Shown here: positions 1-64,000 of the stretch, piece by piece | Layout: each line of letters begins with the position of its first letter | How positions within the stretch are numbered: position 1 is the stretch's first letter | Assembly: GCA_021851715.1 (NCBI GenBank) | Contig: JAJZCR010000011.1 | Coordinates: 2,418 to 66,417 of the forward strand | Source: Planctomycetota bacterium | Lineage (GTDB): Bacteria; Planctomycetota; Phycisphaerae; WQYP01 | Length of the DNA stretch: 64,000 bases | Reading direction: 5' to 3' | Notes under the pieces: model-generated | What the model saw: the letters and a program-made list of their open reading frames with translations, nothing else | The model's database searches: none | Told to the model about the DNA's origin: nothing | Made by a program: the position numbers and the translations under genes

Positions 1-2
1 GC

Positions 3-734
3 ACCTATCCCTGGCAGCCGCTGACCATGCTGCCCGCGGTAACCAAGGTGACAGAGTTAAAATCTCACACTCATCCCGACTGGGAAGAATCTCCGGCCGC
101 GGAACTCATCACTGCGGATCATCCTCCAGGCATCCCACTGCCCGAAACAACCGAAAGCCCCGCCATCCAACGTGGCATAGCAACCCACCGCCTCCTGCAA
201 TTGCTGGATTTCACCCAGCCCCTGGATGCCGCCGGAATCGGCCGGCAACTGCGAACCTTCGTCGACCGCCATCTTTTCCGGGAGGACGACGCCGCCCTGA
301 TAGATTCCGCCGCAGTGGCTTGGATATTTCAAACACCCATCGGCCAACAGATTCTCTCGATTGCCGCTACCCAGGGCCTTGCCGACGGCATTGGCGCAAA
401 GGGCATCTATCGCGAACTTCAATTCCTGTGGTCCATGGAACCCCATCTGCTCGCCACCGCCACCGAGAACTGTGCCGCAATCAGCTCGACTCCCGCCGAT
501 CGCGTGCTGGTCCGCGGCGTTATTGATCTATTGATGGCAACGCCGTCAACATTGCACATCGTCGATTATAAAACCGATACTCCCTCTCAAATACAAGCCC
601 GCATACCGATGTATACCCGCCAACTGCGTTACTACGCGCAGGCCGTCTCGACCATTCTTCGCCGCCGCGTCACCCATGCAACACTGGTATTTATCTTGGC
701 CCAAACCGTCACCCCCGTCACCCTGCCGTCATAA
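3..734 (+). CDS. addA: C-terminal RecB/AddA-type PD-(D/E)XK nuclease domain of an ATP-dependent helicase-nuclease (5' partial)
   Basis: The frame is open from the window edge (TYPWQPLTMLPA..VTELK). It has RGIATHRLLQ, YRELQF, VRGVIDLL, IVDYKTD and QLRYYA motifs typical of the AddA nuclease domain. Confidence 0.8.
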   Translation, partial: TYPWQPLTMLPAVTKVTELKSHTHPDWEESPAAELITADHPPGIPLPETTESPAIQRGIATHRLLQLLDFTQPLDAAGIGRQLRTFVDRHLFREDDAALIDSAAVAWIFQTPIGQQILSIAATQGLADGIGAKGIYRELQFLWSMEPHLLATATENCAAISSTPADRVLVRGVIDLLMATPSTLHIVDYKTDTPSQIQARIPMYTRQLRYYAQAVSTILRRRVTHATLVFILAQTVTPVTLPS

Positions 735-811
735 CCTGATGGCCGCCACCAGCACGCACCGGTCATTGCTTCACGGCGTAGCCTTGTTTACCTTTTTAAC
801 CGTTTGTCTGC

Positions 812-1648
812 TTACTTGTTATACGGTGAAGGCGCCGCCGCCCCAACTGGTGTAGCCATATCAAAGTTGATCGGCAGCAGCCCGAGTTTTTTGCGCGCCG
901 CATTGCACGCCGCCAGGACACCCGGCATCTGCCGCGCCGAAATATACCGCACCTTACCATCCGCAAAGGCAAGCGGCCCCGGCTTGACTGGCTCTTGATT
1001 ATTGACAAACAGCACAATCAACTGCGGCAACAGCGCTTTGCGGCTTGGACGATTGATATGCGTAAGTCCCGCCCCCGTGTAGCGGTAGTCACTGTTCTTT
1101 CGCACCAGCGTCGCCAATAGGGACGGCTTGAGGGTTTTGTAATCTTTCGGCAGGACCAAAGATTTCAACTCCAATGTCGGATCACTTAGCGTAGTCCCGT
1201 TGATGACGCCACTGAGCACCAACACCGACAGATCCGGCGGAAAGTCATGGTGATGGTGATTGGCCCATGCCCGGCATGCCGACAGAATTTGCTCCATCCG
1301 GGCATGCTGTTTCATTTCCAACCCTTTGTGCACGTTGATGGCGCTGACCGCAAAAAGAGATACCCCTCCCAGCATCGCCAACAGCCCCAGCCAACGCCCC
1401 ACCATCGGATGTTGATGCTCATTGATATGGTAAATCAGCGCCCCGGCACCGATACAAAGCGCCAACATCGCCAGCATCAGCACAACCACCGATGGTGGAT
1501 GGTTCGATGACGTTGGATACCGCCAAAGTATCACTCCCTCCACCAGCACACAAGTTGCGGCGATAACGGAAAGCCAGTTCACCGGCCTGCGCATGAGCGG
1601 CACACTGGTATCCGCCCGACCCTTGCTGGATGTCATCTGCTGATTCAT
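812..1648 (-). CDS. Membrane protein with about 3 N-terminal TM helices and a pseudopilin-like C-terminal domain (AFADG motif)
   Basis: Hydrophobic N-terminus, then ILSACRAWA..FPPDL and PLAFADGKV, resembling planctomycete H-X9-DG-type proteins. Confidence 0.55.
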   Translation of the reverse strand: MNQQMTSSKGRADTSVPLMRRPVNWLSVIAATCVLVEGVILWRYPTSSNHPPSVVVLMLAMLALCIGAGALIYHINEHQHPMVGRWLGLLAMLGGVSLFAVSAINVHKGLEMKQHARMEQILSACRAWANHHHHDFPPDLSVLVLSGVINGTTLSDPTLELKSLVLPKDYKTLKPSLLATLVRKNSDYRYTGAGLTHINRPSRKALLPQLIVLFVNNQEPVKPGPLAFADGKVRYISARQMPGVLAACNAARKKLGLLPINFDMATPVGAAAPSPYNK

Positions 1649-1829
1649 AGCTGCTATTATAAGCCAGGCACCAGCCCCATGAATAGCTTGCCATAAAACA
1701 ACGCGGCTGTCCCGCCATCATCTACAACATTAGCCAACTTGCCCACCCGCCGCTGCGCCCTGAAAGCTGACCGTTGGGTCCGCGCCACATCGTCACGGTC
1801 AAACCGCCGGCGCTTGCAGAATCCTTGCG

Positions 1830-2810
1830 ATGGGATACCTTGGCGAAAGTTGGATCAACCGGGACACGGTTGCGCGCATCAGGAGATTTCTCTTGTTATC
1901 CCCCCCGCCCATTGATGATGCTATCAGCACCCTGATCCGTCTGGCCATACGCGAGGATCTGGGAGGTTTGCCGGGTGAACCGCTGGCCATGGACCGCACC
2001 GTGCAAATGACGATACCGCAATCAGCTCGCACCTCGGCCGCCATTGTGGCCAAAGCGGATGGCATCATCTCCGGCCAGTTTCTACTTTTCGCCATTCTCC
2101 GCGAATATGATGCCACCGCGCAAGTTTACGTGCATACTCAAGACGGCCAGGCCGTCCTCGCGGGCACAACCCTGGCCACCCTTAGCGGTATCTCCGGCAG
2201 CCTGCTTTCCGCGGAACGGGTGCTGCTGAATTTCATCAGCCGGCTTTCCGGCGTAGCCACACTGACTCGCCAATACGTAGACATGGCGCGCCGATCCAGC
2301 ACCAGTCATATACCTGCCATCTGCGACACGCGTAAAACCACACCTGGATGGCGCGTACTGGAAAAATATGCGGTACGCTGCGGTGGTGGCGTGAATCATC
2401 GCATGGGTCTCTACGATGGCGTGATGCTCAAGGACAATCACATCGCCGCCCTGCACAACACCGGACCGGCCGGCGAAGCACTTGCGACTCTCACCAAGCG
2501 CATCCGTCAGGCCCTGCCGCCGACCACAACCCTGTGGCTGGAGGTGGATACACTCTCTCAACTCGCGCAAGCTTTACCCGATGGCGGTGCGGATATTATT
2601 TTGCTGGATAATATGCCGGTGATTGATCTGGCCCAGGCTGTAATCATGCGGAACGCCCTGGCTCAACCCGGCCATCCGCTGTTGGAAGCATCCGGCGGCA
2701 TCACGCTGGAAAATCTCCCGGCGGTGGCCGCCACCGGAGTGGACCGGGTAAGTATCGGGGCATTGACCCATCACGCCGTTGGACTGGATGTGTCGATGGA
2801 GTTTTTATAA
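1830..2810 (+). CDS. nadC: Nicotinate-nucleotide pyrophosphorylase (carboxylating); the true start may be slightly downstream
   Basis: AERVLLN, DTRKTTPG, NHRMGLYD, LKDNH, EVD, LLDNM and EASGGIT motifs. Confidence 0.95.
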   Translation: MGYLGESWINRDTVARIRRFLLLSPPPIDDAISTLIRLAIREDLGGLPGEPLAMDRTVQMTIPQSARTSAAIVAKADGIISGQFLLFAILREYDATAQVYVHTQDGQAVLAGTTLATLSGISGSLLSAERVLLNFISRLSGVATLTRQYVDMARRSSTSHIPAICDTRKTTPGWRVLEKYAVRCGGGVNHRMGLYDGVMLKDNHIAALHNTGPAGEALATLTKRIRQALPPTTTLWLEVDTLSQLAQALPDGGADIILLDNMPVIDLAQAVIMRNALAQPGHPLLEASGGITLENLPAVAATGVDRVSIGALTHHAVGLDVSMEFL

Positions 2811-3839
2811 ATGATCGATCACTTTGACCGCGGCGCTATTGCCCGTGTCGCCCGGACCATCCTGGCCAAACTGGTCCAGCACCAGCCGCAATCCATCAGC
2901 CGCCTGGCCCATGAGTACCAATGCCCGCCGCGATTGATTCGCGCCGCGATCGCGGCTTTGCAGGATTCCGGCTGCATACTGGAGCATCAATCAGACCGCG
3001 TGCTGCTGCGGCAAAGCCATTGGTCGTGGTGGCGTGGCGTGCTGGAAGACATCAGCAGCCAGCGCGGCGCAATGATTGGCCGCCATGTGCTCACATACGA
3101 ATCTATCAGCAGTACCAATGATGTTTGTCGGCAGGTGGCCGGCCAGGCCGGCCGGCCGGAAGGCGAAACGCTGGTGGTATTGGCGGATCAGCAATCAGCC
3201 GGCCGTGGTCGCCAGGGTCGTCGGTGGGAAGCCCGCAGAGGTCAATCCCTGCTCTTGTCGGTGTTGTTTCCAGCGGACCCGCATCTGAACGCTCAAACTG
3301 TCACTCTCTGCGCAGCAATTGCATGCGCCAAAGCCATTGAACGCCTGGCACACCATCCCGTCCATCTGAAATGGCCCAACGATGTGATGGTCGCCGGACG
3401 AAAAATCGCGGGCATCCTGGTGGAAACCATTCCCGCCCGACATCCCAGGAAGTCCGGCGTGCGAGCCCATCCGGTGGTTATTCTCGGGATTGGGATTAAC
3501 GTGGCCCAGGCCGCGGAAGATTTTCCATCGGAACTTCAGAACAAGGCCGGCTCTCTCTACATGGCCTGGGGCCAAAAGGTGGATCGTTTAGCATTGGCGG
3601 TGGAACTGCTTGACCAGATCGAACATTGCTGCATGCCCGGGCTTTCGCCTGAACAAATTGCCGTTGAATGGAAAAGTCGTTGCCATCTGGTGAACCGCAT
3701 GGTGCGCCTGATCCATCATGGAGTGGAGCTTCAGGGCCGCGTGACCGACTTGGACCCCAGTCTAGGCTTGGTGATCACTGATGCCCACGGGCGCACCCAC
3801 TTTGCCGATGCCGGCGCAACGAGCCTGTTCGAAAGCTAA
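2811..3839 (+). CDS. birA: Biotin-[acetyl-CoA-carboxylase] ligase with an N-terminal HTH-like region
   Basis: STND, QSAGRGRQGRRW, KWPND, KIAGIL and GIGIN motifs; directly abuts the nadC stop. Confidence 0.93.
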   Translation: MIDHFDRGAIARVARTILAKLVQHQPQSISRLAHEYQCPPRLIRAAIAALQDSGCILEHQSDRVLLRQSHWSWWRGVLEDISSQRGAMIGRHVLTYESISSTNDVCRQVAGQAGRPEGETLVVLADQQSAGRGRQGRRWEARRGQSLLLSVLFPADPHLNAQTVTLCAAIACAKAIERLAHHPVHLKWPNDVMVAGRKIAGILVETIPARHPRKSGVRAHPVVILGIGINVAQAAEDFPSELQNKAGSLYMAWGQKVDRLALAVELLDQIEHCCMPGLSPEQIAVEWKSRCHLVNRMVRLIHHGVELQGRVTDLDPSLGLVITDAHGRTHFADAGATSLFES

Positions 3840-3965
3840 GTCTTATCGACTGGCGCTTGCGATGGCAATACGTGCTGGTTCGCCCCCGTGCTCCCGTTCG
3901 AAATTGTCACCGTGACCTCTCTACGTCAAGTCCGAGTCCAGCAGGTCGTGCTTGCAAAGCAAATC

Positions 3966-4030
3966 TTGATGATTTCTTGATGCCAAGCAGGCCTGATTTG
4001 ATGCGGCCTTGATGCCGGCAGCCGTAGAAT
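3966..4030 (+). promoter_or_regulatory. kdp promoter with four phased TTGATG direct repeats (putative KdpE/OmpR-family boxes) and -10 TAGAAT
   Basis: TTGATG starts at 3966, 3977, 3998 and 4009 (spacing 11/21/11). TAGAAT is at 4025-4030, upstream of the kdp operon. Confidence 0.6.
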
Positions 4031-4074
4031 CAATCTATGATGAAAAGTGTGTGCAGACCGTCAAGGAGTTGCCA

Positions 4075-4170
4075 ATGTTTTGGATTTATATATTTGTGAC
4101 TGCGGCTTTCTTTTTGAGTTGTTGGGGTCTGTTGGCCCTTTGCAGCTATTTAATGGAGGCCCGTAAATGA
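4075..4170 (+). CDS. 31-aa hydrophobic peptide preceding kdpF (accessory Kdp peptide-like)
   Basis: AAGGAG RBS at 4063-4068. It translates as MFWIYIFVTAAFFLSCWGLLALCSYLMEARK, and its stop overlaps the kdpF ATG (ATGA). It is not in the ORF track. Confidence 0.7.
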   Translation: MFWIYIFVTAAFFLSCWGLLALCSYLMEARK

Positions 4171-4259
4171 GCGTGCTTTATTGGATTGGCGGCATCATTT
4201 CCTTACTGCTTTTGATTTATCTGCTGGTGGCACTGCTTTTCCCGGAGAAATTTTCATGA
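4167..4259 (+). CDS. kdpF: K+-transporting ATPase subunit F
   Basis: [30 protein letters not shown] carries the YL..AL..PEKF signature; ATGA overlap with kdpA. Confidence 0.92.
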   Translation: MSVLYWIGGIISLLLLIYLLVALLFPEKFS

Positions 4260-6028
4260 CCCCCAACGCCTGGCTGCAAATTACCCTGCTCATGGGCACC
4301 GTGCTGCTGCTGGTAAGACCGGTCGGTGCATATATGGTCCACGTATATGAAAACCAGCCGGTACCCAGATTGGGTAAAATTCTGGGTCCGGTGGAGCGCG
4401 GTATCTACCGCGTGTGCGGCATATCCGCCCACCATCAACAGAATTGGAAACGCTACACCCTGGCCCTGCTGCTGTTTAACCTGCTGGGATTTATGGCGGT
4501 GTATCTCATTCAGCGGTGGCAGGGGTGGTTGCCACTGAACCCGGCCGAAATGCCCGCGGTAGCCCCCAGTTCTCTGGCCTTTAACACCGCGGCCAGTTTT
4601 GTCACCAATACCAACTGGCAGAACTATGCCGGTGAATCCACCATGAGCTACTTCACACAAATGGCGGCGTTGACGGTGCAGAATTTTCTTTCCGCGGCCA
4701 CCGGCCTGACGGTGCTGGTGGCGCTGGTGCGCGGGCTGGCCCGCAAAACCACCACTGAACTGGGCAGTTTCTGGGTGGATTTAACACGCAGCATGTTATA
4801 CATCCTGTTGCCGCTTTCGCTGGTGCTGGCCGTGGTTTTAGTCTCTCAGGGCGTACCGCAGACCCTGGATAAATATATCACTGTGCATCTGGTGCAACCG
4901 TTTCATCAGGCCAACTCCACCACCACAGCCCCGTCCGCAGCCATCACCACCCAAACTATTGCCGTCGGTCCGGTAGCTTCACAGGAAGCTATTAAAGAAC
5001 TGGGAACCAATGGCGGAGGTTTTTTTAACGCCAACTCCGCTCATCCCTTTGAAAATCCCACGGGATTGACCAATTTCCTGGAAGAGGTGGCTATCCTGTT
5101 GTTGCCGCTGGCATTTTGCTACACCTTCGGCCGCATGGTGGGAGACACCCGGCAAGGCTGGGCCGTGCTGACCGCCATGCTGGTGCTGCTGCTGGCCCTG
5201 ATGATACCGTGCGTGATGGCCGAGCAGGCCGGCAATCCGCTGCTGGCCGGATATTGCAACCAGCGGCCAACGCAACTGCAAACGGGTGGCAATATGGTGG
5301 GCAAGGAAGCGCGTTTCGGACCGGTCAACAGCGCCATTTTTGCCGGCGTGGCCACCGGCACTTCCACCGGCGCGGTAAATTCCATGCTGGATTCGTTTAC
5401 CCCACTGGGGGGCCTGTGCCCACTGTGGCTGATACAGCTTTCCGAAGTGGCTCCCGGCGGTGTTGGTTCGGGCTTGTACGGCATGTTGATGTTTGTCCTG
5501 ATTACGGTGTTCATCGCGGGCCTCATGATTGGTCGAACGCCGGAATATCTGGGCAAAAAAATAGAAGCATTTGAAATGAAAATGGCGTCCATCGCCATTC
5601 TGGTGCCACCGTCGCTGGTGCTGGTGGGCACCGCCATTGCCTGCGTAACCGCGGCCGGCCTTGCCGGTATAGCCAATCCCGGGGCCCACGGCTTTTCCGA
5701 AATGCTCTACGCCATGACCTCCCAGGGGAACAACAACGGCTCCGCTTTTGCCGGGCTTAATGGCAATACCACGTTTTACAACGTGCTGGGAGCCTTGCTG
5801 ATGCTCGCGGCGCGGTTCTGGACGATTATTCCGACCATGGCCATCGCGGGTTCTCTGGCCCGCAAGAAGATTATTCCGGCCGGATCGGGCACCCTTGCCA
5901 CGAATTCACCACTGTTTGTGTTCATTTTGATCGCCATCATTGTGATTGTAATCGCCCTGACTTTTTTCCCGGCCCTGACCCTTGGGCCTATTGTGGAACA
6001 GCTACAGATGATGGCGGGCCATCGGTAA
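4256..6028 (+). CDS. kdpA: K+-transporting ATPase subunit A
   Basis: [37 protein letters not shown] and NNGSAFAG motifs. The start is placed at the ATG overlapping the kdpF stop. Confidence 0.97.
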
Positions 6029-6057
6029 CGGTTGGCGATTTTAAGGAGCGTACAAAA

Positions 6058-8151
6058 ATGGCCACCCACCACTCTTTGAATTTGTTCAAAAGAGATGTTC
6101 TGCGGCAAGCGATAGCGGACTCGCTGGTGAAACTCGATCCGCGGCATCAAGCCCGCAATCCGGTGATGTTTGTCGTGTACCTTGGCAGTGTTCTCACCAC
6201 GGTTTTGTGGGGGCAGGCTATTTTAGGACATGGCGAAGCCCCAACATGGTTTATCTTCTGGGTGTCACTGTGGTTATGGTTTACCGTACTGTTTGCCAAT
6301 TTTGCCGAGGCCATGGCCGAAGGCCGCGGCAAAGCTCAGGCGGATACCCTGCGCCGTGCCCGTAAAGATACCACCGCCCGCAAGCTCTCGGCCCCGCAGC
6401 GGGACGCCGCACAAACCCCGGTGCCCGCGTCAGCCCTGCGCAAAACCGATCTTATTTTATGTGAAGCCAGCGAAATCATTCCCGCCGATGGCGAAGTGGT
6501 GGCCGGTGTCGCCTCCGTGGACGAATCCGCCATTACCGGGGAATCAGCCCCGGTAATCCGCGAAGGTGGGGGGGACCGGTCCAGCGTGACCGGTGGCACA
6601 CGCGTGCTTTCAGATTGGCTGGTCATTCGCGTGGCAGCCAACCCCGGTGAAGCCTTTCTGGATCGCATGATCGCGATGGTGGAAGGAGCCCGGCGACAGA
6701 AAACTCCCAACGAAATCGCTCTGAATATTCTGCTGGCGGGCTTTACCATCGTGTGCCTGCTGGCCACCGCCACGCTGCTGCCGTTCTCCATTTACTCCGC
6801 CCACAGTGCCAATAACGCCTTGGTCGCGGCCGGCCAGGTCGCCAGTGCGGCACCGGTATCCATCACCATGTTGGTAGCCCTGCTGGTATGCCTGATACCG
6901 ACCACGATTGGGGCATTGCTTTCGGCCATTGGCATCGCTGGTATGGACCGCATGATTCAGGCCAATGTCATTGCCACTTCGGGCCGGGCGGTGGAAGCCG
7001 CTGGCGATGTGGATGTGCTGCTCTTGGATAAAACCGGCACCATTACACTGGGCAACCGGCAGGCGGTGGCGTTTCATCCGGCGGGTGGCGTGGCGGAAAA
7101 GGATTTAGCGGATGCAGCCCAGTTGAGTTCCCTGGCGGATGAAACTCCTGAAGGCCGCTCGGTGGTGATTCTGGCGAAAAATAAATTCGGTATGCGCCAG
7201 CGTCAGGTGGATCATCTGGGTGCCACCTTCGTGCCTTTTGCCGCCCAGACACGCATGTCGGGGATAGACCTGCGGGACCGACACATCCGCAAAGGGGCTG
7301 ATGCGGCGATCGAGCAATACGTGCAATCGCTGGGCGGGCACTTTCCCGCCGAGATTCGCTCCACCGCGGATAACATTTCGCGCGGCGGAGGCACGCCATT
7401 GGTGGTGGCCGATGGTGCCAAAGCCTTGGGCGTGATTGAGCTTAAGGATATTGTGAAAGGCGGTATTCGGGAGCGCTTTGCAGAGCTGCGGTCCATGGGC
7501 ATAAAAACCGTGATGGTGACGGGCGACAATCCGTTGACCGCAGCAGCCATTGCCGCGGAAGCTGGGGTGGATGACTTTCTCGCCCAGGCCACACCCGAGA
7601 CCAAACTGAAGTTGATTCGCGAGTATCAGGCCGGAGGCCGACTGGTGGCCATGACCGGCGACGGCACCAATGATGCCCCGGCTCTGGCCCAGGCGGATGT
7701 GGCCGTCGCCATGAACAGCGGCACCCAGGCGGCCAAAGAAGCCGGAAACATGGTGGATCTGGATTCCAATCCTACCAAGCTCATTGAAGTGGTGGAAACC
7801 GGCAAGCAACTGCTGATGACCCGCGGGGCGTTAACCACTTTTTCCATTGCCAATGATGTTTCCAAATACTTTGCCATTCTGCCGGTGATGTTTGCTTCCA
7901 TCTACCCGCAATTGGGCCGGCTGAATATCATGGATTTAAACCCGCACACCGCTATTCTTTCGGCGGTGATTTTTAATGCTCTTATCATCATCGCCCTCAT
8001 CCCCATTGCCCTCAAAGGCGTGACCTACCGCCCCCGCCCCGCCAATACCCTGCTGTGGAATAACATTCTCATTTACGGTCTTGGCGGACTGATCGTGCCG
8101 TTTATCGGGATCAAGGCCATTGATATGATCCTGAATTCCGTGCGATTTTGA
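6058..8151 (+). CDS. kdpB: K+-transporting P-type ATPase subunit B
   Basis: TGES, DKTGT (phosphorylation site), KGA, TGDN and [10 protein letters not shown] motifs. Confidence 0.98.
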
Positions 8152-8187
8152 TGTCGATCACCACATTGCTTGCCAAGGAGACCACCC

Positions 8188-8871
8188 ATGACTCAATGCC
8201 CGCCACAAGCCAACCTCACCGGTACAGAGCCTGCCGCGGCCACCCCCGTAACCGCTTGCCACCCCGAAGGATGGTTATCTATGCTGCGTTCCGCCGTTGT
8301 GTTATTTGCGATCATGACGGTTCTTGGCGGAATTATTTATCCGCTGGTGGTAACGGGCATCGCCACCCTGTTTTTTCCATGGCAGGCGCATGGTTCCCTG
8401 ATTAACCGCAGCGGCCAGCACGTGCTTTCTGGCCACCAGGCGGTGGGATCGGCCCTGATCGGCCAATACTTTAACAAGCCGTGGTATTTTTGGCCCCGGC
8501 CCAGCGCCACTTCTCCCATGCCCTACAATGCCGCCGCGTCCGGCGGATCCAATACCGGCCCGACCAACCCGGCATTAATTGCCAATGTGAAAGCCCGCAT
8601 CGCCGCGCTGCAGGCCGCCGATCCCGGCAGTAAACAGCCCGTACCGGTAGACCTAGTCACCAGTTCCGGCTCCGGCTTGGACCCGGAGGAATCGATTGCC
8701 GCTGCGTATTACCAGATTCCGCGCATCGCCAGGCTGAGGCATATTGCGCCGGCGAAGCTCAAAGCCATGGTGAACAACCACATCGTCGGACGGTCCCTGG
8801 GCGTACTGGGAGAACGAACCGTCAACGTACTGGAACTGAATTTGGCACTGAACCGAAAATACCCCTATTAA
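8188..8871 (+). CDS. kdpC: K+-transporting ATPase subunit C
   Basis: GSALIGQ, YFWPRPSA, SGSGLDP and VNVLELNLAL motifs; AAGGAG upstream of the ATG at 8188. Confidence 0.95.
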   Translation: MTQCPPQANLTGTEPAAATPVTACHPEGWLSMLRSAVVLFAIMTVLGGIIYPLVVTGIATLFFPWQAHGSLINRSGQHVLSGHQAVGSALIGQYFNKPWYFWPRPSATSPMPYNAAASGGSNTGPTNPALIANVKARIAALQAADPGSKQPVPVDLVTSSGSGLDPEESIAAAYYQIPRIARLRHIAPAKLKAMVNNHIVGRSLGVLGERTVNVLELNLALNRKYPY

Positions 8872-8908
8872 ATGCGCTGCGTTATGATGATATGCGGAAT
8901 GGTAAACC

Positions 8909-11626
8909 ATGGCTGATGACCGCCCGAATCCAGATTCCCTGCTGGCACAAATCAAAGCCGAAGAGCGGCAACATGCGCGTGGCAAATTAAAGGTCTTTTT
9001 CGGCGCAGCGCCCGGCGTGGGCAAAACCTACGCCATGCTTGAGGAAGCCCGACGCCAGGCTGAACAGGGCCGCGATGTGGTCATCGGCTACGCCGAGCCG
9101 CATATCCGCCCAGACACGGAAATGCTGCTGCTGGGCCTGGAAATACTGCCTTACAAAATTGTTCAATACAATGGCACCCAACTGAAGGAATTTGATCTGG
9201 ACGCGGCTTTGGCCCGTAAGCCCGCCATTATCTGTGTGGATGAATTAGCGCACTCCAACGCCCCCGGCCTGCGCCATGCCAAACGCTATCAGGATGTGCA
9301 GGAACTGCTGGACGCAGGCATTGATGTATTTACCACCCTCAATGTCCAGCATCTGGAATCCGTCAATGATGTGGTGGAACGAACCTCGGGTATTAAAGTG
9401 CGCGAAACCCTGCCTGACTGGGTGCTGGAGCAGGCCCACGAGGTGCAGTTGATCGACATCTCACCGGAAAAGCTGCTGGAGCGGATTGCCGAGGGGAAAA
9501 TATATCGCCAACACTCGGTGGATTATCTCACCCGGCAGTTTTTCAACCGCGGCAATCTATCGGCATTGCGTGAACTGGCCCTGCGCCGCATGACCGACCG
9601 AGTGGATGCGCAAATGGAGGATTTTCGCCGCCACAACGCCAGCGATGAAGTATGGCCGGCTTCCGATCGGATTATGGTCTGTGTCGGCCCGAGTCCATTT
9701 TCAGCCCGACTGGTGCGGGCCGCCCGGCGCATGGCCACCGCCTTCAAAGCGGAATGGATTGCCGTTTTTGTGGACCAGCCGGGCACCTACAAACTCTCGA
9801 CTGCAGCGCGACAACGAGTGTTTGAAACCCTGCGCCTGGCCGAGCAGCTTGGTGGCCAGCAGACCACCTTGACTGGAAATGATCCCGCCGAGGCGATTCT
9901 GGCTTTCGCCCGCAGCCGCAATGTAACACGCATTATTGTTGGTACTCCGCTGCGGCAGCAGCGCCGCTGGCGGACCTGGTTGAAGCGATCGCTGGTGGAT
10001 GATCTGATTCGCCACGCCGGCCCGGTGGATATTTATATTATCCGCGACGTTGCCCAGCCATCGCCGTCACCCGATCGCCCTGATCCCCGCAGCATACACC
10101 TGGCTGGCTATGGGTGGGCCGGGGTCATCACGCTGGCCATCGCTGTGCTGGGCATCGGACTGTACCACGGCCTGCATCTTTCCGATACCAACGTGCTGAT
10201 GATTTATCTGCTGGGCGTATTGGGGGTGGCTCTGCGGCTGGGGCGCGGCCCGGCGGTGCTGGCTTCGATGCTAAGCGTGGGCCTCTTTGATTTTACCGTT
10301 GTCCCTCCCTATTACAGCTTTGCGATCAGCGATACCCAATACGGCATCACCTTTGCCGTCATGCTGATCACAGCCCTCACCATTACCACGATGGCGGATC
10401 GTTTGCAGCGGCAATCGTACGCCGCGCGCCGACGTGAGCGGCAAACGGCTTTTCTACTGGCCTTTTCGCGAGAACTGGTGTTGGCCCGCGATTCAAAAAC
10501 GCTCTTCTCCATCGGCGTTCGCCATATCTCCGAAATTTTCGCCTGCCATACGGCTATTTTGCTGGCGGCGATGGACTGCACACTGTCCATCGCCGCCGGA
10601 AACTGGCCCACGCCGCCCGATCCGAAAGACTTGGGCGTGGCCCAATGGGTGCTGGACCACAATCAATCTGCGGGTAAAACCACTGCCACACTTTCTATGG
10701 CCCGCGGTTTGTTTATTCCGCTGCGTCTGGGGCAAAATGTCATCGGCGTACTGGGCCTGACCGGTGAATCCATGGAGCAGTTCGCCGATCCTGAACGCGC
10801 CGCTTTGCTGGAAACTTTTGCCAATCAACTCGCCATGGCGCTGGAACGCATTCGTCTGGCCGATGAAGCCCATCGAGCCTGGGAACGGACCGAAACCGAA
10901 TTAATCCGCAACACCCTGTTTTCCGGGGTCTCGCATGACTTTCGCACTCCGCTGGCGGTTATTACCGGTGCGGCTACGAGCCTGCTGGATGACGGAACGG
11001 CTCTTACTCCGTCGGACCGACGTGATCTGCTGCAAACCATTGCCAGCGAGGCCGATCAGATGGAACGGCTTATCGAGAATCTGCTGGAAATGACCCGGCT
11101 GGAATCCGGCGGGCTGGCCATTAAACCAGAATGGTTTCCCTTGCAGGATATTCTGGTTAGCGCCCTGCAACGGCTGTCCCGGCGGGTGAAAATACGAACG
11201 GTAAATGTGTCCATTGCGCCTGATCTACCATTACTGCACGTGGATGGCGTGCTGCTCGAACAGCTACTCGTCAATCTTATTGACAATGCCCTGAACTACA
11301 GTCCCGCCGACAGCCCAATCGATATCCAGGCCCATGTGCAGGACAACCATATTCATATTGCCGTGGCCGACCGCGGCCACGGGTTGCCCCCGGGTGATCC
11401 GGAACTTTTGTTTGACAAATTTACGCGCGGACCGGCCGCGGGTAATCGCCGTGGAATGGGGTTGGGGTTGGCGATATGTCGCAGCATTGTGCAACTCCAC
11501 GGCGGTACGATTCAGGCCCAGCCGCGACCGGGAGGAGGTTCGGTTTTTATCATGCGCCTGCCCGTGCCAAAGCCGCCCATCTCGGTCGGTGCCGCCAAGG
11601 TTGGCACACCGCCGCACTCCGTGTAA
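8909..11626 (+). CDS. kdpD: Osmosensitive K+ sensor histidine kinase
   Basis: GAAPGVGKT, VDELAH, USP-like domain, 4 TM segments, GAF domain, H-box SHDFRTPL and G-box GMGLGLAIC. Confidence 0.97.
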   Translation: MADDRPNPDSLLAQIKAEERQHARGKLKVFFGAAPGVGKTYAMLEEARRQAEQGRDVVIGYAEPHIRPDTEMLLLGLEILPYKIVQYNGTQLKEFDLDAALARKPAIICVDELAHSNAPGLRHAKRYQDVQELLDAGIDVFTTLNVQHLESVNDVVERTSGIKVRETLPDWVLEQAHEVQLIDISPEKLLERIAEGKIYRQHSVDYLTRQFFNRGNLSALRELALRRMTDRVDAQMEDFRRHNASDEVWPASDRIMVCVGPSPFSARLVRAARRMATAFKAEWIAVFVDQPGTYKLSTAARQRVFETLRLAEQLGGQQTTLTGNDPAEAILAFARSRNVTRIIVGTPLRQQRRWRTWLKRSLVDDLIRHAGPVDIYIIRDVAQPSPSPDRPDPRSIHLAGYGWAGVITLAIAVLGIGLYHGLHLSDTNVLMIYLLGVLGVALRLGRGPAVLASMLSVGLFDFTVVPPYYSFAISDTQYGITFAVMLITALTITTMADRLQRQSYAARRRERQTAFLLAFSRELVLARDSKTLFSIGVRHISEIFACHTAILLAAMDCTLSIAAGNWPTPPDPKDLGVAQWVLDHNQSAGKTTATLSMARGLFIPLRLGQNVIGVLGLTGESMEQFADPERAALLETFANQLAMALERIRLADEAHRAWERTETELIRNTLFSGVSHDFRTPLAVITGAATSLLDDGTALTPSDRRDLLQTIASEADQMERLIENLLEMTRLESGGLAIKPEWFPLQDILVSALQRLSRRVKIRTVNVSIAPDLPLLHVDGVLLEQLLVNLIDNALNYSPADSPIDIQAHVQDNHIHIAVADRGHGLPPGDPELLFDKFTRGPAAGNRRGMGLGLAICRSIVQLHGGTIQAQPRPGGGSVFIMRLPVPKPPISVGAAKVGTPPHSV

Positions 11627-11811
11627 CCCAACAGCACCACGCCGTGGCTGCGGAATATGGGGAGCGCCCATCTTGGCCGCCAGGGACGCAGGAGGCGCTG
11701 AGATTTATAATTTGCTGCCCAGGTATTCTCTACTCCTGCCGCCCGTCGCGCGCAGGGCCACCGTGCAGTCGTGGCCAAACATCATGGCCACGCACCCTTA
11801 AATGATGATAA

Positions 11812-11855
11812 TAAGACCCTGATATCTTGAATTATTGGTCGGAGCACGCTATCAT
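11812..11855 (+). promoter_or_regulatory. Putative sigma70 promoter for ric (TTGAAT-N17-TATCAT) with an imperfect palindrome over the -35
   Basis: TTGAAT at 11827-11832 and TATCAT at 11850-11855; TAAGAC-N6-ATCTTG at 11812-11829. Confidence 0.4.
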
Positions 11856-11914
11856 ATGAATGGCCGCCGATTTGGTGTCGGTCGCGATCACAAATGCCGT
11901 GTCACAGGAGTACA

Positions 11915-12622
11915 ATGATGGCAGACGTTTCAACAACATCAACGCCGGGATTGGACAGTACGGTTTCCCAATGGGTGGTGCAAGCGCCGGCTCGTTCCCG
12001 CATTTTTGAAAAGCGCGGTATCGATTACTGCTGCGGCGGCCAGGCCACGCTGCGCCAAGCCTGCGCCAAGCATCAACTCAATCTGGAGGCTTTAGTTGCG
12101 GAACTTCTGGCGACCGCACCTGAGGCCACCCAGCGTGACTGGTCCACCGCCAGCCTCACTGAACTGGCGAATCATATTGAAAGCACCCACCATGCCTATC
12201 TCAAAGATGAGCTGCCGCGGCTGGCGCGACTGGTGCATCGGACGTATACGGCGCATGGACTGCATTATCGGTGGCTGCCGGAGCTTAAAACCACCTTTGA
12301 TCGCTTTGCCGCCGAAATGGACGCCCACATGTTGAAGGAGGAACACATTTTGTTTCCGCTCATTCGCCGGATCGATGCCGGTGCCAGGGGCGCGGCAGTC
12401 AGCGCACCAGTTGCCGTCATGGAACAGGAGCATGAACGTGCCGGTGCGGCCCTGGAACACATGCGCCGGTTAAGCAACAACTACACTGCTCCGGAGGGAG
12501 CCTGCAACACCTTTCGGGCCATGCTGGATGGCTTGCGTGAATTGGAAGCGGATACCCACATTCACGTTTTTAAGGAAAATAGTATTCTGTTTCCGAAAGC
12601 GATAGCCGCGGCCGAGGTGTAA
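11915..12622 (+). CDS. ric: Iron-sulfur cluster repair di-iron protein (Ric/YtfE/ScdA)
   Basis: GIDYCCGG, HHAYL, HMLKEEHILFP, MEQEH, PEGACNT and HVFKENSILFP motifs; AGGAG RBS. Confidence 0.93.
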   Translation: MMADVSTTSTPGLDSTVSQWVVQAPARSRIFEKRGIDYCCGGQATLRQACAKHQLNLEALVAELLATAPEATQRDWSTASLTELANHIESTHHAYLKDELPRLARLVHRTYTAHGLHYRWLPELKTTFDRFAAEMDAHMLKEEHILFPLIRRIDAGARGAAVSAPVAVMEQEHERAGAALEHMRRLSNNYTAPEGACNTFRAMLDGLRELEADTHIHVFKENSILFPKAIAAAEV

Positions 12623-12748
12623 GCAGACAAAAGTATCACTCCAGAAATTGAGCGTGCTGATTACCGTGCCAGTGGACCGGCAGTGATTTGCCGTTTGTCC
12701 GAAGCGCCAACGAAAAGGAACCGCATCCCCGCAGCAACGTTGGTCCCA

Positions 12749-13588
12749 TCATGGGGGTGCGTTATCGGCCGGGACCTCGGCCTGTGGTTGGCTGGCATTG
12801 TTTTCGAGCCAGGCCAGCGCAGCCTCGGCGGTACCTTGACTCTTGGCCCGCTGTTGCATCCGCCGCGATTGATTGCGCAAATCTAGCATAATGATCACCA
12901 TCGCCAGCCAGCCGATGCCCGCCCCGGCCGCAGTCCAGCTACCGGCGATATGGGCCTGATGCACGAGTGCAGGCAGATGCGACCACCGCTTAATAGTGGC
13001 GGGACCGGGACGAGGGACATATTCCATCAGGCTCAGCCAGGTCAAGATACCAGTCGCAACAACTGTACCGTAGCAGCCACGCCCAAGCCATTTCTCCGGC
13101 GCAAAATATCGTCGGCGACGCTTGGCCACCAGCCAACAAACCAACAGGCCGACAGCCACCGCTGCCACGACTACCGTCAAGCCATTGGACATTCCTGTGA
13201 ATCTTGAGATTTGGACCAGGGGTACCGGACCGAGCAGGTGTAACGAGCGCGTTGCAAAGGTTAAGTTGCCAGCATATACACGCCCAACCCAGCTTAGCCA
13301 GAAAAAGGCAGCGATTGCCATGGCCGAACCGTATCCACGCTCGCCACACCCCGGCCATTTCTCGTGGGAAAAATAGCGATGGTAGCTCTTGGCCAGCGGC
13401 AACAAAATAAAAAAGGCCAAAATCGTAGAAATAATCGGCAGGAGCAACAGCCACAACGTCCACGGCCAGCGCATGCGAAAGGGCTTGGGAACCGTCAGGG
13501 CTGCCTGCCACAGCAACCATACCACGGCGACTTCCACGGCGACAAACAGAACCAACAGGAGGGCCAAGAACTCATTCGAGGTCGGCAT
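12749..13588 (-). CDS. Hypothetical multi-pass membrane protein
   Basis: AGGAGG RBS before MPTSNEF and several hydrophobic segments; no family recognised. Confidence 0.55.
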   Translation of the reverse strand: MPTSNEFLALLLVLFVAVEVAVVWLLWQAALTVPKPFRMRWPWTLWLLLLPIISTILAFFILLPLAKSYHRYFSHEKWPGCGERGYGSAMAIAAFFWLSWVGRVYAGNLTFATRSLHLLGPVPLVQISRFTGMSNGLTVVVAAVAVGLLVCWLVAKRRRRYFAPEKWLGRGCYGTVVATGILTWLSLMEYVPRPGPATIKRWSHLPALVHQAHIAGSWTAAGAGIGWLAMVIIMLDLRNQSRRMQQRAKSQGTAEAALAWLENNASQPQAEVPADNAPP

Positions 13589-13741
13589 CTGATGCTCCTC
13601 CTTGAATCGGACGAGACTCAACGCAAATACTGCCCGGAATACTCTTCCCCGTTATTTAACCTTTCCACCGTTACCTCGGTGCTTGCCACTGTTGCCACTT
13701 GGCCCGAATTTGCTTTACCAGCGGGCCGGGTGAACTGCAAA

Positions 13742-14557
13742 TCATTGGAGGACCAACTCAAGATCACAATATTCCGCCAGCAAGTGGAAATTGGTTTTGG
13801 ATAATTCCGGAAAACTCGATAGTTCGACCTCTGGCAGATAGCGCGAATAATTGTAGCGCCCGATTAAAACGCGCCAAGACGGAGCCTTCGGGCCAAAATG
13901 CTCGCCCCGCGCCGTAAGCATGGAGATAGGAACGGCCATCTCCGCAGTCCAGCCGTGGTCACGATCATGCCAGTTATTTAAGGTTCCATGGACCTGCGCG
14001 GCGACCTTGAGCAGATTGGTTTTGGCCCGCAAATTGCCGGGTAAACCAAGGCGCCCCGGCCCGGGAAAGAAATAGGTGGTTTGCCGATTGTTCGGGGTAA
14101 CATACAATTCCCAATACCAGGTTTCGTTGGGCGGACGAATAAAAAGTTCACAGACATCACCCAACTGAAAATCGGGTAACCCATTTGCCGTGCCTTCCGC
14201 CACCACATCCGAATCGTCCAATTGCGCCCCCAGGTAAAGATACTTTTCATTCCAGAGCATACGAATGCTGCCGCCTTCATGGAGAACCTTGCGCCGACCA
14301 GGTTCGTCGTGAACGGGCATTGCCAGCAATTGATAAGCGGGGGCGTGCCTCCATTGCGGATCACGCAAAGTGCCATCGATTTTAACAGGATCGGCGGCGT
14401 AGGCCGCCTTGAGAACCGTGCGTACAGGTGGACTCTCCGCCGCGCTGGACAATACGGCCTTGGCCGATGCGACCGGCGATTTTCCGTCCGCGGTGATCGC
14501 GGCCAGCGCCGCCAACTGAAATAGGCTGCGTCGAGAAATAGTATCGCTGCGTTTCAT
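13742..14557 (-). CDS. Tat-exported carbohydrate-binding family 9-like (DOMON-like) protein
   Basis: SRRSLF twin-arginine signal; IDGTL.D..W, LWNEKYLY, DVCELFI and WTAEMAVP motifs. Confidence 0.75.
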   Translation of the reverse strand: MKRSDTISRRSLFQLAALAAITADGKSPVASAKAVLSSAAESPPVRTVLKAAYAADPVKIDGTLRDPQWRHAPAYQLLAMPVHDEPGRRKVLHEGGSIRMLWNEKYLYLGAQLDDSDVVAEGTANGLPDFQLGDVCELFIRPPNETWYWELYVTPNNRQTTYFFPGPGRLGLPGNLRAKTNLLKVAAQVHGTLNNWHDRDHGWTAEMAVPISMLTARGEHFGPKAPSWRVLIGRYNYSRYLPEVELSSFPELSKTNFHLLAEYCDLELVLQ

Positions 14558-14576
14558 CTTTTTTGGCTCCTTAAAA

Positions 14577-15956
14577 CTAACCACAGACCAGTTCTGCCGC
14601 GGCCGGCCCCAGGGCGGTTTGAAAAAAGCAGGCCGATGGCTGCAATTCCGGAAATTCGCGTACGTAAGTGTTCCGCCATGCGGAAAGGAAATTTGCCGCC
14701 TGTGAGGTTTGCACCAAAGCCCACACCGCTCCGCCAAACCCGGCCCCAAAGGCGGAGGCCGCCAGCGCCCCAAGACCGCGGGCTGTGGAGGCCAGTCGGC
14801 AAGTTTGCACCACCTGATTGTGCAGGCACGTGTCCGCCAGTTGCTGCGATTGATCTACGATTTTGCCCAGGTCGGTCCAACGTCCGGCAGTCATGGCGGC
14901 AATGGCGGCGGGAATCAAGCGATGGCTTTCGGCATCAAATTGATCCATACGCTGGAGCAGATCCGTAGCGGAAAAACCGGCGATGGGCTGGTCGCCATGG
15001 GCCTGTAGCGCGGCCCGCAGACGGGGAAAGTTCTGGGGATCAGCCCGAAACATGGCTTCCAGGCAATCACCAGGTTGCTTTACCAGATCACGCCAGAACG
15101 CCAGACTCGCGGCGGCCCTTTGTGACACATGATTATACGCGGCCATGGCTGCACCGGTTTTCCGGGCTACCACACCGCTGGTCGCGATGACCACCGTCAG
15201 TTCTGGAGGCAATTTAACGGCAGGTTGGCAGCGGGCATCAAAAAAATCGAATGCAGTCAGGCCCCCGGCCGCGCTGCATAAAATAGCGGTCTGATCCTGG
15301 CTGCCTCCATGAGTACCCACTCCGGCATCGGATGCCAGCCCCCGCCAGGCCCGCCCGCTTTCCACTGCGCCAAGAAATTCGCCCAAGGCCACGCGATCCT
15401 GCAGTTTGTGGCCATGAACGGTGCCGCTGAACTGCCCGTTACTTTTTGCCAACAGCAGATAAAAACCGACAATAAGGCAACTGGAACTGCTTAACCCCGC
15501 CGCGGGCGGCAAGTCGCTGATAAAAGCGACATCCGCCCCACATAGCGGACCGGGGAACACCGCAGCCAGGCGTCGGCTTACGGCCGCCGGATACAAGTCC
15601 CAGCCTTGCGACTGAGCTGTAGTCTGAGCAGAAATCTGCAACTCCGTCACTTCGCCCGAAGCGGCATCCACGATGCACAGCCGGGAATCGGTCCGCGGCG
15701 AACTGCAGAAACACACGCCGCGCTCCACCGCGGCCAAAATGCTCCGGCCGGCACAATAGTCGGTATGTTTGCCGAGAAATTCCAGCCGTCCCGGTACCCA
15801 CCATCGTGAAATGGGTCCGAGGTTACGGCCTAGAGAATCCAGGGCCCCGGAAGCAGTCGAAAACAATTTAGCTTTGGCAACGGCCGCCACGGGGCTTAAA
15901 CCTATCTTTTCCAAGGCTTGCTCTGTCAGGTCCGCGGATAACGACCGGGCTGTCAT
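14577..15956 (-). CDS. Galactokinase-like GHMP-family sugar kinase
   Basis: PGRLEFLGKHTDY, SDLPPAAGLSSSS and GAGFGG motifs; ATGA coupling to the upstream nucleotidyltransferase. Confidence 0.85.
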   Translation of the reverse strand: MTARSLSADLTEQALEKIGLSPVAAVAKAKLFSTASGALDSLGRNLGPISRWWVPGRLEFLGKHTDYCAGRSILAAVERGVCFCSSPRTDSRLCIVDAASGEVTELQISAQTTAQSQGWDLYPAAVSRRLAAVFPGPLCGADVAFISDLPPAAGLSSSSCLIVGFYLLLAKSNGQFSGTVHGHKLQDRVALGEFLGAVESGRAWRGLASDAGVGTHGGSQDQTAILCSAAGGLTAFDFFDARCQPAVKLPPELTVVIATSGVVARKTGAAMAAYNHVSQRAAASLAFWRDLVKQPGDCLEAMFRADPQNFPRLRAALQAHGDQPIAGFSATDLLQRMDQFDAESHRLIPAAIAAMTAGRWTDLGKIVDQSQQLADTCLHNQVVQTCRLASTARGLGALAASAFGAGFGGAVWALVQTSQAANFLSAWRNTYVREFPELQPSACFFQTALGPAAAELVCG

Positions 15957-16792
15957 ATTCGCACCTGCTTCCCGCGCAGCAGGGCAGCCACCGGAGCAAT
16001 GTCGGAGCGCGACGATAAATCGAACACCGCCTGTCCACAACGCCGCACCAGATAGGACACTCCAAACTCGCGACTGGAGCGCAGCACCGCATCGGGCAGT
16101 TCCAGCTCGCCACGGGGAGATAAGGCCAGTCCACGGCAGGCCGCAAAAATTTGCGGGTCAAAACGCCATGAATTCATGCTGATCAAAATGGGCTGTGGCA
16201 AAGACCTCAATTGCTCTTCCGTGGGCTTTTCGATCATGCCTTCCAGCCGGTCATCGGCGGAGACTTTGACAACAGCATATTTGCCGATGCGATCGGCGGG
16301 AATGTTGGAATGCTCCAGCAGTACCTCGCGGGGGTAAACCACCACGCCCGGTGAAGTTAAGCCGCACAGCAATTTAGCCGCTTCGGCCGGATAATAGTTG
16401 TCAGAATTGAGCAGGAGGAAGCCATCCTGGCCGACAAAATCCTCCGCGGCCAAAACTGCATCGGCCGTGCCACGCGGCGGATCCTGCACGGCAAAGCTGA
16501 TTTTGAGCCTCCGGGTAATGCCCGGTTGGTTGTAATAATTTCTGATTTCCGCATGGCCGGGGGCCACAACCAGGCATACCTGTTCAATGCCGGCATCACA
16601 GAGCGGAGTTAAGACATAATCCAAAAATGGGCGTTCAAAAGGAATCATGGCTTTCAGGCCGGCATCGGCGGCACGACTTTGCTCGGGCGCTAAGCCCCCG
16701 GCCGTGGCATCCGCCTTCTTCATCCGTGTTCCCATTCCCGCAGCGAGAATAACGGCCTTACGCACCGGTCCGCTGGATGGTACCATGATCAA
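15953..16792 (-). CDS. Sugar-1-phosphate nucleotidyltransferase (RmlA/GalU-like)
   Basis: KAVILAAGMGTRM, Q..PRGTADAV, IEKP and SPRGELELPDA motifs. Confidence 0.88.
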   Translation of the reverse strand: MIMVPSSGPVRKAVILAAGMGTRMKKADATAGGLAPEQSRAADAGLKAMIPFERPFLDYVLTPLCDAGIEQVCLVVAPGHAEIRNYYNQPGITRRLKISFAVQDPPRGTADAVLAAEDFVGQDGFLLLNSDNYYPAEAAKLLCGLTSPGVVVYPREVLLEHSNIPADRIGKYAVVKVSADDRLEGMIEKPTEEQLRSLPQPILISMNSWRFDPQIFAACRGLALSPRGELELPDAVLRSSREFGVSYLVRRCGQAVFDLSSRSDIAPVAALLRGKQVRI

Positions 16793-17365
16793 ATACTCCT
16801 ATGTTTATAATAACTCATGGATATAAACTTCATGAATGATCCGCCAGATTCATGCCGGCCTGCAGCTTGGCCCGGCGTGGTTTCATACCCAGGTCTTCCC
16901 GAATCAGGCGCAAAAAATTTTAGCGGATTCAAAAAGGACTCGCAAACCGCTGCCTGGATGGCCGCCGACACACCACCCGGGCCGGTTACCAATTTAACGC
17001 CGGGTTGCGATTCCGTGGCGGTTCCATGCTCGTGTCCCTTACCTATATGCGGTATCACCCCGGCGGCCTGGACAACCGTATGGGCTTTTATGGCCAAGCG
17101 CAGTATGCCGATGCCGACACGGCCACTATATCATCGCGAATGCGACTGCCAGGACTTTAGATAAACTTTTGACGCCGATGGAGCCGACAGGCAGGCTTAA
17201 AGCATTCTTTCCAAAACCTGAAAATTTTGCCTGTATGTTATGTAATGGTTCAGCCTGAAAAGGAGAAAGAATCCTGATGCCGCTCGATCAACAATTAGGG
17301 CCAGAGTTGAATTCGCTGCCGACTGCGGCTAAACTCATCGGCTTGAAGATTCGGTCTCCATCCAT

Positions 17366-17439
17366 GAGGGCGTAGCTCAATTGGTTAGAGCATCGGATTG
17401 TCGATCCGAAGGTTGCGGGTTCGATCCCCGTCGCCCTCG
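17366..17439 (+). tRNA. tRNA-Asp (GTC), CCA not encoded
   Basis: Acceptor stem GAGGGCG/CGCCCTC, D-arm TAGCTCAATTGGTTAGAGC, anticodon arm TCGGA-TTGTCGA-TCCGA, T-loop GGTTCGATCC. Confidence 0.96.
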
Positions 17440-17759
17440 TTTGGCCGAATCTCCAAGTTTCATCCGCCCCGCCGGACACACGGACCGTCCCCAGGGCAGG
17501 ACCACCGCACGCCCTGCCCGGTCCCATTATTGTGCTACGCCAGTCGCCCCCCTTCCCATGACGATACACGTACCGGCGATTTAGCCTGCGGCTGGACCCT
17601 CTATTAAGTGAATAGGTGTAGAAACTTTTCGGCGTTGTCCGGTGCTATTGAACTTGACGGTTATTACCTCATATACCGCCGGCAAGTTGATGGCCGGCCA
17701 TGGGTTGCCACTGCAGCCCCAGCCGTTAAGATTGGCCCCCGTGTAAATGGAGTTGTAGA

Positions 17760-19478
17760 TTGTCCGAATCATCCCTCCCGAATGTTAAGGCACAAGCGCC
17801 CGCCTGGGTGCATCGCAGGTGGTGCATGGTAACGGCTTGCGGACTCCTGGTGCTGGGGTTCATCAGCAACATCATTTTTCTTTTCTATCACTGCCCTTTC
17901 GATCTGACCGAAGACGAAAGTCATTACTGGCAGTGGTCGCAGCATTTAGCCTGGGGCTATTACACCAAAGGACCGGGGATCGCCTTTATTATTCATCTTG
18001 CGGTGTTGGTGGGTCGCTGGCTGGGCGTAGCGCATGCGACAATGCCGGAGATCCGCACACCGGCGGTTATTTTTTCCAGCATCAGCGGCTTGGCGAGTCT
18101 GTTTTTGGCCCGGCGCCTCTTTCGTGACGATCGCGCGGGACTGATGGTGATTGTATTATCCGCGGCGATGCCGGTGTTCGCGGTGGGCAGTTTGTTGATC
18201 ACCATTGATTCGCCGATGTATTGCTGTTGGGCCTTGGCCACGCTTTGTACGTGGCTGGCGGTGGAACCACGCGACGAAGAATGGAGTCAAACCCCCAGTT
18301 GGAGCCGGGCCCGCGTGGGATGGCTGTACGCAGCGGGTGTACTGGTGGGACTGGGCAATTTGTGCAAGCCGATACTCATTGCGCTGCCTCCATCCATAGC
18401 GATTGCCGCGTGGTGCAGCCCATACCTGCGCAAGAAACTTTCCACATGGCACAGTGCCGGAGCGTTGCTGGTAGCGGCGGCTATCCAAATTCCCACCCTG
18501 GTATGGAATGCCGATCATCACTGGGTGATGTTTCGAGCTATTGGTGGAGAAGGAGGCATTCACGGCGGAAGCATTCACGTATTGGCGCGGCTGGAAGGCG
18601 CACCCATGCGTGTATTGAGTTTTATCGGATCCGAAGCCGGCATCACGGCCGGATTTATGTTTGTGTTCCTGGTGATGGCGGTGGTGGTCGGCTGGAAACG
18701 GGCCAGAACATTGCCGCCGGTGGCCGCCGCCGGCTGGATTTTTCTGTTGGGAACGGCCCTGCCTATTTTTGGTTTTTACACGCTGCTAAGCCTGTGGAGC
18801 AAGGTACAGGCGAACTGGCCTGCGGCCGGCTTTTTTGCGGCGATGGTGTTATTGGCCGGCCAGGCCAGCGAGGAATGGAATAAGAATGGCGGCCGGCCCA
18901 GTGCTTATCGCAAGTGGCTGGTGGCCGCGGTGGTGTGGGGATTTTTGCTCATTTTAGCTGCGGAAAATATGCAGCGGGTTTATCCCCAACTGGCCCGACT
19001 GTTGCCTCACACTCCCGCCCGGCGGTGGGATCCCGCGTTTCGTTTACGCAATATGCGGGCGCGCGCGGCGGCCATCGAAAAAATTCGCCTGGCCCTGACG
19101 CAGGGGCACAAGCATCCCCCACTGATCATTGCCACACGCTGGGATACCGCCAGTTCGCTGCATTTTTATCTACCGGGTCGCCCCTTTGTATTTTGCATTC
19201 AGTCACGGGTCGGCGGCAAGGGTAGCCAGTTTGATTTATGGCCGGGATTGAATCAAAAAAATCCGCGTACCGGCCAATTAAGATTCCTGGGGCGCAATGC
19301 CGTTCTGACTGGAATTTTAGGCCAGGCCACCGTGAACAAGGTGCTGGCCTCCGCGTTTGCACACATTGCGCCGGTACAGACAATTCAGTTGTATTTTCAC
19401 GGCGTACCCACTGAAAAAATCTTTGTGCGGCGCTGTTACCACTTCCGCGGTTTTCCATCCGCCAGCCGACCACGTTAA
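17760..19478 (+). CDS. GT-C fold glycosyltransferase (family 39 / ArnT-PMT-like)
   Basis: DESHYWQWS..LAWGYYTKGP, TIDSP, WNA..W and QANWPA motifs; many TM helices. Confidence 0.85.
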   Translation: MSESSLPNVKAQAPAWVHRRWCMVTACGLLVLGFISNIIFLFYHCPFDLTEDESHYWQWSQHLAWGYYTKGPGIAFIIHLAVLVGRWLGVAHATMPEIRTPAVIFSSISGLASLFLARRLFRDDRAGLMVIVLSAAMPVFAVGSLLITIDSPMYCCWALATLCTWLAVEPRDEEWSQTPSWSRARVGWLYAAGVLVGLGNLCKPILIALPPSIAIAAWCSPYLRKKLSTWHSAGALLVAAAIQIPTLVWNADHHWVMFRAIGGEGGIHGGSIHVLARLEGAPMRVLSFIGSEAGITAGFMFVFLVMAVVVGWKRARTLPPVAAAGWIFLLGTALPIFGFYTLLSLWSKVQANWPAAGFFAAMVLLAGQASEEWNKNGGRPSAYRKWLVAAVVWGFLLILAAENMQRVYPQLARLLPHTPARRWDPAFRLRNMRARAAAIEKIRLALTQGHKHPPLIIATRWDTASSLHFYLPGRPFVFCIQSRVGGKGSQFDLWPGLNQKNPRTGQLRFLGRNAVLTGILGQATVNKVLASAFAHIAPVQTIQLYFHGVPTEKIFVRRCYHFRGFPSASRPR

Positions 19479-19737
19479 GCTGGTGGCGTCGGCGACCACG
19501 CACCGGCAAGCACCGCTGCGTCCCCTGCGGTGAACCTCCCGGCCGCGGGCCGCATATCAACAACCTGAGAAACTTGAGAAAGATACCGAAAGCCTCAACA
19601 AACTCACATATTTCAGCCCCACCCCTAACTTGAGAAACTAAGCTGACTGGCGCGATCCGACGCGCGCGCCGCCACGCCCGCTTGCCGGAAGCCCGCAAAA
19701 CCCTTACAAACATGGCCATGGATTTAATGGAGAACGC

Positions 19738-21489
19738 ATGTATTGGTCACGCACCCTGATTCCCACCAGCCGCGAAGTACCGGCGGACGCGGATATTCTC
19801 TCGCATCAGTTGATGGTCCGGGCCGGTTTGGTCCGACGGCTTTCCGCCGGTATTTACGACTGGCTGCCGCTGGGTTGGCGGGCAATGCGGAAGATCTGTG
19901 GCATTATGCGCCAGGAAATGGCCCGCGTTGACGCGGAGGAAATACAGATGCCGGCGATTCTTCCCGCCGAATTATGGAAGCAAACCGGCCGCTATTTTGA
20001 CTACGGTCCGCTGCTTTTTAAGCTCAAGGACCGCAAAGATACGGAAATGATCTTAGGCCCTACGCACGAGGAAATTGTCACCGAACTGGTCAAGGCTTGT
20101 GTCAGCAGCCACAAACAATTGCCGCTTGCGCTTTATCAGATTCAGCAGAAATTTCGGGATGAGGCCCGCCCGCGCAGCGGCCTGCTGCGGGTGCGCGAAT
20201 TTATCATGAAAGACGCCTACAGCTTTCACAGCTCTGTGGAGAGCCTGGGCAAAACCTACCACGATATGTTTAATGCGTACGTGCGAATTTTTAAACGCTG
20301 CGGCGTAACGGCGATTCCGGTGGAAGCCGAAAGCGGGCCGATCGGCGGCGATGCCAGCCACGAATTTATTTGCCCCTGCGCTGCGGGAGAGGATTTGATT
20401 GCCCGCAGCGAAGACGGCAGTTACGCCGCCAATTTGGAACGGGCGGACCGGCAACTTCCGGCCGACGCCGGTTTCCCCATTCCCGGTGCGGACGTTGCCG
20501 CACAATTGCAACGTGTCCATACGCCCGGCGCGGCCTCCATGGAACAGGTCTGCAAATTTCTGCACGCCGCGCCGCAAAACATGATTAAAACGCTGGTTTT
20601 CGCCCGCAGCGAAGCCGACGGCGGCGGCTTTGTGGTGGCCTGCGTGCGCGGCGACCACGAAGTGAATGAAGCCAAGCTGCGCCGCCTGGTGGGACCCGTG
20701 CAACTGGCGGATGATGCAACGGCCCGGGCGGCCGGTTTTGTGATTGGCTTTGTCGGCCCGCATGTGGTGAACCATACCGGTGCTCAACTGGTCATCGATC
20801 CGGATGCGCTGGCCATTGTTACCGCTGTTACCGGAGCCAACGAAGCGGATTACCACGTGACCAATTTCAACTGGATCAACCACCTGGAAGCCCAGCATCG
20901 CGGCAAGGCCCAGGTGGCCGATATCCGCAACGTGGTGGAAGGGGACAAATCTCCCGGCGGGTCCCGCTTGACGCTGGACAAAGGTATTGAACTGGGCCAT
21001 GTCTTCAAGCTGGGCACGAAATATTCCCAAGCTCTGGGCGCTGTATACCTGGATGACAAACAGCAAAGCCAACCGATGATCATGGGCTGTTACGGCATCG
21101 GGCCGGGCCGAATTATTGTGGCGGCACTGGAAACACTCTCAGATAAGGATGGCATCGTCTGGCCCGTCAACATTGCCCCGTTTGAGGTTCTCATCACGCC
21201 GATTCGTTATGAAGGCCAGGCCAAAACAGTGGCCGACGAACTTCATGCGCAATTGGCGGCCCGCGGCGTGGATGTGTTGCTCGATGACAGGGATCAGCGC
21301 CCCGGGGTAAAATTCAAGGATGGGGATTTAATCGGCATACCACTGCGGATTGTACTCGGCGAAAAGGGGCTGGCGACGGGCCAGGTGGAACTCAAACGCC
21401 GCACCTCCGCCACGCCTGAAATGCTGCCGCTGGAAAATCTCGCTGATCGCCTGGTGGCGCTGATTGGCCAGATGCGCCCCCAGGTGTAG
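19738..21489 (+). CDS. proS: Proline--tRNA ligase (with editing insertion domain)
   Basis: LGPTHEE, FRDEARPRSGLLRVREFIMKDAYSF, GIELGHVFKLG and MGCYGIG motifs. Confidence 0.98.
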   Translation: MYWSRTLIPTSREVPADADILSHQLMVRAGLVRRLSAGIYDWLPLGWRAMRKICGIMRQEMARVDAEEIQMPAILPAELWKQTGRYFDYGPLLFKLKDRKDTEMILGPTHEEIVTELVKACVSSHKQLPLALYQIQQKFRDEARPRSGLLRVREFIMKDAYSFHSSVESLGKTYHDMFNAYVRIFKRCGVTAIPVEAESGPIGGDASHEFICPCAAGEDLIARSEDGSYAANLERADRQLPADAGFPIPGADVAAQLQRVHTPGAASMEQVCKFLHAAPQNMIKTLVFARSEADGGGFVVACVRGDHEVNEAKLRRLVGPVQLADDATARAAGFVIGFVGPHVVNHTGAQLVIDPDALAIVTAVTGANEADYHVTNFNWINHLEAQHRGKAQVADIRNVVEGDKSPGGSRLTLDKGIELGHVFKLGTKYSQALGAVYLDDKQQSQPMIMGCYGIGPGRIIVAALETLSDKDGIVWPVNIAPFEVLITPIRYEGQAKTVADELHAQLAARGVDVLLDDRDQRPGVKFKDGDLIGIPLRIVLGEKGLATGQVELKRRTSATPEMLPLENLADRLVALIGQMRPQV

Positions 21490-21680
21490 CGGGGTGTAGA
21501 CCCGGTGAGAGCGGATGACGGTGGGGCCTGATTACCCACTCCAACGCATTGGCGGGAACTTCAAGTGCGATGGACTTGGTAGCTTCCGGTAAGCGGATCG
21601 CACCCGGCCAAAATGCCGATTCTAAAGATCCTATTTGGAACAGGCATTACATGTTGCGACGAAGTTTTTCGGCACCAGGA

Positions 21681-22694
21681 TTATTTATCCCGTCCTGTGG
21701 TGTAGCGGGCCATGGTGGTGAGGATGTCGCGAATTTCGCCCGCGGGTAATACTTGGATGGCATCAATGGCCTGATCCACCAGCGACTGGGCCCGCTGGCG
21801 GGCATAGGTGATGCTGGAACTGGGAATCAGCAGTTGTCGCACATGCTCGGCACGATCTTGCTGCGTAGATTCCAGCAGGCTTACCAGCAGTTCGCGGTGT
21901 TCGGGCGCGGCGTGGTTGAGGAAATGAATCATGGGCAACGTAAGCTTGCCTTTGTCAATATCCGTGCCCAGTGATTTGCCGACGGTTTTCTGCTGGCCCA
22001 CAATATCCAATACATCATCGACAATCTGAAACGCCATGCCTAAATGCCGACCATAAAGCGCCAGCGATTCGATCAGTCCCGTGGAAGCGCCGCGGGCCAA
22101 CGCGCCCAGACGGCACGATGTTTCGATGAGGCTGGCGGTTTTGCGGTAGATAATGTCAAAATAAGTGGCTTCATCGAGTTTCCAGTTGCGGCGGTAAAAA
22201 TTCTGGGTCAGTTCGCCTTCACAGACAATGTTGGTGGTATGGCCGATCAGACGCGAGGCGGCCTGACTGTTAAGGCTGCTGCACAGGTGGAATGCGTGAC
22301 TGATGAGCAGATCGCCCAGCAAGACTGCCGCTTCGTTACCCCGAAGATGGTTGATGGTGGCCCCGCGACGGCGAATTTCCGCCCCGTCCAAAACATCATC
22401 ATGCACCAGAGTGGCTACATGCACCATTTCCACGACCGTGGCCAGAACCACATGTTCGTGGCCGAGTTTAATGGAAGCCCCGGTGCTGCGGTTAGCATCC
22501 GGTGACGCCACAGCCAGGCCGCACAGCAGCACCAGTGTGGGCCGCAGCATTTTTCCCCGAAATCTGTGGACGTGTCCGACGAGTTGTTGTACATGCGGCA
22601 AAGTACTGGCAAGCTCGCCCGCGAAGAGTTCTTCCACCGCAGCCAAATAAGGCTCCAAACCAATGGAGGGGGCGGCAACGGCAGCAATTGGCAT
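21681..22694 (-). CDS. Polyprenyl diphosphate synthase
   Basis: GKMLRP, LVHDDVLD..RRG, KTA and FQIVDDVLD..GKS (two DDxxD motifs). Confidence 0.93.
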   Translation of the reverse strand: MPIAAVAAPSIGLEPYLAAVEELFAGELASTLPHVQQLVGHVHRFRGKMLRPTLVLLCGLAVASPDANRSTGASIKLGHEHVVLATVVEMVHVATLVHDDVLDGAEIRRRGATINHLRGNEAAVLLGDLLISHAFHLCSSLNSQAASRLIGHTTNIVCEGELTQNFYRRNWKLDEATYFDIIYRKTASLIETSCRLGALARGASTGLIESLALYGRHLGMAFQIVDDVLDIVGQQKTVGKSLGTDIDKGKLTLPMIHFLNHAAPEHRELLVSLLESTQQDRAEHVRQLLIPSSSITYARQRAQSLVDQAIDAIQVLPAGEIRDILTTMARYTTGRDK

Positions 22695-22883
22695 ATGAAC
22701 CTCATTAAACTAACGCCGCTAAACGGCGCATGGCGTTCAGTAATTATTGAAAATATAAGAAGAACTAGTTAATTCGTCCAGTGACGGGAGGTTGCCAGCG
22801 GCGACCAATGGCTTGTAGCCCCATCGGTCTGCCATGGATTGATTCCTTGCTTATCTAAGAGCCGCGACTGATCCCTTCCACAT

Positions 22884-24542
22884 TTACCCTTCCACGGCAG
22901 GTGCAACCACGCGCAAATTGGTCAGCCAATGGGCCTCAACGGCGCTATCGCCTTGATACACAACCACCGGTGACTGCGTTGCCATCGACTCATTCGGAGT
23001 CAGAATTTCCAAGCCGGCTGCCAATATCAACGGCCCTGCCGTTTCCGGTACAAAATCCATCGGTTCGCCCGCATAAAGGACGGCATCAAACCATACCTGC
23101 TCTTTCTGCTCTCCAATTTCCCAACGAATCGACCGTCCGCCAAAGCTGCCCTCCCGGTTCGCATGAATAACAATCTTCCATGTACCGGCAGTCAAAGCCA
23201 CCGTTTCATTGCCGATGCGCTGCACCGCCACATCTTTTCCTGAGAGCACATAACGGATGCGCAGGTCTTGGACACGGAAGCTGCCATTGGGGGGTCGATC
23301 CAGGCTGGGATGATAATCACCGGTGTTCTGGCTCATGTTAAACACGGTCAGAACACGGTTGGCCTCCTGCATATTTCGACAACTGATGGCACAAAAATCT
23401 CGTCCATCATGCAGGGCCCGCACTCGCAATACCACGGCAGCATCGGTCGGCGTCCAGAGATATCCCTGCAGCGAGCGGTGCTGAGTCCAAAAAGTGGACC
23501 GATTCATCGATCCAAAGCATGCCTTTTCCGTCATCCAGGTGGTGGCATAAGAGGAATCTTCTTCCGGTTCCCGGCGAATGAATCGCTCCTTTAACACAAT
23601 GCCAGTCGCCGGGCGCGACCGGCATTGCTCAAGGGCCGATGCGGGAGCCGGCAAATGCTTAATGGGCGACCACGGCATTGGGGCAACGCCACCATCATGG
23701 GTGGGAATACGCAGGCCGGTCGCGGTAGACAGGTACGCTGCGGTTTCCGGAGGCAGATGGTCGTGATACGCGCGTGCATGTGGCGGTGCCCATTGGTTGG
23801 TCTGAGGATGGAAATGGGCCAACGTTGTTTGCCAGGCAAAATTCCGGATCCATTCCGCCGCAACTCTGGAGGCTGAATCATGCACCAACTGTAATATCCT
23901 TTCAGTTTCATGAATCGCCACGGTCGTGTACGTAGGGCTGTTGTATTCGTTAAAATTGCCCTGATCTTGCACGTAGGCAACCATATTGGCAAGACGCTGG
24001 CGACCGTAATCGACGAGTTGCGGCACGGCTAGAATTTCGCCAGCGGCTACAGTAACGCAGGCGCCCATAATGGCGATATTGGTGTAGTTGCTTTGGACGT
24101 TCCGGCGGAAGATCGACCAAGCCGCATGTCCCAGGGCGATGCGGATGTCGTGGCGCAGTGAGTCCGGCAGGTCCGCCCCGTATTGGATCAGTATCTGGGC
24201 CAGGCGGGTACCTATGAAATCGGCCCAGTTCCAATCCGGTGGCGACATTTCGGCCAGCGATTCTTCCAATAGCCACGGCCAAATCCCATAGGTACCAGCG
24301 GTTGAATTGCGCTCCTGCAAAGACAGAATCCTGGCGATGACCAGGCAGGCTCGCTGGCGGTTGGCATCCGTGCCGGACTCCAACAGGGCAATGGCATAAT
24401 CCGCCGATTCTCGGGTAGCATGAGTCCACGTTCCTTCCGGCATACGAGAATGATAGCCCGGTCCATGAAACTGTGCCCCGAGCATCTGGCATTGGGCATC
24501 GTAACGCGGCTCGGCGTCCGTAAGATATTGGTTAAGGTTCAT
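22884..24542 (-). CDS. Hypothetical protein, possibly heparinase/alginate-lyase-like (alpha/alpha toroid plus beta domain)
   Basis: Long ORF with D.NWADF, YTNIA, EYNSPTY and PHARAY motifs that recall carbohydrate-active hypothetical proteins; the function call is weak. Confidence 0.5.
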   Translation of the reverse strand: MNLNQYLTDAEPRYDAQCQMLGAQFHGPGYHSRMPEGTWTHATRESADYAIALLESGTDANRQRACLVIARILSLQERNSTAGTYGIWPWLLEESLAEMSPPDWNWADFIGTRLAQILIQYGADLPDSLRHDIRIALGHAAWSIFRRNVQSNYTNIAIMGACVTVAAGEILAVPQLVDYGRQRLANMVAYVQDQGNFNEYNSPTYTTVAIHETERILQLVHDSASRVAAEWIRNFAWQTTLAHFHPQTNQWAPPHARAYHDHLPPETAAYLSTATGLRIPTHDGGVAPMPWSPIKHLPAPASALEQCRSRPATGIVLKERFIRREPEEDSSYATTWMTEKACFGSMNRSTFWTQHRSLQGYLWTPTDAAVVLRVRALHDGRDFCAISCRNMQEANRVLTVFNMSQNTGDYHPSLDRPPNGSFRVQDLRIRYVLSGKDVAVQRIGNETVALTAGTWKIVIHANREGSFGGRSIRWEIGEQKEQVWFDAVLYAGEPMDFVPETAGPLILAAGLEILTPNESMATQSPVVVYQGDSAVEAHWLTNLRVVAPAVEG

Positions 24543-24940
24543 GAATATCCTCTTATTGTACAACAGAGATTTATGTTGTCATCCATCATGCAGCTTATGC
24601 CTTGGGTGGCATCAGCGATGGTTTGGAAAATTCTATCCGCAAACTTTCCTCAAGCGAATTGGCTCCATGATCGGCACCGTGAAAATGACCAACACTGGTG
24701 GCCGCCCTTGGGCGACGCCGGCGGCCACAACCGCCAAGAGCCTACCGCAGCACCTCTGCCCGGTGTGAAGAGATTGGACCACACACCGCCGCTTTCCTGC
24801 AAGTCCTTAAGGCCCCGCGATTGCCCGTTAAGCACTCCCTGATTTTTGCAAAGTGGCAATCGCGCCTCCCGAATTTCATCTTGGGTGAAAGCGAAGCTGT
24901 ACCGAGCTTTGCAGAAATCTTTTCTGGTAACAAGAGGCGA

Positions 24941-25996
24941 TCAACTCTTGGCAAGACGGGTGGCCAATGCCTTGGGCAAAAGATTCGCCACGTCCGTGGC
25001 CAGCAGCCCTGCGGGTCCAATGGTTTCAACGGCCATATCACCAGCCAGACCGTGAATGTGCACGCCTAACACCGCCGCATCTGCCGGAGCAATTCCCTGG
25101 CCGATCAAGGCAGCAATCACGCCGGTAAGCACATCGCCCATACCGGCGGTCGCCATCGCTGGATTACCGGTTTGGTTGATGGCTCCGCGGCCGCCGTCGG
25201 CAATGGCCGTCCGGTGGCCTTTGAGCACAACGACGCAGCCCGTGGCACGGCTCAAAATTTCCGCCAAAGCCCAGCGGTCGGGTGCGACCGCGGCACTCTC
25301 GCCGGTGTTGACTGATCCCTCTACGGCGGCGGGCGGAGATTCCGGCTCAAAATCAATGGCTACGCCATCCGCTGTGCAATACGCTTCCGCCGCATTTTCC
25401 AGTTCCGCCGGCGTAGTGTCGGATGCGGTGGCGACTGGATGTTTCTCCTGCGGCTGTTCGCTGGTTGCATGGGAGGCAATTTCCAGACTGCCACGACGCT
25501 TGGTAACCGCGCCCATTAAACGCATGAACTCCACGGTATGGGGCGTTAAAACCACGTTACTCCAGTTTTTACGCTTCGGCCATTCGCTGGCCTCAAGAGT
25601 AGAAAGAATATTCAGGGCATCCGCATCCAGCACCATCGGCCCGGAATGGCGGGCCAAAAGTTCCAGGACAATTTTTTTTGCCAGCGGACTTTGACCCAGA
25701 CCAGGCCCCACGGCAACAGCATCATGTTGGTCGGCAAAATCCAGCAACGCTTTGGCATCACGGGAGCTTAACGCAAAGCCCGTGGCGGATGGACAAAGCG
25801 TCAGAGCGATGGACAAGGCTTCCTTGACGGTAGCGATGCGGCAAAGACCGGCACCCGTGCGGCACGCGGCCAGAGCAGTGATAGCCGGCGCGGCGGGCAT
25901 GGTTTCACATCCACCGATAATAAGCACCTTGCCGTAATTGCCTTTATGAGAATCGCTTTTACGAGGAGGTATCATGGGGAGATCAATTTTTTGCAT
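24941..25996 (-). CDS. nnrD: ADP-dependent NAD(P)H-hydrate dehydratase with a long acidic insertion
   Basis: HKGNYG, GAGL, AVGPGLG, VLDADALN, LTPH, VLKG and MATAGMGDVLTG motifs. Confidence 0.9.
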   Translation of the reverse strand: MQKIDLPMIPPRKSDSHKGNYGKVLIIGGCETMPAAPAITALAACRTGAGLCRIATVKEALSIALTLCPSATGFALSSRDAKALLDFADQHDAVAVGPGLGQSPLAKKIVLELLARHSGPMVLDADALNILSTLEASEWPKRKNWSNVVLTPHTVEFMRLMGAVTKRRGSLEIASHATSEQPQEKHPVATASDTTPAELENAAEAYCTADGVAIDFEPESPPAAVEGSVNTGESAAVAPDRWALAEILSRATGCVVVLKGHRTAIADGGRGAINQTGNPAMATAGMGDVLTGVIAALIGQGIAPADAAVLGVHIHGLAGDMAVETIGPAGLLATDVANLLPKALATRLAKS

Positions 25997-26310
25997 TTAT
26001 CTACTTTAGGCGAGCGCGGGTTTTGCGCCAAGCATGCGGCGGCACTGTCAAAAATCGGCCAAGCCCCCCCTCCGGAATAGCCGCCGACACGCAAGCCGGC
26101 GAATTGGCGTAAATCTACAGGTTATTCTTCGGAGATGACGATGACCGGACCATAACTGCAACCGCCGATAAAAAAAGTGTTTATAAAAAATGATTTTTTT
26201 TCGCTTGACATGCGAATTTATTGGCCTATATTGATTTTCATGGCTGCCGGTTGAAAGTCGCATGGATGTGATTTTATCAGCCGCCAAGGTTATGATACTG
26301 AAGGAAAACA

Positions 26311-27216
26311 ATGTTGCATTTGTTTGGGAACGCGGAAGAGCTATATTCGCATAGTGTAAAGTCAGGTTTTACGGTTCGTGGTTTGAGGATTAAGGCGATT
26401 TCCGCCTTAGCCGTAGCTGCCGCTGTGGCAACGGGCGGACAGGCGGCGTTGGCAACGACGACAACCCAGACGACAATCTCGCCAAACTGGGCGGGGTATG
26501 CAGATACGCCAGCAACGGGTAACACGTTTACCAGCGTTTCGGGTTCGTGGATCATGCCCACCGTTGCCCCACCAGCGGGTGCGCCCGTTGGCGTCGAATA
26601 TTACGCCTCATTCTGGGTCGGCCTAGATGGTTTCAACTCAAGCACGGTTGAACAGGTTGGGGTGGATGCCTTTACTGAGTTGACGAATACCGGAATCGTC
26701 ACCCAAGATTACGGTTTTGTCGAAATGTACCCAGCGGGGCCCACCCTGAGCTATCAAGTTTTTGCTGGCGATAACATTAACGCTTCTGTCACCTACGACA
26801 GCGGCACTAATAAGTACGATTTAGCCTACACCGACACGACCCGCAATGAATCCTACTCAGTCACGCCGACCGGCGGAACCAACCCGGCACCACAGCGTTC
26901 TTCCGCCGAATGGATTGCTGAATCCCCAACCATCACAAACTCAAATCCCCCACCCACCTACGTGATTGCCCCGCTGGCGAATTTTGGCTCAGTAACATTC
27001 ACCAACGCCGCAGTGGACGGATCCCCAGTTACCGGCTTCACGGACACCATGCTCAATATGGCCACAACCTCTTCCGGATTGGGGGCGACAACCTCGGCTC
27101 TTTCAGGAGGTGGAAGTTTGTTTACCGTAACGGTGGCGACGCCGGAACCTGCCGCCCTGGGTTTGATGAGCGTTGGTGGTTTGGCAATTTTATTTGGACG
27201 GCGTAAACGCCCTTGA
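26311..27216 (+). CDS. Glutamic peptidase (family G1 / Peptidase_A4) with a C-terminal PEP-CTERM sorting signal; start uncertain
   Basis: SPNWAGY, WVGLDG, VEQVG and SAEWIAE motifs; signal peptide; C-terminus TPEPAALGLMSVGGLAILFGRRKRP. Confidence 0.88.
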   Translation: MLHLFGNAEELYSHSVKSGFTVRGLRIKAISALAVAAAVATGGQAALATTTTQTTISPNWAGYADTPATGNTFTSVSGSWIMPTVAPPAGAPVGVEYYASFWVGLDGFNSSTVEQVGVDAFTELTNTGIVTQDYGFVEMYPAGPTLSYQVFAGDNINASVTYDSGTNKYDLAYTDTTRNESYSVTPTGGTNPAPQRSSAEWIAESPTITNSNPPPTYVIAPLANFGSVTFTNAAVDGSPVTGFTDTMLNMATTSSGLGATTSALSGGGSLFTVTVATPEPAALGLMSVGGLAILFGRRKRP

Positions 27217-27502
27217 TCGCTCCCTATCGCAACTGTGCAGGCTTAGTTGCCGCCTGGAATATTTAGCCGGTAGCAACACCAGTCAGCCCAGTCACTGATG
27301 ATAACGTTGGCGGTCGCTTTGCTGTACACTGAATCGTTTAAGCATTGCGAGTATCGCCAACACCACCGGAAGTTCTGCGTGGGTAGCCACAAGGATATGC
27401 ACGCAGCGATTTGGTGTAGAACCACTGCACCATACTTGTCTGCGAGCCATGCCAGTACTTTGAATACTCTTTACTGGTTAGATACCGGCCAAACCCGTGG
27501 CA

Positions 27503-28588
27503 TCAATTTCCAGTTCCACTAATTGGAATATTGGGCCAATAAAACATCCAATTGGCCGATTGGTTGGTGGAAATGCTGCCGCCAAGCCAAGGGGAAAATG
27601 TTGAAGGTGGGCTGGATTGGGCCACCGCCCAGTTGTTGGCCGTGAGGGTGTTAACTCCTTGATTGGAGTTTGGATCATAGTAGGTGGGGTTACCAACACC
27701 CTGCACGTGGCCATCGCCAAAAAGCACATTTTGGAACGCCGGAGTATCGGAGTTGTTGAGCGCTGGATGGTTGATGAAATACATATTGCCGTTGTTGGCA
27801 CCACTCCAACCGACGGCATCCGCAGCCAGGATATCCCTGGGCGAGCCATAGGCATGTACCGCCGGTTTATTCTCGCTGGTTCCCCAATTCAGCAGACTGC
27901 TGTCATTAAACCCACTGCCAAGTGAGAGCTGCGGCCCGGATGTTCCGCGCGCGGTGGTGCCGGCCACGTACATGTAGGTGGTCGTAATAAAATAGCCCCA
28001 GGTGCCCGGCTCCGCTGATGCAAACAAATCGCTGGTGTACGTACTGCTGGGGCAAATCATCCAGGAGGCCAGTTGAACCTGTTGTGTTTGGCTTTGGGTT
28101 GGCAGTGAGCCATCCATACCCAGTTGGGTTGGGTCAAAATAGGGTATAAACGGAATATTCATGCCTTCATTCGCCGACGCCAGCGTGGTTCCATCCGGCG
28201 CATAAAATGCGCTCTGGCTGGTGCCGCCGTATTGCAAAAATGTTGAATACGGTGTGCCATAATTCAGCCATTGCGAACCGTTAAACTCATTGTTTTGGTC
28301 GTTGGAGTCCAGATTCAAGGCCATTGGATACACCGTCGGACCGGATCCGCCCATGCCCGAAATTGCCCCCTGTCCATAGCCATAAGCCGTGGGAAACAAC
28401 CCCTGGTGATCCGCAGCGTATGCCAAAGCTACATCGCCCCATGTACTTAAATTAGCCGCACAACTAACCCGATCGGCCGTCTGCCGCACCAGAGCCAGCC
28501 CCGGCAACAGTAGTGCAATGAGCACCGCGATGATGGCCATGACCACCAGCAACTCCAGGAGAGTAAAGGCCTTGCGGTTCTTAACCAT
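27503..28588 (-). CDS. Prepilin-type N-terminal cleavage/methylation protein with an H-X9-DG-like C-terminal motif (DUF1559-like)
   Basis: KAFTLLELLVVMAIIAVLIALLLP, CAANL and NH...NVLFGDGHV. Confidence 0.88.
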   Translation of the reverse strand: MVKNRKAFTLLELLVVMAIIAVLIALLLPGLALVRQTADRVSCAANLSTWGDVALAYAADHQGLFPTAYGYGQGAISGMGGSGPTVYPMALNLDSNDQNNEFNGSQWLNYGTPYSTFLQYGGTSQSAFYAPDGTTLASANEGMNIPFIPYFDPTQLGMDGSLPTQSQTQQVQLASWMICPSSTYTSDLFASAEPGTWGYFITTTYMYVAGTTARGTSGPQLSLGSGFNDSSLLNWGTSENKPAVHAYGSPRDILAADAVGWSGANNGNMYFINHPALNNSDTPAFQNVLFGDGHVQGVGNPTYYDPNSNQGVNTLTANNWAVAQSSPPSTFSPWLGGSISTNQSANWMFYWPNIPISGTGN

Positions 28589-28936
28589 CGTACACAATTC
28601 CTTCTGAGCTGTTCGTACCTGAAGATTCCATTCGACAGCTCTTTGATACTGATCCGGGCTTAGATTCTCCGCGGAAGTGTCGCGGTAAAGCCCCGTGTTC
28701 ATTCATCGTACAGCCGGCTCGATTTTGTCCAGTGATAACTCTATTGGGACGTTGCCAATGGCGAAATGCTTGTTTTCGGACGCAATACGTGCCAATTCTT
28801 CCATCCGATAACGTTAAGGCTCGCGTTTGGTGCGGGTGGGTAGAGCGGTGAGGAATTCAGGTTGGCCCGGCAGCACATGAGCGCGAGGTTAATACCACGT
28901 AATAAAGCGGGCGGCACCGCATCGGCAAGTTATCGC

Positions 28937-29446
28937 CTATCGGGTTGGGGCGGGCGGGGATGGCCGTGCCGCAGTTGGAGGTGGGGGCATTTGAGCTTTC
29001 AGATGCTCGGCGTTTTTAATCAGATCGGCGTTGGTCCGCTGCGCCACGGGCGGCACAATAAACGCCCAGATTTTATTATCCTTAAAGTGCATGGGAATAA
29101 GCGAGGCAAAAAGGTCCGGGCCGATCCATTGAAACCATGGCGCGTGGGCCGTGCGATGGGTGTGCAGGTAATAATACACCCAGTGTGGATCGGCGGTGGT
29201 ACCGAGATTTTTTTTAGCCCGAAGGCGCACGCTGTAATCGCCATACCATTCAAAGGGAACCTTGCAGGGGCTTCGTCCCACCTCGACATCGTTTAAGTAG
29301 ACCACCGCATGTTGGGGGCTGGTGACCACGGTGATGGATCTTTCCACACAGCCTGGAAGGAACCCGATGGCCGCGGCAACCACGGCAGCAGCGAACACTT
29401 TACGGTGATTCAAAAGGCCAAGCTTAATTCCGCGCGTTATTTTCAT
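28937..29446 (-). CDS. PEGA-domain lipoprotein
   Basis: Lipobox LPGC followed by VERSITVVTSP..AVVYLNDVEVGRSP..F.WYGDY. Confidence 0.75.
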   Translation of the reverse strand: MKITRGIKLGLLNHRKVFAAAVVAAAIGFLPGCVERSITVVTSPQHAVVYLNDVEVGRSPCKVPFEWYGDYSVRLRAKKNLGTTADPHWVYYYLHTHRTAHAPWFQWIGPDLFASLIPMHFKDNKIWAFIVPPVAQRTNADLIKNAEHLKAQMPPPPTAARPSPPAPTR

Positions 29447-29538
29447 GGCGAGATTGTAACCGGACAAGGGTGGCTCCGGCCAGTGTGCAACCCGACCGCG
29501 GCACAGCAAGAAGTACGGGCTGCCAGGCGCGGCATGAA

Positions 29539-29946
29539 TTACGTGAGCGAACCTGTACGATCCTGGGCTGGTTCGATCATAGGCGTTCGGCCGTCCTGCG
29601 GCAGAGGACCGTGCAGCAATTCAATATGCGTGTAGTCATCCAGGTTCAGCACCACTTGCTCGCCATCGTCTTTTTCGATAATCAACCGGTCCAACCAAAG
29701 TCGTCCACCCTTATTGCGCGCAAACCAACTGCCGGATTCCTGGCGTTCCTGACGCAGCACCCGACCGGTAACGGCTATGGCATGGGATTGGGTCCGCCGG
29801 GAAATTTGCTCCGTAACGCGCACGATGGAACCGGGAGCGTACACCAAAGTTCGCTGGCCCGGCCTTAAAGATTGCGATAATTGCGATTCGTCCACAACAA
29901 GCTCCCGGCGGTAAGAGTCCAATTTCCACACGAGCGGCACAGCCAC
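29539..29946 (-). CDS. Hypothetical protein
   Basis: Co-oriented ORF between rmlD and the PEGA gene, with a plausible globular sequence (GSWFAR..LWLDRL). Confidence 0.55.
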   Translation of the reverse strand: MAVPLVWKLDSYRRELVVDESQLSQSLRPGQRTLVYAPGSIVRVTEQISRRTQSHAIAVTGRVLRQERQESGSWFARNKGGRLWLDRLIIEKDDGEQVVLNLDDYTHIELLHGPLPQDGRTPMIEPAQDRTGSLT

Positions 29947-29998
29947 CCGGCCAAGCCTAAAAATACCCGCCGGCCGGCTTTAAGACAAGCGCGGAAGT

Positions 29999-30883
29999 TT
30001 AAGCCGGCGGTGGATATTTGCAGGCAATGTAGCGTTGCAGACTTTTTTGCCAGTCTTCCATCAGATCCAGGCCCACCGTACGCAGACGGGCATTATCCAA
30101 AACGGAATAGCGCGGACGGATAGCGGCGGCGGCAAAGGCCGTGCTGCTGACCGGCTCAACAGTCACCGTCAATCCAGCCATTCTTAAAGCGGTTTGCGCA
30201 AATTCATGCCAACTGCACTGTCCATGCGACACGGCATGATACAAGCCTGGCCCAGGTTGATGTTCCAGCAGAGCCGCCAACTGGCGGGATAAGGTATCAG
30301 TGGCGGTAGGTGCCACAATCTGATCACTGACTACCCGCAGCGGCTTGCCGGCCCTGGCTGCGGCAATCATGGTATCCACAAAATTCAGACCGCCTTTCAG
30401 TTTGCAGCCGGCAATGCCAAAGAGTCCGCAGGTGCGCACCACATAACCATATTCAGGGGCATGGGCCAGCGTTAAGCAATCGCCGGCAAATCGACTAGCG
30501 GCATAAATGCTCTTGGGACAAACAGCCGCGGTTTCGGCAATGGGTTGGCAACCAGGCCAGCCCTCGGCAACATAATCCGTACCAATTTGCATCCATAAAA
30601 TCTTGCGTTTCTGGCAGGCCTTGGCGGCATCGCGAACCGCCACCGCGTTGATTTTCCATGCGTCATCCGGCCGGCTTTCACATAAATCCACATGGTGGAA
30701 GGCGGCGGTGTTGATCACCGCATCCGGCCGGTGGCTCTCCAGCATAGCTTCCACCGCGGCGGCGTTGGCAATATCCAATTCCAAGCGACCGAAAAATCCA
30801 ATCGCTTCCAGCCCCGCGGCAGGTAAGATCCGCATCAGATCATGGCCCAACTGACCACTGCTGCCGATAACCGCAACTTTCAT
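29999..30883 (-). CDS. rmlD: dTDP-4-dehydrorhamnose reductase
   Basis: GSSGQLG, NTAAFHHVD.CE, TDYV, DQIVAPT and RPRYSVLDN motifs; GAAGGAGG RBS. Confidence 0.9.
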   Translation of the reverse strand: MKVAVIGSSGQLGHDLMRILPAAGLEAIGFFGRLELDIANAAAVEAMLESHRPDAVINTAAFHHVDLCESRPDDAWKINAVAVRDAAKACQKRKILWMQIGTDYVAEGWPGCQPIAETAAVCPKSIYAASRFAGDCLTLAHAPEYGYVVRTCGLFGIAGCKLKGGLNFVDTMIAAARAGKPLRVVSDQIVAPTATDTLSRQLAALLEHQPGPGLYHAVSHGQCSWHEFAQTALRMAGLTVTVEPVSSTAFAAAAIRPRYSVLDNARLRTVGLDLMEDWQKSLQRYIACKYPPPA

Positions 30884-30937
30884 GATTAGCCTCCTTCGAC
30901 GATACCGGTTCCGTCAGATCACGTTAAACATTCCGGC

Positions 30938-31915
30938 TCAGGGACGGGGGTGGTGCTTTAAGTGCACGGCCTTTAGCCGATCCGCATCCACATGGGTGTA
31001 CAATTGCGTGGTGCCCACATTGGAATGGCCCAGCAATTCCTGCACTACCCGCAGATCCGCCCCACCGGAGAGCAGATGCGTGGCAAAGGTATGACGCAGC
31101 GTATGCGGATGGATATGCCGCAAGCCACCGGCCTGCGATATTTGCGCTATGCGCTGCCACAAAACGATCCGGTTGATCGGCCGGCCTGACCGCGATAAAA
31201 ATACCCGCTCCGTCCGATACCCTTTCACGGCCAAAAGCCGCGGACGCAGATCCTGCACATATTTTTCCAGAGCCTGCAGCGCTGGAACGCCCGCAGGAAT
31301 AATACGCTCTTTGCGTCCCTTGCCGATCACCCGGATTACACCGAGATCCCAATGCACATCGCCCAGTTCCAGGTCCGCCAATTCCGAAGCCCGTAATCCG
31401 CAGGCATAAAACAACTCCACAATAGCCTGATCGCGTAGATACAGCGGATGGCCTGGCTGGACGGCTTGGAGCAACTTCTCCATTTGTCCCCGGGCCAGCA
31501 CGTCAGGCAGTTTACGCCATACATGGGCGGTTTCCAGTAGTTCCGTCGGGTTGATGGTGCAAAGGCCGCGGGAGATCGCAAAGCGATAAAACATTTTCAT
31601 GGACGCAACATGCCGCAGCACGCTGGAGGATTGCATTTGACGATCTTCCCCCAGGTGGCGCAGATAAGCTGATACCATGCGATCATCCGCCTCAATCATG
31701 CGTTTGCGGCCATGGCCCGCAGAGAATAATGCCCAATCGGTCAGGTCGGTGCGATAGGCTGAAAGGGTGTTGGCGGCCAATCCCAGTTCCGTATCCACGT
31801 ATAAACAAAATTGCTGGATGGCGGCAATATCTTCGGGCACAAGACCGCTGATCGTATCGCCTGCCGCCGCTGGAACAGCGGAATTGACCGGGTTAGCGCT
31901 ACCGCTTTTCACCAT
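30938..31915 (-). CDS. xerD: Tyrosine recombinase XerD-like
   Basis: NTLSAYRTDL, GLRASEL, GKGRKER, HPHTLRHTFATHLL, VQELLGH and TTQLYTH motifs. Confidence 0.88.
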   Translation of the reverse strand: MVKSGSANPVNSAVPAAAGDTISGLVPEDIAAIQQFCLYVDTELGLAANTLSAYRTDLTDWALFSAGHGRKRMIEADDRMVSAYLRHLGEDRQMQSSSVLRHVASMKMFYRFAISRGLCTINPTELLETAHVWRKLPDVLARGQMEKLLQAVQPGHPLYLRDQAIVELFYACGLRASELADLELGDVHWDLGVIRVIGKGRKERIIPAGVPALQALEKYVQDLRPRLLAVKGYRTERVFLSRSGRPINRIVLWQRIAQISQAGGLRHIHPHTLRHTFATHLLSGGADLRVVQELLGHSNVGTTQLYTHVDADRLKAVHLKHHPRP

Positions 31916-31941
31916 GTGCCCCTTCCATGAGGCGGACGGTA

Positions 31942-33240
31942 TCAGCCGTCCTGCTCCATCGGCAAGCGTGGCCCGCCCGCTGTCGGACCGGAATCCAGAG
32001 CCACGGCCGAATCCGAGGATTGTTCCATATTATCCGAAGAACGCTGCTTTTGCGCCCACCAGGCGCTTAACCGATCCGCCAGCGCCTGAACCTGCAAAGG
32101 CTCATCGGCGGCAATGTACAATCCGGCATCGCGCGAGCGGAATAGGTGATAGCACAGCAGGCTTACCATGTCGGCCGGATCATCATTCAAGCCGTCTCCG
32201 GACGGCAGCGGCGTGTTGATATGGTTACACCACTGGGCAAGCACGTCGTTAACCCGTTTTTTCGGCACCGGCTCGCCGGCAACAATTCTCCTGTCCTGAA
32301 AAAAGAAAGGTTCAACCCACGAGGCGGTGGCCCCGGGCTGGAGGATCAGAAATTTGAGACTCGGTAATCGGTGAACGTATGTAAATCTTTCGCCGGAAAG
32401 TCGAGCCGCTGAGTTGATCCGGGATTTGATGCGTGCGGCAGAGAGAAAATCCAGCTTGGCCGCGGCACTGCGCATCTGCAGTTGCTGTTCTTGCTGCCAG
32501 GCCTGGCGAATGGCCGCAGCCACCTCGCCCGGCGCTGCTCCACCTCCGACCAGAAATTCCGCCGCCCTGCGCACGCTCTGGCGATACTCCGCCATAGTGG
32601 TACTGCCATCGCAGGGGGCCGGACATTTACCCATTTGCTTGTAGGCGCATGGTTTGCCGTGCGGTGCCTCCCGGAGTACATCATAATACCGACACAAGTC
32701 GAAGGTGTCTTCCAATACGTGTATGGCCTGGCGGGCACTCACGGCATCCGGAAACGGCCCCAGCCATTGGCCGGTCGACTCACGGGCGGCGGAAATGGCC
32801 AGCAACTGGGGAAACTCGGCTTCCAAGTCTACCATAACCCCCCACGCCATTTTCCACGCCAGCATTTTGCGGTACCGGTCCGGATATAGCAGCCGCGCCG
32901 CGCGCAGATACCATAAATTGGCCGCAAAGGTGCTGCCGACCCGGCGATAATCGACCCAACGACTGAACTGGCGATAATTGACGCGGCGCAAATGAGAATC
33001 TGCGGCGGGTGGCAAGGCACAGCGATGCAGCAACCCCAGTCGCAGATTGGCGGTACTGGAAAGTAAAATGGACTCTCGGGCGTGGTCCAACAGCGCATAA
33101 ACAGCGGGCTTGGCCGGCACGGTGGCCAAAGCAATATCCAAATTTCGACCGTCGGCCGCCGGGTCGAGCAGATCCGTGGGGATTTCCGGCAATTCCACAC
33201 GCTGCGGCAGCAGATCCGACAAGGTGGTTGGCGTATCCAC
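31942..33240 (-). CDS. UvrC N-terminal-like (Cho-like) protein: degenerate GIY-YIG, Cys cluster and UVR domain
   Basis: PAKPAVY, WLGPF, LCR...PCAYKQMGKCPAPC and MRSAAAKLDFLSAARIK. Confidence 0.7.
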   Translation of the reverse strand: MDTPTTLSDLLPQRVELPEIPTDLLDPAADGRNLDIALATVPAKPAVYALLDHARESILLSSTANLRLGLLHRCALPPAADSHLRRVNYRQFSRWVDYRRVGSTFAANLWYLRAARLLYPDRYRKMLAWKMAWGVMVDLEAEFPQLLAISAARESTGQWLGPFPDAVSARQAIHVLEDTFDLCRYYDVLREAPHGKPCAYKQMGKCPAPCDGSTTMAEYRQSVRRAAEFLVGGGAAPGEVAAAIRQAWQQEQQLQMRSAAAKLDFLSAARIKSRINSAARLSGERFTYVHRLPSLKFLILQPGATASWVEPFFFQDRRIVAGEPVPKKRVNDVLAQWCNHINTPLPSGDGLNDDPADMVSLLCYHLFRSRDAGLYIAADEPLQVQALADRLSAWWAQKQRSSDNMEQSSDSAVALDSGPTAGGPRLPMEQDG

Positions 33241-33292
33241 GATCTTAAACCCAATAATGGATGCTGCCGGTTCTCACCGCGCTGTTGCGGGC

Positions 33293-33790
33293 CTACACTG
33301 GCATTCCCGTAATTTTACATTCAAATACCAGAGTACCGTTGCAAACACCCTGGCAATCCGCCACAATGCGCCGCCGACTCACATCCACCATTTTGGCAAT
33401 CACGTACAAGGTGCTGGGCGGAATCACAGCACCGCGGAATTTACCATGCTCACACCGGGCAAACCCGATAAAGCCCATCTCCGGTATCAACACTCGGCCG
33501 GCATAAGAGCAGAGTTGCGCGGCCGACTCAATCATCAGAACCCCCGGCAGCAGCGGCCGGCCTGGAATATGGCCGCGGACCCAGAATTCATCCATCCGCA
33601 CCTCGCGCACGCCCACAATGGTAATATTTTCCCGGTCTATATGGATAATTCCGGAAAGCTGTTCCATTTCAAAGCGATGCGGGTTGACCTTGCGAATTTC
33701 CTCCAGTGGTACCTCAATGTTGGATAAATCCAAGCGGCTTAAATCGTATAGAAGTGGTGGTGCCACGAACACAATACTCCAGTTGAACAC
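33293..33790 (-). CDS. fabZ: 3-hydroxyacyl-ACP dehydratase FabZ-family
   Basis: NPHRFEM, GHIPGRPLLPGVLMIESAAQ and KFRGAVIP motifs. Confidence 0.85.
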   Translation of the reverse strand: MFNWSIVFVAPPLLYDLSRLDLSNIEVPLEEIRKVNPHRFEMEQLSGIIHIDRENITIVGVREVRMDEFWVRGHIPGRPLLPGVLMIESAAQLCSYAGRVLIPEMGFIGFARCEHGKFRGAVIPPSTLYVIAKMVDVSRRRIVADCQGVCNGTLVFECKITGMPV

Positions 33791-33911
33791 TCAAAATCAC
33801 AGGTAACATACGCCAATGCAGCGGTGTTTACAACCGAAGTACCCGGCAGCCGTCCGTACTGTTTCAGCAGTTGATTGGTTGGAGTTGCAGCGGCATATCA
33901 AGCCCGGCGCT

Positions 33912-34088
33912 TCATGGCGCCTGCGTGCGCATTTCCAGTATTTTCTTGCGGATAATTTGGGCCGTGGCTCGAACATCCTGCATGGCCTTGCGCACACGAG
34001 TGCCGGCCATTTTATTGCCGCCCTGGGCCTTGGCAATATCTTCCGCACAGGCTTCCAGAATTTTTTTTAGATTTTCGTATTCTTCCAT
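33912..34088 (-). CDS. Small histone H1-like (Hc1-family) protein, 58 aa
   Basis: AAGGAG RBS. It translates as MEEYENLKKILEACAEDIAKAQGGNKMAGTRVRKAMQDVRATAQIIRKKILEMRTQAP, with the GNK.AG.R.RK signature. It is below the ORF-track size cut-off. Confidence 0.85.
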   Translation of the reverse strand: MEEYENLKKILEACAEDIAKAQGGNKMAGTRVRKAMQDVRATAQIIRKKILEMRTQAP

Positions 34089-34216
34089 GGTTTAGTCTCC
34101 TTACTTAAACCCAACTCCAATTACCGTAAAAACAACCCGACCACAACGGCGTTACCAAAACACTGTGGTTGAATGTATTATCGGCCCCATGGACTGTTTA
34201 GCTTGAGTGTTCACCG

Positions 34217-35725
34217 TCAGTGCGTCAAGCCATACACCAGAATATTGGTTCCCAGCTTCAAGGCGTCCGTTGTGGCGTAAGCCTTCGCGTAGGGGTTGGG
34301 CAGGTCTTCCCAGCCGTTGGAAAGCGAGATTCGGCTGTACACCACGGCCGGCGCACCATCGATGGTGATGCCTTCGAGCACCGGTGCGTGCAAGCCAGGA
34401 TCTGCGGACGCCACCACTGGTGAATAGTTCACCTGGCGGATTTGGAATACATCGTTATAAACCGGCGACTTCATGGACAATATTTTAAGCTTATGGTGCG
34501 GCAGCACCTTTTTAATTTCCGCACGGAACGCTTCATCAAACGCATCCGACCCCATCGCACAATCCACAAATAGCATGCCTCCGGCATGAAGGTACGCATG
34601 CAGGTTTTGCACCTCTTTGGGTGTCCAGGCAAAGTTCCGCAAACCCGTCATGTACAAAATGGGATACTGGCCCACGCTCAGCGAATCCAGCGAAACCCTG
34701 GCTCTCTTGAATTGCACGCTCAGGGTTGTTTTCTGATCGATGAACTTGAGCAGATTCGGCAGACCATGCGGCGTGGGATTCCAATCGCCGTTGTTCATCA
34801 CTTGCGCAATCACCAATTGGTCGCGGGTGGCGATTTTGGACTGCTGATAAATTTTTTGAATTTCAAACGCCCGGCCGTACTGATAATTGGCCAGTACGTA
34901 TGTCAAAATATTGGCTCCCAGCCGCAGGGCATCGCCTTGCGCATAGAGCACTCCGCCCTTGATGGGCCGGGCGGCCGCGTTCCAGCCCCAGCTCATGTCC
35001 ACCGGCGAAAAAATGATTCCCGCCCGGCAGCCCATGTACATCACATCCAGGTACGGCGGAATTTCTTTCCATGGACCGGTGCCCTTGCGCACGGCCATTT
35101 GCGAAATGTGATTGAGGCAATGATACATCGGATCATCCAACGGCAGCGGGCCAAAGGGGCGATTCGGAAACAATTGATGTTCCAGGCGAATCACGCTTTT
35201 ATTAAATTCCGGCCGGCCGCAACTGGCATTGATTAAAAGGGTACCGCCCGCGGTAATGAAACCTCGCATTTTCGCCAGAATCACCGGGCTGAATTTCGGC
35301 AGCGGTGTCCATCCCGTCAGATAAAGCACCGGCAATTGCGTCGGACTCCAGCTGAACCGGGATAAATCCACCTGTACGTATCGATAGTGCAGGCCCAGTT
35401 GCGAGTTGGTCCAGTTCATCAGGGTTTCAATATCGATGGTTTCCGTGGGGTAATTCTCCACACGGTGGCCCACTATCTGATTCAGATCAATCATGCCGAT
35501 CAGGGCCGGGGGAGCGGGTTTTCGCTTATGTTCGGAGCGGCGCTGGGGCGTGGCCGGCAAAGGCAGCGGCGCAGTGGCCTCGCCTCCAGCCATACGTACG
35601 TGGTGCGCCCGCGGCGGAACCCAAGCTTTGGGATTGACAAAAGCCGTGGCGGGCAGCGCCAGCGATAACCCAGCCAAACACGCTGCCGCAGTTACTCCAA
35701 TATGCTTGCACCATGAACTTCGCAT
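34217..35725 (-). CDS. Secreted protein with tandem DUF4159-like domains
   Basis: Signal peptide and two repeats of P.LY.TG...GG.L...W...AL.LG.NI..Y. Confidence 0.8.
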   Translation of the reverse strand: MRSSWCKHIGVTAAACLAGLSLALPATAFVNPKAWVPPRAHHVRMAGGEATAPLPLPATPQRRSEHKRKPAPPALIGMIDLNQIVGHRVENYPTETIDIETLMNWTNSQLGLHYRYVQVDLSRFSWSPTQLPVLYLTGWTPLPKFSPVILAKMRGFITAGGTLLINASCGRPEFNKSVIRLEHQLFPNRPFGPLPLDDPMYHCLNHISQMAVRKGTGPWKEIPPYLDVMYMGCRAGIIFSPVDMSWGWNAAARPIKGGVLYAQGDALRLGANILTYVLANYQYGRAFEIQKIYQQSKIATRDQLVIAQVMNNGDWNPTPHGLPNLLKFIDQKTTLSVQFKRARVSLDSLSVGQYPILYMTGLRNFAWTPKEVQNLHAYLHAGGMLFVDCAMGSDAFDEAFRAEIKKVLPHHKLKILSMKSPVYNDVFQIRQVNYSPVVASADPGLHAPVLEGITIDGAPAVVYSRISLSNGWEDLPNPYAKAYATTDALKLGTNILVYGLTH

Positions 35726-35943
35726 ACGCGCAACTCCTTAAACTAGCCCGGCGATGACGCACTCGCCCCAGGGGTGGGAAAACCATAGTCGGCACCACGT
35801 TATACATCCTAACAAGTCTTAACGGCCAGCGGAACATGTTTCTTGCAGAAAAAACGCTTCCAACAATTCGCTTTTACGATTCATGCACGTCAAATGTTGT
35901 TTTGTCGTCCGGTTTATCACCCGTCCGAGTTTGCGTTTCGATA

Positions 35944-37968
35944 TCAATCCGTTTGGTCTGGCGTGCCTATCTTCAGCATTAACGCACCATGTGGTGCCAC
36001 AGTGGCCGCAAACTGACCATGCAGACCCAGGTCCTGACGTCGCCAGAGGTCCCGTACCGGTTGGTGGCCCATAAATATCTTGCCGGAAGGAATCACCGGC
36101 GATATTTCCGCCCAGGTGATGGTGGTGGTCGCCTGTGTAAAGCCGCGATTAAAAACGGCTACCGCCACCGTACCATCCCACAATGGCCTGGCCCATACTT
36201 CCATTTGGCCCATCCGGGCCACGCGCTGGGCCTGTTGGCCCAGTTCATCCTGATTAACCGCCAGCACTTCCGTGTTGGTCATCAGATCAGTGGTGAATTT
36301 ATCCAACTTTTCCAGATCACATCCCAGCAACAGCGGAGCAGCTAACATGCACCACAGCGTGATGTGCGTCACCTGTTCCCACGGGGTCAGCCTGGTCCAG
36401 TGCAGCGGGCCGTCTTCAAAATAGCCGAAACCTACCACCAACATATCCGGATCGTTCCAATGGCCCGGACCGGCGAAAGGAAACAGCCGGCGGTCCGCCC
36501 CAAACCCGTTGCGGCAAACGGCCGCCCAAGAGTCGTTGATATCGCCGCTGATACGATAACTGTTTCCAAAAACCGGAGGCTTCCCGCCCCAGGTCCATAC
36601 ATGGCCCATGCCGTACTGGCAGAGGCTAAAGAAAATATCTTGCGGGACTTTATCAAGGGCGGCGAGCATGGTCGCGTAGGGCTTGATGAGCTCTTCCAGA
36701 TCAGGATGCGGACCGGAAATGATGCGATAACTGCACCAATCGTATTTGAGGTAATCCACGCCCCAGGCCGCGTACGTGCGGGCATCCTGTGGTTCGTGCT
36801 GGTAACTGCCGGTGTGGCCGCCGCAAGTGGTTGGCCCCGGCGAGGAATAAAGGCCGAAGCGTAACCCCCGGGAGTGAACATGATCGGCTAAGTCTTTCAT
36901 ATCGCCGAAAGCCGCGGTGGTTTTAATTTCCCCGGACGGCGTGCGGCCATTTTGCCATCCGTCGTCGATGTTAATGTACATGAAACCCTTGGCTGCCAGG
37001 CCGGTTTTGACCATGGCATCGGCGGCGGCGCGGGTTTTGGCGGCCGAGTTGCTCATGCCGTAGGCATTCCAGGAATTCCAGCCCATCGGGGGCGTCAAAG
37101 CCAGTTGATGCTCGCCGGCAACAATGCGCAGTGTACGTGTGGCCTGGCCGAGATCATTACGGGCCGTGAGTTTCACCCGGTATTGGCCCTTGTCATGCAC
37201 CGTACCGGTGATAAGTCCGCCCGGAGTCATGGATAACCCATCCGGTAACCCGACCGCTTCCATGGTGATGCGACCGGTACCGGTGTGCGGTACCTGAAAC
37301 AGAAAGGGTCGTCCCGGCGTGGTGCCGATGACCCGCGGGCCATGAAATTCCGGTGTCGGAGGATCGCCGCTGGCCAGTTCGGGTGGCTTGATGGTACTGT
37401 CCAGCCGTACCGCCGTCGGCGTGGCCATGGATCCGCTGGCCAGGGTAATCACCGGGTCCGCCCAATCGGCATGGTCAAAGGCAATTCCCATCTGGCCGGG
37501 GTGTACCAGCAACAACATAGTTTTCGCACCCCTTAAATTCAGCGCTATTTTGTATGGGGCCTGACCGTCGTGCAGCACCGGTGTGCGGGCGGCCACCTGG
37601 CCATCCACCACCACTTCAAATATCACCGCGCCCCGCCCCTGTTGTTGCCGATCCACGCCGACCAAGGCGGTAAAGCGGGCGGCGGCTTTCTTCAAATCAA
37701 TTTCCAAGGCACTCGGGGCATGGGTGCCGATACCGTGGGCAAATTTGACCGCGCCGATTTGCAGAGGCGTACCCACGACGCTCTGATTTTTGTGCGGATG
37801 GCCCCAGCCCTGCTGCATCAGCGAGAGATCCATATCTTCCAGGCGCAATTTTCGTTGCGTTGCCCGGACTTGCGGAGCGGCCATGGTGATTGAGTCATGC
37901 AAGATGGCCACTCCGGCCGCGGCCGTTATCAATTTCAGAAAGCGCCGACGATATAATTTTTCTGCCAT
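35944..37968 (-). CDS. Tat-exported alpha-galactosidase (GH27) with NPCBM and Ig-like domains
   Basis: RRRFL signal; GIGTHA (NPCBM); TPPMGWNSWN, NIDDGW, DYLKYDWC and WNDPDMLVVG motifs. Confidence 0.92.
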   Translation of the reverse strand: MAEKLYRRRFLKLITAAAGVAILHDSITMAAPQVRATQRKLRLEDMDLSLMQQGWGHPHKNQSVVGTPLQIGAVKFAHGIGTHAPSALEIDLKKAAARFTALVGVDRQQQGRGAVIFEVVVDGQVAARTPVLHDGQAPYKIALNLRGAKTMLLLVHPGQMGIAFDHADWADPVITLASGSMATPTAVRLDSTIKPPELASGDPPTPEFHGPRVIGTTPGRPFLFQVPHTGTGRITMEAVGLPDGLSMTPGGLITGTVHDKGQYRVKLTARNDLGQATRTLRIVAGEHQLALTPPMGWNSWNAYGMSNSAAKTRAAADAMVKTGLAAKGFMYINIDDGWQNGRTPSGEIKTTAAFGDMKDLADHVHSRGLRFGLYSSPGPTTCGGHTGSYQHEPQDARTYAAWGVDYLKYDWCSYRIISGPHPDLEELIKPYATMLAALDKVPQDIFFSLCQYGMGHVWTWGGKPPVFGNSYRISGDINDSWAAVCRNGFGADRRLFPFAGPGHWNDPDMLVVGFGYFEDGPLHWTRLTPWEQVTHITLWCMLAAPLLLGCDLEKLDKFTTDLMTNTEVLAVNQDELGQQAQRVARMGQMEVWARPLWDGTVAVAVFNRGFTQATTTITWAEISPVIPSGKIFMGHQPVRDLWRRQDLGLHGQFAATVAPHGALMLKIGTPDQTD

Positions 37969-37996
37969 TCAAAACCCTTTCTGCAGCAACAGGTCC

Positions 37997-39175
37997 TTAC
38001 GAATATAATAATTTTTTTTGCGTCCGATCGTGCATGTGCAGCAGTTTCTTGCGCAAAGTGGCGCTCCCCGGTCGATAACGCGGAAACACCCGGCACAAGG
38101 CGGTGAGCAATTCCACTTCTCCCGCAAAATCCCGCACGTCAATCGTTTCCGAGGCTATCATCGGCCCCGCTGATGGAACAGCAGCCAAGTTCTGGCCCGA
38201 CGCAGACTCGGCCATGTTGTGATAGTTGCCCAAAGCCAGGCACACCGCCCCGGCCTGGTAACCAAACGCACTGAAAGCCGTGGTATCGCAGGTGCCCCCA
38301 TCCATCAGCGCCCGCTGGAACTTAAATTCCGGCATAGCTGCAGCCAGATCGGCGGCAGTGCTGCCGATAAAGCCGCTCAGGTCCGGATCAAATACGCTCG
38401 TGCGGTCCCCCACACGAATCACCGGGCCATGGCCCAAACGGGCTTGGGCAGTTGTGCGGCTGGTTTCCAGACCAATCACCGCACAATTTTTGGGTATCCA
38501 GCCCCGATGTGCCGCAGCGATAGCACCGGCAAACCCCACCTCCTCCGCACGTGTCAACAGTACCCGAACGCGGGCCGTAATCCGGCCCTGTATCAATCGG
38601 TCCAGCACACACAAACACACCGCCACCCCGGCCAGATCATCACAGGCGCGAGCCGTGAACAGATTATGGTGTGCCGCGGCATCAGGCAGGTGCCAGGTGC
38701 CGATGGTACCGGTGCGGATGCGTGTTCCGTTAGTCCGCAGCACGGCCCGCAACGGCTGCGATTTGGTTGCCGGTGTCACCGCCATCACCTGCGCCGGTAC
38801 ACGGGTGAGTTCAGCCTGGGTCGCTTGCGGTGCCGGTGAATTCCACAGCAGCACGGAAGCCCCGGCGAAACATTCCGGTTTAACTCCACCGCGAAAAATG
38901 GCCCGAACCAGGCCATTTCGCCCCCTCGACGTCACCACAAATGCCGGATGATCCAGGTGGGCCTCCAGCACCAGCAAACGGGAAATTCCCCGCCCCTTGT
39001 GATAATCCAAATGGATATTACCTGCAGGGTCGCAATGCCAGCGTATATGGCGATGGCGGTCATGGCTCTGATACCAGCTGCGCAAAGCCGCAACCACAAA
39101 ATGTTCATGATATGGGGCAGTGGGAATATCGCACAACCACCGCAAAGTGGTCAGATCTGAAGTGCCAATGTACAT
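37997..39175 (-). CDS. M20/M28/M42-family zinc metallo-hydrolase
   Basis: AHLDHP, CDDLAG, AEEVG, GLETS, GGTCD and NYHN metal-ligand motifs. Confidence 0.8.
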   Translation of the reverse strand: MYIGTSDLTTLRWLCDIPTAPYHEHFVVAALRSWYQSHDRHRHIRWHCDPAGNIHLDYHKGRGISRLLVLEAHLDHPAFVVTSRGRNGLVRAIFRGGVKPECFAGASVLLWNSPAPQATQAELTRVPAQVMAVTPATKSQPLRAVLRTNGTRIRTGTIGTWHLPDAAAHHNLFTARACDDLAGVAVCLCVLDRLIQGRITARVRVLLTRAEEVGFAGAIAAAHRGWIPKNCAVIGLETSRTTAQARLGHGPVIRVGDRTSVFDPDLSGFIGSTAADLAAAMPEFKFQRALMDGGTCDTTAFSAFGYQAGAVCLALGNYHNMAESASGQNLAAVPSAGPMIASETIDVRDFAGEVELLTALCRVFPRYRPGSATLRKKLLHMHDRTQKKLLYS

Positions 39176-39236
39176 GACAGACGCTCCTTTAGCCGATCCA
39201 TGATAACCAGTTTGTGGCGGCATCCGCGCATGGCCA

Positions 39237-40289
39237 TCAGTGCATTGAGCTGAAACCGCCAACCCATTGCGGACGAAAAAATGCCCCCGCCATCGCATAG
39301 AGTGCTGCCGGTAAAAAACGTGAGCCGTGCACAATGGCGTACACCGGTTCCCACCGGTTCGGCCTCATGCGGGCACGAAAAGATTCCAGCGTTTGAAAGC
39401 CGTACCATCGGCCCAGGTGGCGGCGGCTCAGTTGCATCAGGCTGCGCATCCACCATGGGTTGGCGGCCATGGCACCAGCGGCGTAGCGACTTAAGGCCAC
39501 GGGTCCCTGGGTCAGGTACCCTGACCCGCGCCGGCGCAATTCCGTCATGCACGCGTCAACCAACATTTCCACCGTGCCATTGGGGGCCGCTGGATCGCGC
39601 ACAATCTGTTCCACCAAAAACCCGCTCCGTCGCGGTACCGGCGAAGCCAGCAAAAAGGCGATGAGTTTTTCCCCCGCCCTCCCATCGCGCTGCAAGGCTC
39701 CCCAAATCAGACGATCCGGATAGCCCGTCTCCAGCGCCGGCGGTTCCACCAGAAAACCCATGGGTGCCAGTGGTTTATGGTGCAGCCACACACGCAGGCA
39801 ATTCTGAAATCTGGTATCTGTCGACACTTGCGCGGGCGTAAAAGCCCGAATGTAAACTCCCTTGTTCCCAGCCCGCCTTATTTGTTGCCGCAGCGATCGG
39901 TGGGTTTGCAGCAGGTCCGGCCATTCGTCCGGTACCCATACGGGCTGGGCCCCCAGAGCGATGGTCTTGTGCCCCAGAGGTTTCAAGCAATCGACCAGCG
40001 GCTGCTCCGCAAAAGAGTAGCAGACCCGACAGCGGTCGCGCTTCGCCCCGGCCTGAAATTCCACGGCGACCTGTTGCAGATGGGCCGCATCGCAAATGGG
40101 CGCGCCGGCCGCCACCCACCAGCAACCGCGTTTGACGTAGCCGACAACTGCTTGATGGTCGCTGGAAAACCAGTGGAGCATACCGGGGTTGAGTATCTGA
40201 TAGGCATTGGCATGGTACCCATGCGCCAGCACCAGTTCGCGCACACGATCTTGCCTCGGCCGTTGGCTATTCACATGCATACCCATCAT
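39237..40289 (-). CDS. DUF2156 / aminoacyl-phosphatidylglycerol synthase C-terminal-like domain protein (no flippase domain)
   Basis: AGAPIC, LRQQIRRA.NKGV, PMGFLVE, APNGTVEMLV, YGFQTL..FR and P.RWEPVY motifs; ATGA-coupled to the upstream kinase. Confidence 0.8.
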   Translation of the reverse strand: MMGMHVNSQRPRQDRVRELVLAHGYHANAYQILNPGMLHWFSSDHQAVVGYVKRGCWWVAAGAPICDAAHLQQVAVEFQAGAKRDRCRVCYSFAEQPLVDCLKPLGHKTIALGAQPVWVPDEWPDLLQTHRSLRQQIRRAGNKGVYIRAFTPAQVSTDTRFQNCLRVWLHHKPLAPMGFLVEPPALETGYPDRLIWGALQRDGRAGEKLIAFLLASPVPRRSGFLVEQIVRDPAAPNGTVEMLVDACMTELRRRGSGYLTQGPVALSRYAAGAMAANPWWMRSLMQLSRRHLGRWYGFQTLESFRARMRPNRWEPVYAIVHGSRFLPAALYAMAGAFFRPQWVGGFSSMH

Positions 40290-41791
40290 TTGACCAGCAA
40301 TGCTCCGGCGCTGCCCGGACCGCCGGCCACATCCACATGCAAGGCGCTCCCGACGGTGGTGCGATACGCATGGATGATCTCCAGTATGGCTTCGGTGGCG
40401 GCGGCGGAACAATTGGTGAGCACTGTGACCGTGCCCCCGCCCCCGCATTCCCCGATGCGCCCGCCGAATATGCCGTGCTCCGGCCCAAAACTCATCAGTC
40501 GATCAATCAGCCAGTCCGCTTGCCAGCAGGAAAGCCCCAGGCGCAGACGATAACTGTGATGCGACGCCAGCAGCAACCGCCCGGCCCGGCGCAAGGTTAA
40601 ATCGCGAAACGCCCGGGACCGCCGATGGCCGGGGACCGGTTCCGCCGGCTGTTCCATTTCATGCAAAAAGTGCTCCGCATGTTCGTGTTCGGAAATCAGA
40701 TGGTCAATGGCCGTTCGTACCCGGTAGAACTGGCCGGGGTTAATTTCACCTGCACTCGGCGGCAACGGGCCGTAGGAGCGCACAAAATCGCGCCCACGCA
40801 GGCGCCGCGGCAGCAACGCGCGAAAATACCGGCGGTATAAACTCGGTGACAAATTACCCAGATACCCGTGCAATGGAGCTTCTTGCCGCCCCAAATCGTT
40901 GTAAATCACCTGGATGATCTGCAAGCCCATGGCACCCGCCAGCCGCAGTGAACGCACCGTCTGCCCGCCTTTCAAAGCAGGTACCCCGGTATTAAGGGCT
41001 AAAATTTTTACGTCCGCCGGCAGCGGAATCTGGCCGATTAAATCGTGCGGCTGGGCATTGTAGCGCAAAATATGTGGCGGTGGACCATCCAGGGCACACA
41101 GTGTCGTTAACGCATCCACCACGTGGCTGCCCGTGCCGCCAAACATGTTCTGCGCCTGCTGAATGAGTACGGCCTTTTCGACGGTACTGATGGTCGCAGG
41201 CAAGCAGCGACAAATGGCTTGCGTTAAAGCCGTGATCACCGCCGTGGAACTGGCCTGTCCGGCATGCATGGGAATATCCGAGTGAATGAAGACCGTGGCA
41301 CCTGCAAATCGACCGGTGCGGCGGTCGCGCAGTGGACTGGCAGTGGCGAGTTGTGGATGACTTAAAACCAACTCGAACAGCGCCACCAGCGGAGCAGCCC
41401 ATGGCTGACATCTGGCTGCGTCCGCACTCGGTAAGGAGCGGGGCAACAAATCTAATATTTCCCGCGGCGAGCGCATGGGAGTACCCGGCGTCGCGGGAAA
41501 TTGGTCGGCATTGAGAGTAATCGGGCTTGGCCCGGTAGCCGGAGTAAGGCGCGCAGAATAAATGGCCAGTCTGCCATCAGTGCGCCATTGCACCGCCACA
41601 GACGCCCGCCGCGATAATGCCATCTGCGCCACAACGCCGCCCACTTCCGCTGCCAGCCCGCCCAGCACATCAATGCGTCCGGGAGAACTGTGCGTAACCA
41701 GCGGCGCTTGCGGGACCATTACCTCCGGCCAGGTACGCCGAAAGGTTTGTTCCAGCAGCGGAGAAGAAATAGCAGTGCCTTGAGCGCTCAT
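40286..41791 (-). CDS. Divergent GHMP-family kinase (galactokinase/arabinokinase-like)
   Basis: SPGRIDVLGG, SDIPMHAGQASSTA, SHHSY and GGRIGECGGGGTV motifs. Confidence 0.7.
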   Translation of the reverse strand: MSAQGTAISSPLLEQTFRRTWPEVMVPQAPLVTHSSPGRIDVLGGLAAEVGGVVAQMALSRRASVAVQWRTDGRLAIYSARLTPATGPSPITLNADQFPATPGTPMRSPREILDLLPRSLPSADAARCQPWAAPLVALFELVLSHPQLATASPLRDRRTGRFAGATVFIHSDIPMHAGQASSTAVITALTQAICRCLPATISTVEKAVLIQQAQNMFGGTGSHVVDALTTLCALDGPPPHILRYNAQPHDLIGQIPLPADVKILALNTGVPALKGGQTVRSLRLAGAMGLQIIQVIYNDLGRQEAPLHGYLGNLSPSLYRRYFRALLPRRLRGRDFVRSYGPLPPSAGEINPGQFYRVRTAIDHLISEHEHAEHFLHEMEQPAEPVPGHRRSRAFRDLTLRRAGRLLLASHHSYRLRLGLSCWQADWLIDRLMSFGPEHGIFGGRIGECGGGGTVTVLTNCSAAATEAILEIIHAYRTTVGSALHVDVAGGPGSAGALLVK

Positions 41792-41893
41792 ACCTAAACT
41801 ATAGCCGAAACGGGTAGTGCAGGGGAAGACCGACAGTTGGCGGGTACTGGACCGCGGCGTGGGAACCGGCAGAATGGCACCCGACGCCAACCC

Positions 41894-42742
41894 TCAAGAC
41901 CTAATACCAAATATCCGGGTGGTAAAGCTGCGGGTGCGGCCTACGCACTCGCCGTGACGTTCAAGTTCCAGAAAAACGCGGTACCTTCCCGACAAATCGG
42001 CCGCCGCCGGGATCGACCATGTAAACCAGCGATTGACTCCAGTCGATGGAACGTGGCGAAGCACGATGCCGGTAACACATTGGTGCCCACGAAGGCTTTT
42101 GAATACCAGCACCCCGTGCAAGCCTTTCATGCCGCGCACGGGCTTGAGCACGCAATGAACATGTATCACACCGGAGAGGGGACATTTTTCACACCCCGCC
42201 CCGCTCACAACTGTAGTTGCCGGCCCGCTGATCCGGCCAACTATCGGGCCTGCCAGCCAATGCCGGTGGCCGTCCAAGGCGATGGCTTGAATGTGCCAAT
42301 GGCCGCTCTTATACACATACGTGATAGTCTGTCGGCTGTGTAAACCGGCGTAGGTAGCGGAAATGGTAGCCATCATTCTTGCGGATTTCCCGGCAACAAT
42401 TCGGAGCCTCACCATACCGCCGTGGTGCCGCACCGCTGCGGGCAGGGCCAGTTGCCAACTGTACACTCCCGGCTGGGGCAGGTTTGCTGATGGATGATGG
42501 CGTGACATTGTGGCCAAAGCGTCCACGCGCTGCTCGACAGCCAAAGCTCCGGCGGAAGCCAGCAACTCCAACTGTAGCCGACGGTGTGTTTGCCGAGTGC
42601 GGGCCACCTCATGTTCGAACGCCGCCGCCAGCACCACCATACACAGCATTACCATAGCCAGCAGGGTAATTGCAGTGATAATAGCAAAGCCGCGGGGCTG
42701 CCGCACACCGGAACACCAGGGCCATCTGCACGATACAACCAT
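41894..42742 (-). CDS. Hypothetical pilin/pseudopilin-like protein
   Basis: RGFAIITAITLLAMV prepilin-like hydrophobic N-terminus. Confidence 0.5.
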   Translation of the reverse strand: MVVSCRWPWCSGVRQPRGFAIITAITLLAMVMLCMVVLAAAFEHEVARTRQTHRRLQLELLASAGALAVEQRVDALATMSRHHPSANLPQPGVYSWQLALPAAVRHHGGMVRLRIVAGKSARMMATISATYAGLHSRQTITYVYKSGHWHIQAIALDGHRHWLAGPIVGRISGPATTVVSGAGCEKCPLSGVIHVHCVLKPVRGMKGLHGVLVFKSLRGHQCVTGIVLRHVPSTGVNRWFTWSIPAAADLSGRYRVFLELERHGECVGRTRSFTTRIFGIRS

Positions 42743-43003
42743 CAGTGCACCTCTGTGCGAGAATGGTGCGCCAGCAGCACATATTGGGTGGGAAATATAC
42801 GCAAATGGTGCCCGCCCTGGCGCAGTGCGGCCAATAGTACCAAGCCAGAAATAACGGCCAGTATCTGGCGGCGAGTCTGATGCCGCGGTGCTTGGCCGGG
42901 GTAGTTGCGGCTGGGGAACTCTGGTTGCAGCATGGTCGCGTCCGGGGATACAATACCTTGTTGCGTGAAACGCAACGGAACAGCCTTAACAGGAGCTTAT
43001 TGG

Positions 43004-44254
43004 ATGATTTCCCGGCGAAAAACCAAACAGGTAAAGGTGGGTGAGGTTCTTATCGGCGGCGATGCGCCGGTGGTGGTGCAGTCGATGACCAGCGGTTACA
43101 CCCACGATATTGACGCTTGCGTGCGGGAAATTCACAAACTGGCCTCCGCCGGTGCGGATATCGTGCGCGTGGCTGTGCCGGAAAAGAAAGATACCCTGGC
43201 ACTGAAGGAAATACTTCGCCAAGTGTCGGTGCCGATTGTGGCCGATGTCCATTTCCATTTCCAGCGGGCCCTGGAGGCGGTGGAGGCGGGTGTACACAAA
43301 ATCCGGCTCAATCCCGGCAATATCAATGATCGCAAGCAGGTGGAAGCGGTGATTGATGCGTGCCGGGAGAGGCACATTCCCATCCGCATCGGCGTCAATG
43401 AAGGCTCCATCGTGGAGCGCAAGGACAAACAGAAACGGATGAAGGAACTCGGCGCGGTTTTCAGCGACAGCCATCACGGCCATCTGCTGGCGATCATGAT
43501 TACCAAGCTGGAAGAATACCTGGATATTTTCTACGAGCGGAATTTTCATGACATTGTGATTTCCGCCAAATCGATTGATCCGCTGCTGGTGATTGATGCG
43601 TATACGGAAATCTCCCGCCGGTTTGACCACCCCCTGCATCTGGGCGTTACCCACGCCGGCCCCAAGGAAACCGGTACCATCCGCAGCGTGGTGCCGCTGG
43701 GCACGCTGTTGGCCAACGGTATCGGTGATACCATCCGCCTCAGCTACGCCAATGATCCGATTTATGAAGTGCAGGACGGATTGGAATTGTTATACGTGCT
43801 GGGGCTGCGCACCCGCAAAGGGGCGGAACTCATTGCCTGCCCCACCTGCGGACGCATCCAGGTGGATCTGTTTACGCTGGTGCAGCAGGTGAACCGCAAA
43901 CTCAAGGAGCAGATCACGCTGCCGATTAAAGTGGCCGTGATGGGCTGTGTAGTCAATGGTCCGGGAGAATGTGAAGGAGCGGACGTAGCCATTTTCGCCG
44001 GCGATAAGCGCGGCATCATCTACGTACAGGGAGAAAAGGTGGCCAACGTACCGGAAGAAAAAATTCTTGATGCCCTGCTGGAACAGTGCCGGAATTTTCA
44101 GGAAAAGGTGCAGCGCGGAGAAGCGCGGCTGGGCGAAAAAGTGGTCGATATCATTCCGCCGGATCCCCTGGGCGAGTTAGGCTCAGGCTATGCCAAAATT
44201 GCCGCCGGCAAGATGGAGTCCGGCGAAGTGAAGCTCCCTATTGTACAGGGTTAA
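43004..44254 (+). CDS. ispG: (E)-4-hydroxy-3-methylbut-2-enyl-diphosphate synthase
   Basis: VQSMT, VADVHF, RLNPGNI, RIGVN.GS, HLGVT, IACPTCGR and MGCVVNGPGE motifs; AGGAG RBS. Confidence 0.96.
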   Translation: MISRRKTKQVKVGEVLIGGDAPVVVQSMTSGYTHDIDACVREIHKLASAGADIVRVAVPEKKDTLALKEILRQVSVPIVADVHFHFQRALEAVEAGVHKIRLNPGNINDRKQVEAVIDACRERHIPIRIGVNEGSIVERKDKQKRMKELGAVFSDSHHGHLLAIMITKLEEYLDIFYERNFHDIVISAKSIDPLLVIDAYTEISRRFDHPLHLGVTHAGPKETGTIRSVVPLGTLLANGIGDTIRLSYANDPIYEVQDGLELLYVLGLRTRKGAELIACPTCGRIQVDLFTLVQQVNRKLKEQITLPIKVAVMGCVVNGPGECEGADVAIFAGDKRGIIYVQGEKVANVPEEKILDALLEQCRNFQEKVQRGEARLGEKVVDIIPPDPLGELGSGYAKIAAGKMESGEVKLPIVQG

Positions 44255-44338
44255 CTTTGCACCGTGGCCGTGGCCATGCAGTGCCGAAAGGCCGGGCGCA
44301 CAATCGTTTCCCCCAGGTAAGACAGGTTGACATAAAGT

Positions 44339-45790
44339 ATGTTTGATTCTCTTTCAGAAAAATTCACCCTCATGGTCCGCAACCTTTCCGGGCGCGGACG
44401 AATCACACCGGCCAATGTGCGCCAGGCTATGGAAGAAATTCGCAGCGCCCTGTTGGAAGCCGATGTGCATTATCAGGTGGTGGAGGACTTCACCCAGCGG
44501 GTCATGGAAAAATCCGCCGGCACGCAGGTTCTAGCCTCGCTGGAACCGGGCCAGCAGATCGTCCAAATTGTTTTTGATGAATTGGTGGCCCTGATGGGGC
44601 CGGTTGATTCCGGCATCTTTTTTGTCGATCCGCCTCCCACCATCATCATGATGTGCGGCCTGCAGGGATCCGGCAAAACCACCACCTGCGGCAAACTGGC
44701 CCTGTACCTGAAAAGCAAAGGGAAAAACCCGCTGCTGGTAGCCGCAGATACGCAGCGGCCCGCGGCCATCGACCAGCTCGTCACGCTGGGCCAGCAGGTG
44801 GATGTGCCGGTGTACAAACAGGATGGCCAGGCGGATCCGATACCGATATGCCGCAGCGCCGTGGCCTTTGCCCGGCAAAATGGCCGCGATGTGGTGATTC
44901 TGGACACCGCCGGCCGCCTGCATATCGATGATGCGCTCATGCAGCAGCTTTCGAATATTGCCGGCACCACCAAGCCCCATCAGATATTCCTGGTGGTGGA
45001 TGCCATGGTGGGTCAGGATGCGGTGAATTCCGCCCGGGCGTTTAATCAGAAGCTGGAACTGGACGGCATCATTCTTACCAAGTTTGATTCGGATACCCGT
45101 GGAGGCGCGGCGCTGTCAGTGAAAGCGATTACGGGCAAGCCGATAAAATTTCTGGGTGTGGGCGAAAAGCTGCAGATGCTGGAGGAATTTCATCCAGACC
45201 GCATAGCGCAGCGCATTTTGGGAATGGGCGACATTTTAACCCTGGTGGAAAAAGCCCAGTCGCAGTTTGATCAGGCCCAGACCGCCAAAATGCAGGAAAA
45301 ACTGGCCAACGCCAGTTTCACCTTGGACGATTTTCTGGAGCAGATGCGCTCCATGCGTAAAATGGGACCGATGAAACAGCTTCTGGGCATGTTGCCGGGG
45401 CTGGGTTCCGCGCTGAAGGATATTCAGTTGCCCGAGGAAGAATTGGACCGTGCCGAGGCGATTATTCAAAGCATGAGCCGCAAGGAGCGGGAAAATCCGG
45501 ACATTGTGGATTCTTCCCGCCGCCGGCGCATTGCCCGTGGCTGCGGCCTCCAGACCGAAGATGTGTCTCGGCTGGTAAAAGGATTTTCCGCGGCCCGAGA
45601 TATGGCCAGAAAAATGTCGGGGCTTTCCATGGGAGCGAAAATGAAAATGGCCCAGGCGATGAGCACCATGAACCCGGAAAGCTTATCGGCCATGGGCCAT
45701 CTGGGCAGCGCCGGCCCGGCGTTGCGTCCAAGCCGCCTCTCCCCCGAGCAAAAGCGGAAAATGCGTGATCGCCGCCGGCGCGGGCGGTAG
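44339..45790 (+). CDS. ffh: Signal recognition particle protein
   Basis: GLQGSGKTTT, DTAGR, TKFD, RGGAALS and an M domain. Confidence 0.97.
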   Translation: MFDSLSEKFTLMVRNLSGRGRITPANVRQAMEEIRSALLEADVHYQVVEDFTQRVMEKSAGTQVLASLEPGQQIVQIVFDELVALMGPVDSGIFFVDPPPTIIMMCGLQGSGKTTTCGKLALYLKSKGKNPLLVAADTQRPAAIDQLVTLGQQVDVPVYKQDGQADPIPICRSAVAFARQNGRDVVILDTAGRLHIDDALMQQLSNIAGTTKPHQIFLVVDAMVGQDAVNSARAFNQKLELDGIILTKFDSDTRGGAALSVKAITGKPIKFLGVGEKLQMLEEFHPDRIAQRILGMGDILTLVEKAQSQFDQAQTAKMQEKLANASFTLDDFLEQMRSMRKMGPMKQLLGMLPGLGSALKDIQLPEEELDRAEAIIQSMSRKERENPDIVDSSRRRRIARGCGLQTEDVSRLVKGFSAARDMARKMSGLSMGAKMKMAQAMSTMNPESLSAMGHLGSAGPALRPSRLSPEQKRKMRDRRRRGR

Positions 45791-45908
45791 CGCGGCAATG
45801 ACCATCTCTCCGGCGTCCCTGCCGGTGTTCAACGGCAGCGTTTCCATACAGCCCCTCCTAAGCGTCGCAGGATGACTATCGGGAACCGGAATAGCCGGCC
45901 ATGGCGAA

Positions 45909-47120
45909 TTACAGGGTGCGGCGATTGCGGACCGCTACATTCAAAAGCAACCCTGTGGCCAGCATGTACGCGGCAATAGCACTGCCTCCGTACGACAAAA
46001 ACGGCAACGTAATACCGACCACGGGAATAATTCCAGCGGTCATGGCAATGTTAATCATGGTTTGCAACATCAACATGGACCCCAGCCCAACGACCATAAT
46101 ACGGCCAAAAGGATCCGCGGTGGAACCGGCAATTTCCAGGCAGGCTCCAAAGAATACCGCGTAAAGAATCAGAATGCCCAACGAACCCAGGAATCCCCAT
46201 TGTGTGGCGATGACCGCGAAAATGAAATCGTTGGCCGATTCCGGCAGCAATCCGTTGCGAATTTGTGCAGCACCCCGTAATCCCTGGCCGGTAAGCCCGC
46301 CGCTGCCTTCGGCAATTTCGCTTTGTCGCTGCTGATAAAGATTGCCATGCAGTTCACCGGAGGTCGGTTTGCTTTCCACAAACATCGAGATAATGCGTTG
46401 TTTTTGATACGCTTTAAGCAGTGGGTAGCAACCGGGGGCAATCGATACGGCGATGAGCGCAATGGCCACCAGGTGGCGCAGTCTTGCCCCGGCCGCCACG
46501 AGCATGGCATACAGCGACAGTGGAAAAAGCAGGGCCGTGCCCAGGTCGGATTCGATGAGAATCAGCCCCATGGGCAGCAACATCAGCAGAAATGGAATCA
46601 CCAGGCGTGAAAGCCCCTGGACATCCTTATGCAGCCGCAGATACCATGCGACCGACATGACAAAGGCAATCTTGGCCAGTTCACTGGGCTGAAAGTTTAT
46701 ACCGCCTGGTAAAATGAACCAGCGGTGACTGCCGTTGACCGCCGGCGCTTTCAGCACCGCCATGAGCAAAAGCAGGGTGAAGGCCAGAAATGCATAGGCA
46801 TAGCGACCGATGTGCCGATAGGCCGGGACAATGGCCACTAACAATACAATTAAACCGATGCCGATATGAATTTCCTGCACCCGGGCCAGATCCTGCGAAG
46901 TAACTCGCACGGCGGCGAGGCTGATGGAACATAACAGCAGGATGCTGCCCAGCAGAATCCAGGCGATACGGGTGCCCAGCAGACGCGGGAGCAGCCGATT
47001 CCAGAGTCGCAAAATGATAGAGGAGCCGTCATCCGTGCGGCGGTGAATAACGCGGGCCGGACGCAAGGCGTCGGGATTGAGCGGCGTTGAGGAAGAATCG
47101 GTCTTGGGTGTATCCGTCAC
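45909..47120 (-). CDS. rodA: SEDS peptidoglycan polymerase RodA/FtsW
   Basis: RWF, FQPSELAK, DLGTA, LPE..NDFIF and GITLPFLSYGGS motifs; overlaps the mrdA stop. Confidence 0.88.
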   Translation of the reverse strand: MTDTPKTDSSSTPLNPDALRPARVIHRRTDDGSSIILRLWNRLLPRLLGTRIAWILLGSILLLCSISLAAVRVTSQDLARVQEIHIGIGLIVLLVAIVPAYRHIGRYAYAFLAFTLLLLMAVLKAPAVNGSHRWFILPGGINFQPSELAKIAFVMSVAWYLRLHKDVQGLSRLVIPFLLMLLPMGLILIESDLGTALLFPLSLYAMLVAAGARLRHLVAIALIAVSIAPGCYPLLKAYQKQRIISMFVESKPTSGELHGNLYQQRQSEIAEGSGGLTGQGLRGAAQIRNGLLPESANDFIFAVIATQWGFLGSLGILILYAVFFGACLEIAGSTADPFGRIMVVGLGSMLMLQTMINIAMTAGIIPVVGITLPFLSYGGSAIAAYMLATGLLLNVAVRNRRTL

Positions 47121-49210
47121 GGTGTCGCCGCCTGCGGCAGATAGCCACGCTGTTGCATCAGTTGAATGCAGGTTTTGACAATCGGGCCGGCCCGGCGGCC
47201 GCCGTCACCGCCCATTTCCACAATGGCCGCCAGCACATACTTGGGCTTATTGGCCGGCGCGTATCCTACAAACCAGGCGTCGTCTCCCTTTTTGATAGTC
47301 ACTTTACCGTTAATGTCAATTCGTTCCGCGGTCTGCGCGGTACCGGTTTTGCCGGCCACAGGCAGCCCCATACGCAACACCGGGGCCGTTCCATGGGGAC
47401 CATGCACCACCAGGTACATACCCTGGCGGACAAAACTTAAATCCGACATGTTCAGGTGAAACTTTCGAGGCGGCGGGCGGTGCAATTGCTCAATAATCTG
47501 CGGCTGCATCCACACGCCGCCGCGCAGCATGGCGGCATACGCATTGGCCATCTGCAGCGGGGTCACCGCCATCGGCCCCTGCCCGATGCCCATCATAATA
47601 GCCCAGTCCGTTATCCGAAATTGGCTGCGATCCGGCTGTTCGGAGGGCAAATAACCTGCGGTTTCCTCGTGCAGGCCAAGGCCCGTGGCCGAACCCAGCC
47701 CGAAAGTGCGGTACCCTTCGACAAGCCGTTGAAGCCCCAGCTTCATGCCCACCCGGTAAAAATAAGTATCGCAGGACTGTTCCAGGGCTTCGACCGTGTT
47801 GAGCGGACCGGGTGCGACAGGATAGGTCCAGTTGCGAAAAATATTGGGGTGGCCGGGCAGCAGATAAGCCCCGCAATTCATGACGGCATTGGGCGCCACG
47901 GCACCCACCGTCAATGCATAAGCGGCCTCCAGTGGCTTGACGATGCTACCCGGAGGGTACGCGCTGCTGATAGCCCGGTTCATCAGGGGCAGTTGCGTAT
48001 CGGCGATTAACTTGGAAAAATCCTGGTGATAGCGATTCAGATTGTATGTCGGCAGCGAAAGCATGACCAACACCCGATTGGTACGCACCGACAGCACCAC
48101 CACCGCGGCACGGTGCATTTCACCCTGGAAGTACAGCAGATGACTTTGCGGATCCAGCATTTTTTCTTCAAGCTGCTGCTGGAGTTGAATATCCAACGTC
48201 AAACGCACGGTACGTCCGGGAATGGGCGGGCGGTAATCCTGCGGCACCTGTTTGCCGTCAAGCCGCACCAGTTCCACACCCCGGGTGGCCCTTAGCAGAT
48301 TCTCGGCGGCGTATTCCACCCCAAATGCACCCATCTGGTCTCCGGGCAGATAGCCCTTGAGCTTGCCACGGGTGTCACGCAGCGATCCGGGAACAAGTCG
48401 CGGGAGCACAAACGGATTTTTTCGTAATGCCGATCCTGTTACCTGGCGCATCGCTCCAATCACCTGCGCCGCCACGCTGCCAAACGGATAGACCCGGTGC
48501 TGGCTGGATACAATAACCAGGCCGGGATAGCGGCGGGCATGCTTTTGAAAATAAAATGCGACCTGGTCCGGAATATCCGGCACCACTGTATGGGCTTCAT
48601 GGGCCTCAAGTAAATTCAGCCCCTGGGTCAGCGCCAGATCCACATCTTGTTGCCGATCCGAAGGGGAAACGTCGGCGCGGACGTTGTTGTCATGACCGTA
48701 ACGCAGAGTCCAAATATCCTGGCGTAAAAAGGCCATTCGCTTACGGATGGTATCAAAGGTTTCCAGCACTTTAGCCAGGGGCAGGTGGCAATGGCGGGCG
48801 ATGGCACCGGGCAGCCAACGCAGCCGGGCGGCTATTCGCCTTCTGGTTTCCGGCAGTCGGGCGATGATCTGGGCTCGCGGGAGATGGTCGGCGCGCAGCT
48901 CATCAATCGCCTGACGCGTAATCCACAGGTAATCACGATTCATCGCCTGATAGTCAACGGCAAGGTTGTTGCAGGGTTGCTCAACGGCCAGGTAACGGCC
49001 TTTGCAATCCACAATGGCCCCGCGAATCGACGGGATCACCAGGTGCCGGTAGCTGAAACTGCGGGCGCGATCTTTCCACATCCGGGCCTGCACCACCTGA
49101 AGTTGATACAGGCGCACAGCGAGAATTAACACCACGAACAAGGCTGATACAAAAAGCAGAATAAGGCGGCGTTTCAACATCTCGGCGAGTACCTGCAAGA
49201 AACCACACAC
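47117..49210 (-). CDS. mrdA: Class B penicillin-binding protein (PBP2-like)
   Basis: RGAIVD, R.YP, SxxK (GSIVKP), SxD (SCDTYFY) and KTG (GKTGTAQ) motifs. Confidence 0.88.
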   Translation of the reverse strand: MCGFLQVLAEMLKRRLILLFVSALFVVLILAVRLYQLQVVQARMWKDRARSFSYRHLVIPSIRGAIVDCKGRYLAVEQPCNNLAVDYQAMNRDYLWITRQAIDELRADHLPRAQIIARLPETRRRIAARLRWLPGAIARHCHLPLAKVLETFDTIRKRMAFLRQDIWTLRYGHDNNVRADVSPSDRQQDVDLALTQGLNLLEAHEAHTVVPDIPDQVAFYFQKHARRYPGLVIVSSQHRVYPFGSVAAQVIGAMRQVTGSALRKNPFVLPRLVPGSLRDTRGKLKGYLPGDQMGAFGVEYAAENLLRATRGVELVRLDGKQVPQDYRPPIPGRTVRLTLDIQLQQQLEEKMLDPQSHLLYFQGEMHRAAVVVLSVRTNRVLVMLSLPTYNLNRYHQDFSKLIADTQLPLMNRAISSAYPPGSIVKPLEAAYALTVGAVAPNAVMNCGAYLLPGHPNIFRNWTYPVAPGPLNTVEALEQSCDTYFYRVGMKLGLQRLVEGYRTFGLGSATGLGLHEETAGYLPSEQPDRSQFRITDWAIMMGIGQGPMAVTPLQMANAYAAMLRGGVWMQPQIIEQLHRPPPRKFHLNMSDLSFVRQGMYLVVHGPHGTAPVLRMGLPVAGKTGTAQTAERIDINGKVTIKKGDDAWFVGYAPANKPKYVLAAIVEMGGDGGRRAGPIVKTCIQLMQQRGYLPQAATP

Positions 49211-49265
49211 GCCATTTTACCGTCCGGACGGTCTGTCAGGATCATACCAACTCCGGGCCGGGAGT

Positions 49266-49811
49266 TCATCGGTTCCGGTTCCGGGCATGATGCGCTGGCC
49301 CGTCAAAACCCAGCAGGGGACCGATCATAAACAGCCCGCGGAATACCCAGGGTGCCAGAACAGCCGTATAAATGGCGCTGGAAAGGGCGATGGTGATGGT
49401 GGCAATGGATCCGGATATCAACGTCGTGGGTTGATCCGCACTCCATAAGCCCATCCGAATCAGAATGTTTCGGCCCAGCAGGACAAACACAACCGTCAGA
49501 AAAACCAGCACGGATTGACTGATGGGATTCTGCCGGAAAATATTCATCCGAATGCGGGTGATTCCATAGCCCGCCAGTGAAAGTAAAACGGTATTGACAC
49601 CGAACAGCCCTATACCGGTTAGATCATACATAAACCCGCAGCAGAAGCAGGCCATCAGAGCATAGTCCTCCGCCGGGTAAAGGGCATAAAAAACCGCCAG
49701 CATGGGAATAAATTCAACGTGAAAATATCCCGCGTCGCTCCATTGTCCGATGTGGGAGACCTGCAGGGCCGTCGCCAGGTACAACAGGATGCCAAAGGTG
49801 ATCCATCGCAT
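49266..49811 (-). CDS. mreD: Rod shape-determining protein MreD-like membrane protein
   Basis: About 180-aa multi-TM protein (GFMYDL...FG) immediately upstream of mrdA-rodA. Confidence 0.7.
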   Translation of the reverse strand: MRWITFGILLYLATALQVSHIGQWSDAGYFHVEFIPMLAVFYALYPAEDYALMACFCCGFMYDLTGIGLFGVNTVLLSLAGYGITRIRMNIFRQNPISQSVLVFLTVVFVLLGRNILIRMGLWSADQPTTLISGSIATITIALSSAIYTAVLAPWVFRGLFMIGPLLGFDGPAHHARNRNR

Positions 49812-49891
49812 ATATAGACAGTATCGCCTGTGAAGGCCGTTATGGAAAGTCAAAATCAGGCCGCGGGCCGGCTGTCCGGATAATAACGGGC

Positions 49892-50356
49892 CTAGTTGAG
49901 CCGTGCGACCAGTTCCAATTCCACAGTGGCACCCAGCGGCAGGGCATTGACACCCACCGCCGCCCGGGCATGGCGGCCCGCCTGACCGAAAATTTCCAGC
50001 AGCAGGTTGCTGGCCCCGTTAGCCACGATGGATTGCTGCGTAAAGTCATCGGCACATTGCACAAATACGCTCAGTCGCACAATGCGGTCCACCTTGGACC
50101 ACTCTCCGGCGCAGGCACTGTGCAGTACCGCCAGCGCGTTCAGCAGGGCCAGTTTGGCTGCCTCCTGGCCATTCTCCACCGACACAACGGTGGGAATTTT
50201 CCCCGTGAACCGCAACTGGCCATCCTGAAAAGGCAGTTGCCCGCTGACAAACACCAGGTGGTCGGCCCTGACATATGGTACGTATGCCGCAACCGGATTG
50301 GGGACTGCGGGCAGGATAATGCCCAGTCGTTTCAGATGGGCTTCGATTTCGGACAT
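49892..50356 (-). CDS. RidA/YjgF-family protein
   Basis: PVAAYVP, FVSGQLP, VANGASNLL, GRHARAAVGV and LPLGATVELE motifs. Confidence 0.9.
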   Translation of the reverse strand: MSEIEAHLKRLGIILPAVPNPVAAYVPYVRADHLVFVSGQLPFQDGQLRFTGKIPTVVSVENGQEAAKLALLNALAVLHSACAGEWSKVDRIVRLSVFVQCADDFTQQSIVANGASNLLLEIFGQAGRHARAAVGVNALPLGATVELELVARLN

Positions 50357-50424
50357 TTTCAGACTCCTTGAAGAAAATAGAAAGCATTCGCGGATCACCC
50401 GGTGGCCATACTTCCGCTGCCGGA

Positions 50425-51423
50425 TTAAATACATCCATCCCGCGATAGCTGGAAATCCGCCGGTGAATTTTTCCGTTCCCCTTCAACCAGCCCGCGTAAG
50501 GCCAGCAGGCTGAATTGCCACATCACCCATACTTCCACTCCAAAGCCGGCAAAACCAATCAGGCCCGGCACGGGCATTTGAAAATAGCGGATGTACTGCC
50601 AGGTTCCAAGAAAAGGCAGATGATAGGTCCATTTGGCGATGGCCCAGTAATTCCAAAATTCCCACAACAACCCGCACAACAGGCCGCCGAGCATCAAGGA
50701 AAAAGTGCGCCCCCATCGCCCCTGCCGCCAGTCGCCGATAATGCTGGGTCGTCCACACCAGAAGTTGATGGGATCCAGCAGAAAAATAGCGCTGACCCAG
50801 ATGGCCAGGTTGGCAATGGCACTGTGAAAAACAAACGGCCATAAAAAAAGAGCGGCCCCCAAAATGAACGTCGCAATCTGCACCGGCCGTCCAATGCGTA
50901 CCCCCCCGCTTTGCATGCGGGCCAGCCCCATGCGCATGAGAACTTCCGCGGTCAGAAATATGCCGGGGGCAATCGCTGCAAAAGCCAGCAAGTAGCCAAC
51001 TCCGCGATCCCACGGATTGGCGGGCATGCCCTGATAGTTCCACGCGTGCAGGCCCGTTGCCGGATCGCGCATAAAATAAAAGTTCAGCCAGTCAAAGTAA
51101 CACCACGCTGGAACGGACCACAGCCAGCAGACCCAAAAGCGGTTTGCAAACCGCCGCAGCCACGAATCGCCGTCGCTTCGAGCCAGCAGCCCCAGCAGCA
51201 CCATCAGGTACGCGCTCCACGCCCACGGAGTGATATGAATGCGCACCTGCGTGCCAATCCATGCGGCTGGACCGGCTGGCAGCAGACCACCGGCGGACGC
51301 AAATAAAATGACCTCCAAAAGCCCGATCAGCACCAGGCCGGCGAAAAGCAAACCGAGTCCGGGGCAGCCTGTGGGACGGCGCTTAAACCGGCCGGCAAGC
51401 AGGATAGGTGATGAATCCGTCAT
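50425..51423 (-). CDS. Conserved hypothetical integral membrane protein
   Basis: Many TM segments with W.Y, LDPIN, GLLWEFWNYWA..KW.Y and F.MP..G motifs. Confidence 0.65.
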   Translation of the reverse strand: MTDSSPILLAGRFKRRPTGCPGLGLLFAGLVLIGLLEVILFASAGGLLPAGPAAWIGTQVRIHITPWAWSAYLMVLLGLLARSDGDSWLRRFANRFWVCWLWSVPAWCYFDWLNFYFMRDPATGLHAWNYQGMPANPWDRGVGYLLAFAAIAPGIFLTAEVLMRMGLARMQSGGVRIGRPVQIATFILGAALFLWPFVFHSAIANLAIWVSAIFLLDPINFWCGRPSIIGDWRQGRWGRTFSLMLGGLLCGLLWEFWNYWAIAKWTYHLPFLGTWQYIRYFQMPVPGLIGFAGFGVEVWVMWQFSLLALRGLVEGERKNSPADFQLSRDGCI

Positions 51424-51521
51424 ACTGGGGATTATACGCGCCGGATCGTGATTCCGGCAGTTGCTCATCGCGTGACTGCGATATTGGCCGGGGCTCCCGG
51501 CCGCATCTGTTCCACCGGGCG

Positions 51522-52286
51522 CTATGTCGCTTGTTTTCTTCCCGCGTCTGCCGGATCGTGGATGTATTTGTAAATATGGACGCCCTCCATGGTAATCATG
51601 CCTTCCTGCACCATGTTGTCCAGTGTGGGCAGAAAATTTTTAATTTTTTCCCGGGAATCAACTATTTCAATGACGATCGGCAAATCCGTGGACAGCACCA
51701 GCACCTTGTTAGTGTGCAGCACGCTGTTGGCTCCAAAGCCCATGGAGCCTTTCAGCACGGTTCCGCCTGCGATCCCGGCAGCCCGGGCCTTGTGAATAAT
51801 AGCCTCAAAAAGCGGTTTATGGTCCCATTCATCCGCTTCGCCGATGAATATGCGCAGCAGAACACCATCGTGATCAATTCGCATCAGGGCATCTCCAGTT
51901 AAATCCGCAATAGTGCTAAGAGGTTCCACGGTGGGCGGCAGTTGGCTCTGGTGAGTCGAGCCTCTTTTTCGATACATCATCACCGCGGCGCGCTCCAGCG
52001 TGACCATCCCGATTGGCATTGGTTTGGCGATTGCAGTTTGGATAAACTCGACGATTCGCCCCGCGTCATCAACCATCTCCACGATTACCGGCGAAGCGCT
52101 GGTAAGATGATAATCTGACGACGTAAGCAGCCCGCGCTGGCTAAAGCCCATGATGCCGCGCAGCACGGTGGCACCGGCGATTTTATGCCGGCTGGCCGCC
52201 TGCACCAGGCGCTCGTAAGTCGGGCTGAAATGGTACAGGTCATTGCTGCGAAAATACGCCCGAAACAGTATCTTTTCACCAACCAC
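51522..52286 (-). CDS. Tandem DUF190 (PII-like, CrcB-associated) protein
   Basis: Two repeats: GATVLRGIMGF..PVIVEMVD..GMVTLE and GGTVLKGSMGFG..LPIVIEIVD..GMITME. GTG start with a GAGGA RBS directly after crcB. Confidence 0.88.
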   Translation of the reverse strand: MVGEKILFRAYFRSNDLYHFSPTYERLVQAASRHKIAGATVLRGIMGFSQRGLLTSSDYHLTSASPVIVEMVDDAGRIVEFIQTAIAKPMPIGMVTLERAAVMMYRKRGSTHQSQLPPTVEPLSTIADLTGDALMRIDHDGVLLRIFIGEADEWDHKPLFEAIIHKARAAGIAGGTVLKGSMGFGANSVLHTNKVLVLSTDLPIVIEIVDSREKIKNFLPTLDNMVQEGMITMEGVHIYKYIHDPADAGRKQAT

Positions 52287-52302
52287 TTGCCAAAATCCTC
52301 AT

Positions 52303-52686
52303 TTAGCCATTCATGCGATGTCCCAAAATAACGCCGGCCCGCACCGCCAACAACCCCAACAGCAAACTGCCCAGAAGATAAAACATCGCCCGCAAGCCGG
52401 CACCATCCGAGAGCATGCTGTTGGATTCAAACATATACGTGGAAAATGTGGTATAGGCACCGGTAAAGCCAACAGCGATGGCGAGTCGAAAATCCTGGGA
52501 TATGGGCAACCGGTTACCGGCCACGGTGGCAAACCAGCCGAGAAACAGGCTGCCGCTGAGGTTAATGAGCATGGTTCCCACCGGAAATGGCGAACCGGTG
52601 AACAGGCGGGCGACGAAAAACCGAGCCATGGATCCAAACAGACCGCCCACGCCAACCGCCATATATTCGAATAAAACTTTTTTCAA
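52303..52686 (-). CDS. crcB: Fluoride channel Fluc/CrcB
   Basis: GGLFGSMARF, FPVGTMLINLSGS and GFTGAYTTFSTY motifs. A TTG start with a GGAG RBS gives 127 aa. Confidence 0.95.
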   Translation of the reverse strand: MKKVLFEYMAVGVGGLFGSMARFFVARLFTGSPFPVGTMLINLSGSLFLGWFATVAGNRLPISQDFRLAIAVGFTGAYTTFSTYMFESNSMLSDGAGLRAMFYLLGSLLLGLLAVRAGVILGHRMNG

Positions 52687-52781
52687 GACGCCGCTCCAGA
52701 GTTGGCCCACGAAACACAAAAACCCCGGCTGATAATTCATCCGCCGGGGTTGGTTGTCAAAACACTCCGGCAGCGTTACCC

Positions 52782-52845
52782 GCCAGGAGTCATCAGCCTC
52801 CACGGTCATAGGCCGGGGGCGGTTCAGGTGAACTCCATCACCTTC
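52782..52845 (-). ncRNA. Fluoride riboswitch 1 (crcB motif), leading crcB-DUF190
   Basis: The minus strand reads GGTGATGGAGTTCACC-TGAACCGCC...GGCTGATGACTCCTG. P1 is GGTGA/TCACC and the pseudoknot is GGAGT/ACTCC. A terminator-like hairpin and TGTTTT follow. Confidence 0.95.
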
Positions 52846-52859
52846 GATGCGATAAGCAA

Positions 52860-52889
52860 AGTCTAATGGAAGGACGATGAAGTTGTCAA
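52860..52889 (-). promoter_or_regulatory. Sigma70-like promoter TTGACA-N18-TAGACT driving riboswitch 1 and crcB
   Basis: On the minus strand, TTGACA is at 52889-52884 and TAGACT at 52865-52860, just upstream of the aptamer. Confidence 0.7.
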
Positions 52890-52942
52890 ACCAACCCTGC
52901 GGTGGCATCTTACCAGTTCAGCAGCGGGCCATCATCCGCAAA

Positions 52943-52984
52943 AAACACACTTGACTTTTAGCCGTCTATGTGTAAAGTGTGTTT
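52943..52984 (+). promoter_or_regulatory. Promoter (TTGACT-N16-TAAAGT) bracketed by a perfect 10-bp inverted repeat
   Basis: AAACACACTT (52943-52952) and AAGTGTGTTT (52975-52984) overlap the -35 and -10 upstream of the AAA gene. Confidence 0.6.
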
Positions 52985-52987
52985 ACT

Positions 52988-54121
52988 ATGATCGCCCGAC
53001 CACTATGGAATCAAAGGCTCTTCGCCGGCTGGCAAAAGGCGTCCATCATCTGGCTGACCGGACCGCGCCGGGTCGGCAAAACCGTGCTGGCGCAAAGTCT
53101 GTCCGGTGCGGAATTCCTGAACTGCGATCTGCCCGCCGTGGCCGAGCGTCTACGCGATCCGGAAATGTTTTATCGGACTTCCCAGTGCGATCTGGTAATC
53201 TTCGACGAGGTACATCAACTGCCGGATCCGAGCCGGTTGCTCAAAATCGGTGCCGACGAATTTCCCAAACTGAAAATTCTGGCTACCGGCTCGTCAACCC
53301 TGGCGGCTACGCGCAAGTTTCGCGACTCCCTGACTGGTCGCAAACGCGTGGTCAATCTGGTGCCGGTGCTTTATGAGGAGCTGTCAGCTTTTGGCGTGGT
53401 GGACGTGCGAAAGCGTCTGTTATACGGCGGATTGCCGGCCGCCTTGCTGGCGGCGGATTACGATGCCGGTTTCTACGCCGAATGGATGGATTCCTATTTT
53501 GCACGCGATGTTCAGGAACTTTTCCACTTGGAAAAGCGCTGGGCATTCCTGCGCGTGCTGGAACTTTTATTCCGCCAGAGCGGCGGGCTGCTGGATGTAA
53601 GCAAACTCGCCGCGGAAGCTCAGGTCAGCCGGCCCACGGTTGCCAATTGGCTAGATATCTACCAGACCACGCACGCGATCCATCTCATCCGGCCATTTTC
53701 CGCCGGCGGACGGCGCGAAATTATCGCCCAGCCCAAAATTTTCGGCTTCGACACCGGAATGGTATGCCATGCCCGTGGTTGGGACTCGCTGCGGCCGGAG
53801 GATTGCGGCTTGCTTTGGGAGCATCTGGTACTCGACACGTTGCTCGCCGCGGGTCTGCCGAAGATACATTTCTGGCGGGATAAAGCGGGGCGTGAGGTGG
53901 ATTTTATCATTCCACGCGGACGCGGGGCCGTCGACGCCATTGAATGCAAAATGAACCCCGCGGCCTTCGAGGTTCGCGGGCTCGAAGCGCTACGCCGTGT
54001 GTATCCCAGTGGCGATAACTACGTCGTGTGTCCGTTGGCCGGATCCGGTTATCAGCGAGTCCAGGATGGATACAAACTGACATTTCTATCCCCGACGGAA
54101 CTGCGGCCTGTGCTGGAATAA
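52988..54121 (+). CDS. AAA_14 ATPase with a DUF4143 (HTH plus PD-(D/E)XK-like) domain
   Basis: GPRRVGKT, VIFDEVH, ATGSS, SLTGR, YGGLP, HTH VSRPTVANWL and EVDFII..AIECK. Confidence 0.88.
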   Translation: MIARPLWNQRLFAGWQKASIIWLTGPRRVGKTVLAQSLSGAEFLNCDLPAVAERLRDPEMFYRTSQCDLVIFDEVHQLPDPSRLLKIGADEFPKLKILATGSSTLAATRKFRDSLTGRKRVVNLVPVLYEELSAFGVVDVRKRLLYGGLPAALLAADYDAGFYAEWMDSYFARDVQELFHLEKRWAFLRVLELLFRQSGGLLDVSKLAAEAQVSRPTVANWLDIYQTTHAIHLIRPFSAGGRREIIAQPKIFGFDTGMVCHARGWDSLRPEDCGLLWEHLVLDTLLAAGLPKIHFWRDKAGREVDFIIPRGRGAVDAIECKMNPAAFEVRGLEALRRVYPSGDNYVVCPLAGSGYQRVQDGYKLTFLSPTELRPVLE

Positions 54122-54308
54122 AGCAGGCACTGGCTGCCTTCTTGAATGTTATGGAAGCAACCGGGCACGATATTGACGAGATCATTAACGAGCCGGTCGC
54201 CGGATTTCGGGTGCTCCATTTTTACAAGCTCAATCGCTTTGTGAATCATTATTTACAGGCCAAAGAGCGGGAAGCTAGCGCTCGCCAGGAAATGGAGCAT
54301 TGGATTGT

Positions 54309-55820
54309 TCATCCGTGAGCCGGGTCAAAAATCTGGTGATACAGGTCGTTGGCGAAGCTGGTGGCCAGCGGCTCGCCGGGGTGCATTTCGAAAGTTCGAG
54401 TGCCGTCATCTTGGCGCTTGGCCCGCAAGAACAGGGCGGTATCGTGGTAGTGTTGTTGCGCGGCGTGGGCGAATTGGTACAAATGGGTTACAAACCAGAC
54501 CCGCACGCCGGCTTCCAGCAGCGCCTGGATAACCTGGTCGGCTATTTGGGAACCCTCAATTTCATTGGTAGCCGAAAATGACTCATTGAGCAGAAGGATG
54601 GCCGCCGGAGTCAGGCCGTCGACGATATCACTTAATCGAGAGAGTTCTTCATCAAACTTCCCGCGCTTCATGGTGCGGTCTTCCTGGCGTTTGTAATGGG
54701 TGAAAATAGCCGGGGCCACATCGGCCTCAAAGTGCGAGGCCGGCACAAACAGGCCGGCTTGCATCATCACCTGCGCCGCCCCCATGGCTCGTAAAAAGGT
54801 GGATTTGCCGCCCTGATTAGCGCCGGTAATAACGATCATGTTTTTATTATTCGCATTGATGCTGTTGGGCCGGACCTCGCTGCCGATCCGCAGTGCCAGG
54901 CCCGCGTCGCGCAGGTCGGTGCATTGGCAACGGCCGGTTCCGGCCGGTGTGGGAATTGGAAAGCACAGCGGCACGCCGCGGTCGGACAGCGCCCGGTGCA
55001 AATTCACACAGCCCCGGTAAAACGCCAACTCGGTGCGCAAGATTGTAAGAAAGCTCATCATGTGATCGGCGGATTGGGCCAGGGCATTGGCGGCCGTATT
55101 GAGTCCGCGGTTGGTCAATTCGGAAAGGGCTTGATGGCCCGCTTCATCCCGCGGATCCAGGCGAAACGCATAGCGGGCCGGACCACGGGTAAAAAGGCGC
55201 TGAAAAAAATTGCCGGGCTGGTTATTCGTGCGGCGCAGAGTGTAGTTGTGGCCTTCATTACGGGCACCAAGCTGAGCACTGATCACTGTGCCATCGTGAA
55301 ATTTCAGTTGTCCAAGGTCATGGCGCACCTGGTTGAAATAATCCGGGGTTAACTCATGGTTGATGCGTGTGAAGAGGGCTTGGAATCCGTCCGATTCGAA
55401 TTGGGGCTGATGCGCCCGCACCAGTTGCTTGAGTTCGGCAAAAATATCCAGCAGCATATTGAGCAGGTCCACAGCCTCGTACAAAATGCCGGAAGGGGAC
55501 CGGCTGAAAAGGCCCAACCATTGGCGCTGCCGGCGCTCGCCGGCCTCGAGGGCCAGCTTGGCCAATCGCTCGATCAGCGGCACGTTTGTCAGGCAGTCGC
55601 GCAGCACGGCCTGCCGATAAAGAACCGTATCGACATCATTTTGAACGCCGCCGGCAAACACGCGTTGGACCACCGTGGCTATCAGTTCATCCTGGCCGGC
55701 CATGGCGGCGGCCACCGTTGGCAGTTCCAGGTCGGCGAATAGTGTTGGCATGCGAATTGCCGAAGAGGGATGCGTGTCGAAAACAAAATCGCGATTGGGG
55801 TGCAGCAGATAGACCTTCAT
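54309..55820 (-). CDS. MutS-related ATPase B (domain V only, MutS4-like)
   Basis: YRQAVLRD, ITGANQGGKSTFLR, MMQAGLFVPA, IFTH, LLLNESFSATN and FVTH; no mismatch-binding domain. Confidence 0.88.
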   Translation of the reverse strand: MKVYLLHPNRDFVFDTHPSSAIRMPTLFADLELPTVAAAMAGQDELIATVVQRVFAGGVQNDVDTVLYRQAVLRDCLTNVPLIERLAKLALEAGERRQRQWLGLFSRSPSGILYEAVDLLNMLLDIFAELKQLVRAHQPQFESDGFQALFTRINHELTPDYFNQVRHDLGQLKFHDGTVISAQLGARNEGHNYTLRRTNNQPGNFFQRLFTRGPARYAFRLDPRDEAGHQALSELTNRGLNTAANALAQSADHMMSFLTILRTELAFYRGCVNLHRALSDRGVPLCFPIPTPAGTGRCQCTDLRDAGLALRIGSEVRPNSINANNKNMIVITGANQGGKSTFLRAMGAAQVMMQAGLFVPASHFEADVAPAIFTHYKRQEDRTMKRGKFDEELSRLSDIVDGLTPAAILLLNESFSATNEIEGSQIADQVIQALLEAGVRVWFVTHLYQFAHAAQQHYHDTALFLRAKRQDDGTRTFEMHPGEPLATSFANDLYHQIFDPAHG

Positions 55821-57373
55821 GGCGTGAGCCTCCGCTTGATTTGCGCATAGGTGAGATGATGTTGCTGCGCGACGGCCAGCGCATACGCGTTGCCGTCGGC
55901 GGGGTGCCTTTCCAGGCGGAACGTGCGCTGGGTCGGGTCAGCCGGGGCAACTCCGGCGACCACGCTGACGGTGTGGTCGTTGAGACGCGAAAGCTCATCA
56001 AGGAAGGTCACGCAGACGCAAAGCGTCTGAAGTTCCGCGAGTTTTGCAATCATTCGTGTGGCCAGGTATAGCCCGTCCCGGGCGCTGGTGGAGGAAAATA
56101 TCTCGTTGAGGATCACCATGCTGTGCCCGGTGGCATGGCGGACAATATCGCGCAGACGCAGCAGATCATCCTGCAGCTTGCCGCGAAGATCCGCAAAATT
56201 TTCCGGCCGCTCAAAATGGGTGAAAATTCCGTCGACTAAACCAAGCTTGGCTTCCACGGCTGGAACGGTGCAGCCCAGGCTGGCCAGGTAATGCAGTTGG
56301 CCGAGCATCCGGGCGAAGGTGGTTTTGCCGCCCTGATTGGGTCCGGAAACCACGATAATTCGCTCTGGATCATTGAGCGTGAGATCATTGCAAACCGGTG
56401 CCGCACCGGAAGGCAGCAAGTGGGTCGCCAGGGCCAGGTCGAAGCCTTCGCGCACCGCCAGCGATTTGGCATTTACCAGAATTTGCGGATAACAGAACCT
56501 CAGACCAGTTTGCGCCACGCGGCCGGTGAATTCGACCCAAGCCATGAAAAACTGAATTTCACGTTCACATTGCACCACGATGTCGGCGGGAAAATCAGGG
56601 TACTTGGCGCAAAAGGTCTCCAAGTCGGCGAACAGATCGGGGTGCAGCCGGGCCACGAGAGCCAGAATTCGCACCTCCACGTGGTTCATGGAGTCGCCCG
56701 GGGCCAGGGCTGCCGTGTAGTCGCGGACGGTGCCCTGCTGAAACCGGGCGAAGGTGTGCTGGACTTCCTGGCCGAAGTCCGCTTCACCGGCATAGCGGCT
56801 CACGGTAACCAGGTCCTCCTGAATACGTATGCAGTAGATAATGGCCCGTAGACGTGATTGAATATTTTCCGCCATTGCGGTCAGGGTTTGAAAGTTCTCT
56901 GATTGCACGTACTCTCCGAGCCGGGTACGAAAATCCCGCAGCCCCCGGGACTCAAGCGGCATGGGTCCAAGAGCATGGTGCAAGGCGGCGACGGCCCGGC
57001 TGTAAACCGTCGCGGCCTCAAGAATATAGCCGTGCTTGTGGATCGCGAAATGGATGGTTTCGGCTGTGGCAAGATGCCGCCGCATCCTGGCCATCTGACC
57101 GGAAAAGGCCCGAAACGCCGCCAGCGTGGGGCCCGCCTGGACATCGCGCATGATTTCCTGACGGTAAGCGATTTCCTCGGCGGTTTTCAGAGGTTGATAA
57201 AATAGCTCGGCAAGATGATATTCATCCCGTCCGGCCAGAGCGGCCGCCACAATTTCATCGAGATGCAGGTCGGCAAAGAACGGCGGCTCCGCGGGCGAAG
57301 GCGCTGCGGCGGCCGCGAAAAAGGTCGCCGGAAAAAGTATGGAATCACCGGATCTGGGCTGGACCGAGTGCAT
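55817..57373 (-). CDS. MutS-related ATPase A (domain V only, MutS4-like)
   Basis: FFADLHLD, YRQEIMRD, VSGPNQGGKTTFAR, LGCTVPA, IFTHF and VILNEIFSST; ATGA overlap with the partner gene. Confidence 0.88.
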   Translation of the reverse strand: MHSVQPRSGDSILFPATFFAAAAAPSPAEPPFFADLHLDEIVAAALAGRDEYHLAELFYQPLKTAEEIAYRQEIMRDVQAGPTLAAFRAFSGQMARMRRHLATAETIHFAIHKHGYILEAATVYSRAVAALHHALGPMPLESRGLRDFRTRLGEYVQSENFQTLTAMAENIQSRLRAIIYCIRIQEDLVTVSRYAGEADFGQEVQHTFARFQQGTVRDYTAALAPGDSMNHVEVRILALVARLHPDLFADLETFCAKYPDFPADIVVQCEREIQFFMAWVEFTGRVAQTGLRFCYPQILVNAKSLAVREGFDLALATHLLPSGAAPVCNDLTLNDPERIIVVSGPNQGGKTTFARMLGQLHYLASLGCTVPAVEAKLGLVDGIFTHFERPENFADLRGKLQDDLLRLRDIVRHATGHSMVILNEIFSSTSARDGLYLATRMIAKLAELQTLCVCVTFLDELSRLNDHTVSVVAGVAPADPTQRTFRLERHPADGNAYALAVAQQHHLTYAQIKRRLTP

Positions 57374-57401
57374 GGCTCACCACCGATTCAATCAACTTTT
57401 C

Positions 57402-57462
57402 GGTAGGAGTCATTAGTGCGGCGTTAATCGTGCCGCACGGTTTCGGCGAACTCCATCGCCCA
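57402..57462 (-). ncRNA. Fluoride riboswitch 2, leading the MutS-like pair
   Basis: The minus strand reads GGCGATGGAGTTCGCC-GAAACC-GTGCGGC(ACGATTAAC)GCCGCAC-TAATGACTCCTACC. It ends about 30 nt before the ATG at 57373. Confidence 0.95.
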
Positions 57463-57480
57463 CCAACACGTATGCAACTG

Positions 57481-57510
57481 ATTGTACGGGGACGCCCCCG
57501 GCAGTGTCAA
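57481..57510 (-). promoter_or_regulatory. Sigma70-like promoter TTGACA-N18-TACAAT driving riboswitch 2
   Basis: On the minus strand, TTGACA is at 57510-57505 and TACAAT at 57486-57481. Confidence 0.75.
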
Positions 57511-57754
57511 GATTCCCAACCCCTGGATTTTACGCGTTTTGCAGCAATCGTTGGCAGCGAACCGTCTTCCAGAGAGCGCCTGGCGGCCAAGGTGGCCCCC
57601 CACCAGTGCCGACCGGCTACGCAGTGCGGGCGGGGACGCCGGCGCTGCCGGGAATCTCCTTCAATATGGGGATTGGGCACGCATTGCGGGGCAGTTGCCA
57701 CAATTTATGGCCACACCCGTTGCCCTCATGCACGGCGCGCTGTAAATGGGCGTG

Positions 57755-57783
57755 TTGAATTTGGCCTGACGCAAGCGTAGCAT
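57755..57783 (+). promoter_or_regulatory. Putative promoter TTGAAT-N17-TAGCAT driving riboswitch 3
   Basis: TTGAAT at 57755-57760 and TAGCAT at 57778-57783, just upstream of the aptamer. Confidence 0.5.
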
Positions 57784-57796
57784 ACAGTAGAGGGAT

Positions 57797-57850
57797 TAAG
57801 GCGATGGAGTTCGCCGGAACCGCTCCGCACCGGGGCTGATGACTCCTGCC
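57797..57850 (+). ncRNA. Fluoride riboswitch 3, leading the metallophosphoesterase
   Basis: GGCGATGGAGTTCGCC-GGAACC-GCTCCG(CAC)CGGGGC-TGATGACTCCTGCC. Confidence 0.95.
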
Positions 57851-57974
57851 ACGTGCGAATGGGCCGATTGGCGGGTATCAGGAAACGGGCCGCGTTTTCC
57901 CCGCATTTTAATTTTGGCCGATAATTTGGCTCAAAGAGGCCAGGGCACGCGGACTTTTTGCAGGAGCGATGCCG

Positions 57975-58688
57975 ATGCGTGTGCTGTTGATTTCTGATCT
58001 TCATGGCAATCCGTGGGCTTTAAGAGCCGTCGCCGCCGACTGCGGCACGTTTGACTACGTGCTGTGCGGCGGAGATGTGGTAAATTACGGGCCGGATCCC
58101 GGAGCGTGCATCACCTGGTTGCGGGGCCACAATGCGATAACCGTGTGCGGCAACCATGATTACGCCGTGGCCCATAACCAGCATCCCCATGCCAATCCGG
58201 CCAAGGCCCAACTGGCGCTGGCCATGCGCGATTGGACGTTGGGGCAGCTAAGCATTGAGGATATCCACTGGTTAAAGCGCCTGCCGCTGCGCCTGACGTG
58301 GGATTGTGGCGGCACTACGTTTGACGTGGTTCACGCGTCGCGGATGGATCCACTCTACGATTACCGTTTGACGCCCGACCTTTCCATCAACAAACTGACG
58401 GAGTATCTGGGCAATGGTCCCCTGGCGGATGTACTGATGGTGGGCCACACACATTTGCCTTACGTACGTCCCTATATCAACAGACAGCTCGTGAATCCCG
58501 GCTCCGTGGGACAACCGCTGGATGGTGATCCCAGGGCGTCTTATGCGGTGTGGAAGGATGGCACGATTTCCCTGCGGCGCGTTGAATATCCGGTGCAAGA
58601 TGTCGTCGCCGCGTTGGATAAAATAAAGGCTCCCCTCGTACGCAAAGCGGACTTGAAACGCGTTTTGGAAACAGGCAAACTCTTTTAA
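57975..58688 (+). CDS. Calcineurin-like metallophosphoesterase (Metallophos_2 / YfcE-like)
   Basis: DLHGN, GDVVNYGP, GNHD, VH, GHTH and NPGSVGQPLDGDPRASY motifs; GCAGGAG RBS 8 nt before the ATG at 57975. Confidence 0.92.
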   Translation: MRVLLISDLHGNPWALRAVAADCGTFDYVLCGGDVVNYGPDPGACITWLRGHNAITVCGNHDYAVAHNQHPHANPAKAQLALAMRDWTLGQLSIEDIHWLKRLPLRLTWDCGGTTFDVVHASRMDPLYDYRLTPDLSINKLTEYLGNGPLADVLMVGHTHLPYVRPYINRQLVNPGSVGQPLDGDPRASYAVWKDGTISLRRVEYPVQDVVAALDKIKAPLVRKADLKRVLETGKLF

Positions 58689-60709
58689 TCCAAGTCGGGG
58701 TGCCGATCAGCGGCGGCACTGAGTTGGGCCAGGGCCTGTTCCAAAACGGCAATGTCCGCAAGGATATTACCGTCGCAATGACCACGGCAAGCCGTGGCTG
58801 CCGCACGGAGTACCGCCGCGGCAGCATGATAGTGGATGCTTAAGTCGCCCAGCATGCCGCCACGCCAGTGCCAAAGCCTTTTATTATAATCCAGAAGCAC
58901 CGCCCCAAGACGCGATTGAACCGATTTTCGGAACTGCTCGGCCAGAACATGCCGTCGCATGACCACACTTATTTTCGTCCATGTCGGCACATGCGGCCGT
59001 GCGGCAGCGGCGATTGATGCGGGATCAAAAATGGGTAATCCCGCAATCGGAGGAAGCTCTCCGGGGGAAGGGCAAGCCAGCAGATCGGCGGCCTTCCTGA
59101 GCGACCGTTCCACCTGGTCACGGACGTCGGTTAGCTGCCGGATGATATCCCCGGCGGTCTGGGTGACACGGGCCCGGGCGATGGCGGAGATCTCTTGGGA
59201 TGCCTTTTCCACATCCCACGAGCCTTGCGCAAGGGTTTGCGCCGTTCGATCAATGATGTCATCCGCTAACCGCCGCGGAGTGGGTAGACTTGCGGCGCTG
59301 ACGCGCCCGGCGGCGTCCAGAACCATGGTGCCGTGCGCCAGCAAGACGGCAACATTGCCGTCGTCATCGTTCCGCGTTGTCGCATCCGCCGCTTGAGCTC
59401 GCCGTTTGAGAATATCAGTCACAGTGCCACCAAGCTGCTTAAGTTTATGCTGGATGGAAGCAGCACGAAGCGCAGCAGCCCGCCCAAGCAGCGGGGCTAA
59501 AGACTGGTCAAACCAGTCCCATGTCATTGGTGCCTGCGGCGCACGCACACTCACGGCATGAATCTCAGGAGGGTTATCTAAATGATGACGGAGCTGGTCC
59601 TGGGCGTATGTCAGCACGGAGGCAAGATCATGTTCCGGGAGCAGATCCGCTTTGGTCAAGAGCACCATAATTTCCCCTCCGGCCCGCCGCAAGGCCGCAA
59701 CCAATTCAATATCCATATCGGTAAGTCCGACCGCGGCGCTGGCCAGCACCAGGCCGATATCGCAACGGGGCAGGTAGGCCAATGCGTCAGCCGATCCTTG
59801 TCCACCCAATGCTCCAAGTCCGGGCGTATCCACAAAAGCTATCCCCCGCACCATACGAGTACAGGGCAATTCGATACCGACTTCCGTTACATGTTTACAA
59901 TTGTCCGGATTGCCGATTTGGGTGACGAAATCTTCAATTTGAGTCGGCTGAATAACCATACTTTTATCCGATCCAGTTTTGACCGTAACTTTCAGGACGG
60001 GGCCATAAATAAGCCGCGTGGGAATCGTGGTAACGGGCACCGCGCCCACGGGCAGGATGTCATGCTGCCAGAGAAAATTAAGAAGCGATGATTTGCCGGC
60101 ACTGACCCGGCCAAAAACGGCAATTTCAAGCTCGGTGTGCTCCATACGCTCCACAAGCACGGCCAGCGCCGGGCGAATTTCCACCAAGTTCCGGCGCGTT
60201 ATGATTTCAGCCAGTTGGGCGGCCAGAGCGGCGGTCTGGTCGGGATTACCCAGGCGGTGCAGCCGCGCTGAAATATTGCCGCCAGGTGGTTCCGCCAAGC
60301 TTTTGCCCAGTTGATCGATGATATTGAGAAGTTCGGCGGATATGGTTTGCAGATCCTCCCGGGCCGATTCATCGACGGGTCCATAACCGACCATGTACTG
60401 CGGGCGTATCTCCTCAAGCGTATTGCTCACCGCCAGAAGCGTGCTGCGGAAAGCCCAGAGCGCACTGATTTGCGGCTCGGGGATGGTCAGACCATGGGCG
60501 CGAATAATTCTGGCCATGGCTCGCCGCAACTCCTTAAGATACACGGCAATGAGGTACTCCTGATCGGGCGTGAAATCATATTTCAAGGTCTGAAATAGAG
60601 AATCTTTTTGGCTCTGCCGGGCGGCCGCAAATGTCCGACTCAGAGTTTCATCCACGTGCTGAAATGTTAAAAGCAGGTGTCGCCGATGATTTTCATTAAG
60701 GCCCGGCAT
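58685..60709 (-). CDS. Bacterial dynamin-like GTPase with an N-terminal helical extension
   Basis: G1 GRVSAGKSS, G2 PVTT, G3 DTPG and G4 TKAD, with a helical C-terminus; GGAG RBS and a 23-nt gap after eno. Confidence 0.85.
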   Translation of the reverse strand: MPGLNENHRRHLLLTFQHVDETLSRTFAAARQSQKDSLFQTLKYDFTPDQEYLIAVYLKELRRAMARIIRAHGLTIPEPQISALWAFRSTLLAVSNTLEEIRPQYMVGYGPVDESAREDLQTISAELLNIIDQLGKSLAEPPGGNISARLHRLGNPDQTAALAAQLAEIITRRNLVEIRPALAVLVERMEHTELEIAVFGRVSAGKSSLLNFLWQHDILPVGAVPVTTIPTRLIYGPVLKVTVKTGSDKSMVIQPTQIEDFVTQIGNPDNCKHVTEVGIELPCTRMVRGIAFVDTPGLGALGGQGSADALAYLPRCDIGLVLASAAVGLTDMDIELVAALRRAGGEIMVLLTKADLLPEHDLASVLTYAQDQLRHHLDNPPEIHAVSVRAPQAPMTWDWFDQSLAPLLGRAAALRAASIQHKLKQLGGTVTDILKRRAQAADATTRNDDDGNVAVLLAHGTMVLDAAGRVSAASLPTPRRLADDIIDRTAQTLAQGSWDVEKASQEISAIARARVTQTAGDIIRQLTDVRDQVERSLRKAADLLACPSPGELPPIAGLPIFDPASIAAAARPHVPTWTKISVVMRRHVLAEQFRKSVQSRLGAVLLDYNKRLWHWRGGMLGDLSIHYHAAAAVLRAAATACRGHCDGNILADIAVLEQALAQLSAAADRHPDLD

Positions 60710-60732
60710 GACAACTCCGGCAAGGGGTACAG

Positions 60733-62004
60733 TTACACGGCCAGCGGATTGCGAAACTCGGCGGCAGAGCCAAGCTCGGCCTCAATTTCCAACAGGCGGT
60801 TGTATTTGGCGATGCGCTCAGACCGGCAGGCGGAGCCGGTCTTAATCTGGCCGCCGCCCATGGCAACAGCAAAGTCAGCAAGGAAGGCATCTTCCGTTTC
60901 GCCGGAGCGATGAGAGATGATCCACTTCCAGCCGGCCTGTTTACACATTCGCACCGCCTCAATGGTTTCGGTTACGGTGCCGATTTGATTGAGTTTGATC
61001 AGTACCGCATTGGTGCTGTGCTCGCGAATACCGCGGGCGATAAAGCGCGTGTTGGTAACGTAAATATCATCGCCGACGATTTGGACGCGGTGGCCGAGAG
61101 CGGCGGTTTGAGCCTTGAAGCCGTCCCAGTCATTTTCATCCAAGCCATCCTCCAGAGACACGATCGGGTATTGATCGAGCCAGGCGGCGTAGAGCTGACA
61201 CATTTCGTCGCTGGTTTTGACACCCTCGCCGGACTTATCCAGATGATATTTATTCTCACGGTAAAATGAGCTGGCGGCAGGATCAAGGGCCAGCGCAATT
61301 TGTCGGCCCGGTTGATAACCTGCGGCGGTAATAGCCTGCATGATCAGGTCGGGGGCTTCGCGGTTGTGTTTTAAATTCGGGGCAAAGCCACCCTCATCGC
61401 CCACCGCAGTGGAGTAACCGCGGGCGTGCAGGATGGACTTAAGGGCATGAAATGTTTCCACACCCCAGCGCAGGGCCTCGGCGAACGAGGGAGCGCCCAC
61501 GGGCATGATCATAAATTCCTGGAAATCCAGTGAATTGTCCGCGTGCTTTCCGCCATTGAGGATATTCATCATCGGCACCGGCAGGCGTACCGCCTCCATA
61601 CCTCCCAGATACTGGTACAGGGGTACGCGGCGCGCCATGGCCGCCACGCGCGCCACCGCCATGGAAGTGCCCAGGATGGCGTTGGCTCCCAGGCGACTTT
61701 TATTAGGTGTGTCATCGGCTTCAATAAGTACCCGATCCACCTCTTCCTGGCGGGTGACATCCATGCCTGCCAGACGTGCAGCGATGGTAGTGTTCACCGC
61801 AGCCACAGCTTTCAATACGCCCTTGCCACCGTAGCGATTTTTGTCGTGATCGCGAAGCTCCACCGCTTCATGTTCACCGGTGGAGGCACCAGACGGTACG
61901 GTGGCGCTGGCCTTTGTACCGTCGTGGAGGCAGACGGTGACTTTTAACGTGGGCGTGCCGCGGGAATCAAGTATTTCCAGCGCGCCAACGGATGCGATGT
62001 CCAT
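60733..62004 (-). CDS. eno: Enolase (phosphopyruvate hydratase)
   Basis: [44 protein letters not shown] and [12 protein letters not shown] are all intact. Confidence 0.98.
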
Positions 62005-62014
62005 GAGAAGCCTT

Positions 62015-64000
62015 TCACAATAAACGGTTCAGCACCAGGACAATAATCAGCAACAGCAGCACCCAGGCGGCGTAGGCGTTGACCACGGCGGGGCGATGGA
62101 TGCGGGCGATCAGGCTGGAGAGGAATTTTACCACGGCCACCAGCGGGCGCAGAAATAGCCGATCCACAATATAGGTATCGCGCGGCGGCTTGCGGATGGC
62201 GGTGCGGAAATGGCCTGCCACGGCGACCTGGGAGTCTTCGCGCTGGGCGGGGCCGAAGATGGAACGAAAAATAATCCGCACCGGATTGGAAAATCCGGTG
62301 GCACTGTAGGACATTTCCGGCCAGAGCCGGCGCAGGCCGCCCGCCCACGGTTCGCTTATACGTACTCTGCGCCGGCGCGTACCCAGCCGCACCAGCAGAA
62401 AAGTCAGGAACATAATGCCAGCCAGCGTTACCGCCAGGTAAAAAGTGGACATGGCGTAGACCACGGGATTACTGGCGGTGCCTTGATGCAGCACCACCAG
62501 GCCGCGCGCCGGAATCAGCGTTTTTCCCACGTCCGCGCCGATTTTGGCAAAACCGGTGAGAAAGGCCTGGTGAAATTGGGCGTTGCCGTGGCGGAGCGTG
62601 AAAAACGGGGGGACCAGGGCGTTGGTAGCGCGGTGATGCGTCAGCGGAGCCATGGCTCGATCCACCAGCGGTATAACCCAGGTGGCACCCACTCCTAAAG
62701 CCAGGCAGATGCCGGCAAGCATGCCCATGGCCCAACGCATGGAAGGGGGACTCTCGCGTGCCTGTTGGGCAGAGTCGCTGCGGGGCTGGCCGAGAAAGCT
62801 CATGGCGAACGCTTTCACAAAGCAGGTGATGGCCAGGGCCGCGGTTAGCGCCAACACCGCGCCGCAAAGCGCGAAAATCACACGTGCCAGCGGCGAGGTC
62901 AGGTCGGTGGAGCGCAAAATAGTTTGCAGCGTCAGCCATTCGCTGACAAAGCCATTGAGCGGCGGCAGCGCCGAGATGGCCAGAGTGCCGATCAAAAAAA
63001 GCAGGGCCGTCATGGGCATGCGTTTGAGCAGCCCGCCAAGGCGATTGATGTCGCGTGTGCCGGTGCCGTAATCAATGGCCCCGGCTCCGAGGAACAACAG
63101 GGTTTTGTACGCAGAGTGGTTGATCATATGGTAAATGGCCACCACCCAGGCAATGGCCGCGATGGTGGGCATGTGATAAGCGCCGAACACCATTCCGGCA
63201 CCCACATCCACCGCTACGATGCCGAGATTTTCGATGGAGCTATGCGCGAGCATGCGCTTGAGATCGTTATCAATGGTCGCGTAAAGAATGCCCAGCAGGG
63301 CCGAGATGCCGCCGATGGCCAGAACAATAAGGCCCGGCCCGGCGGTTACGGCCGGCATGACGATGGCGTCAAACCGGATGATGCCATAGATGCCGAAATT
63401 CAGCAGACTCCCCGATAAAATCGCCGAGATGTTCGCCGGTGCCACCGGGTGGGCACGCGGCAGCCAGGAGCTAACCGGAACCAGGCCGGCCTTGACGGAA
63501 AAGCCCCCGAGAATAAGCAGAAAAATGATCCATCGCCAGGTGGCGGGCAGGTGCGTCATGGCGCGGTGCAAGGCGGGAAAGCCGATGTGGCCACCGGCCC
63601 AGGCGGTCATCAGCAGCAGACCCACGCCAGCGAGGATAATGCCCGCTTCGTTCATGGCCAGGAAAAGGTAGGCGGCCCGGCGATGGTCTTCATGGCGATG
63701 TTCCAGGGTAATGGGAAAACTGGCCAGAGCCGACATTATCCGCCATGAGAACAGAAAGGTAATGACGTCGCCGGCGGCGAGCACCAGGGCGCAGGCGGCC
63801 AATAACAGATGAAAAAAAATGCCAAATCCACGGATGTTGTAATGCTCCGGATAGCGGTTCATGTAGCTGGCGGAAAACAGATACGCCGGCAAAAAGGAGA
63901 TGCCCAGTGCCAATACAAATATCGCGGATACCAAGTCCAGTCGCAGCCGCAGCAAACCCAGCAGCGGCAAATGCCACAGATGAACGGCCATGGGCCGGTG
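62015..64000 (-). CDS. HyfB/HycC-like proton-conducting membrane subunit (hydrogenase-4 / formate hydrogenlyase-type); likely 5' partial
   Basis: [62 protein letters not shown] and [10 protein letters not shown] motifs. The frame stays open to the window edge. Confidence 0.88.

What the first reader, a model, noticed from the sequence alone, without database searches (positions are those of the whole stretch)
51522..64000. Fluoride-stress island: three fluoride riboswitches wiring a Fluc channel to a MutS-like pair and a phosphoesterase, beside a hyfB-eno-dynamin operon
Seen: three copies of the crcB-motif aptamer within about 5 kb (52782-52845 -, 57402-57462 -, 57797-57850 +). They show compensatory changes (GGTGA/TCACC versus GGCGA/TCGCC, and three different P3 stems), and each has its own sigma70-like promoter and heads a different transcription unit. 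Established: these riboswitches sense F-, Fluc exports F-, enolase is F- inhibited, and HF crosses membranes at low pH. Enolase, formate-hydrogenlyase-like and MutS-like genes have been listed downstream of such riboswitches, but their roles are largely uncharacterised. Inference: this is a multi-layer fluoride response going beyond export. It would combine efflux, backup of metal-fluoride-poisoned phosphoryl enzymes, an unknown heterodimeric ATPase, membrane repair and ion/proton balancing. A fourth riboswitch is predicted upstream of the hyf operon, outside the window.
Basis: partly seen in the sequence, partly recalled or inferred. Interest (0 to 1): 0.9.

Follow-up and report, generated by a model that had tools for sequence, protein, structure and literature searches.

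The report
Four-riboswitch fluoride defence gene island
Four fluoride-sensing RNA switches sit within about 21 kb and control a fluoride channel, a spare enolase, a phosphoesterase, an orphan MutS-like ATPase pair, a dynamin-like GTPase and a hydrogenase-like membrane complex that has lost its metal site.

Summary
Three RF01734 fluoride aptamers lie in the window, at 55.1, 49.0 and 44.9 bits against a cut-off of 34. It heads NuoH/HyfE/HyfF/NuoCD/NuoB/HyfB-like genes, then enolase, then a dynamin-like GTPase. A same-genus genome carries this operon on one contig.

New details:
- The "formate hydrogenlyase" lacks the N-terminal CxxC nickel-iron ligands and has no cysteine in the C-terminal stretch, so it is Ehr-like and not a hydrogenase. 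In metagenomes, 22 of 23 dereplicated clusters of this clade have the riboswitch upstream.
- The MutS-like pair fits the orphan MutS4A/B subfamily. The A-then-B order holds in 18 of 19 loci from many phyla.
- The enolase is an extra paralogue.

Gene associations of this kind are in print. This is therefore a rich new member of a known regulon. It also gives a testable physiological context for Ehr complexes and for MutS4. Induction by fluoride and all protein roles remain inferred.

The parts
51522..52286 (-). Tandem DUF190 protein (254 aa, two DUF190 domains), second gene of the crcB unit
   Evidence: Pfam PF02641 scores 194.7 bits with 2 stretches. PDB relatives are only the structural-genomics proteins PH1503 and TM0021. 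It follows crcB in relatives and in metagenome loci. DUF190 is fused to a CLC channel in relative G020.
52303..52686 (-). crcB (Fluc fluoride channel, 127 aa from the TTG start at 52686)
   Evidence: Pfam PF02537 scores 85.5 bits. NCBIfam TIGR00494 scores 85.5 bits against a cut-off of 80.45. It is the only crcB found in the genome by tblastn.
52712..52786 (-). RS1 expression platform, made of two successive hairpins. The first uses the aptamer's 3' tail. The second is followed by a U-run.
   Evidence: The terminator scan finds 52786-52767. The MFE fold shows both hairpins, z = -3.1. Both are kept in the same-genus leader, with changed letters in the first. The relay reading (anti-antiterminator) is inference.
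52777..52851 (-). Fluoride riboswitch aptamer RS1
   Evidence: RF01734 at 44.9 bits, E = 3.3e-09.
52860..52889 (-). Promoter-like site for RS1 and crcB
   Evidence: TTGACA-18-TAGACT, 10 of 12 matches.
54309..55820 (-). MutS4B-like ATPase (503 aa)
   Evidence: MutS_V is the only Pfam hit, 74.8 bits. All NCBIfam MutS1, MutS2 and KamC models score far below their cut-offs. Its start overlaps the stop of the A gene by 4 nt. It follows the A homologue in 18 of 19 loci.
55817..57373 (-). MutS4A-like ATPase (518 aa)
   Evidence: MutS_V is the only MutS domain hit, 76.9 bits. The AF2 model has pLDDT 84.5 and pTM 0.82. It aligns over its whole length with the MutS, MSH3 and MutS2 core at TMq 0.46-0.58. 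The Walker B aspartate position is Asn in all 31 aligned homologues.
57365..57400 (-). RS2 expression platform. The aptamer's 3' tail can pair with the Shine-Dalgarno-like stretch just before the ATG of MutS4A.
   Evidence: The MFE fold pairs the tail with the purine-rich stretch before the start codon, z = -3.0. The aptamer ends 24 nt before the ATG. Translational control is inferred.
57397..57469 (-). Fluoride riboswitch aptamer RS2
   Evidence: RF01734 at 49.0 bits, E = 1.5e-10.
57481..57510 (-). Promoter-like site for RS2 and the MutS4 pair
   Evidence: TTGACA-18-TACAAT, 11 of 12 matches.
57791..57855 (+). Fluoride riboswitch aptamer RS3
   Evidence: RF01734 at 55.1 bits, E = 1.6e-12.
57969..58688 (+). 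Metallophosphoesterase (239 aa, YfcE-like)
   Evidence: Pfam Metallophos_2 scores 72.6 bits. The best PDB relative is 3rqz, named only 'Metallophosphoesterase'. TIGR00040 scores 52.2 bits, below its cut-off of 56.25. It follows a riboswitch in G002, G016, G018 and G021.
58685..60709 (-). Dynamin-like GTPase (674 aa), last gene of the RS4 operon. It has an N-terminal domain of unknown family (residues 1-150), a GTPase domain and a C-terminal part.
   Evidence: Pfam Dynamin_N scores 69 bits. PDB relatives are Campylobacter DLP1/2 (5owv), IniA (6j72) and BDLP (2j68). The N-domain also occurs as separate ORFs of 146-162 aa in relatives and as Atlas clusters.
60733..62004 (-). Enolase paralogue (423 aa)
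   Evidence: TIGR01060 scores 647.7 bits against a cut-off of 300. A second enolase, 60% identical, lies on contig C30. Island enolases form a clade apart from the other copies.
62015..64000 (-). HyfB-like antiporter-type membrane subunit, last gene of the Ehr-like complex. The rest of the operon and RS4 lie beyond the window end.
   Evidence: Pfam Proton_antipo_M scores 155.6 bits. The best NCBIfam model is 'hydrogenase 4 subunit B' at 525 bits, below its cut-off of 667. Upstream genes and RS4 are described.

Best explanation
This is a fluoride-stress regulon packed into one island of about 21 kb, with four separately switched transcription units. Each unit starts with a canonical fluoride aptamer acting as an ON switch.

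- Unit 1: RS1, then the Fluc channel CrcB, then a tandem DUF190 protein. This unit exports fluoride.
- Unit 2: RS2, then MutS4A and MutS4B, a translationally coupled pair of MutS-core ATPases without mismatch-binding or nuclease domains. They probably form a heterodimer.
- Unit 3: RS3, then a YfcE-like metallophosphoesterase.
- Unit 4: RS4 (just outside the window), then a six-gene hydrogenase-4-like membrane complex, an extra enolase and a dynamin-like GTPase.

The membrane complex has lost its [NiFe] ligands and has no formate dehydrogenase partner. It is an Ehr-type complex, not a formate hydrogenlyase.

Shown here: the aptamers, the gene identities, the contig join, the missing metal ligands, the paralogy of the enolase, and the recurrence of the same gene set under riboswitches across a bacterial family and in many environmental contigs.

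Inferred logic: at low pH, HF diffuses into the cell and dissociates. Fluc lets fluoride out but leaves the proton behind. The Ehr-like complex, with its antiporter-type subunits, would restore proton or ion balance. Extra enolase and phosphoesterase would make up for metal-fluoride-inhibited enzymes. The dynamin-like protein would act on the membrane. The MutS4 pair would act as an ATP-driven clamp on a still unknown polymer.
For: Aptamers. Three RF01734 hits lie in the window. The genome has 4 in all, the fourth on C138. Pair covariation holds over 51 aptamers.

Expression platforms. A terminator-like hairpin overlaps the RS1 tail. The RS2 tail pairs with the ribosome-binding stretch.

Contig join. 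The printed ends of C2 and C138 coincide apart from one A, and a single NuoC-NuoD frame crosses the junction. Contigs in 4 runs of 1 study (2 may be the source) run 130 nt past the C2 end and show no indel. The same-genus genome G002 has RS-NuoH-HyfE-HyfF-NuoCD-NuoB-HyfB-Eno-DLP, then MPE with its RS, then RS-CrcB-DUF190x2, all on one contig.

Tight gene spacing. There are 10 nt between hyfB and eno and 23 nt between eno and the dynamin-like gene.

No hydrogenase site. The stretch that aligns with the two N-terminal cysteines of E. coli HycE has serines. The C-terminal stretch that aligns up to the first cysteine of Pyrococcus MbhL has no cysteine. The same holds in relatives and in 79 of 80 metagenome homologues. 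One window was mis-anchored and could not be read.

Riboswitch-complex linkage. Of 33 metagenome loci with the NuoH-like start and at least 350 nt upstream, 30 have a riboswitch on the same strand within 600 nt, 2 more have one at 638 nt, and 1 has none. After dereplication, 22 of 23 clusters at 90% identity have one.

MutS4 pair. A is followed by B in 18 of 19 loci from many phyla including Thermoplasmata; in the 19th the contig ends. A riboswitch lies directly upstream on the same strand in 8 of 19.

Family-wide. 31 of 36 genomes of the same family carry RF01734. Clusters of 3-6 switches occur in G002, G016, G018, G020, G021 and G030.

Enolase. A second copy exists, and the island copies form their own clade.

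Published gene associations. mutS and formate hydrogen lyase are listed (passages of PMC2864571). Enolase, FHL and phosphoesterases are listed (passages of PMC11139923).
Against: No expression data exist, so induction by fluoride is untested for every unit.

RS3 has no promoter that passes the scan. Its downstream fold is not better than shuffles, z = -1.1. RS4 has no terminator-like site, so its mechanism of control is open.

The contig join rests on an inexact overlap and on synteny, not on a spanning read that I could see.

The MutS4 pair with RS2 is absent from the equivalent locus of the same-genus genome G002. It has no riboswitch in 9 of 19 loci elsewhere. It is therefore an accessory, mobile part rather than a fixed member.

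The 80 metagenome loci were picked as the best relatives of this clade's large subunit. They say nothing about other Ehr or hyf clades.

The island enolase clade has support of 91/90, below the tool's star level.

Nothing here shows what the Ehr-like complex oxidises or pumps.
Confidence: 0.82

Rival explanations
1. The hyf-like complex is a working formate hydrogenlyase or energy-converting hydrogenase. It would relieve fluoride-linked acid stress by turning protons into H2, as the published label 'formate hydrogen lyase' implies.
For: The subunits are most like hydrogenase-4 subunits B, E and F and HycE/HycG. The literature lists 'formate hydrogen lyase' among riboswitch-associated genes.
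Against: The two N-terminal Ni-Fe cysteines of HycE align with serines, and the C-terminal stretch has no cysteine. The same holds across relatives and in 79 of 80 metagenome homologues. No FdhF-, HycB- or Hyp-like gene is in the operon. All NCBIfam hydrogenase models score below their cut-offs.
Confidence: 0.04
2. The four units are only co-located, not a functional system. Riboswitch-led genes drift together by chance or by hitch-hiking on mobile DNA. Several of them (MutS4 pair, dynamin-like protein, Ehr-like complex) serve general stress or housekeeping roles unrelated to fluoride.
For: An AAA_14/DUF4143 gene without a riboswitch sits in the middle of the island. The MutS4 pair with RS2 is missing at the same place in G002, which keeps a remnant of that gene. 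MutS4 pairs are patchily spread over phyla, and 9 of 19 loci lack any riboswitch.
Against: Each unit has its own aptamer, so co-regulation does not depend on adjacency. The same gene set recurs under riboswitches in different orders in at least six genomes of the family and in metagenome contigs. Of 23 Ehr-like clusters, 22 carry the switch.
Confidence: 0.08
3. On the role of the MutS4A/B pair alone: it is a DNA-repair or recombination clamp, induced because fluoride or acid stress damages DNA or inhibits the normal mismatch repair ATPases.
For: The whole-length fold matches the MutS, MSH3 and MutS2 core, domains III to V with a short clamp-like hairpin. Weinberg 2010 proposed a DNA-damage link. 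A canonical MutS exists elsewhere in the genome, so the pair would be an addition.
Against: No mismatch-binding domain, connector domain or nuclease domain is present. The clamp region is much reduced and partly low-confidence. The Walker B aspartate position is Asn in all 31 homologues. Other MutS-domain-V proteins act outside DNA repair: NCBIfam has a lysine aminomutase reactivase, KamC, and the PDB holds ribosome-bound MutS2 entries (their ribosome role is recalled).
Confidence: 0.35
4. One or more of the four aptamers is a variant that senses something other than fluoride.
For: None found. This is a formal possibility, because riboswitch classes can have variants with changed specificity (recalled).
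Against: All four match the full 64-position model above the cut-off and keep the nearly invariant positions of the 51-sequence alignment. One of them heads crcB itself.
Confidence: 0.03

Closest known systems
Fluoride riboswitch regulon (crcB motif, RF01734; Weinberg 2010, Baker 2012)
   Same: The aptamer class and the ON-switch logic are the same. So are the gene classes listed downstream: crcB, enolase, mutS, 'formate hydrogen lyase' and phosphoesterases (passages seen; Baker 2012 itself was not held).
   Different: Here four switches lie in about 21 kb, each on its own unit. The 'FHL' proves to lack metal ligands, the mutS genes are the MutS4A/B pair, and a dynamin-like GTPase is included. 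I found no mention of a dynamin-like protein in the passages searched (0 occurrences of 'dynamin').
Ehr (energy-converting / Ech-hydrogenase-related) complexes
   Same: Both have group-4-hydrogenase-like large and small subunits without the CxxC Ni-Fe motifs, together with NuoH-, HyfE- and antiporter-like membrane subunits. Papers state that the function of Ehr is unknown (passages seen).
   Different: This clade is headed by a fluoride riboswitch in 22 of 23 dereplicated clusters. None of the Ehr papers listed contains the word fluoride, and one search found no paper holding fluoride, riboswitch and hydrogenase-like together. No formate dehydrogenase lies next to it, unlike the FDH-Ehr idea of PMC6349859. 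Membership by phylogeny was not tested.
MutS4A/MutS4B subfamily (Lin, Nei and Ma 2007, PMC2190696)
   Same: Both have only the MutS ATPase-type domain by sequence. The two paralogues are adjacent, with the stop of A overlapping the start of B. They are scattered over distant bacteria and Thermoplasma-type archaea, and the function is unstudied (here).
   Different: The paper did not link them to fluoride. Here the pair is riboswitch-led in 8 of 19 loci and in the family's islands. No named MutS4 reference sequence was compared, so membership is by features only.
Bacterial dynamin-like proteins (Campylobacter DLP1/2, IniA, BDLP)
   Same: The GTPase domain is of dynamin type.
   Different: Similarity covers the GTPase domain only. 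This protein has an extra N-terminal domain of about 150 aa and unknown family, which also exists as a separate small protein, and it is under riboswitch control.

Membership tests
Fluoride riboswitch (RF01734) | Covariance-model score at or above the curated gathering score over the full model | tested here: met
   55.1, 49.0 and 44.9 bits in the window and 49.8 bits on C138, against a cut-off of 34. All cover positions 1-64 of 64.
Fluoride riboswitch (RF01734) | P1, P3 and the pseudoknot are kept by compensatory changes | tested here: met
   92.7% of cells are paired. Ten of 13 pairs change on both sides, and 0 of 500 shuffles reach that. The structure beats all slid registers (on alignment A1).
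Fluoride riboswitch (RF01734) | Binds fluoride and turns downstream genes on | not testable with these tools
   Only structure predictions of the expression platforms are available.
Fluc / CrcB fluoride channel | Score above the curated cut-off of the equivalog model | tested here: met
   TIGR00494 scores 85.5 bits against 80.45. Pfam PF02537 scores 85.5 bits against 32.9.
[NiFe] hydrogenase group 4 / formate hydrogenlyase | Two CxxC pairs in the large subunit that hold Ni-Fe | tested here: not met
   The two N-terminal cysteines of HycE align with serines. The C-terminal stretch that aligns with the start of the MbhL motif has no cysteine. The second C-terminal position is read by extension beyond the printed alignment.
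[NiFe] hydrogenase group 4 / formate hydrogenlyase | Formate dehydrogenase and ferredoxin-type partner genes in the operon | tested here: not met
   The operon genes are NuoH-, HyfE-, HyfF-, NuoCD-, NuoB(+Fer4)- and HyfB-like, then enolase and the dynamin-like gene. The rest of the genome was not searched for fdhF.
Ehr (hydrogenase-related) complex | Group-4-like large and small subunits without Ni-Fe ligands, plus antiporter-like membrane subunits | tested here: met
   The definition comes from passages.
Ehr (hydrogenase-related) complex | Placement within the Ehr clades of a large-subunit tree with named references | not tested
   No named reference sequences were at hand.
MutS4A/MutS4B | ATPase (MutSac) domain only; adjacent paralogues; stop of A overlaps start of B | tested here: met
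   MutS_V is the only MutS domain hit. The two genes overlap by 4 nt at 55817-55820. The A-then-B order holds in 18 of 19 loci.
MutS4A/MutS4B | Groups with named MutS4 sequences in a tree | not tested
   No named reference sequences were compared. Homologues in Thermoplasmata MAGs (L023, L024) fit the published distribution.
MutS1 / MutS2 (mismatch repair, endonuclease MutS2) | Mismatch-binding domain I (MutS1) or Smr nuclease domain (MutS2); equivalog score above cut-off | tested here: not met
   No such Pfam domains are found. TIGR01070 scores 87.6 against 641.7, and TIGR01069 scores 64 against 400.
Enolase | Equivalog score above cut-off, with both domains present | tested here: met
   TIGR01060 scores 647.7 against 300. 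Enolase_N and Enolase_C are both found.
Bacterial dynamin-like protein | Dynamin-type GTPase domain | tested here: met
   Dynamin_N scores 69 bits against 27. PDB relatives are DLP1/2, IniA and BDLP.
Bacterial dynamin-like protein | Helical stalk with a membrane-binding paddle; membrane remodelling | not tested
   The C-terminal 280 aa were not modelled here.
YfcE-type metallophosphoesterase | Score above the subfamily cut-off | tested here: not met
   TIGR00040 scores 52.2 bits against 56.25. Superfamily membership is met: Metallophos_2 scores 72.6 against 27.

The most novel reading that the evidence does not exclude
This clade of Ehr complexes, which has no known function and no Ni-Fe site, would be a dedicated fluoride-stress machine. 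It would be a redox- or gradient-driven proton/ion pump that cells switch on through a fluoride riboswitch, to undo the proton load and loss of membrane potential caused by HF entry and Fluc export. The orphan MutS4A/B pair, with its naturally altered magnesium-binding Walker B motif, would be a fluoride-stress NTPase clamp acting on something other than mismatches. That would give first physiological roles to two orphan families at once.
Probability: 0.35. Interest if true: 0.75.

Novelty: new member of a known kind. Interest (0 to 1): 0.55.

Why it matters
Fluoride riboswitches and their common passengers have been known since 2010-2012. Most of the passengers are still unexplained.

This island, and the many relatives found here, sharpen three of them into testable questions.

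1. The 'formate hydrogenlyase' is an Ehr complex that cannot be a hydrogenase. The papers read here say the function of Ehr complexes 'remains unknown'. A near-obligate fluoride switch in front of one clade gives a condition under which to study it.

2. The MutS4A/B pair, unstudied since its naming in 2007, gets an inducing signal and a structural model.

3. DUF190 is tied to both kinds of fluoride exporter. It sits next to Fluc here and is fused to CLC in a relative.

The habitat label of the runs that hold this DNA is mine drainage (one study, two runs possibly the source). That fits the idea that HF entry at low pH drives this elaborate response.

Tried and rejected
Baker et al. 2012 could not be read (not held). 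What I say of it rests on the 2024 review's passages and on recall.

Supplementary files of papers were not opened. The supplements of Weinberg 2010 and Baker 2012 may already list the gene neighbourhoods described here.

My regular expression for the aptamer missed most riboswitches in relatives. I dropped it in favour of the coordinates and of model R1.

An HMM of the dynamin-like protein's N-domain found it only in family relatives and in L007. It found none downstream of HyfB in the 80 metagenome loci. The idea that it is a general accessory subunit of the complex was therefore dropped.

The Atlas search by features gave no usable hit for that domain. The search by structure gave only unnamed clusters, commonest in Acidobacteriota. 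I treat this as a lead on taxonomy, not a result.

Expression: no RNA holder is listed among the sequencing runs.

Read laying showed contigs running 130 nt past the C2 end, but it does not print what follows. It therefore did not by itself prove the join.

The exact-overlap test printed no exact overlap. The overlap is inexact by one A and was read from the printed ends.

Complex prediction was not used for the MutS4 pair. MutS-family dimers are textbook, so a pass would not have changed my odds. The heterodimer is inferred. The search for homologous proteins, the search of protein representatives and search_dna_similar were not used.

Literature searches for a printed link between Ehr or hydrogenase-like complexes and fluoride riboswitches found none. 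This covers only the held library.

Full report
OBSERVATION

An Rfam scan of the whole window finds three fluoride riboswitch aptamers (RF01734) above the gathering score of 34 bits:
- 57791-57855 (+), 55.1 bits
- 57469-57397 (-), 49.0 bits
- 52851-52777 (-), 44.9 bits

Each matches all 64 model positions. The only other hit in the window is a tRNA.

I aligned 51 aptamers: the four of this genome, 35 from relatives and 12 from MutS-like loci elsewhere. I then counted pairs for P1, the pseudoknot and P3. 92.7% of cells form standard pairs, against 82.8% in shuffles. Ten of 13 pairs change on both sides, and 0 of 500 shuffles reach that. The true register beats all six slid registers.

GENES (Pfam; NCBIfam)

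- RS1 heads crcB (TIGR00494, 85.5 bits against a cut-off of 80.45) and a 254-aa protein made of two DUF190 domains.
- RS2 heads two paralogous proteins of 518 and 503 aa whose only MutS-family hit is MutS domain V. Their genes overlap by 4 nt.
- RS3 heads a 239-aa Metallophos_2 phosphoesterase.
- On the minus strand to the window end lie a Dynamin_N GTPase (674 aa), an enolase (TIGR01060, 647.7 bits) and a HyfB-like antiporter-type subunit. They are 23 and 10 nt apart.
- The AAA_14/DUF4143 gene at 52979-54121 (+) has no riboswitch and is not part of the system.

THE FOURTH RIBOSWITCH

The window is G000:C2:2418-66417, and C2 ends 2 kb further on. The genome has four RF01734 hits in all. The fourth is at C138:3868-3936 (-), 49.8 bits, with a promoter-like site (10 of 12 matches) just upstream.

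It is followed on C138 by four genes:
- a NuoH-like gene,
- a HyfE-like gene,
- a HyfF-like gene,
- a NuoC-like frame that runs off the contig start.

C2 ends with a NuoD-like frame open at its 5' end, then NuoB-like (with one Fer4 motif), then HyfB-like.

The printed last bases of C2 and first bases of C138 coincide over about 64 nt apart from one extra A in a homopolymer. One NuoC-NuoD frame reads across the junction. The script's test for an exact overlap found none; the overlap is inexact by that one base.

Contigs in four runs of one study (two may be the source) run 130 nt past the C2 end without an indel.

The same-genus genome G002 carries the whole arrangement on one contig:
- RS, NuoH, HyfE, HyfF, NuoCD, NuoB, HyfB, Eno, DLP;
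- then the phosphoesterase with its own RS;
- then RS, CrcB, DUF190x2.

THE COMPLEX IS NOT A HYDROGENASE

Against PDB sequences the large subunit is closest to E. coli HycE (7z0s_E, E = 4.4e-36) and Pyrococcus MbhL (6cfw_L). In the printed alignment the two N-terminal cysteines of HycE face serines. The C-terminal stretch that faces the start of the MbhL cysteine motif holds no cysteine, and none follows to the end of the protein.

The same holds in four relatives. One of them has a single cysteine at a neighbouring position.

The operon has no formate dehydrogenase, HycB or Hyp gene. No NCBIfam hydrogenase or Nuo model reaches its cut-off.

By the definition given in the papers I read in passages, this is an Ehr-type complex. 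Those papers say its function is unknown.

HOW GENERAL IS THE SWITCH-COMPLEX LINK?

An alignment of four large subunits was used to scan metagenome contigs.

A covariance model built from the 51 aptamers found 83 matches at E up to 0.01 in their 730,486 bases.

Of 33 loci that hold the NuoH-like start and at least 350 nt upstream:
- 30 have a riboswitch on the same strand within 600 nt,
- two more have one at 638 nt,
- one (L133) has none.

After clustering the large subunits at 90% identity (54 clusters), 22 of 23 evaluable clusters have the switch.

In 79 of 80 loci the stretch facing the HycE cysteine pair has no CxxC. One window was mis-anchored and could not be read. All 80 C-termini lack the paired cysteines, though many have one cysteine shifted by a position.

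These loci were chosen as relatives of this clade. The result describes the clade, not all Ehr complexes.

Flanks of the longer loci recurrently hold RS-MutS pair, RS-CrcB/DUF190, RS-enolase, RS-phosphoesterase and dynamin-like genes. Of 16 cluster representatives of at least 14 kb, 12 have two or more switches and 8 have the MutS pair.

THE FAMILY

RF01734 was found in 31 of 36 other genomes of the same family, and in 6 of 24 genomes of other families of the class.

Clusters of switches are common: five in 10.5 kb in G018, six in 18 kb in G021, four in G030, and three each in G002, G016 and G020.

The units are shuffled, but the gene set is the same (with the coordinates):
- G018: RS-MPE-Eno; RS-CrcB-DUF190-GTPase; RS-MutS pair; RS-hyf-like.
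- G021: RS-MPE-Eno-hyf-like in one operon.

Further riboswitch-led genes in relatives are listed here:
- phosphofructokinase (RS-PFK-Eno-DLP in G016 and G020),
- cyclopropane-fatty-acid synthase,
- a CLC channel fused to DUF190,
- PAP2,
- an MFS transporter,
- a small protein of unknown family.

THE MutS-LIKE PAIR

Homologues of the first gene were found in 19 genome loci. They come from Desulfobacterales, Anaerolineae, Spirochaetota, Synergistetes, Thermotogaceae, Actinomycetota, Proteobacteria and Thermoplasmata, at 34-49% identity.

The second paralogue follows directly in 18 of 19; in the 19th the contig ends.

RF01734 lies directly upstream on the same strand in 8 of 19. Two more loci have a switch elsewhere, and nine have none.

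Lin, Nei and Ma (PMC2190696, passages) defined MutS4A/MutS4B by exactly these features: ATPase domain only, adjacent genes with overlapping stop and start, a few distant bacteria plus Thermoplasma and Ferroplasma, and function unstudied. I file the pair there by features. No tree with named references was made.

An AlphaFold model of MutS4A from 31 sequences has pLDDT 84.5 and pTM 0.82. Over its whole length it matches the MutS, MSH3 and MutS2 core at TMq 0.46-0.58. It has helical levers, a very short clamp-like hairpin and the ATPase domain. It has no mismatch-binding, connector or nuclease domain.

Both proteins keep Walker A. The Walker B aspartate position, as aligned with MSH3, is Asn in all 31 MutS4A homologues and by motif in MutS4B.

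What the pair clamps is unknown. DNA is the default guess. MutS-domain proteins with other clients exist (KamC model; ribosome-bound MutS2 entries, their role recalled).

The pair and RS2 are absent from the equivalent G002 locus, so they are an accessory module.

ENOLASE, DYNAMIN-LIKE PROTEIN, DUF190

The genome has a second enolase, 60% identical, on C30. Four of five relatives searched have both kinds. In a 15-row tree the island copies group together (91/90) apart from the other copies (100/100) and sit on longer branches.

The dynamin-like protein resembles Campylobacter DLP1/2, IniA and BDLP in the GTPase domain only. Its first 150 residues are a domain of no known family. That domain also occurs as separate ORFs of 146-162 aa after HyfB in G001 and G021, in G005, and beside a MutS4 pair in L007. 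It also appears as Atlas clusters commonest in Acidobacteriota.

A different, cysteine-rich dynamin-like protein is riboswitch-led in G018, G021 and G030.

DUF190 has only structural-genomics relatives.

EXPRESSION PLATFORMS (predictions only)

RS1: a hairpin uses the aptamer's 3' tail and is followed by a short U-run. A second strong hairpin with a long U-run follows. Both are conserved in G002. By eye, the 3' arm of the first can pair with the 5' arm of the second, which suggests a relay.

RS2: the tail pairs with the ribosome-binding stretch 24 nt downstream, which suggests translational control.

RS3: a hairpin with a U-run lies downstream, but the fold is no better than shuffles.

RS4: a long hairpin without a U-run.

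WHAT IS KNOWN AND WHAT IS NEW

Already in print:
- mutS and formate hydrogen lyase downstream of the crcB motif (PMC2864571, passages);
- enolase, FHL, antiporters and phosphoesterases as parts of a 'multilayered response' (PMC11139923, passages).

Not found in the held library:
- that the riboswitch-led 'FHL' lacks the metal ligands and is an Ehr complex;
- that one Ehr clade is almost always riboswitch-led.

In the one review checked (PMC11139923), 'dynamin' and 'DUF190' do not occur. The paper search on DUF190 and fluoride listed one relevant work, held as paper and preprint, which names DUF190 in fluorination clusters.

Supplements and Baker 2012 were not seen.

VERDICT

The system is a well-developed member of a known kind. 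It gives useful new handles on two orphan protein families. All functional roles remain inferred.

Noticed in passing
L062:14342-16351 (relative G020): A 669-aa protein fuses a Voltage_CLC channel domain to a C-terminal DUF190 domain. It lies in a riboswitch-led unit next to a second crcB-like ORF. DUF190 is thus tied to both kinds of fluoride exporter.
   Followed up: partly
window 55817-57373 (-), residue 423; window 54309-55820 (-): The Walker B aspartate position of MutS-family ATPases is Asn in MutS4A. It is invariant in 31 homologues. By motif it is also Asn in MutS4B.
   Followed up: partly
window 52712-52786 (-): The crcB leader has two successive hairpins, the second with a long U-run. 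Both are conserved in the same-genus genome. This may be a three-part relay rather than the usual single terminator.
   Followed up: partly
window 52979-57510 compared with L060:3600-4200 (G002): The MutS4 pair with RS2 and an intact AAA_14/DUF4143 gene are present here. At the same place in the same-genus genome they are absent, and only a 29-aa remnant of the AAA_14 gene remains. This is an insertion or deletion between close relatives.
   Followed up: partly
window 50425-51468 (-): A 347-aa membrane-like ORF with no Pfam family lies 54 nt after the DUF190 gene. It is conserved there in G002 (85% identity) but not in other islands. It may be co-transcribed with crcB.
   Followed up: partly
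L055:15286-15555; L057:7774-8172; L061:2952-3317: A small conserved ORF of about 90-130 aa and no known family directly follows a fluoride riboswitch in three relatives: G018, G021 and G030.
   Followed up: no
L063:11464-12648; L062:10215-11339; L057:12187-13704; L055:10991-12442; L062:16538-17254: In relatives, phosphofructokinase (RS-PFK-Eno-DLP) and a PAP2 protein lie in riboswitch-led units, and a cyclopropane-fatty-acid synthase follows a riboswitch in G021 (in G018 it only sits inside the island). They hint at glycolytic and membrane-lipid arms of the response.
   Followed up: no
L021 (Sphingomonas MAG), 2505-14254: Four fluoride riboswitches lie within 12 kb around a MutS4 pair in an unrelated phylum.
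   Followed up: no
L133: This is the only one of 33 evaluable metagenome loci of the Ehr-like complex with no riboswitch found upstream.
   Followed up: no
End of contig C2 and start of C138 (beyond the window): The assembly breaks inside the NuoC-NuoD gene at a run of A that has 6 bases in one contig and 7 in the other. Only the 6-A version keeps the frame.
   Followed up: partly
L005:2580-3446 (-): The NuoB-like small subunit carries an N-terminal extension with one ferredoxin-type cysteine motif. By eye it keeps only three of the usual four cluster cysteines.
   Followed up: no
window 54001-64000: The four sequencing runs that hold this stretch are labelled mine drainage metagenome. They belong to one study, and two may be the source.
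   Followed up: no

Follow-up and report, generated by a model that had tools for sequence, protein, structure and literature searches.

Why would a pair of MutS-like ATPases be placed under the control of a fluoride riboswitch? Fluoride riboswitches mark genes that are needed when fluoride accumulates, and most of these genes are explained as exporters, spare copies of fluoride-sensitive enzymes or ion homeostasis functions. A MutS-like pair has been on the list of such genes since 2010. Here, we analysed a pair of this kind in a 64,000-nucleotide stretch of planctomycetotal DNA (the window).

Operon layout and the fluoride-response island

The operon runs on the minus strand, in the order promoter-like site, fluoride riboswitch, mutS4A and mutS4B. 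The promoter-like site (TTGACA-18 nt-TACAAT, 57481..57510) is sigma-70-like and agrees with the consensus at 11 of 12 positions, the best value among 10 regional sites (shuffle mean 4.3), and is a consensus match only. It is followed by an RF01734 aptamer (57397..57469), which covers the full length of the Rfam model (positions 1-64) with 49 bits against a gathering score of 34 (E 1.5e-10) and ends 24 nt ahead of the mutS4A start. The open reading frames of mutS4A (55817..57373, 518 aa) and mutS4B (54309..55820, 503 aa) share an ATGA stop/start overlap at 55817..55820, through which A and B are co-produced. A GGAGG motif lies 10 nt upstream of the mutS4B start. An earlier first-pass annotation had described both genes, their coordinates, the overlap and the riboswitch directly ahead of them, and all of these were recovered here.

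The mutS4 riboswitch looks like a translational ON switch. In both the MFE and the centroid fold, ACUCCUACCG is paired with CGGUGGUGAG, and in the predicted alternative hairpin (57371..57413, minus strand) the aptamer's 3' strand is base-paired with the Shine-Dalgarno region and the start codon. Pairing between the aptamer 3' strand and the ribosome-binding site is thus predicted for the fluoride-free state. The hairpin that sequesters the Shine-Dalgarno sequence remains a prediction, because the whole-fold z-score is only -1.76 and 6 of 200 shuffles were equally stable.

The operon sits in a fluoride-response island, together with crcB-DUF190, a riboswitch-led phosphoesterase and a second enolase. 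A second, divergent fluoride riboswitch (57791..57855, plus strand; RF01734, 55.1 bits) precedes the metallophosphoesterase gene (57969..58688, plus strand; Pfam Metallophos_2, E 4.7e-20). A third one (52777..52851, minus strand; RF01734, 44.9 bits) overlaps the annotated crcB-containing open reading frame (52303..52908, minus strand; TIGR00494, 83.6 bits, cut-off 80.45). Since the CrcB domain occupies only residues 83-193 of this frame, the true crcB start must lie downstream of the riboswitch. A tandem DUF190 protein is encoded downstream of crcB (51522..52286, minus strand; Pfam DUF190 in two stretches, E 2.7e-58). Further context genes, assigned by Pfam and all on the minus strand, encode a dynamin-family GTPase (58685-60709), the second of the genome's two enolases (60733-62004) and an Mrp/NuoL-like antiporter subunit (62015-63991). 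The whole genome holds just four fluoride riboswitches in 3.87 Mb.

Family identity and the unusual ATP sites

In both proteins MutS_V is the sole Pfam domain (E 2.5e-21 for A, 1.2e-20 for B); MutS_I, MutS_II and Smr were not found by Pfam in either, in agreement with the first-pass annotation, which had recognised no mismatch-recognition or Smr domain. The two proteins share one architecture, a MutS core/lever and a mini-clamp followed by domain V. Foldseek aligns the predicted structures over their full length with MutS, MSH2, MSH3 and MutS2 (E about 1e-19 to 1e-16 over 470-570 columns). In a tree of 43 rows, A and B form sister clades (SH-aLRT 100 each) that are split from MutS1, MutS2 and KamC with a support of 95; archaeal sequences nest within both clades (L021 and L022 within A, L021 within B), and the tree of A largely mirrors that of B. 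The phylogeny that the first-pass annotation had called for thus sets the pair apart from the MutS1, MutS2 and KamC families.

The pair matches the MutS4A/MutS4B subfamily of Lin, Nei and Ma (NAR 2007, PMC2190696), an assignment made through its description in passages of that paper: adjacent genes, a stop codon overlapping a start codon, and members in Thermoplasma and Ferroplasma. The description and the tree agree with each other and with the MutS4A/B-like label given at first pass. As in the window, the MutS4A/B genes portrayed in parts of Lin 2007 and Kim 2017 (PMC5742357) are adjacent paralogues in which only the C-terminal MutS ATPase region is recognisable, with the A stop codon overlapping the B start codon. 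The same sources report them as scattered over distant bacteria and Thermoplasmata archaea, infer horizontal transfer and assume a role in DNA metabolism. A homologue (41-49% identity) turned up in four of 40 relatives, and in none of four genomes of the same genus. We regard the identity of the pair as MutS4A/MutS4B, and its control by fluoride, as almost certain.

Neither the MutS4 family nor its riboswitch link is new. Weinberg et al. 2010 placed mutS among the genes that consistently have a crcB motif in the 5' UTR; in the part of that paper used here (PMC2864571), such genes are labelled DNA repair (mutS), without the domain-I-less MutS4 pair being named. The MutS4 and fluoride literatures seemingly do not meet. 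The words fluoride and riboswitch are absent from the Lin 2007 passages and have 0 occurrences in the portion of Kim 2017 at hand (PMC5742357), our literature search found no paper combining "fluoride riboswitch" with "mismatch repair", and MutS is not mentioned in the excerpted sections of a 2024 fluoride-resistance review. What is added here is a conserved two-gene cassette, a predicted heterodimer with one consensus and one non-consensus ATP site, a natural D693N-like change, a predicted constitutive tip joint and counts of the riboswitch linkage. The NE, GK and His-only-in-B signature and the tip-to-tip model are likewise absent from the passages of Lin 2007 and Kim 2017.

This signature is best seen by comparing the two paralogues. 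MutS4A has the Walker A motif GPNQGGKTT, the Walker B motif VILNEIFSST (NE), a GK signature and the stretch VTFLDEL (VTF), which lacks the switch His; MutS4B has GANQGGKST, LLLNESFSAT (NE) and GK, and keeps the switch His in FVTH. The Walker motifs, VTFLDEL and FVTH are as the first-pass annotation had read them. In HMMER alignments to solved MutS, MSH3 and MutS2 structures, NE faces DE, VTF faces VTH and GK faces the signature ST. NE is present in 19/19 A and 15/15 B sequences and invariant in larger alignments (50 A rows, 58 B rows), where F457 is invariant in A and H446 in B. K399 of A and K388 of B, the Lys residues at the position of the MutS signature Ser/Thr, are nearly invariant. NE and the signature-replacing Lys are absent from MutS1, MutS2 and KamC of the same genomes, and the window genome's own MutS1 reads DE, STF and ATH.

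The first-pass annotation had proposed an asymmetric pair with one degenerate site, and this proposal holds in part. The switch His is restricted to B across the family, with Phe in A, so that A lacks, family-wide, a catalytic-loop residue that B retains, as in asymmetric ABC-type heterodimers with one consensus and one non-consensus site. NE, by contrast, is neither degenerate nor asymmetric; it is invariant in both paralogues. E. coli MutS D693N, with the same Asp-to-Asn change, remains an active ATPase with weaker Mg2+ binding. According to part of the report on this mutant (PDB 3k0s; Lebbink et al. 2010, PMC2857095), its metal pocket is empty and its affinity for Mg2+ and ATP lowered, its ATPase is strongly dependent on the Mg2+ concentration, and it still forms clamps. 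D693N is an engineered mutant of a full-length mismatch sensor and is only partly functional in repair, whereas in MutS4A and MutS4B the substitution is natural and invariant, is joined by a trans Lys at the signature position, and occurs in proteins without a DNA-mismatch domain.

Three related families were considered and rejected as the identity of the pair. KamC (NF052383, lysine 5,6-aminomutase reactivase ATPase) shares MutS domain V and a length of about 500-580 aa and is the top NCBIfam match of B, but A and B score only 55.6 and 78.7 bits against a cut-off of 300. A genuine KamC (L107, 308.8 bits) carries DE, LSGF and ATH, differing from MutS4 in all three motifs, and its long branch groups with MutS1 and MutS2. 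MutS1 is contradicted by the absence of MutS_I and MutS_II, by NF003810 scores of 94.3 and 70.2 bits (cut-off 480) and by its motifs (DE, S-T-F and His throughout, against NE, GK and, in A, VTF). MutS2/RqcU resembles MutS4 in having core/lever and ATPase regions but no domain I (fold matches 7vuf, 9kce and 7qv3). It differs in its KOW and Smr domains, its homodimeric state, its canonical DE, ST and His and its separate clade (support 100); the lack of Smr and TIGR01069 scores of 64 and 62.9 bits (cut-off 400) exclude the pair from it.

A further comparison is with MSH4-MSH5, a eukaryotic heterodimer of the MutS family that has no mismatch-binding domain I and clamps recombination intermediates. 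It still has the connector, a complete clamp domain and the canonical Walker B DE. In our tree, which included no MSH4 or MSH5 sequence, MutS4 branches outside MutS1, and we see no specific phylogenetic affinity between the two pairs.

Gene coupling, predicted heterodimer and fluoride linkage

Gene order and overlap are conserved well beyond the window. A precedes B in 18/18 genome loci having downstream DNA, and in all loci with enough DNA; 74 of 91 assessable loci have an (A/G)TGA overlap with B in frame. As motifs, gene order and overlap recur in independent loci of many phyla, the pairing is more than chance. Complex prediction of A with B gave an ipSAE of 0.64 in three runs (best control 0.00), a measure of model confidence that could be inflated by solved MutS dimers; the benchmark mark for this score is reached by 58/80 solved complexes and 2/110 mismatched pairs. 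The runs shared at least 92% of contacts, with partner pLDDT values of at least 80. The closest predicted contacts join A178-184 to B178-183 at the lever tips. Contacts between the ATPase heads fall outside the confident set and give no evidence either way. The model supports an A:B heterodimer joined at the lever tips, and together with the conserved translational coupling it lends in silico weight to the heterodimer proposed at first pass. That A and B form a heterodimeric, asymmetric clamp appears to us reasonably likely.

Of 90 assessable loci, 34, from many phyla, have a fluoride riboswitch immediately ahead of the pair on the same strand (8/18 genome, 26/72 metagenome), and the linkage across phyla is 38-53%; these counts, the upstream fraction that the first-pass annotation had proposed to measure, are not independent, because the loci were picked by similarity and near-duplicates are included. 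No riboswitch is seen in the available DNA of 34/72 assessable metagenome and 8/18 genome loci. Many loci without a directly adjacent riboswitch adjoin crcB, a second enolase or a pyrophosphatase, and 62/99 loci (14/19 genome, 48/80 metagenome) have at least one of riboswitch, crcB, DUF190, enolase or pyrophosphatase. The genes that recur beside the pair encode exporters and fluoride-sensitive enzymes. Metallophosphoesterase homologues adjoin the pair in L028, L043, L055 and L098.

The genome's mismatch-repair genes lie apart from this locus. Pfam finds no mutL among the 10 open reading frames between 50.4 and 64 kb, as already noted at first pass, and the MutL domain and canonical MutS of the genome are on contigs C115 and C87. 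MutS1 and MutS2 accompany MutS4 in the other MutS4-bearing genomes examined, and MutS1 is present in the window's own. The first-pass view, which tied the pair to fluoride stress rather than to mismatch repair, is supported as far as this strong fluoride link goes; taken as a whole, the first-pass interpretation is partly supported.

A possible clamp mechanism and its competitors

As a tentative overall explanation, plausible though somewhat short of probable, we propose that the pair is a fluoride-controlled, heterodimeric clamp, gated by ATP and weak in Mg2+ binding, whose target under fluoride stress is nucleic acid. Its expression would be raised only upon fluoride accumulation. A and B would pair 1:1, keeping the core/lever and ATPase fold of MutS but no mismatch-binding, connector or Smr domain, and their lever tips would be linked constitutively by the modelled intermolecular β-sheet. 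Being joined at the tips, the molecule would make up a closed clamp or ring, and its ATPase heads would move between open and closed states with nucleotide. Its composite ATP sites would be unequal. The B-based site, with the switch His, is the likely hydrolytic one; the A-based site probably binds ATP with slow turnover in a regulatory role, because Phe replaces His while the P-loop and catalytic Glu are intact. Asn for the Walker B Asp and Lys for the trans signature Ser/Thr would occur in both sites and, by analogy with E. coli MutS D693N, should weaken Mg2+ binding while ATPase and clamp function are kept. Weaker Mg2+ binding would make the switch dependent on free Mg2+, and therefore open to perturbation by fluoride.

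The most speculative step concerns the client, which would probably be nucleic acid; intermediates of DNA recombination or repair, like those bound by MSH4-MSH5, are the likeliest candidates. Taken by itself, a nucleic-acid client is possible but rather doubtful. In its favour, the lever-tip region of B is basic (mean charge +3.7), and M. smegmatis with a MutS4 operon gave 55 versus 22 recombinant colonies in an experiment described in part of Kim 2017 (PMC5742357), a small effect from a single laboratory with no fluoride present. Both proteins are acidic overall (mean net charge -8.8 for A, -6.1 for B), the A tip is non-basic (-0.9), the clamp is shrunk to a single hairpin per subunit, and no other DNA-repair genes were seen beside the pair in the loci examined.

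Could the fluoride link be accidental, the pair being an ordinary or relict DNA-repair paralogue, or the passenger of a mobile island that landed near fluoride genes by chance? Its patchy spread among relatives, the horizontal transfer inferred in passages of PMC2190696 and PMC5742357, and the roughly half of loci without a riboswitch in sequenced DNA fit this picture. It is nevertheless barely credible to us: a riboswitch directly upstream in 34/90 loci stands against only four in the genome's own 3.87 Mb, motifs and coupling are strongly conserved, the mismatch-binding and MutL-binding domains are missing, and MutS1, elsewhere with MutS2, coexists with the pair. An A:B ring might instead use ATP to pry Mg-F-phosphate inhibitors from poisoned enzymes, most likely the co-encoded enolase, alternatively pyrophosphatase or P-loop NTPases, and the acidity of MutS4A and MutS4B fits such a client. 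Enolase is the most frequent specific neighbour (3/19 genome, 12/80 metagenome loci), directly upstream on the same strand in seven loci (L010, L057, L062, L064, L072, L087, L096), and the window's copy is a second one. The mycobacterial MutS4 island of M. yongonense, in the part of PMC5742357 considered, also carries enolase along with NADH-dehydrogenase-like genes, and pyrophosphatase adjoins the pair in L013 and L018. This adjacency may only mean a shared regulon, because enolase, pyrophosphatase and crcB are common fluoride-regulon genes anyway (sections of PMC11139923), and the majority of loci have no enolase in sequenced DNA. KamC, an aminomutase reactivase known here from its NCBIfam model name only, is a precedent for a non-DNA client, but it lacks NE, GK and VTF and is related at the domain-V level only. 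We consider such a reactivase unlikely.

Rescue of ribosomes or translational GTPases stalled by GDP-MgFx, in the manner of MutS2/RqcU on collided ribosomes, seems to us improbable. MutS2-disome structures do match the B fold (7qv3, rank 9) and the sequences (7qv3, 8qpp), and a dynamin-family GTPase is found repeatedly near MutS4, in L056 with a fluoride riboswitch of its own immediately ahead of it. However, MutS4 lacks KOW and Smr and falls outside the MutS2 clade, its MutS2 matches are not better than those to MutS1 or MSH proteins, and the neighbours seen in the loci examined include no ribosomal or translation-factor gene. Very improbable, in our view, is a protein-level sensor of fluoride or Mg2+, or a sink, in which the Asn and trans-Lys pocket would take up nucleotide-Mg-F, so that fluoride locks an ATP-like signal state or is itself sequestered. 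NE and Lys are family-wide and missing from MutS1, MutS2 and KamC of the same genomes, and the D693N ATPase is, in the passages of PMC2857095, strongly Mg2+-dependent. Yet the idea draws on residue chemistry only, the loci examined encode no output domain or conserved partner with the pair, a protein could hardly sequester millimolar fluoride stoichiometrically, and sensing is already provided by the riboswitch.

A broader protein-rescue reading would see MutS4A/B as a clamp ATPase that has adapted to fluoride and given up its work on nucleic acids, its Asn and trans-Lys pocket evading or exploiting Mg-F chemistry and its tip-joined ring using ATP to rescue poisoned phosphoryl-transfer machines (second enolase, pyrophosphatase, stalled GTPases). 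We hold this to be quite unlikely; if true, the fluoride response would have a protein-repair arm, the first of its kind, and the MutS fold would have taken on a new job. For the preferred clamp as for its competitors, an identified client would reveal what fluoride damages beyond enolase and pyrophosphatase, which matters for fluoride tolerance in organofluorine bioremediation and in habitats that are acidic and rich in fluoride. No RNA run was among the sequencing runs matched to the window; the four runs that contain most of its DNA (X1-X4, 81-100% of its sampled words) come from one study and are labelled mine drainage metagenome.

The MutS4 operon and its leader RNA

The paralogous genes mutS4A (55817-57373 (-), 518 aa) and mutS4B (54309-55820 (-), 503 aa) are coupled by an ATGA at 55820-55817, in which the TGA of A overlaps the ATG of B, and a GGAGG lies 10 nt 5' of the B start. 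Rfam identified three fluoride riboswitches in the window, out of only four in the entire 3.87 Mb genome. One of them (57397-57469 (-), 49 bits) stops 24 nt short of the A start codon, a second (57791-57855 (+), 55.1 bits) diverges from it, and the third is found at 52777-52851 (-) (44.9 bits). The tandem pair with its overlap and preceding riboswitch, as described in the first-pass annotation, was thus recovered, together with all motifs quoted there from the two translations. Judged from sequence, the identity of the MutS4A/B operon can be regarded as secure and its regulation by fluoride as very probable.

The region's top-scoring sigma-70-like site, TTGACA-18-TACAAT (11 of 12 positions), is located 5' of the MutS4 riboswitch. 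In the predicted leader fold, both the Shine-Dalgarno region (CGGUGGUGAG) and the start codon are paired with the aptamer's 3' strand (ACUCCUACCG); the total folding energy does not stand out clearly from that of shuffled sequences (z -1.76). The predicted layout is that of a translational ON switch.

Fold, active sites and predicted pairing of A and B

Pfam detected only MutS_V in each protein, and neither contains domain I, domain II or Smr, in line with the earlier description of a pair devoid of mismatch-recognition and Smr domains. The NCBIfam scores of both for MutS1, MutS2 and KamC are all far under the cut-offs. AlphaFold predicted both structures with confidence (A: pLDDT 88.2, pTM 0.86; B: pLDDT 90.3, pTM 0.89), and Foldseek matched them over near their full length to the cores of MutS, MSH2, MSH3 and MutS2 (E 1e-19 to 1e-16, 470-570 columns). 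The 330 N-terminal residues therefore correspond to a MutS core and lever. In the models, the clamp is reduced to a one-hairpin remnant (A 180-193, B 179-196). The canonical MutS of the same genome is encoded on contig C87 and a MutL domain on contig C115, which agrees with the reported lack of a mutL nearby.

When aligned by HMMER to solved chains of MutS, MSH3 and MutS2, both proteins have NE at the Walker-B DE, GK opposite the signature S-T and, at the switch-His motif, VTF (A) or VTH (B). NE occurs in A at 19/19 loci and in B at 15/15; a Lys occupies the signature position in 18/19 A (GK in 15) and 14/15 B (GK), and the switch position is Phe in all 19 A and His in all 15 B. In larger alignments, all 50 A rows share N423, E424, F457 and the P-loop, with K399 nearly invariant, and all 58 B rows share N412, E413 and H446, with K388 nearly invariant. 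MutS1, MutS2 and KamC of the same genomes carry DE, S-T or S-G, and His. NE is therefore a hallmark of both subunits, and only part of the asymmetric, degenerate site proposed in the first-pass annotation holds: the sequences place the asymmetry in the His alone, whereas NE, shared by A and B, cannot be read as decay of one site.

The same Asp-to-Asn change was made in E. coli MutS (D693N) by Lebbink et al. (PMC2857095). The sections of that paper used here describe an empty metal pocket in the crystal, a drop in ATP affinity with Mg2+ (from 0.034 to 0.505 uM) and a rise in the ATP required for mismatch release (from 0.019 to 0.42 mM). According to the same sections, clamp formation is retained, and the ATPase rate of the mutant equals that of the wild type at 10 mM Mg2+ and increases strongly as Mg2+ is raised further.

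Prediction of A and B as a complex, based on our own alignments, reached an ipSAE of 0.64 over three runs, the best of three controls scoring 0.00; this supports in silico the heterodimer suggested earlier. For comparison, 58 of 80 solved complexes score this high, as do 2 of 110 mismatched pairs; part of the score may reflect likeness, since solved MutS dimers exist. The three runs have at least 92% of contacts in common, with a partner pLDDT of at least 80. All confident contacts fall within A 100-243 and B 1-260; contacts between the ATPase heads are outside this list, which is no evidence of their absence. The tightest predicted contacts, A178-184 with B178-183, would join the two clamp hairpins in one sheet. 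Conserved residues at the lever tip (A E197, D199, H231 and E233; B R224 and D225) had suggested a metal or ligand site, an idea that we dropped because the complex model puts exactly these segments into the A:B interface.

The MutS4 family and its association with fluoride

MutS4A and MutS4B were defined by Lin, Nei and Ma (2007; PMC2190696) and, in the parts of that work consulted, are described as adjacent genes with the stop of A overlapping the start of B, known from a few distant bacteria and from Thermoplasma and Ferroplasma, their function not having been studied. The related loci collected here match this description. The 19 genome loci come from Desulfobacterales, Anaerolineae, Spirochaetota, Synergistetes, Thermotogaceae, Actinobacteria, Proteobacteria and two Thermoplasmata archaea, and A precedes B in all 18 with downstream DNA. 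Among all 99 loci, 8 with too little DNA fall outside the overlap count; of the 91 assessable ones, 74 show (A/G)TGA as the overlap, B being in frame, 11 have B with a later start in the tblastn alignment, and 6 have no B N-terminus. At L007, L015 and L022, MutS4B is split across two reading frames, reflecting either frameshift errors in metagenome-assembled genomes or decaying copies.

In a tree built by a quick method from 19 A, 15 B, 5 MutS1, 3 MutS2 and 1 KamC sequences, with a midpoint root and KamC on a long branch, the A and B clades each received an SH-aLRT support of 100, and the branch separating A+B from MutS1, MutS2 and KamC a support of 95. The internal branching orders of the two clades are broadly congruent. 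The MutS4A/B-like identity assigned at first reading is supported by this phylogeny. The family is large: 7974 of 8000 candidates scored for A were matches, and B homologues form at least 755 clusters at 50% identity (E up to 1e-30). Its distribution is patchy: homologues of 41-49% identity were found in 4 of 40 relatives, and four same-genus genomes yielded none. GC content between 40 and 64 kb is flat (0.54-0.61), without compositional sign of recent transfer. The pair in the window is another member of the known MutS4A/B family, real and well conserved.

KamC is the top NCBIfam match of B, yet the true KamC in the genome of locus L016 (L107, 308.8 bits) groups with MutS1 and MutS2 in the tree, and its motifs are the canonical DE, LSGF and ATH; we therefore reject KamC as the family of the pair and retain it only as a named precedent for a client other than DNA. 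A literature search on KamC yielded unrelated papers only. Two fused proteins, P0123 and P0133, both A then B, were among the 150 proteins listed. We give them little weight as Rosetta-stone evidence, because a one-base error at the ATGA would fuse the genes and P0123 is missing part of A.

The frequency of the riboswitch among homologous pairs supports the proposed fluoride link. Counting Rfam gathering-threshold hits, and excluding one genome locus without upstream DNA, a riboswitch lies directly upstream of A on the same strand at 8/18 genome loci and elsewhere in the locus at 2 more, and 8 have no hit. The loci were chosen by similarity, the metagenome ones being the best 80 of 510, and contain near-duplicates, so that all these counts are descriptive; leaving out 8 with <300 nt upstream and no hit, 26 of 72 metagenome loci have the riboswitch directly upstream, 9 more on the same strand 507-1742 nt upstream and 3 more elsewhere, and 34 have none. 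Enolase is found near the pair at 3/19 genome and 12/80 metagenome loci, crcB or DUF190 at 3/19 and 9/80, and a pyrophosphatase beside it at L013 and L018. Any fluoride marker, riboswitch or neighbouring gene, is present at 14/19 genome and 48/80 metagenome loci.

The association itself has been known since 2010, mutS appearing among the crcB-motif genes in the consulted part of Weinberg et al. (PMC2864571). MutS is not mentioned in the sections consulted of a 2024 review on fluoride resistance (PMC11139923). Literature searches combining fluoride or its riboswitch with MutS, or fluoride with MutS and crcB, returned no functional study, and a search joining "fluoride riboswitch" with "mismatch repair" returned nothing. 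Kim et al. (2017; PMC5742357), who do not mention fluoride, located the MutS4A/B genes of M. yongonense on an acquired island that also carries enolase and NADH-dehydrogenase-like genes, and report 55 versus 22 colonies, and 27/36 versus 5/16 confirmed recombinants, when the MutS4 operon was placed in M. smegmatis.

Possible function and the surrounding fluoride island

Sequences and models moderately favour a heterodimeric, asymmetric clamp, its mechanism being inferred. The translationally coupled subunits would close at the lever tips; B would contribute a consensus ATP site and A a His-less, probably slow one, and both sites would bind Mg2+ weakly. To our knowledge, every characterised MutS-fold clamp functions on nucleic acid, MSH4-MSH5 offers a parallel that likewise lacks domain I, and the lever tip of B is basic (charge +3.7). 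Together with the weak effect reported by Kim et al., this makes us lean, tentatively, towards nucleic acid as the client. Against it stand the acidic nature of both proteins, the minimal clamp and neighbouring genes that encode enzymes and transporters, not repair functions, which bring other roles into consideration. Reactivation of enolase or pyrophosphatase by the A:B clamp appears unlikely, rescue of ribosomes or GTPases rather more so, and sensing of Mg-F is the most doubtful.

The divergent riboswitch (57791-57855 (+)) leads a YfcE-like metallophosphoesterase gene (57969-58688 (+)), homologues of which adjoin MutS4 pairs at L028 (58% identity), L043, L055 and L098. Two riboswitches diverging back to back are also present at L019, L028, L084 and L087. 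The island's enolase (60733-62004 (-)) is a second copy, the other being on contig C30 of the same genome (435 versus 408.6 bits), and the same-strand order enolase, MutS4A, MutS4B recurs at L010, L057, L062, L064, L072, L087 and L096. Downstream of this enolase lies a gene for a 674-aa dynamin-family GTPase (58685-60709 (-)). At L056 such a gene (4515-5429) directly follows its own fluoride riboswitch just past the MutS4 pair, and weaker relatives are close to MutS4 at L038, L080, L005 and L051; the GTPase may belong to the fluoride regulon without having been recognised as such.

The riboswitch at 52777-52851 (-) leads crcB (52303-52908 (-)), followed by a gene whose 254-aa product contains DUF190 twice (51522-52286 (-)); as the listed crcB frame overlaps the riboswitch, its true start must be further downstream. 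Just past the DUF190 gene, a 347-aa frame (50425-51468 (-)) gave no Pfam match with E up to 0.01. The crcB and MutS4 operons are separated by an opposite-strand gene for an AAA_14/DUF4143 ATPase (52979-54121 (+)), which has no NCBIfam match; a relative adjoins the MutS4 pair at L102. The genome's fourth fluoride riboswitch (locus L002 on contig C138, 1501-1569 (-)) precedes a gene for a NuoH/HycD-like membrane subunit (Pfam NADHdh, 363-1367 (-)), in keeping with a formate-hydrogenlyase or Mrp-like class among the genes regulated by fluoride.

Four sequencing runs of a single study (X1-X4), labelled mine drainage metagenome, contain 81-100% of the words sampled from 54200-57600, and a wastewater run (X5) a share of 0.05. 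Two of the four may be the source of the sequence, and no RNA run is listed among those that contain it. Acidic water favours HF entry, which would suit a large fluoride island.
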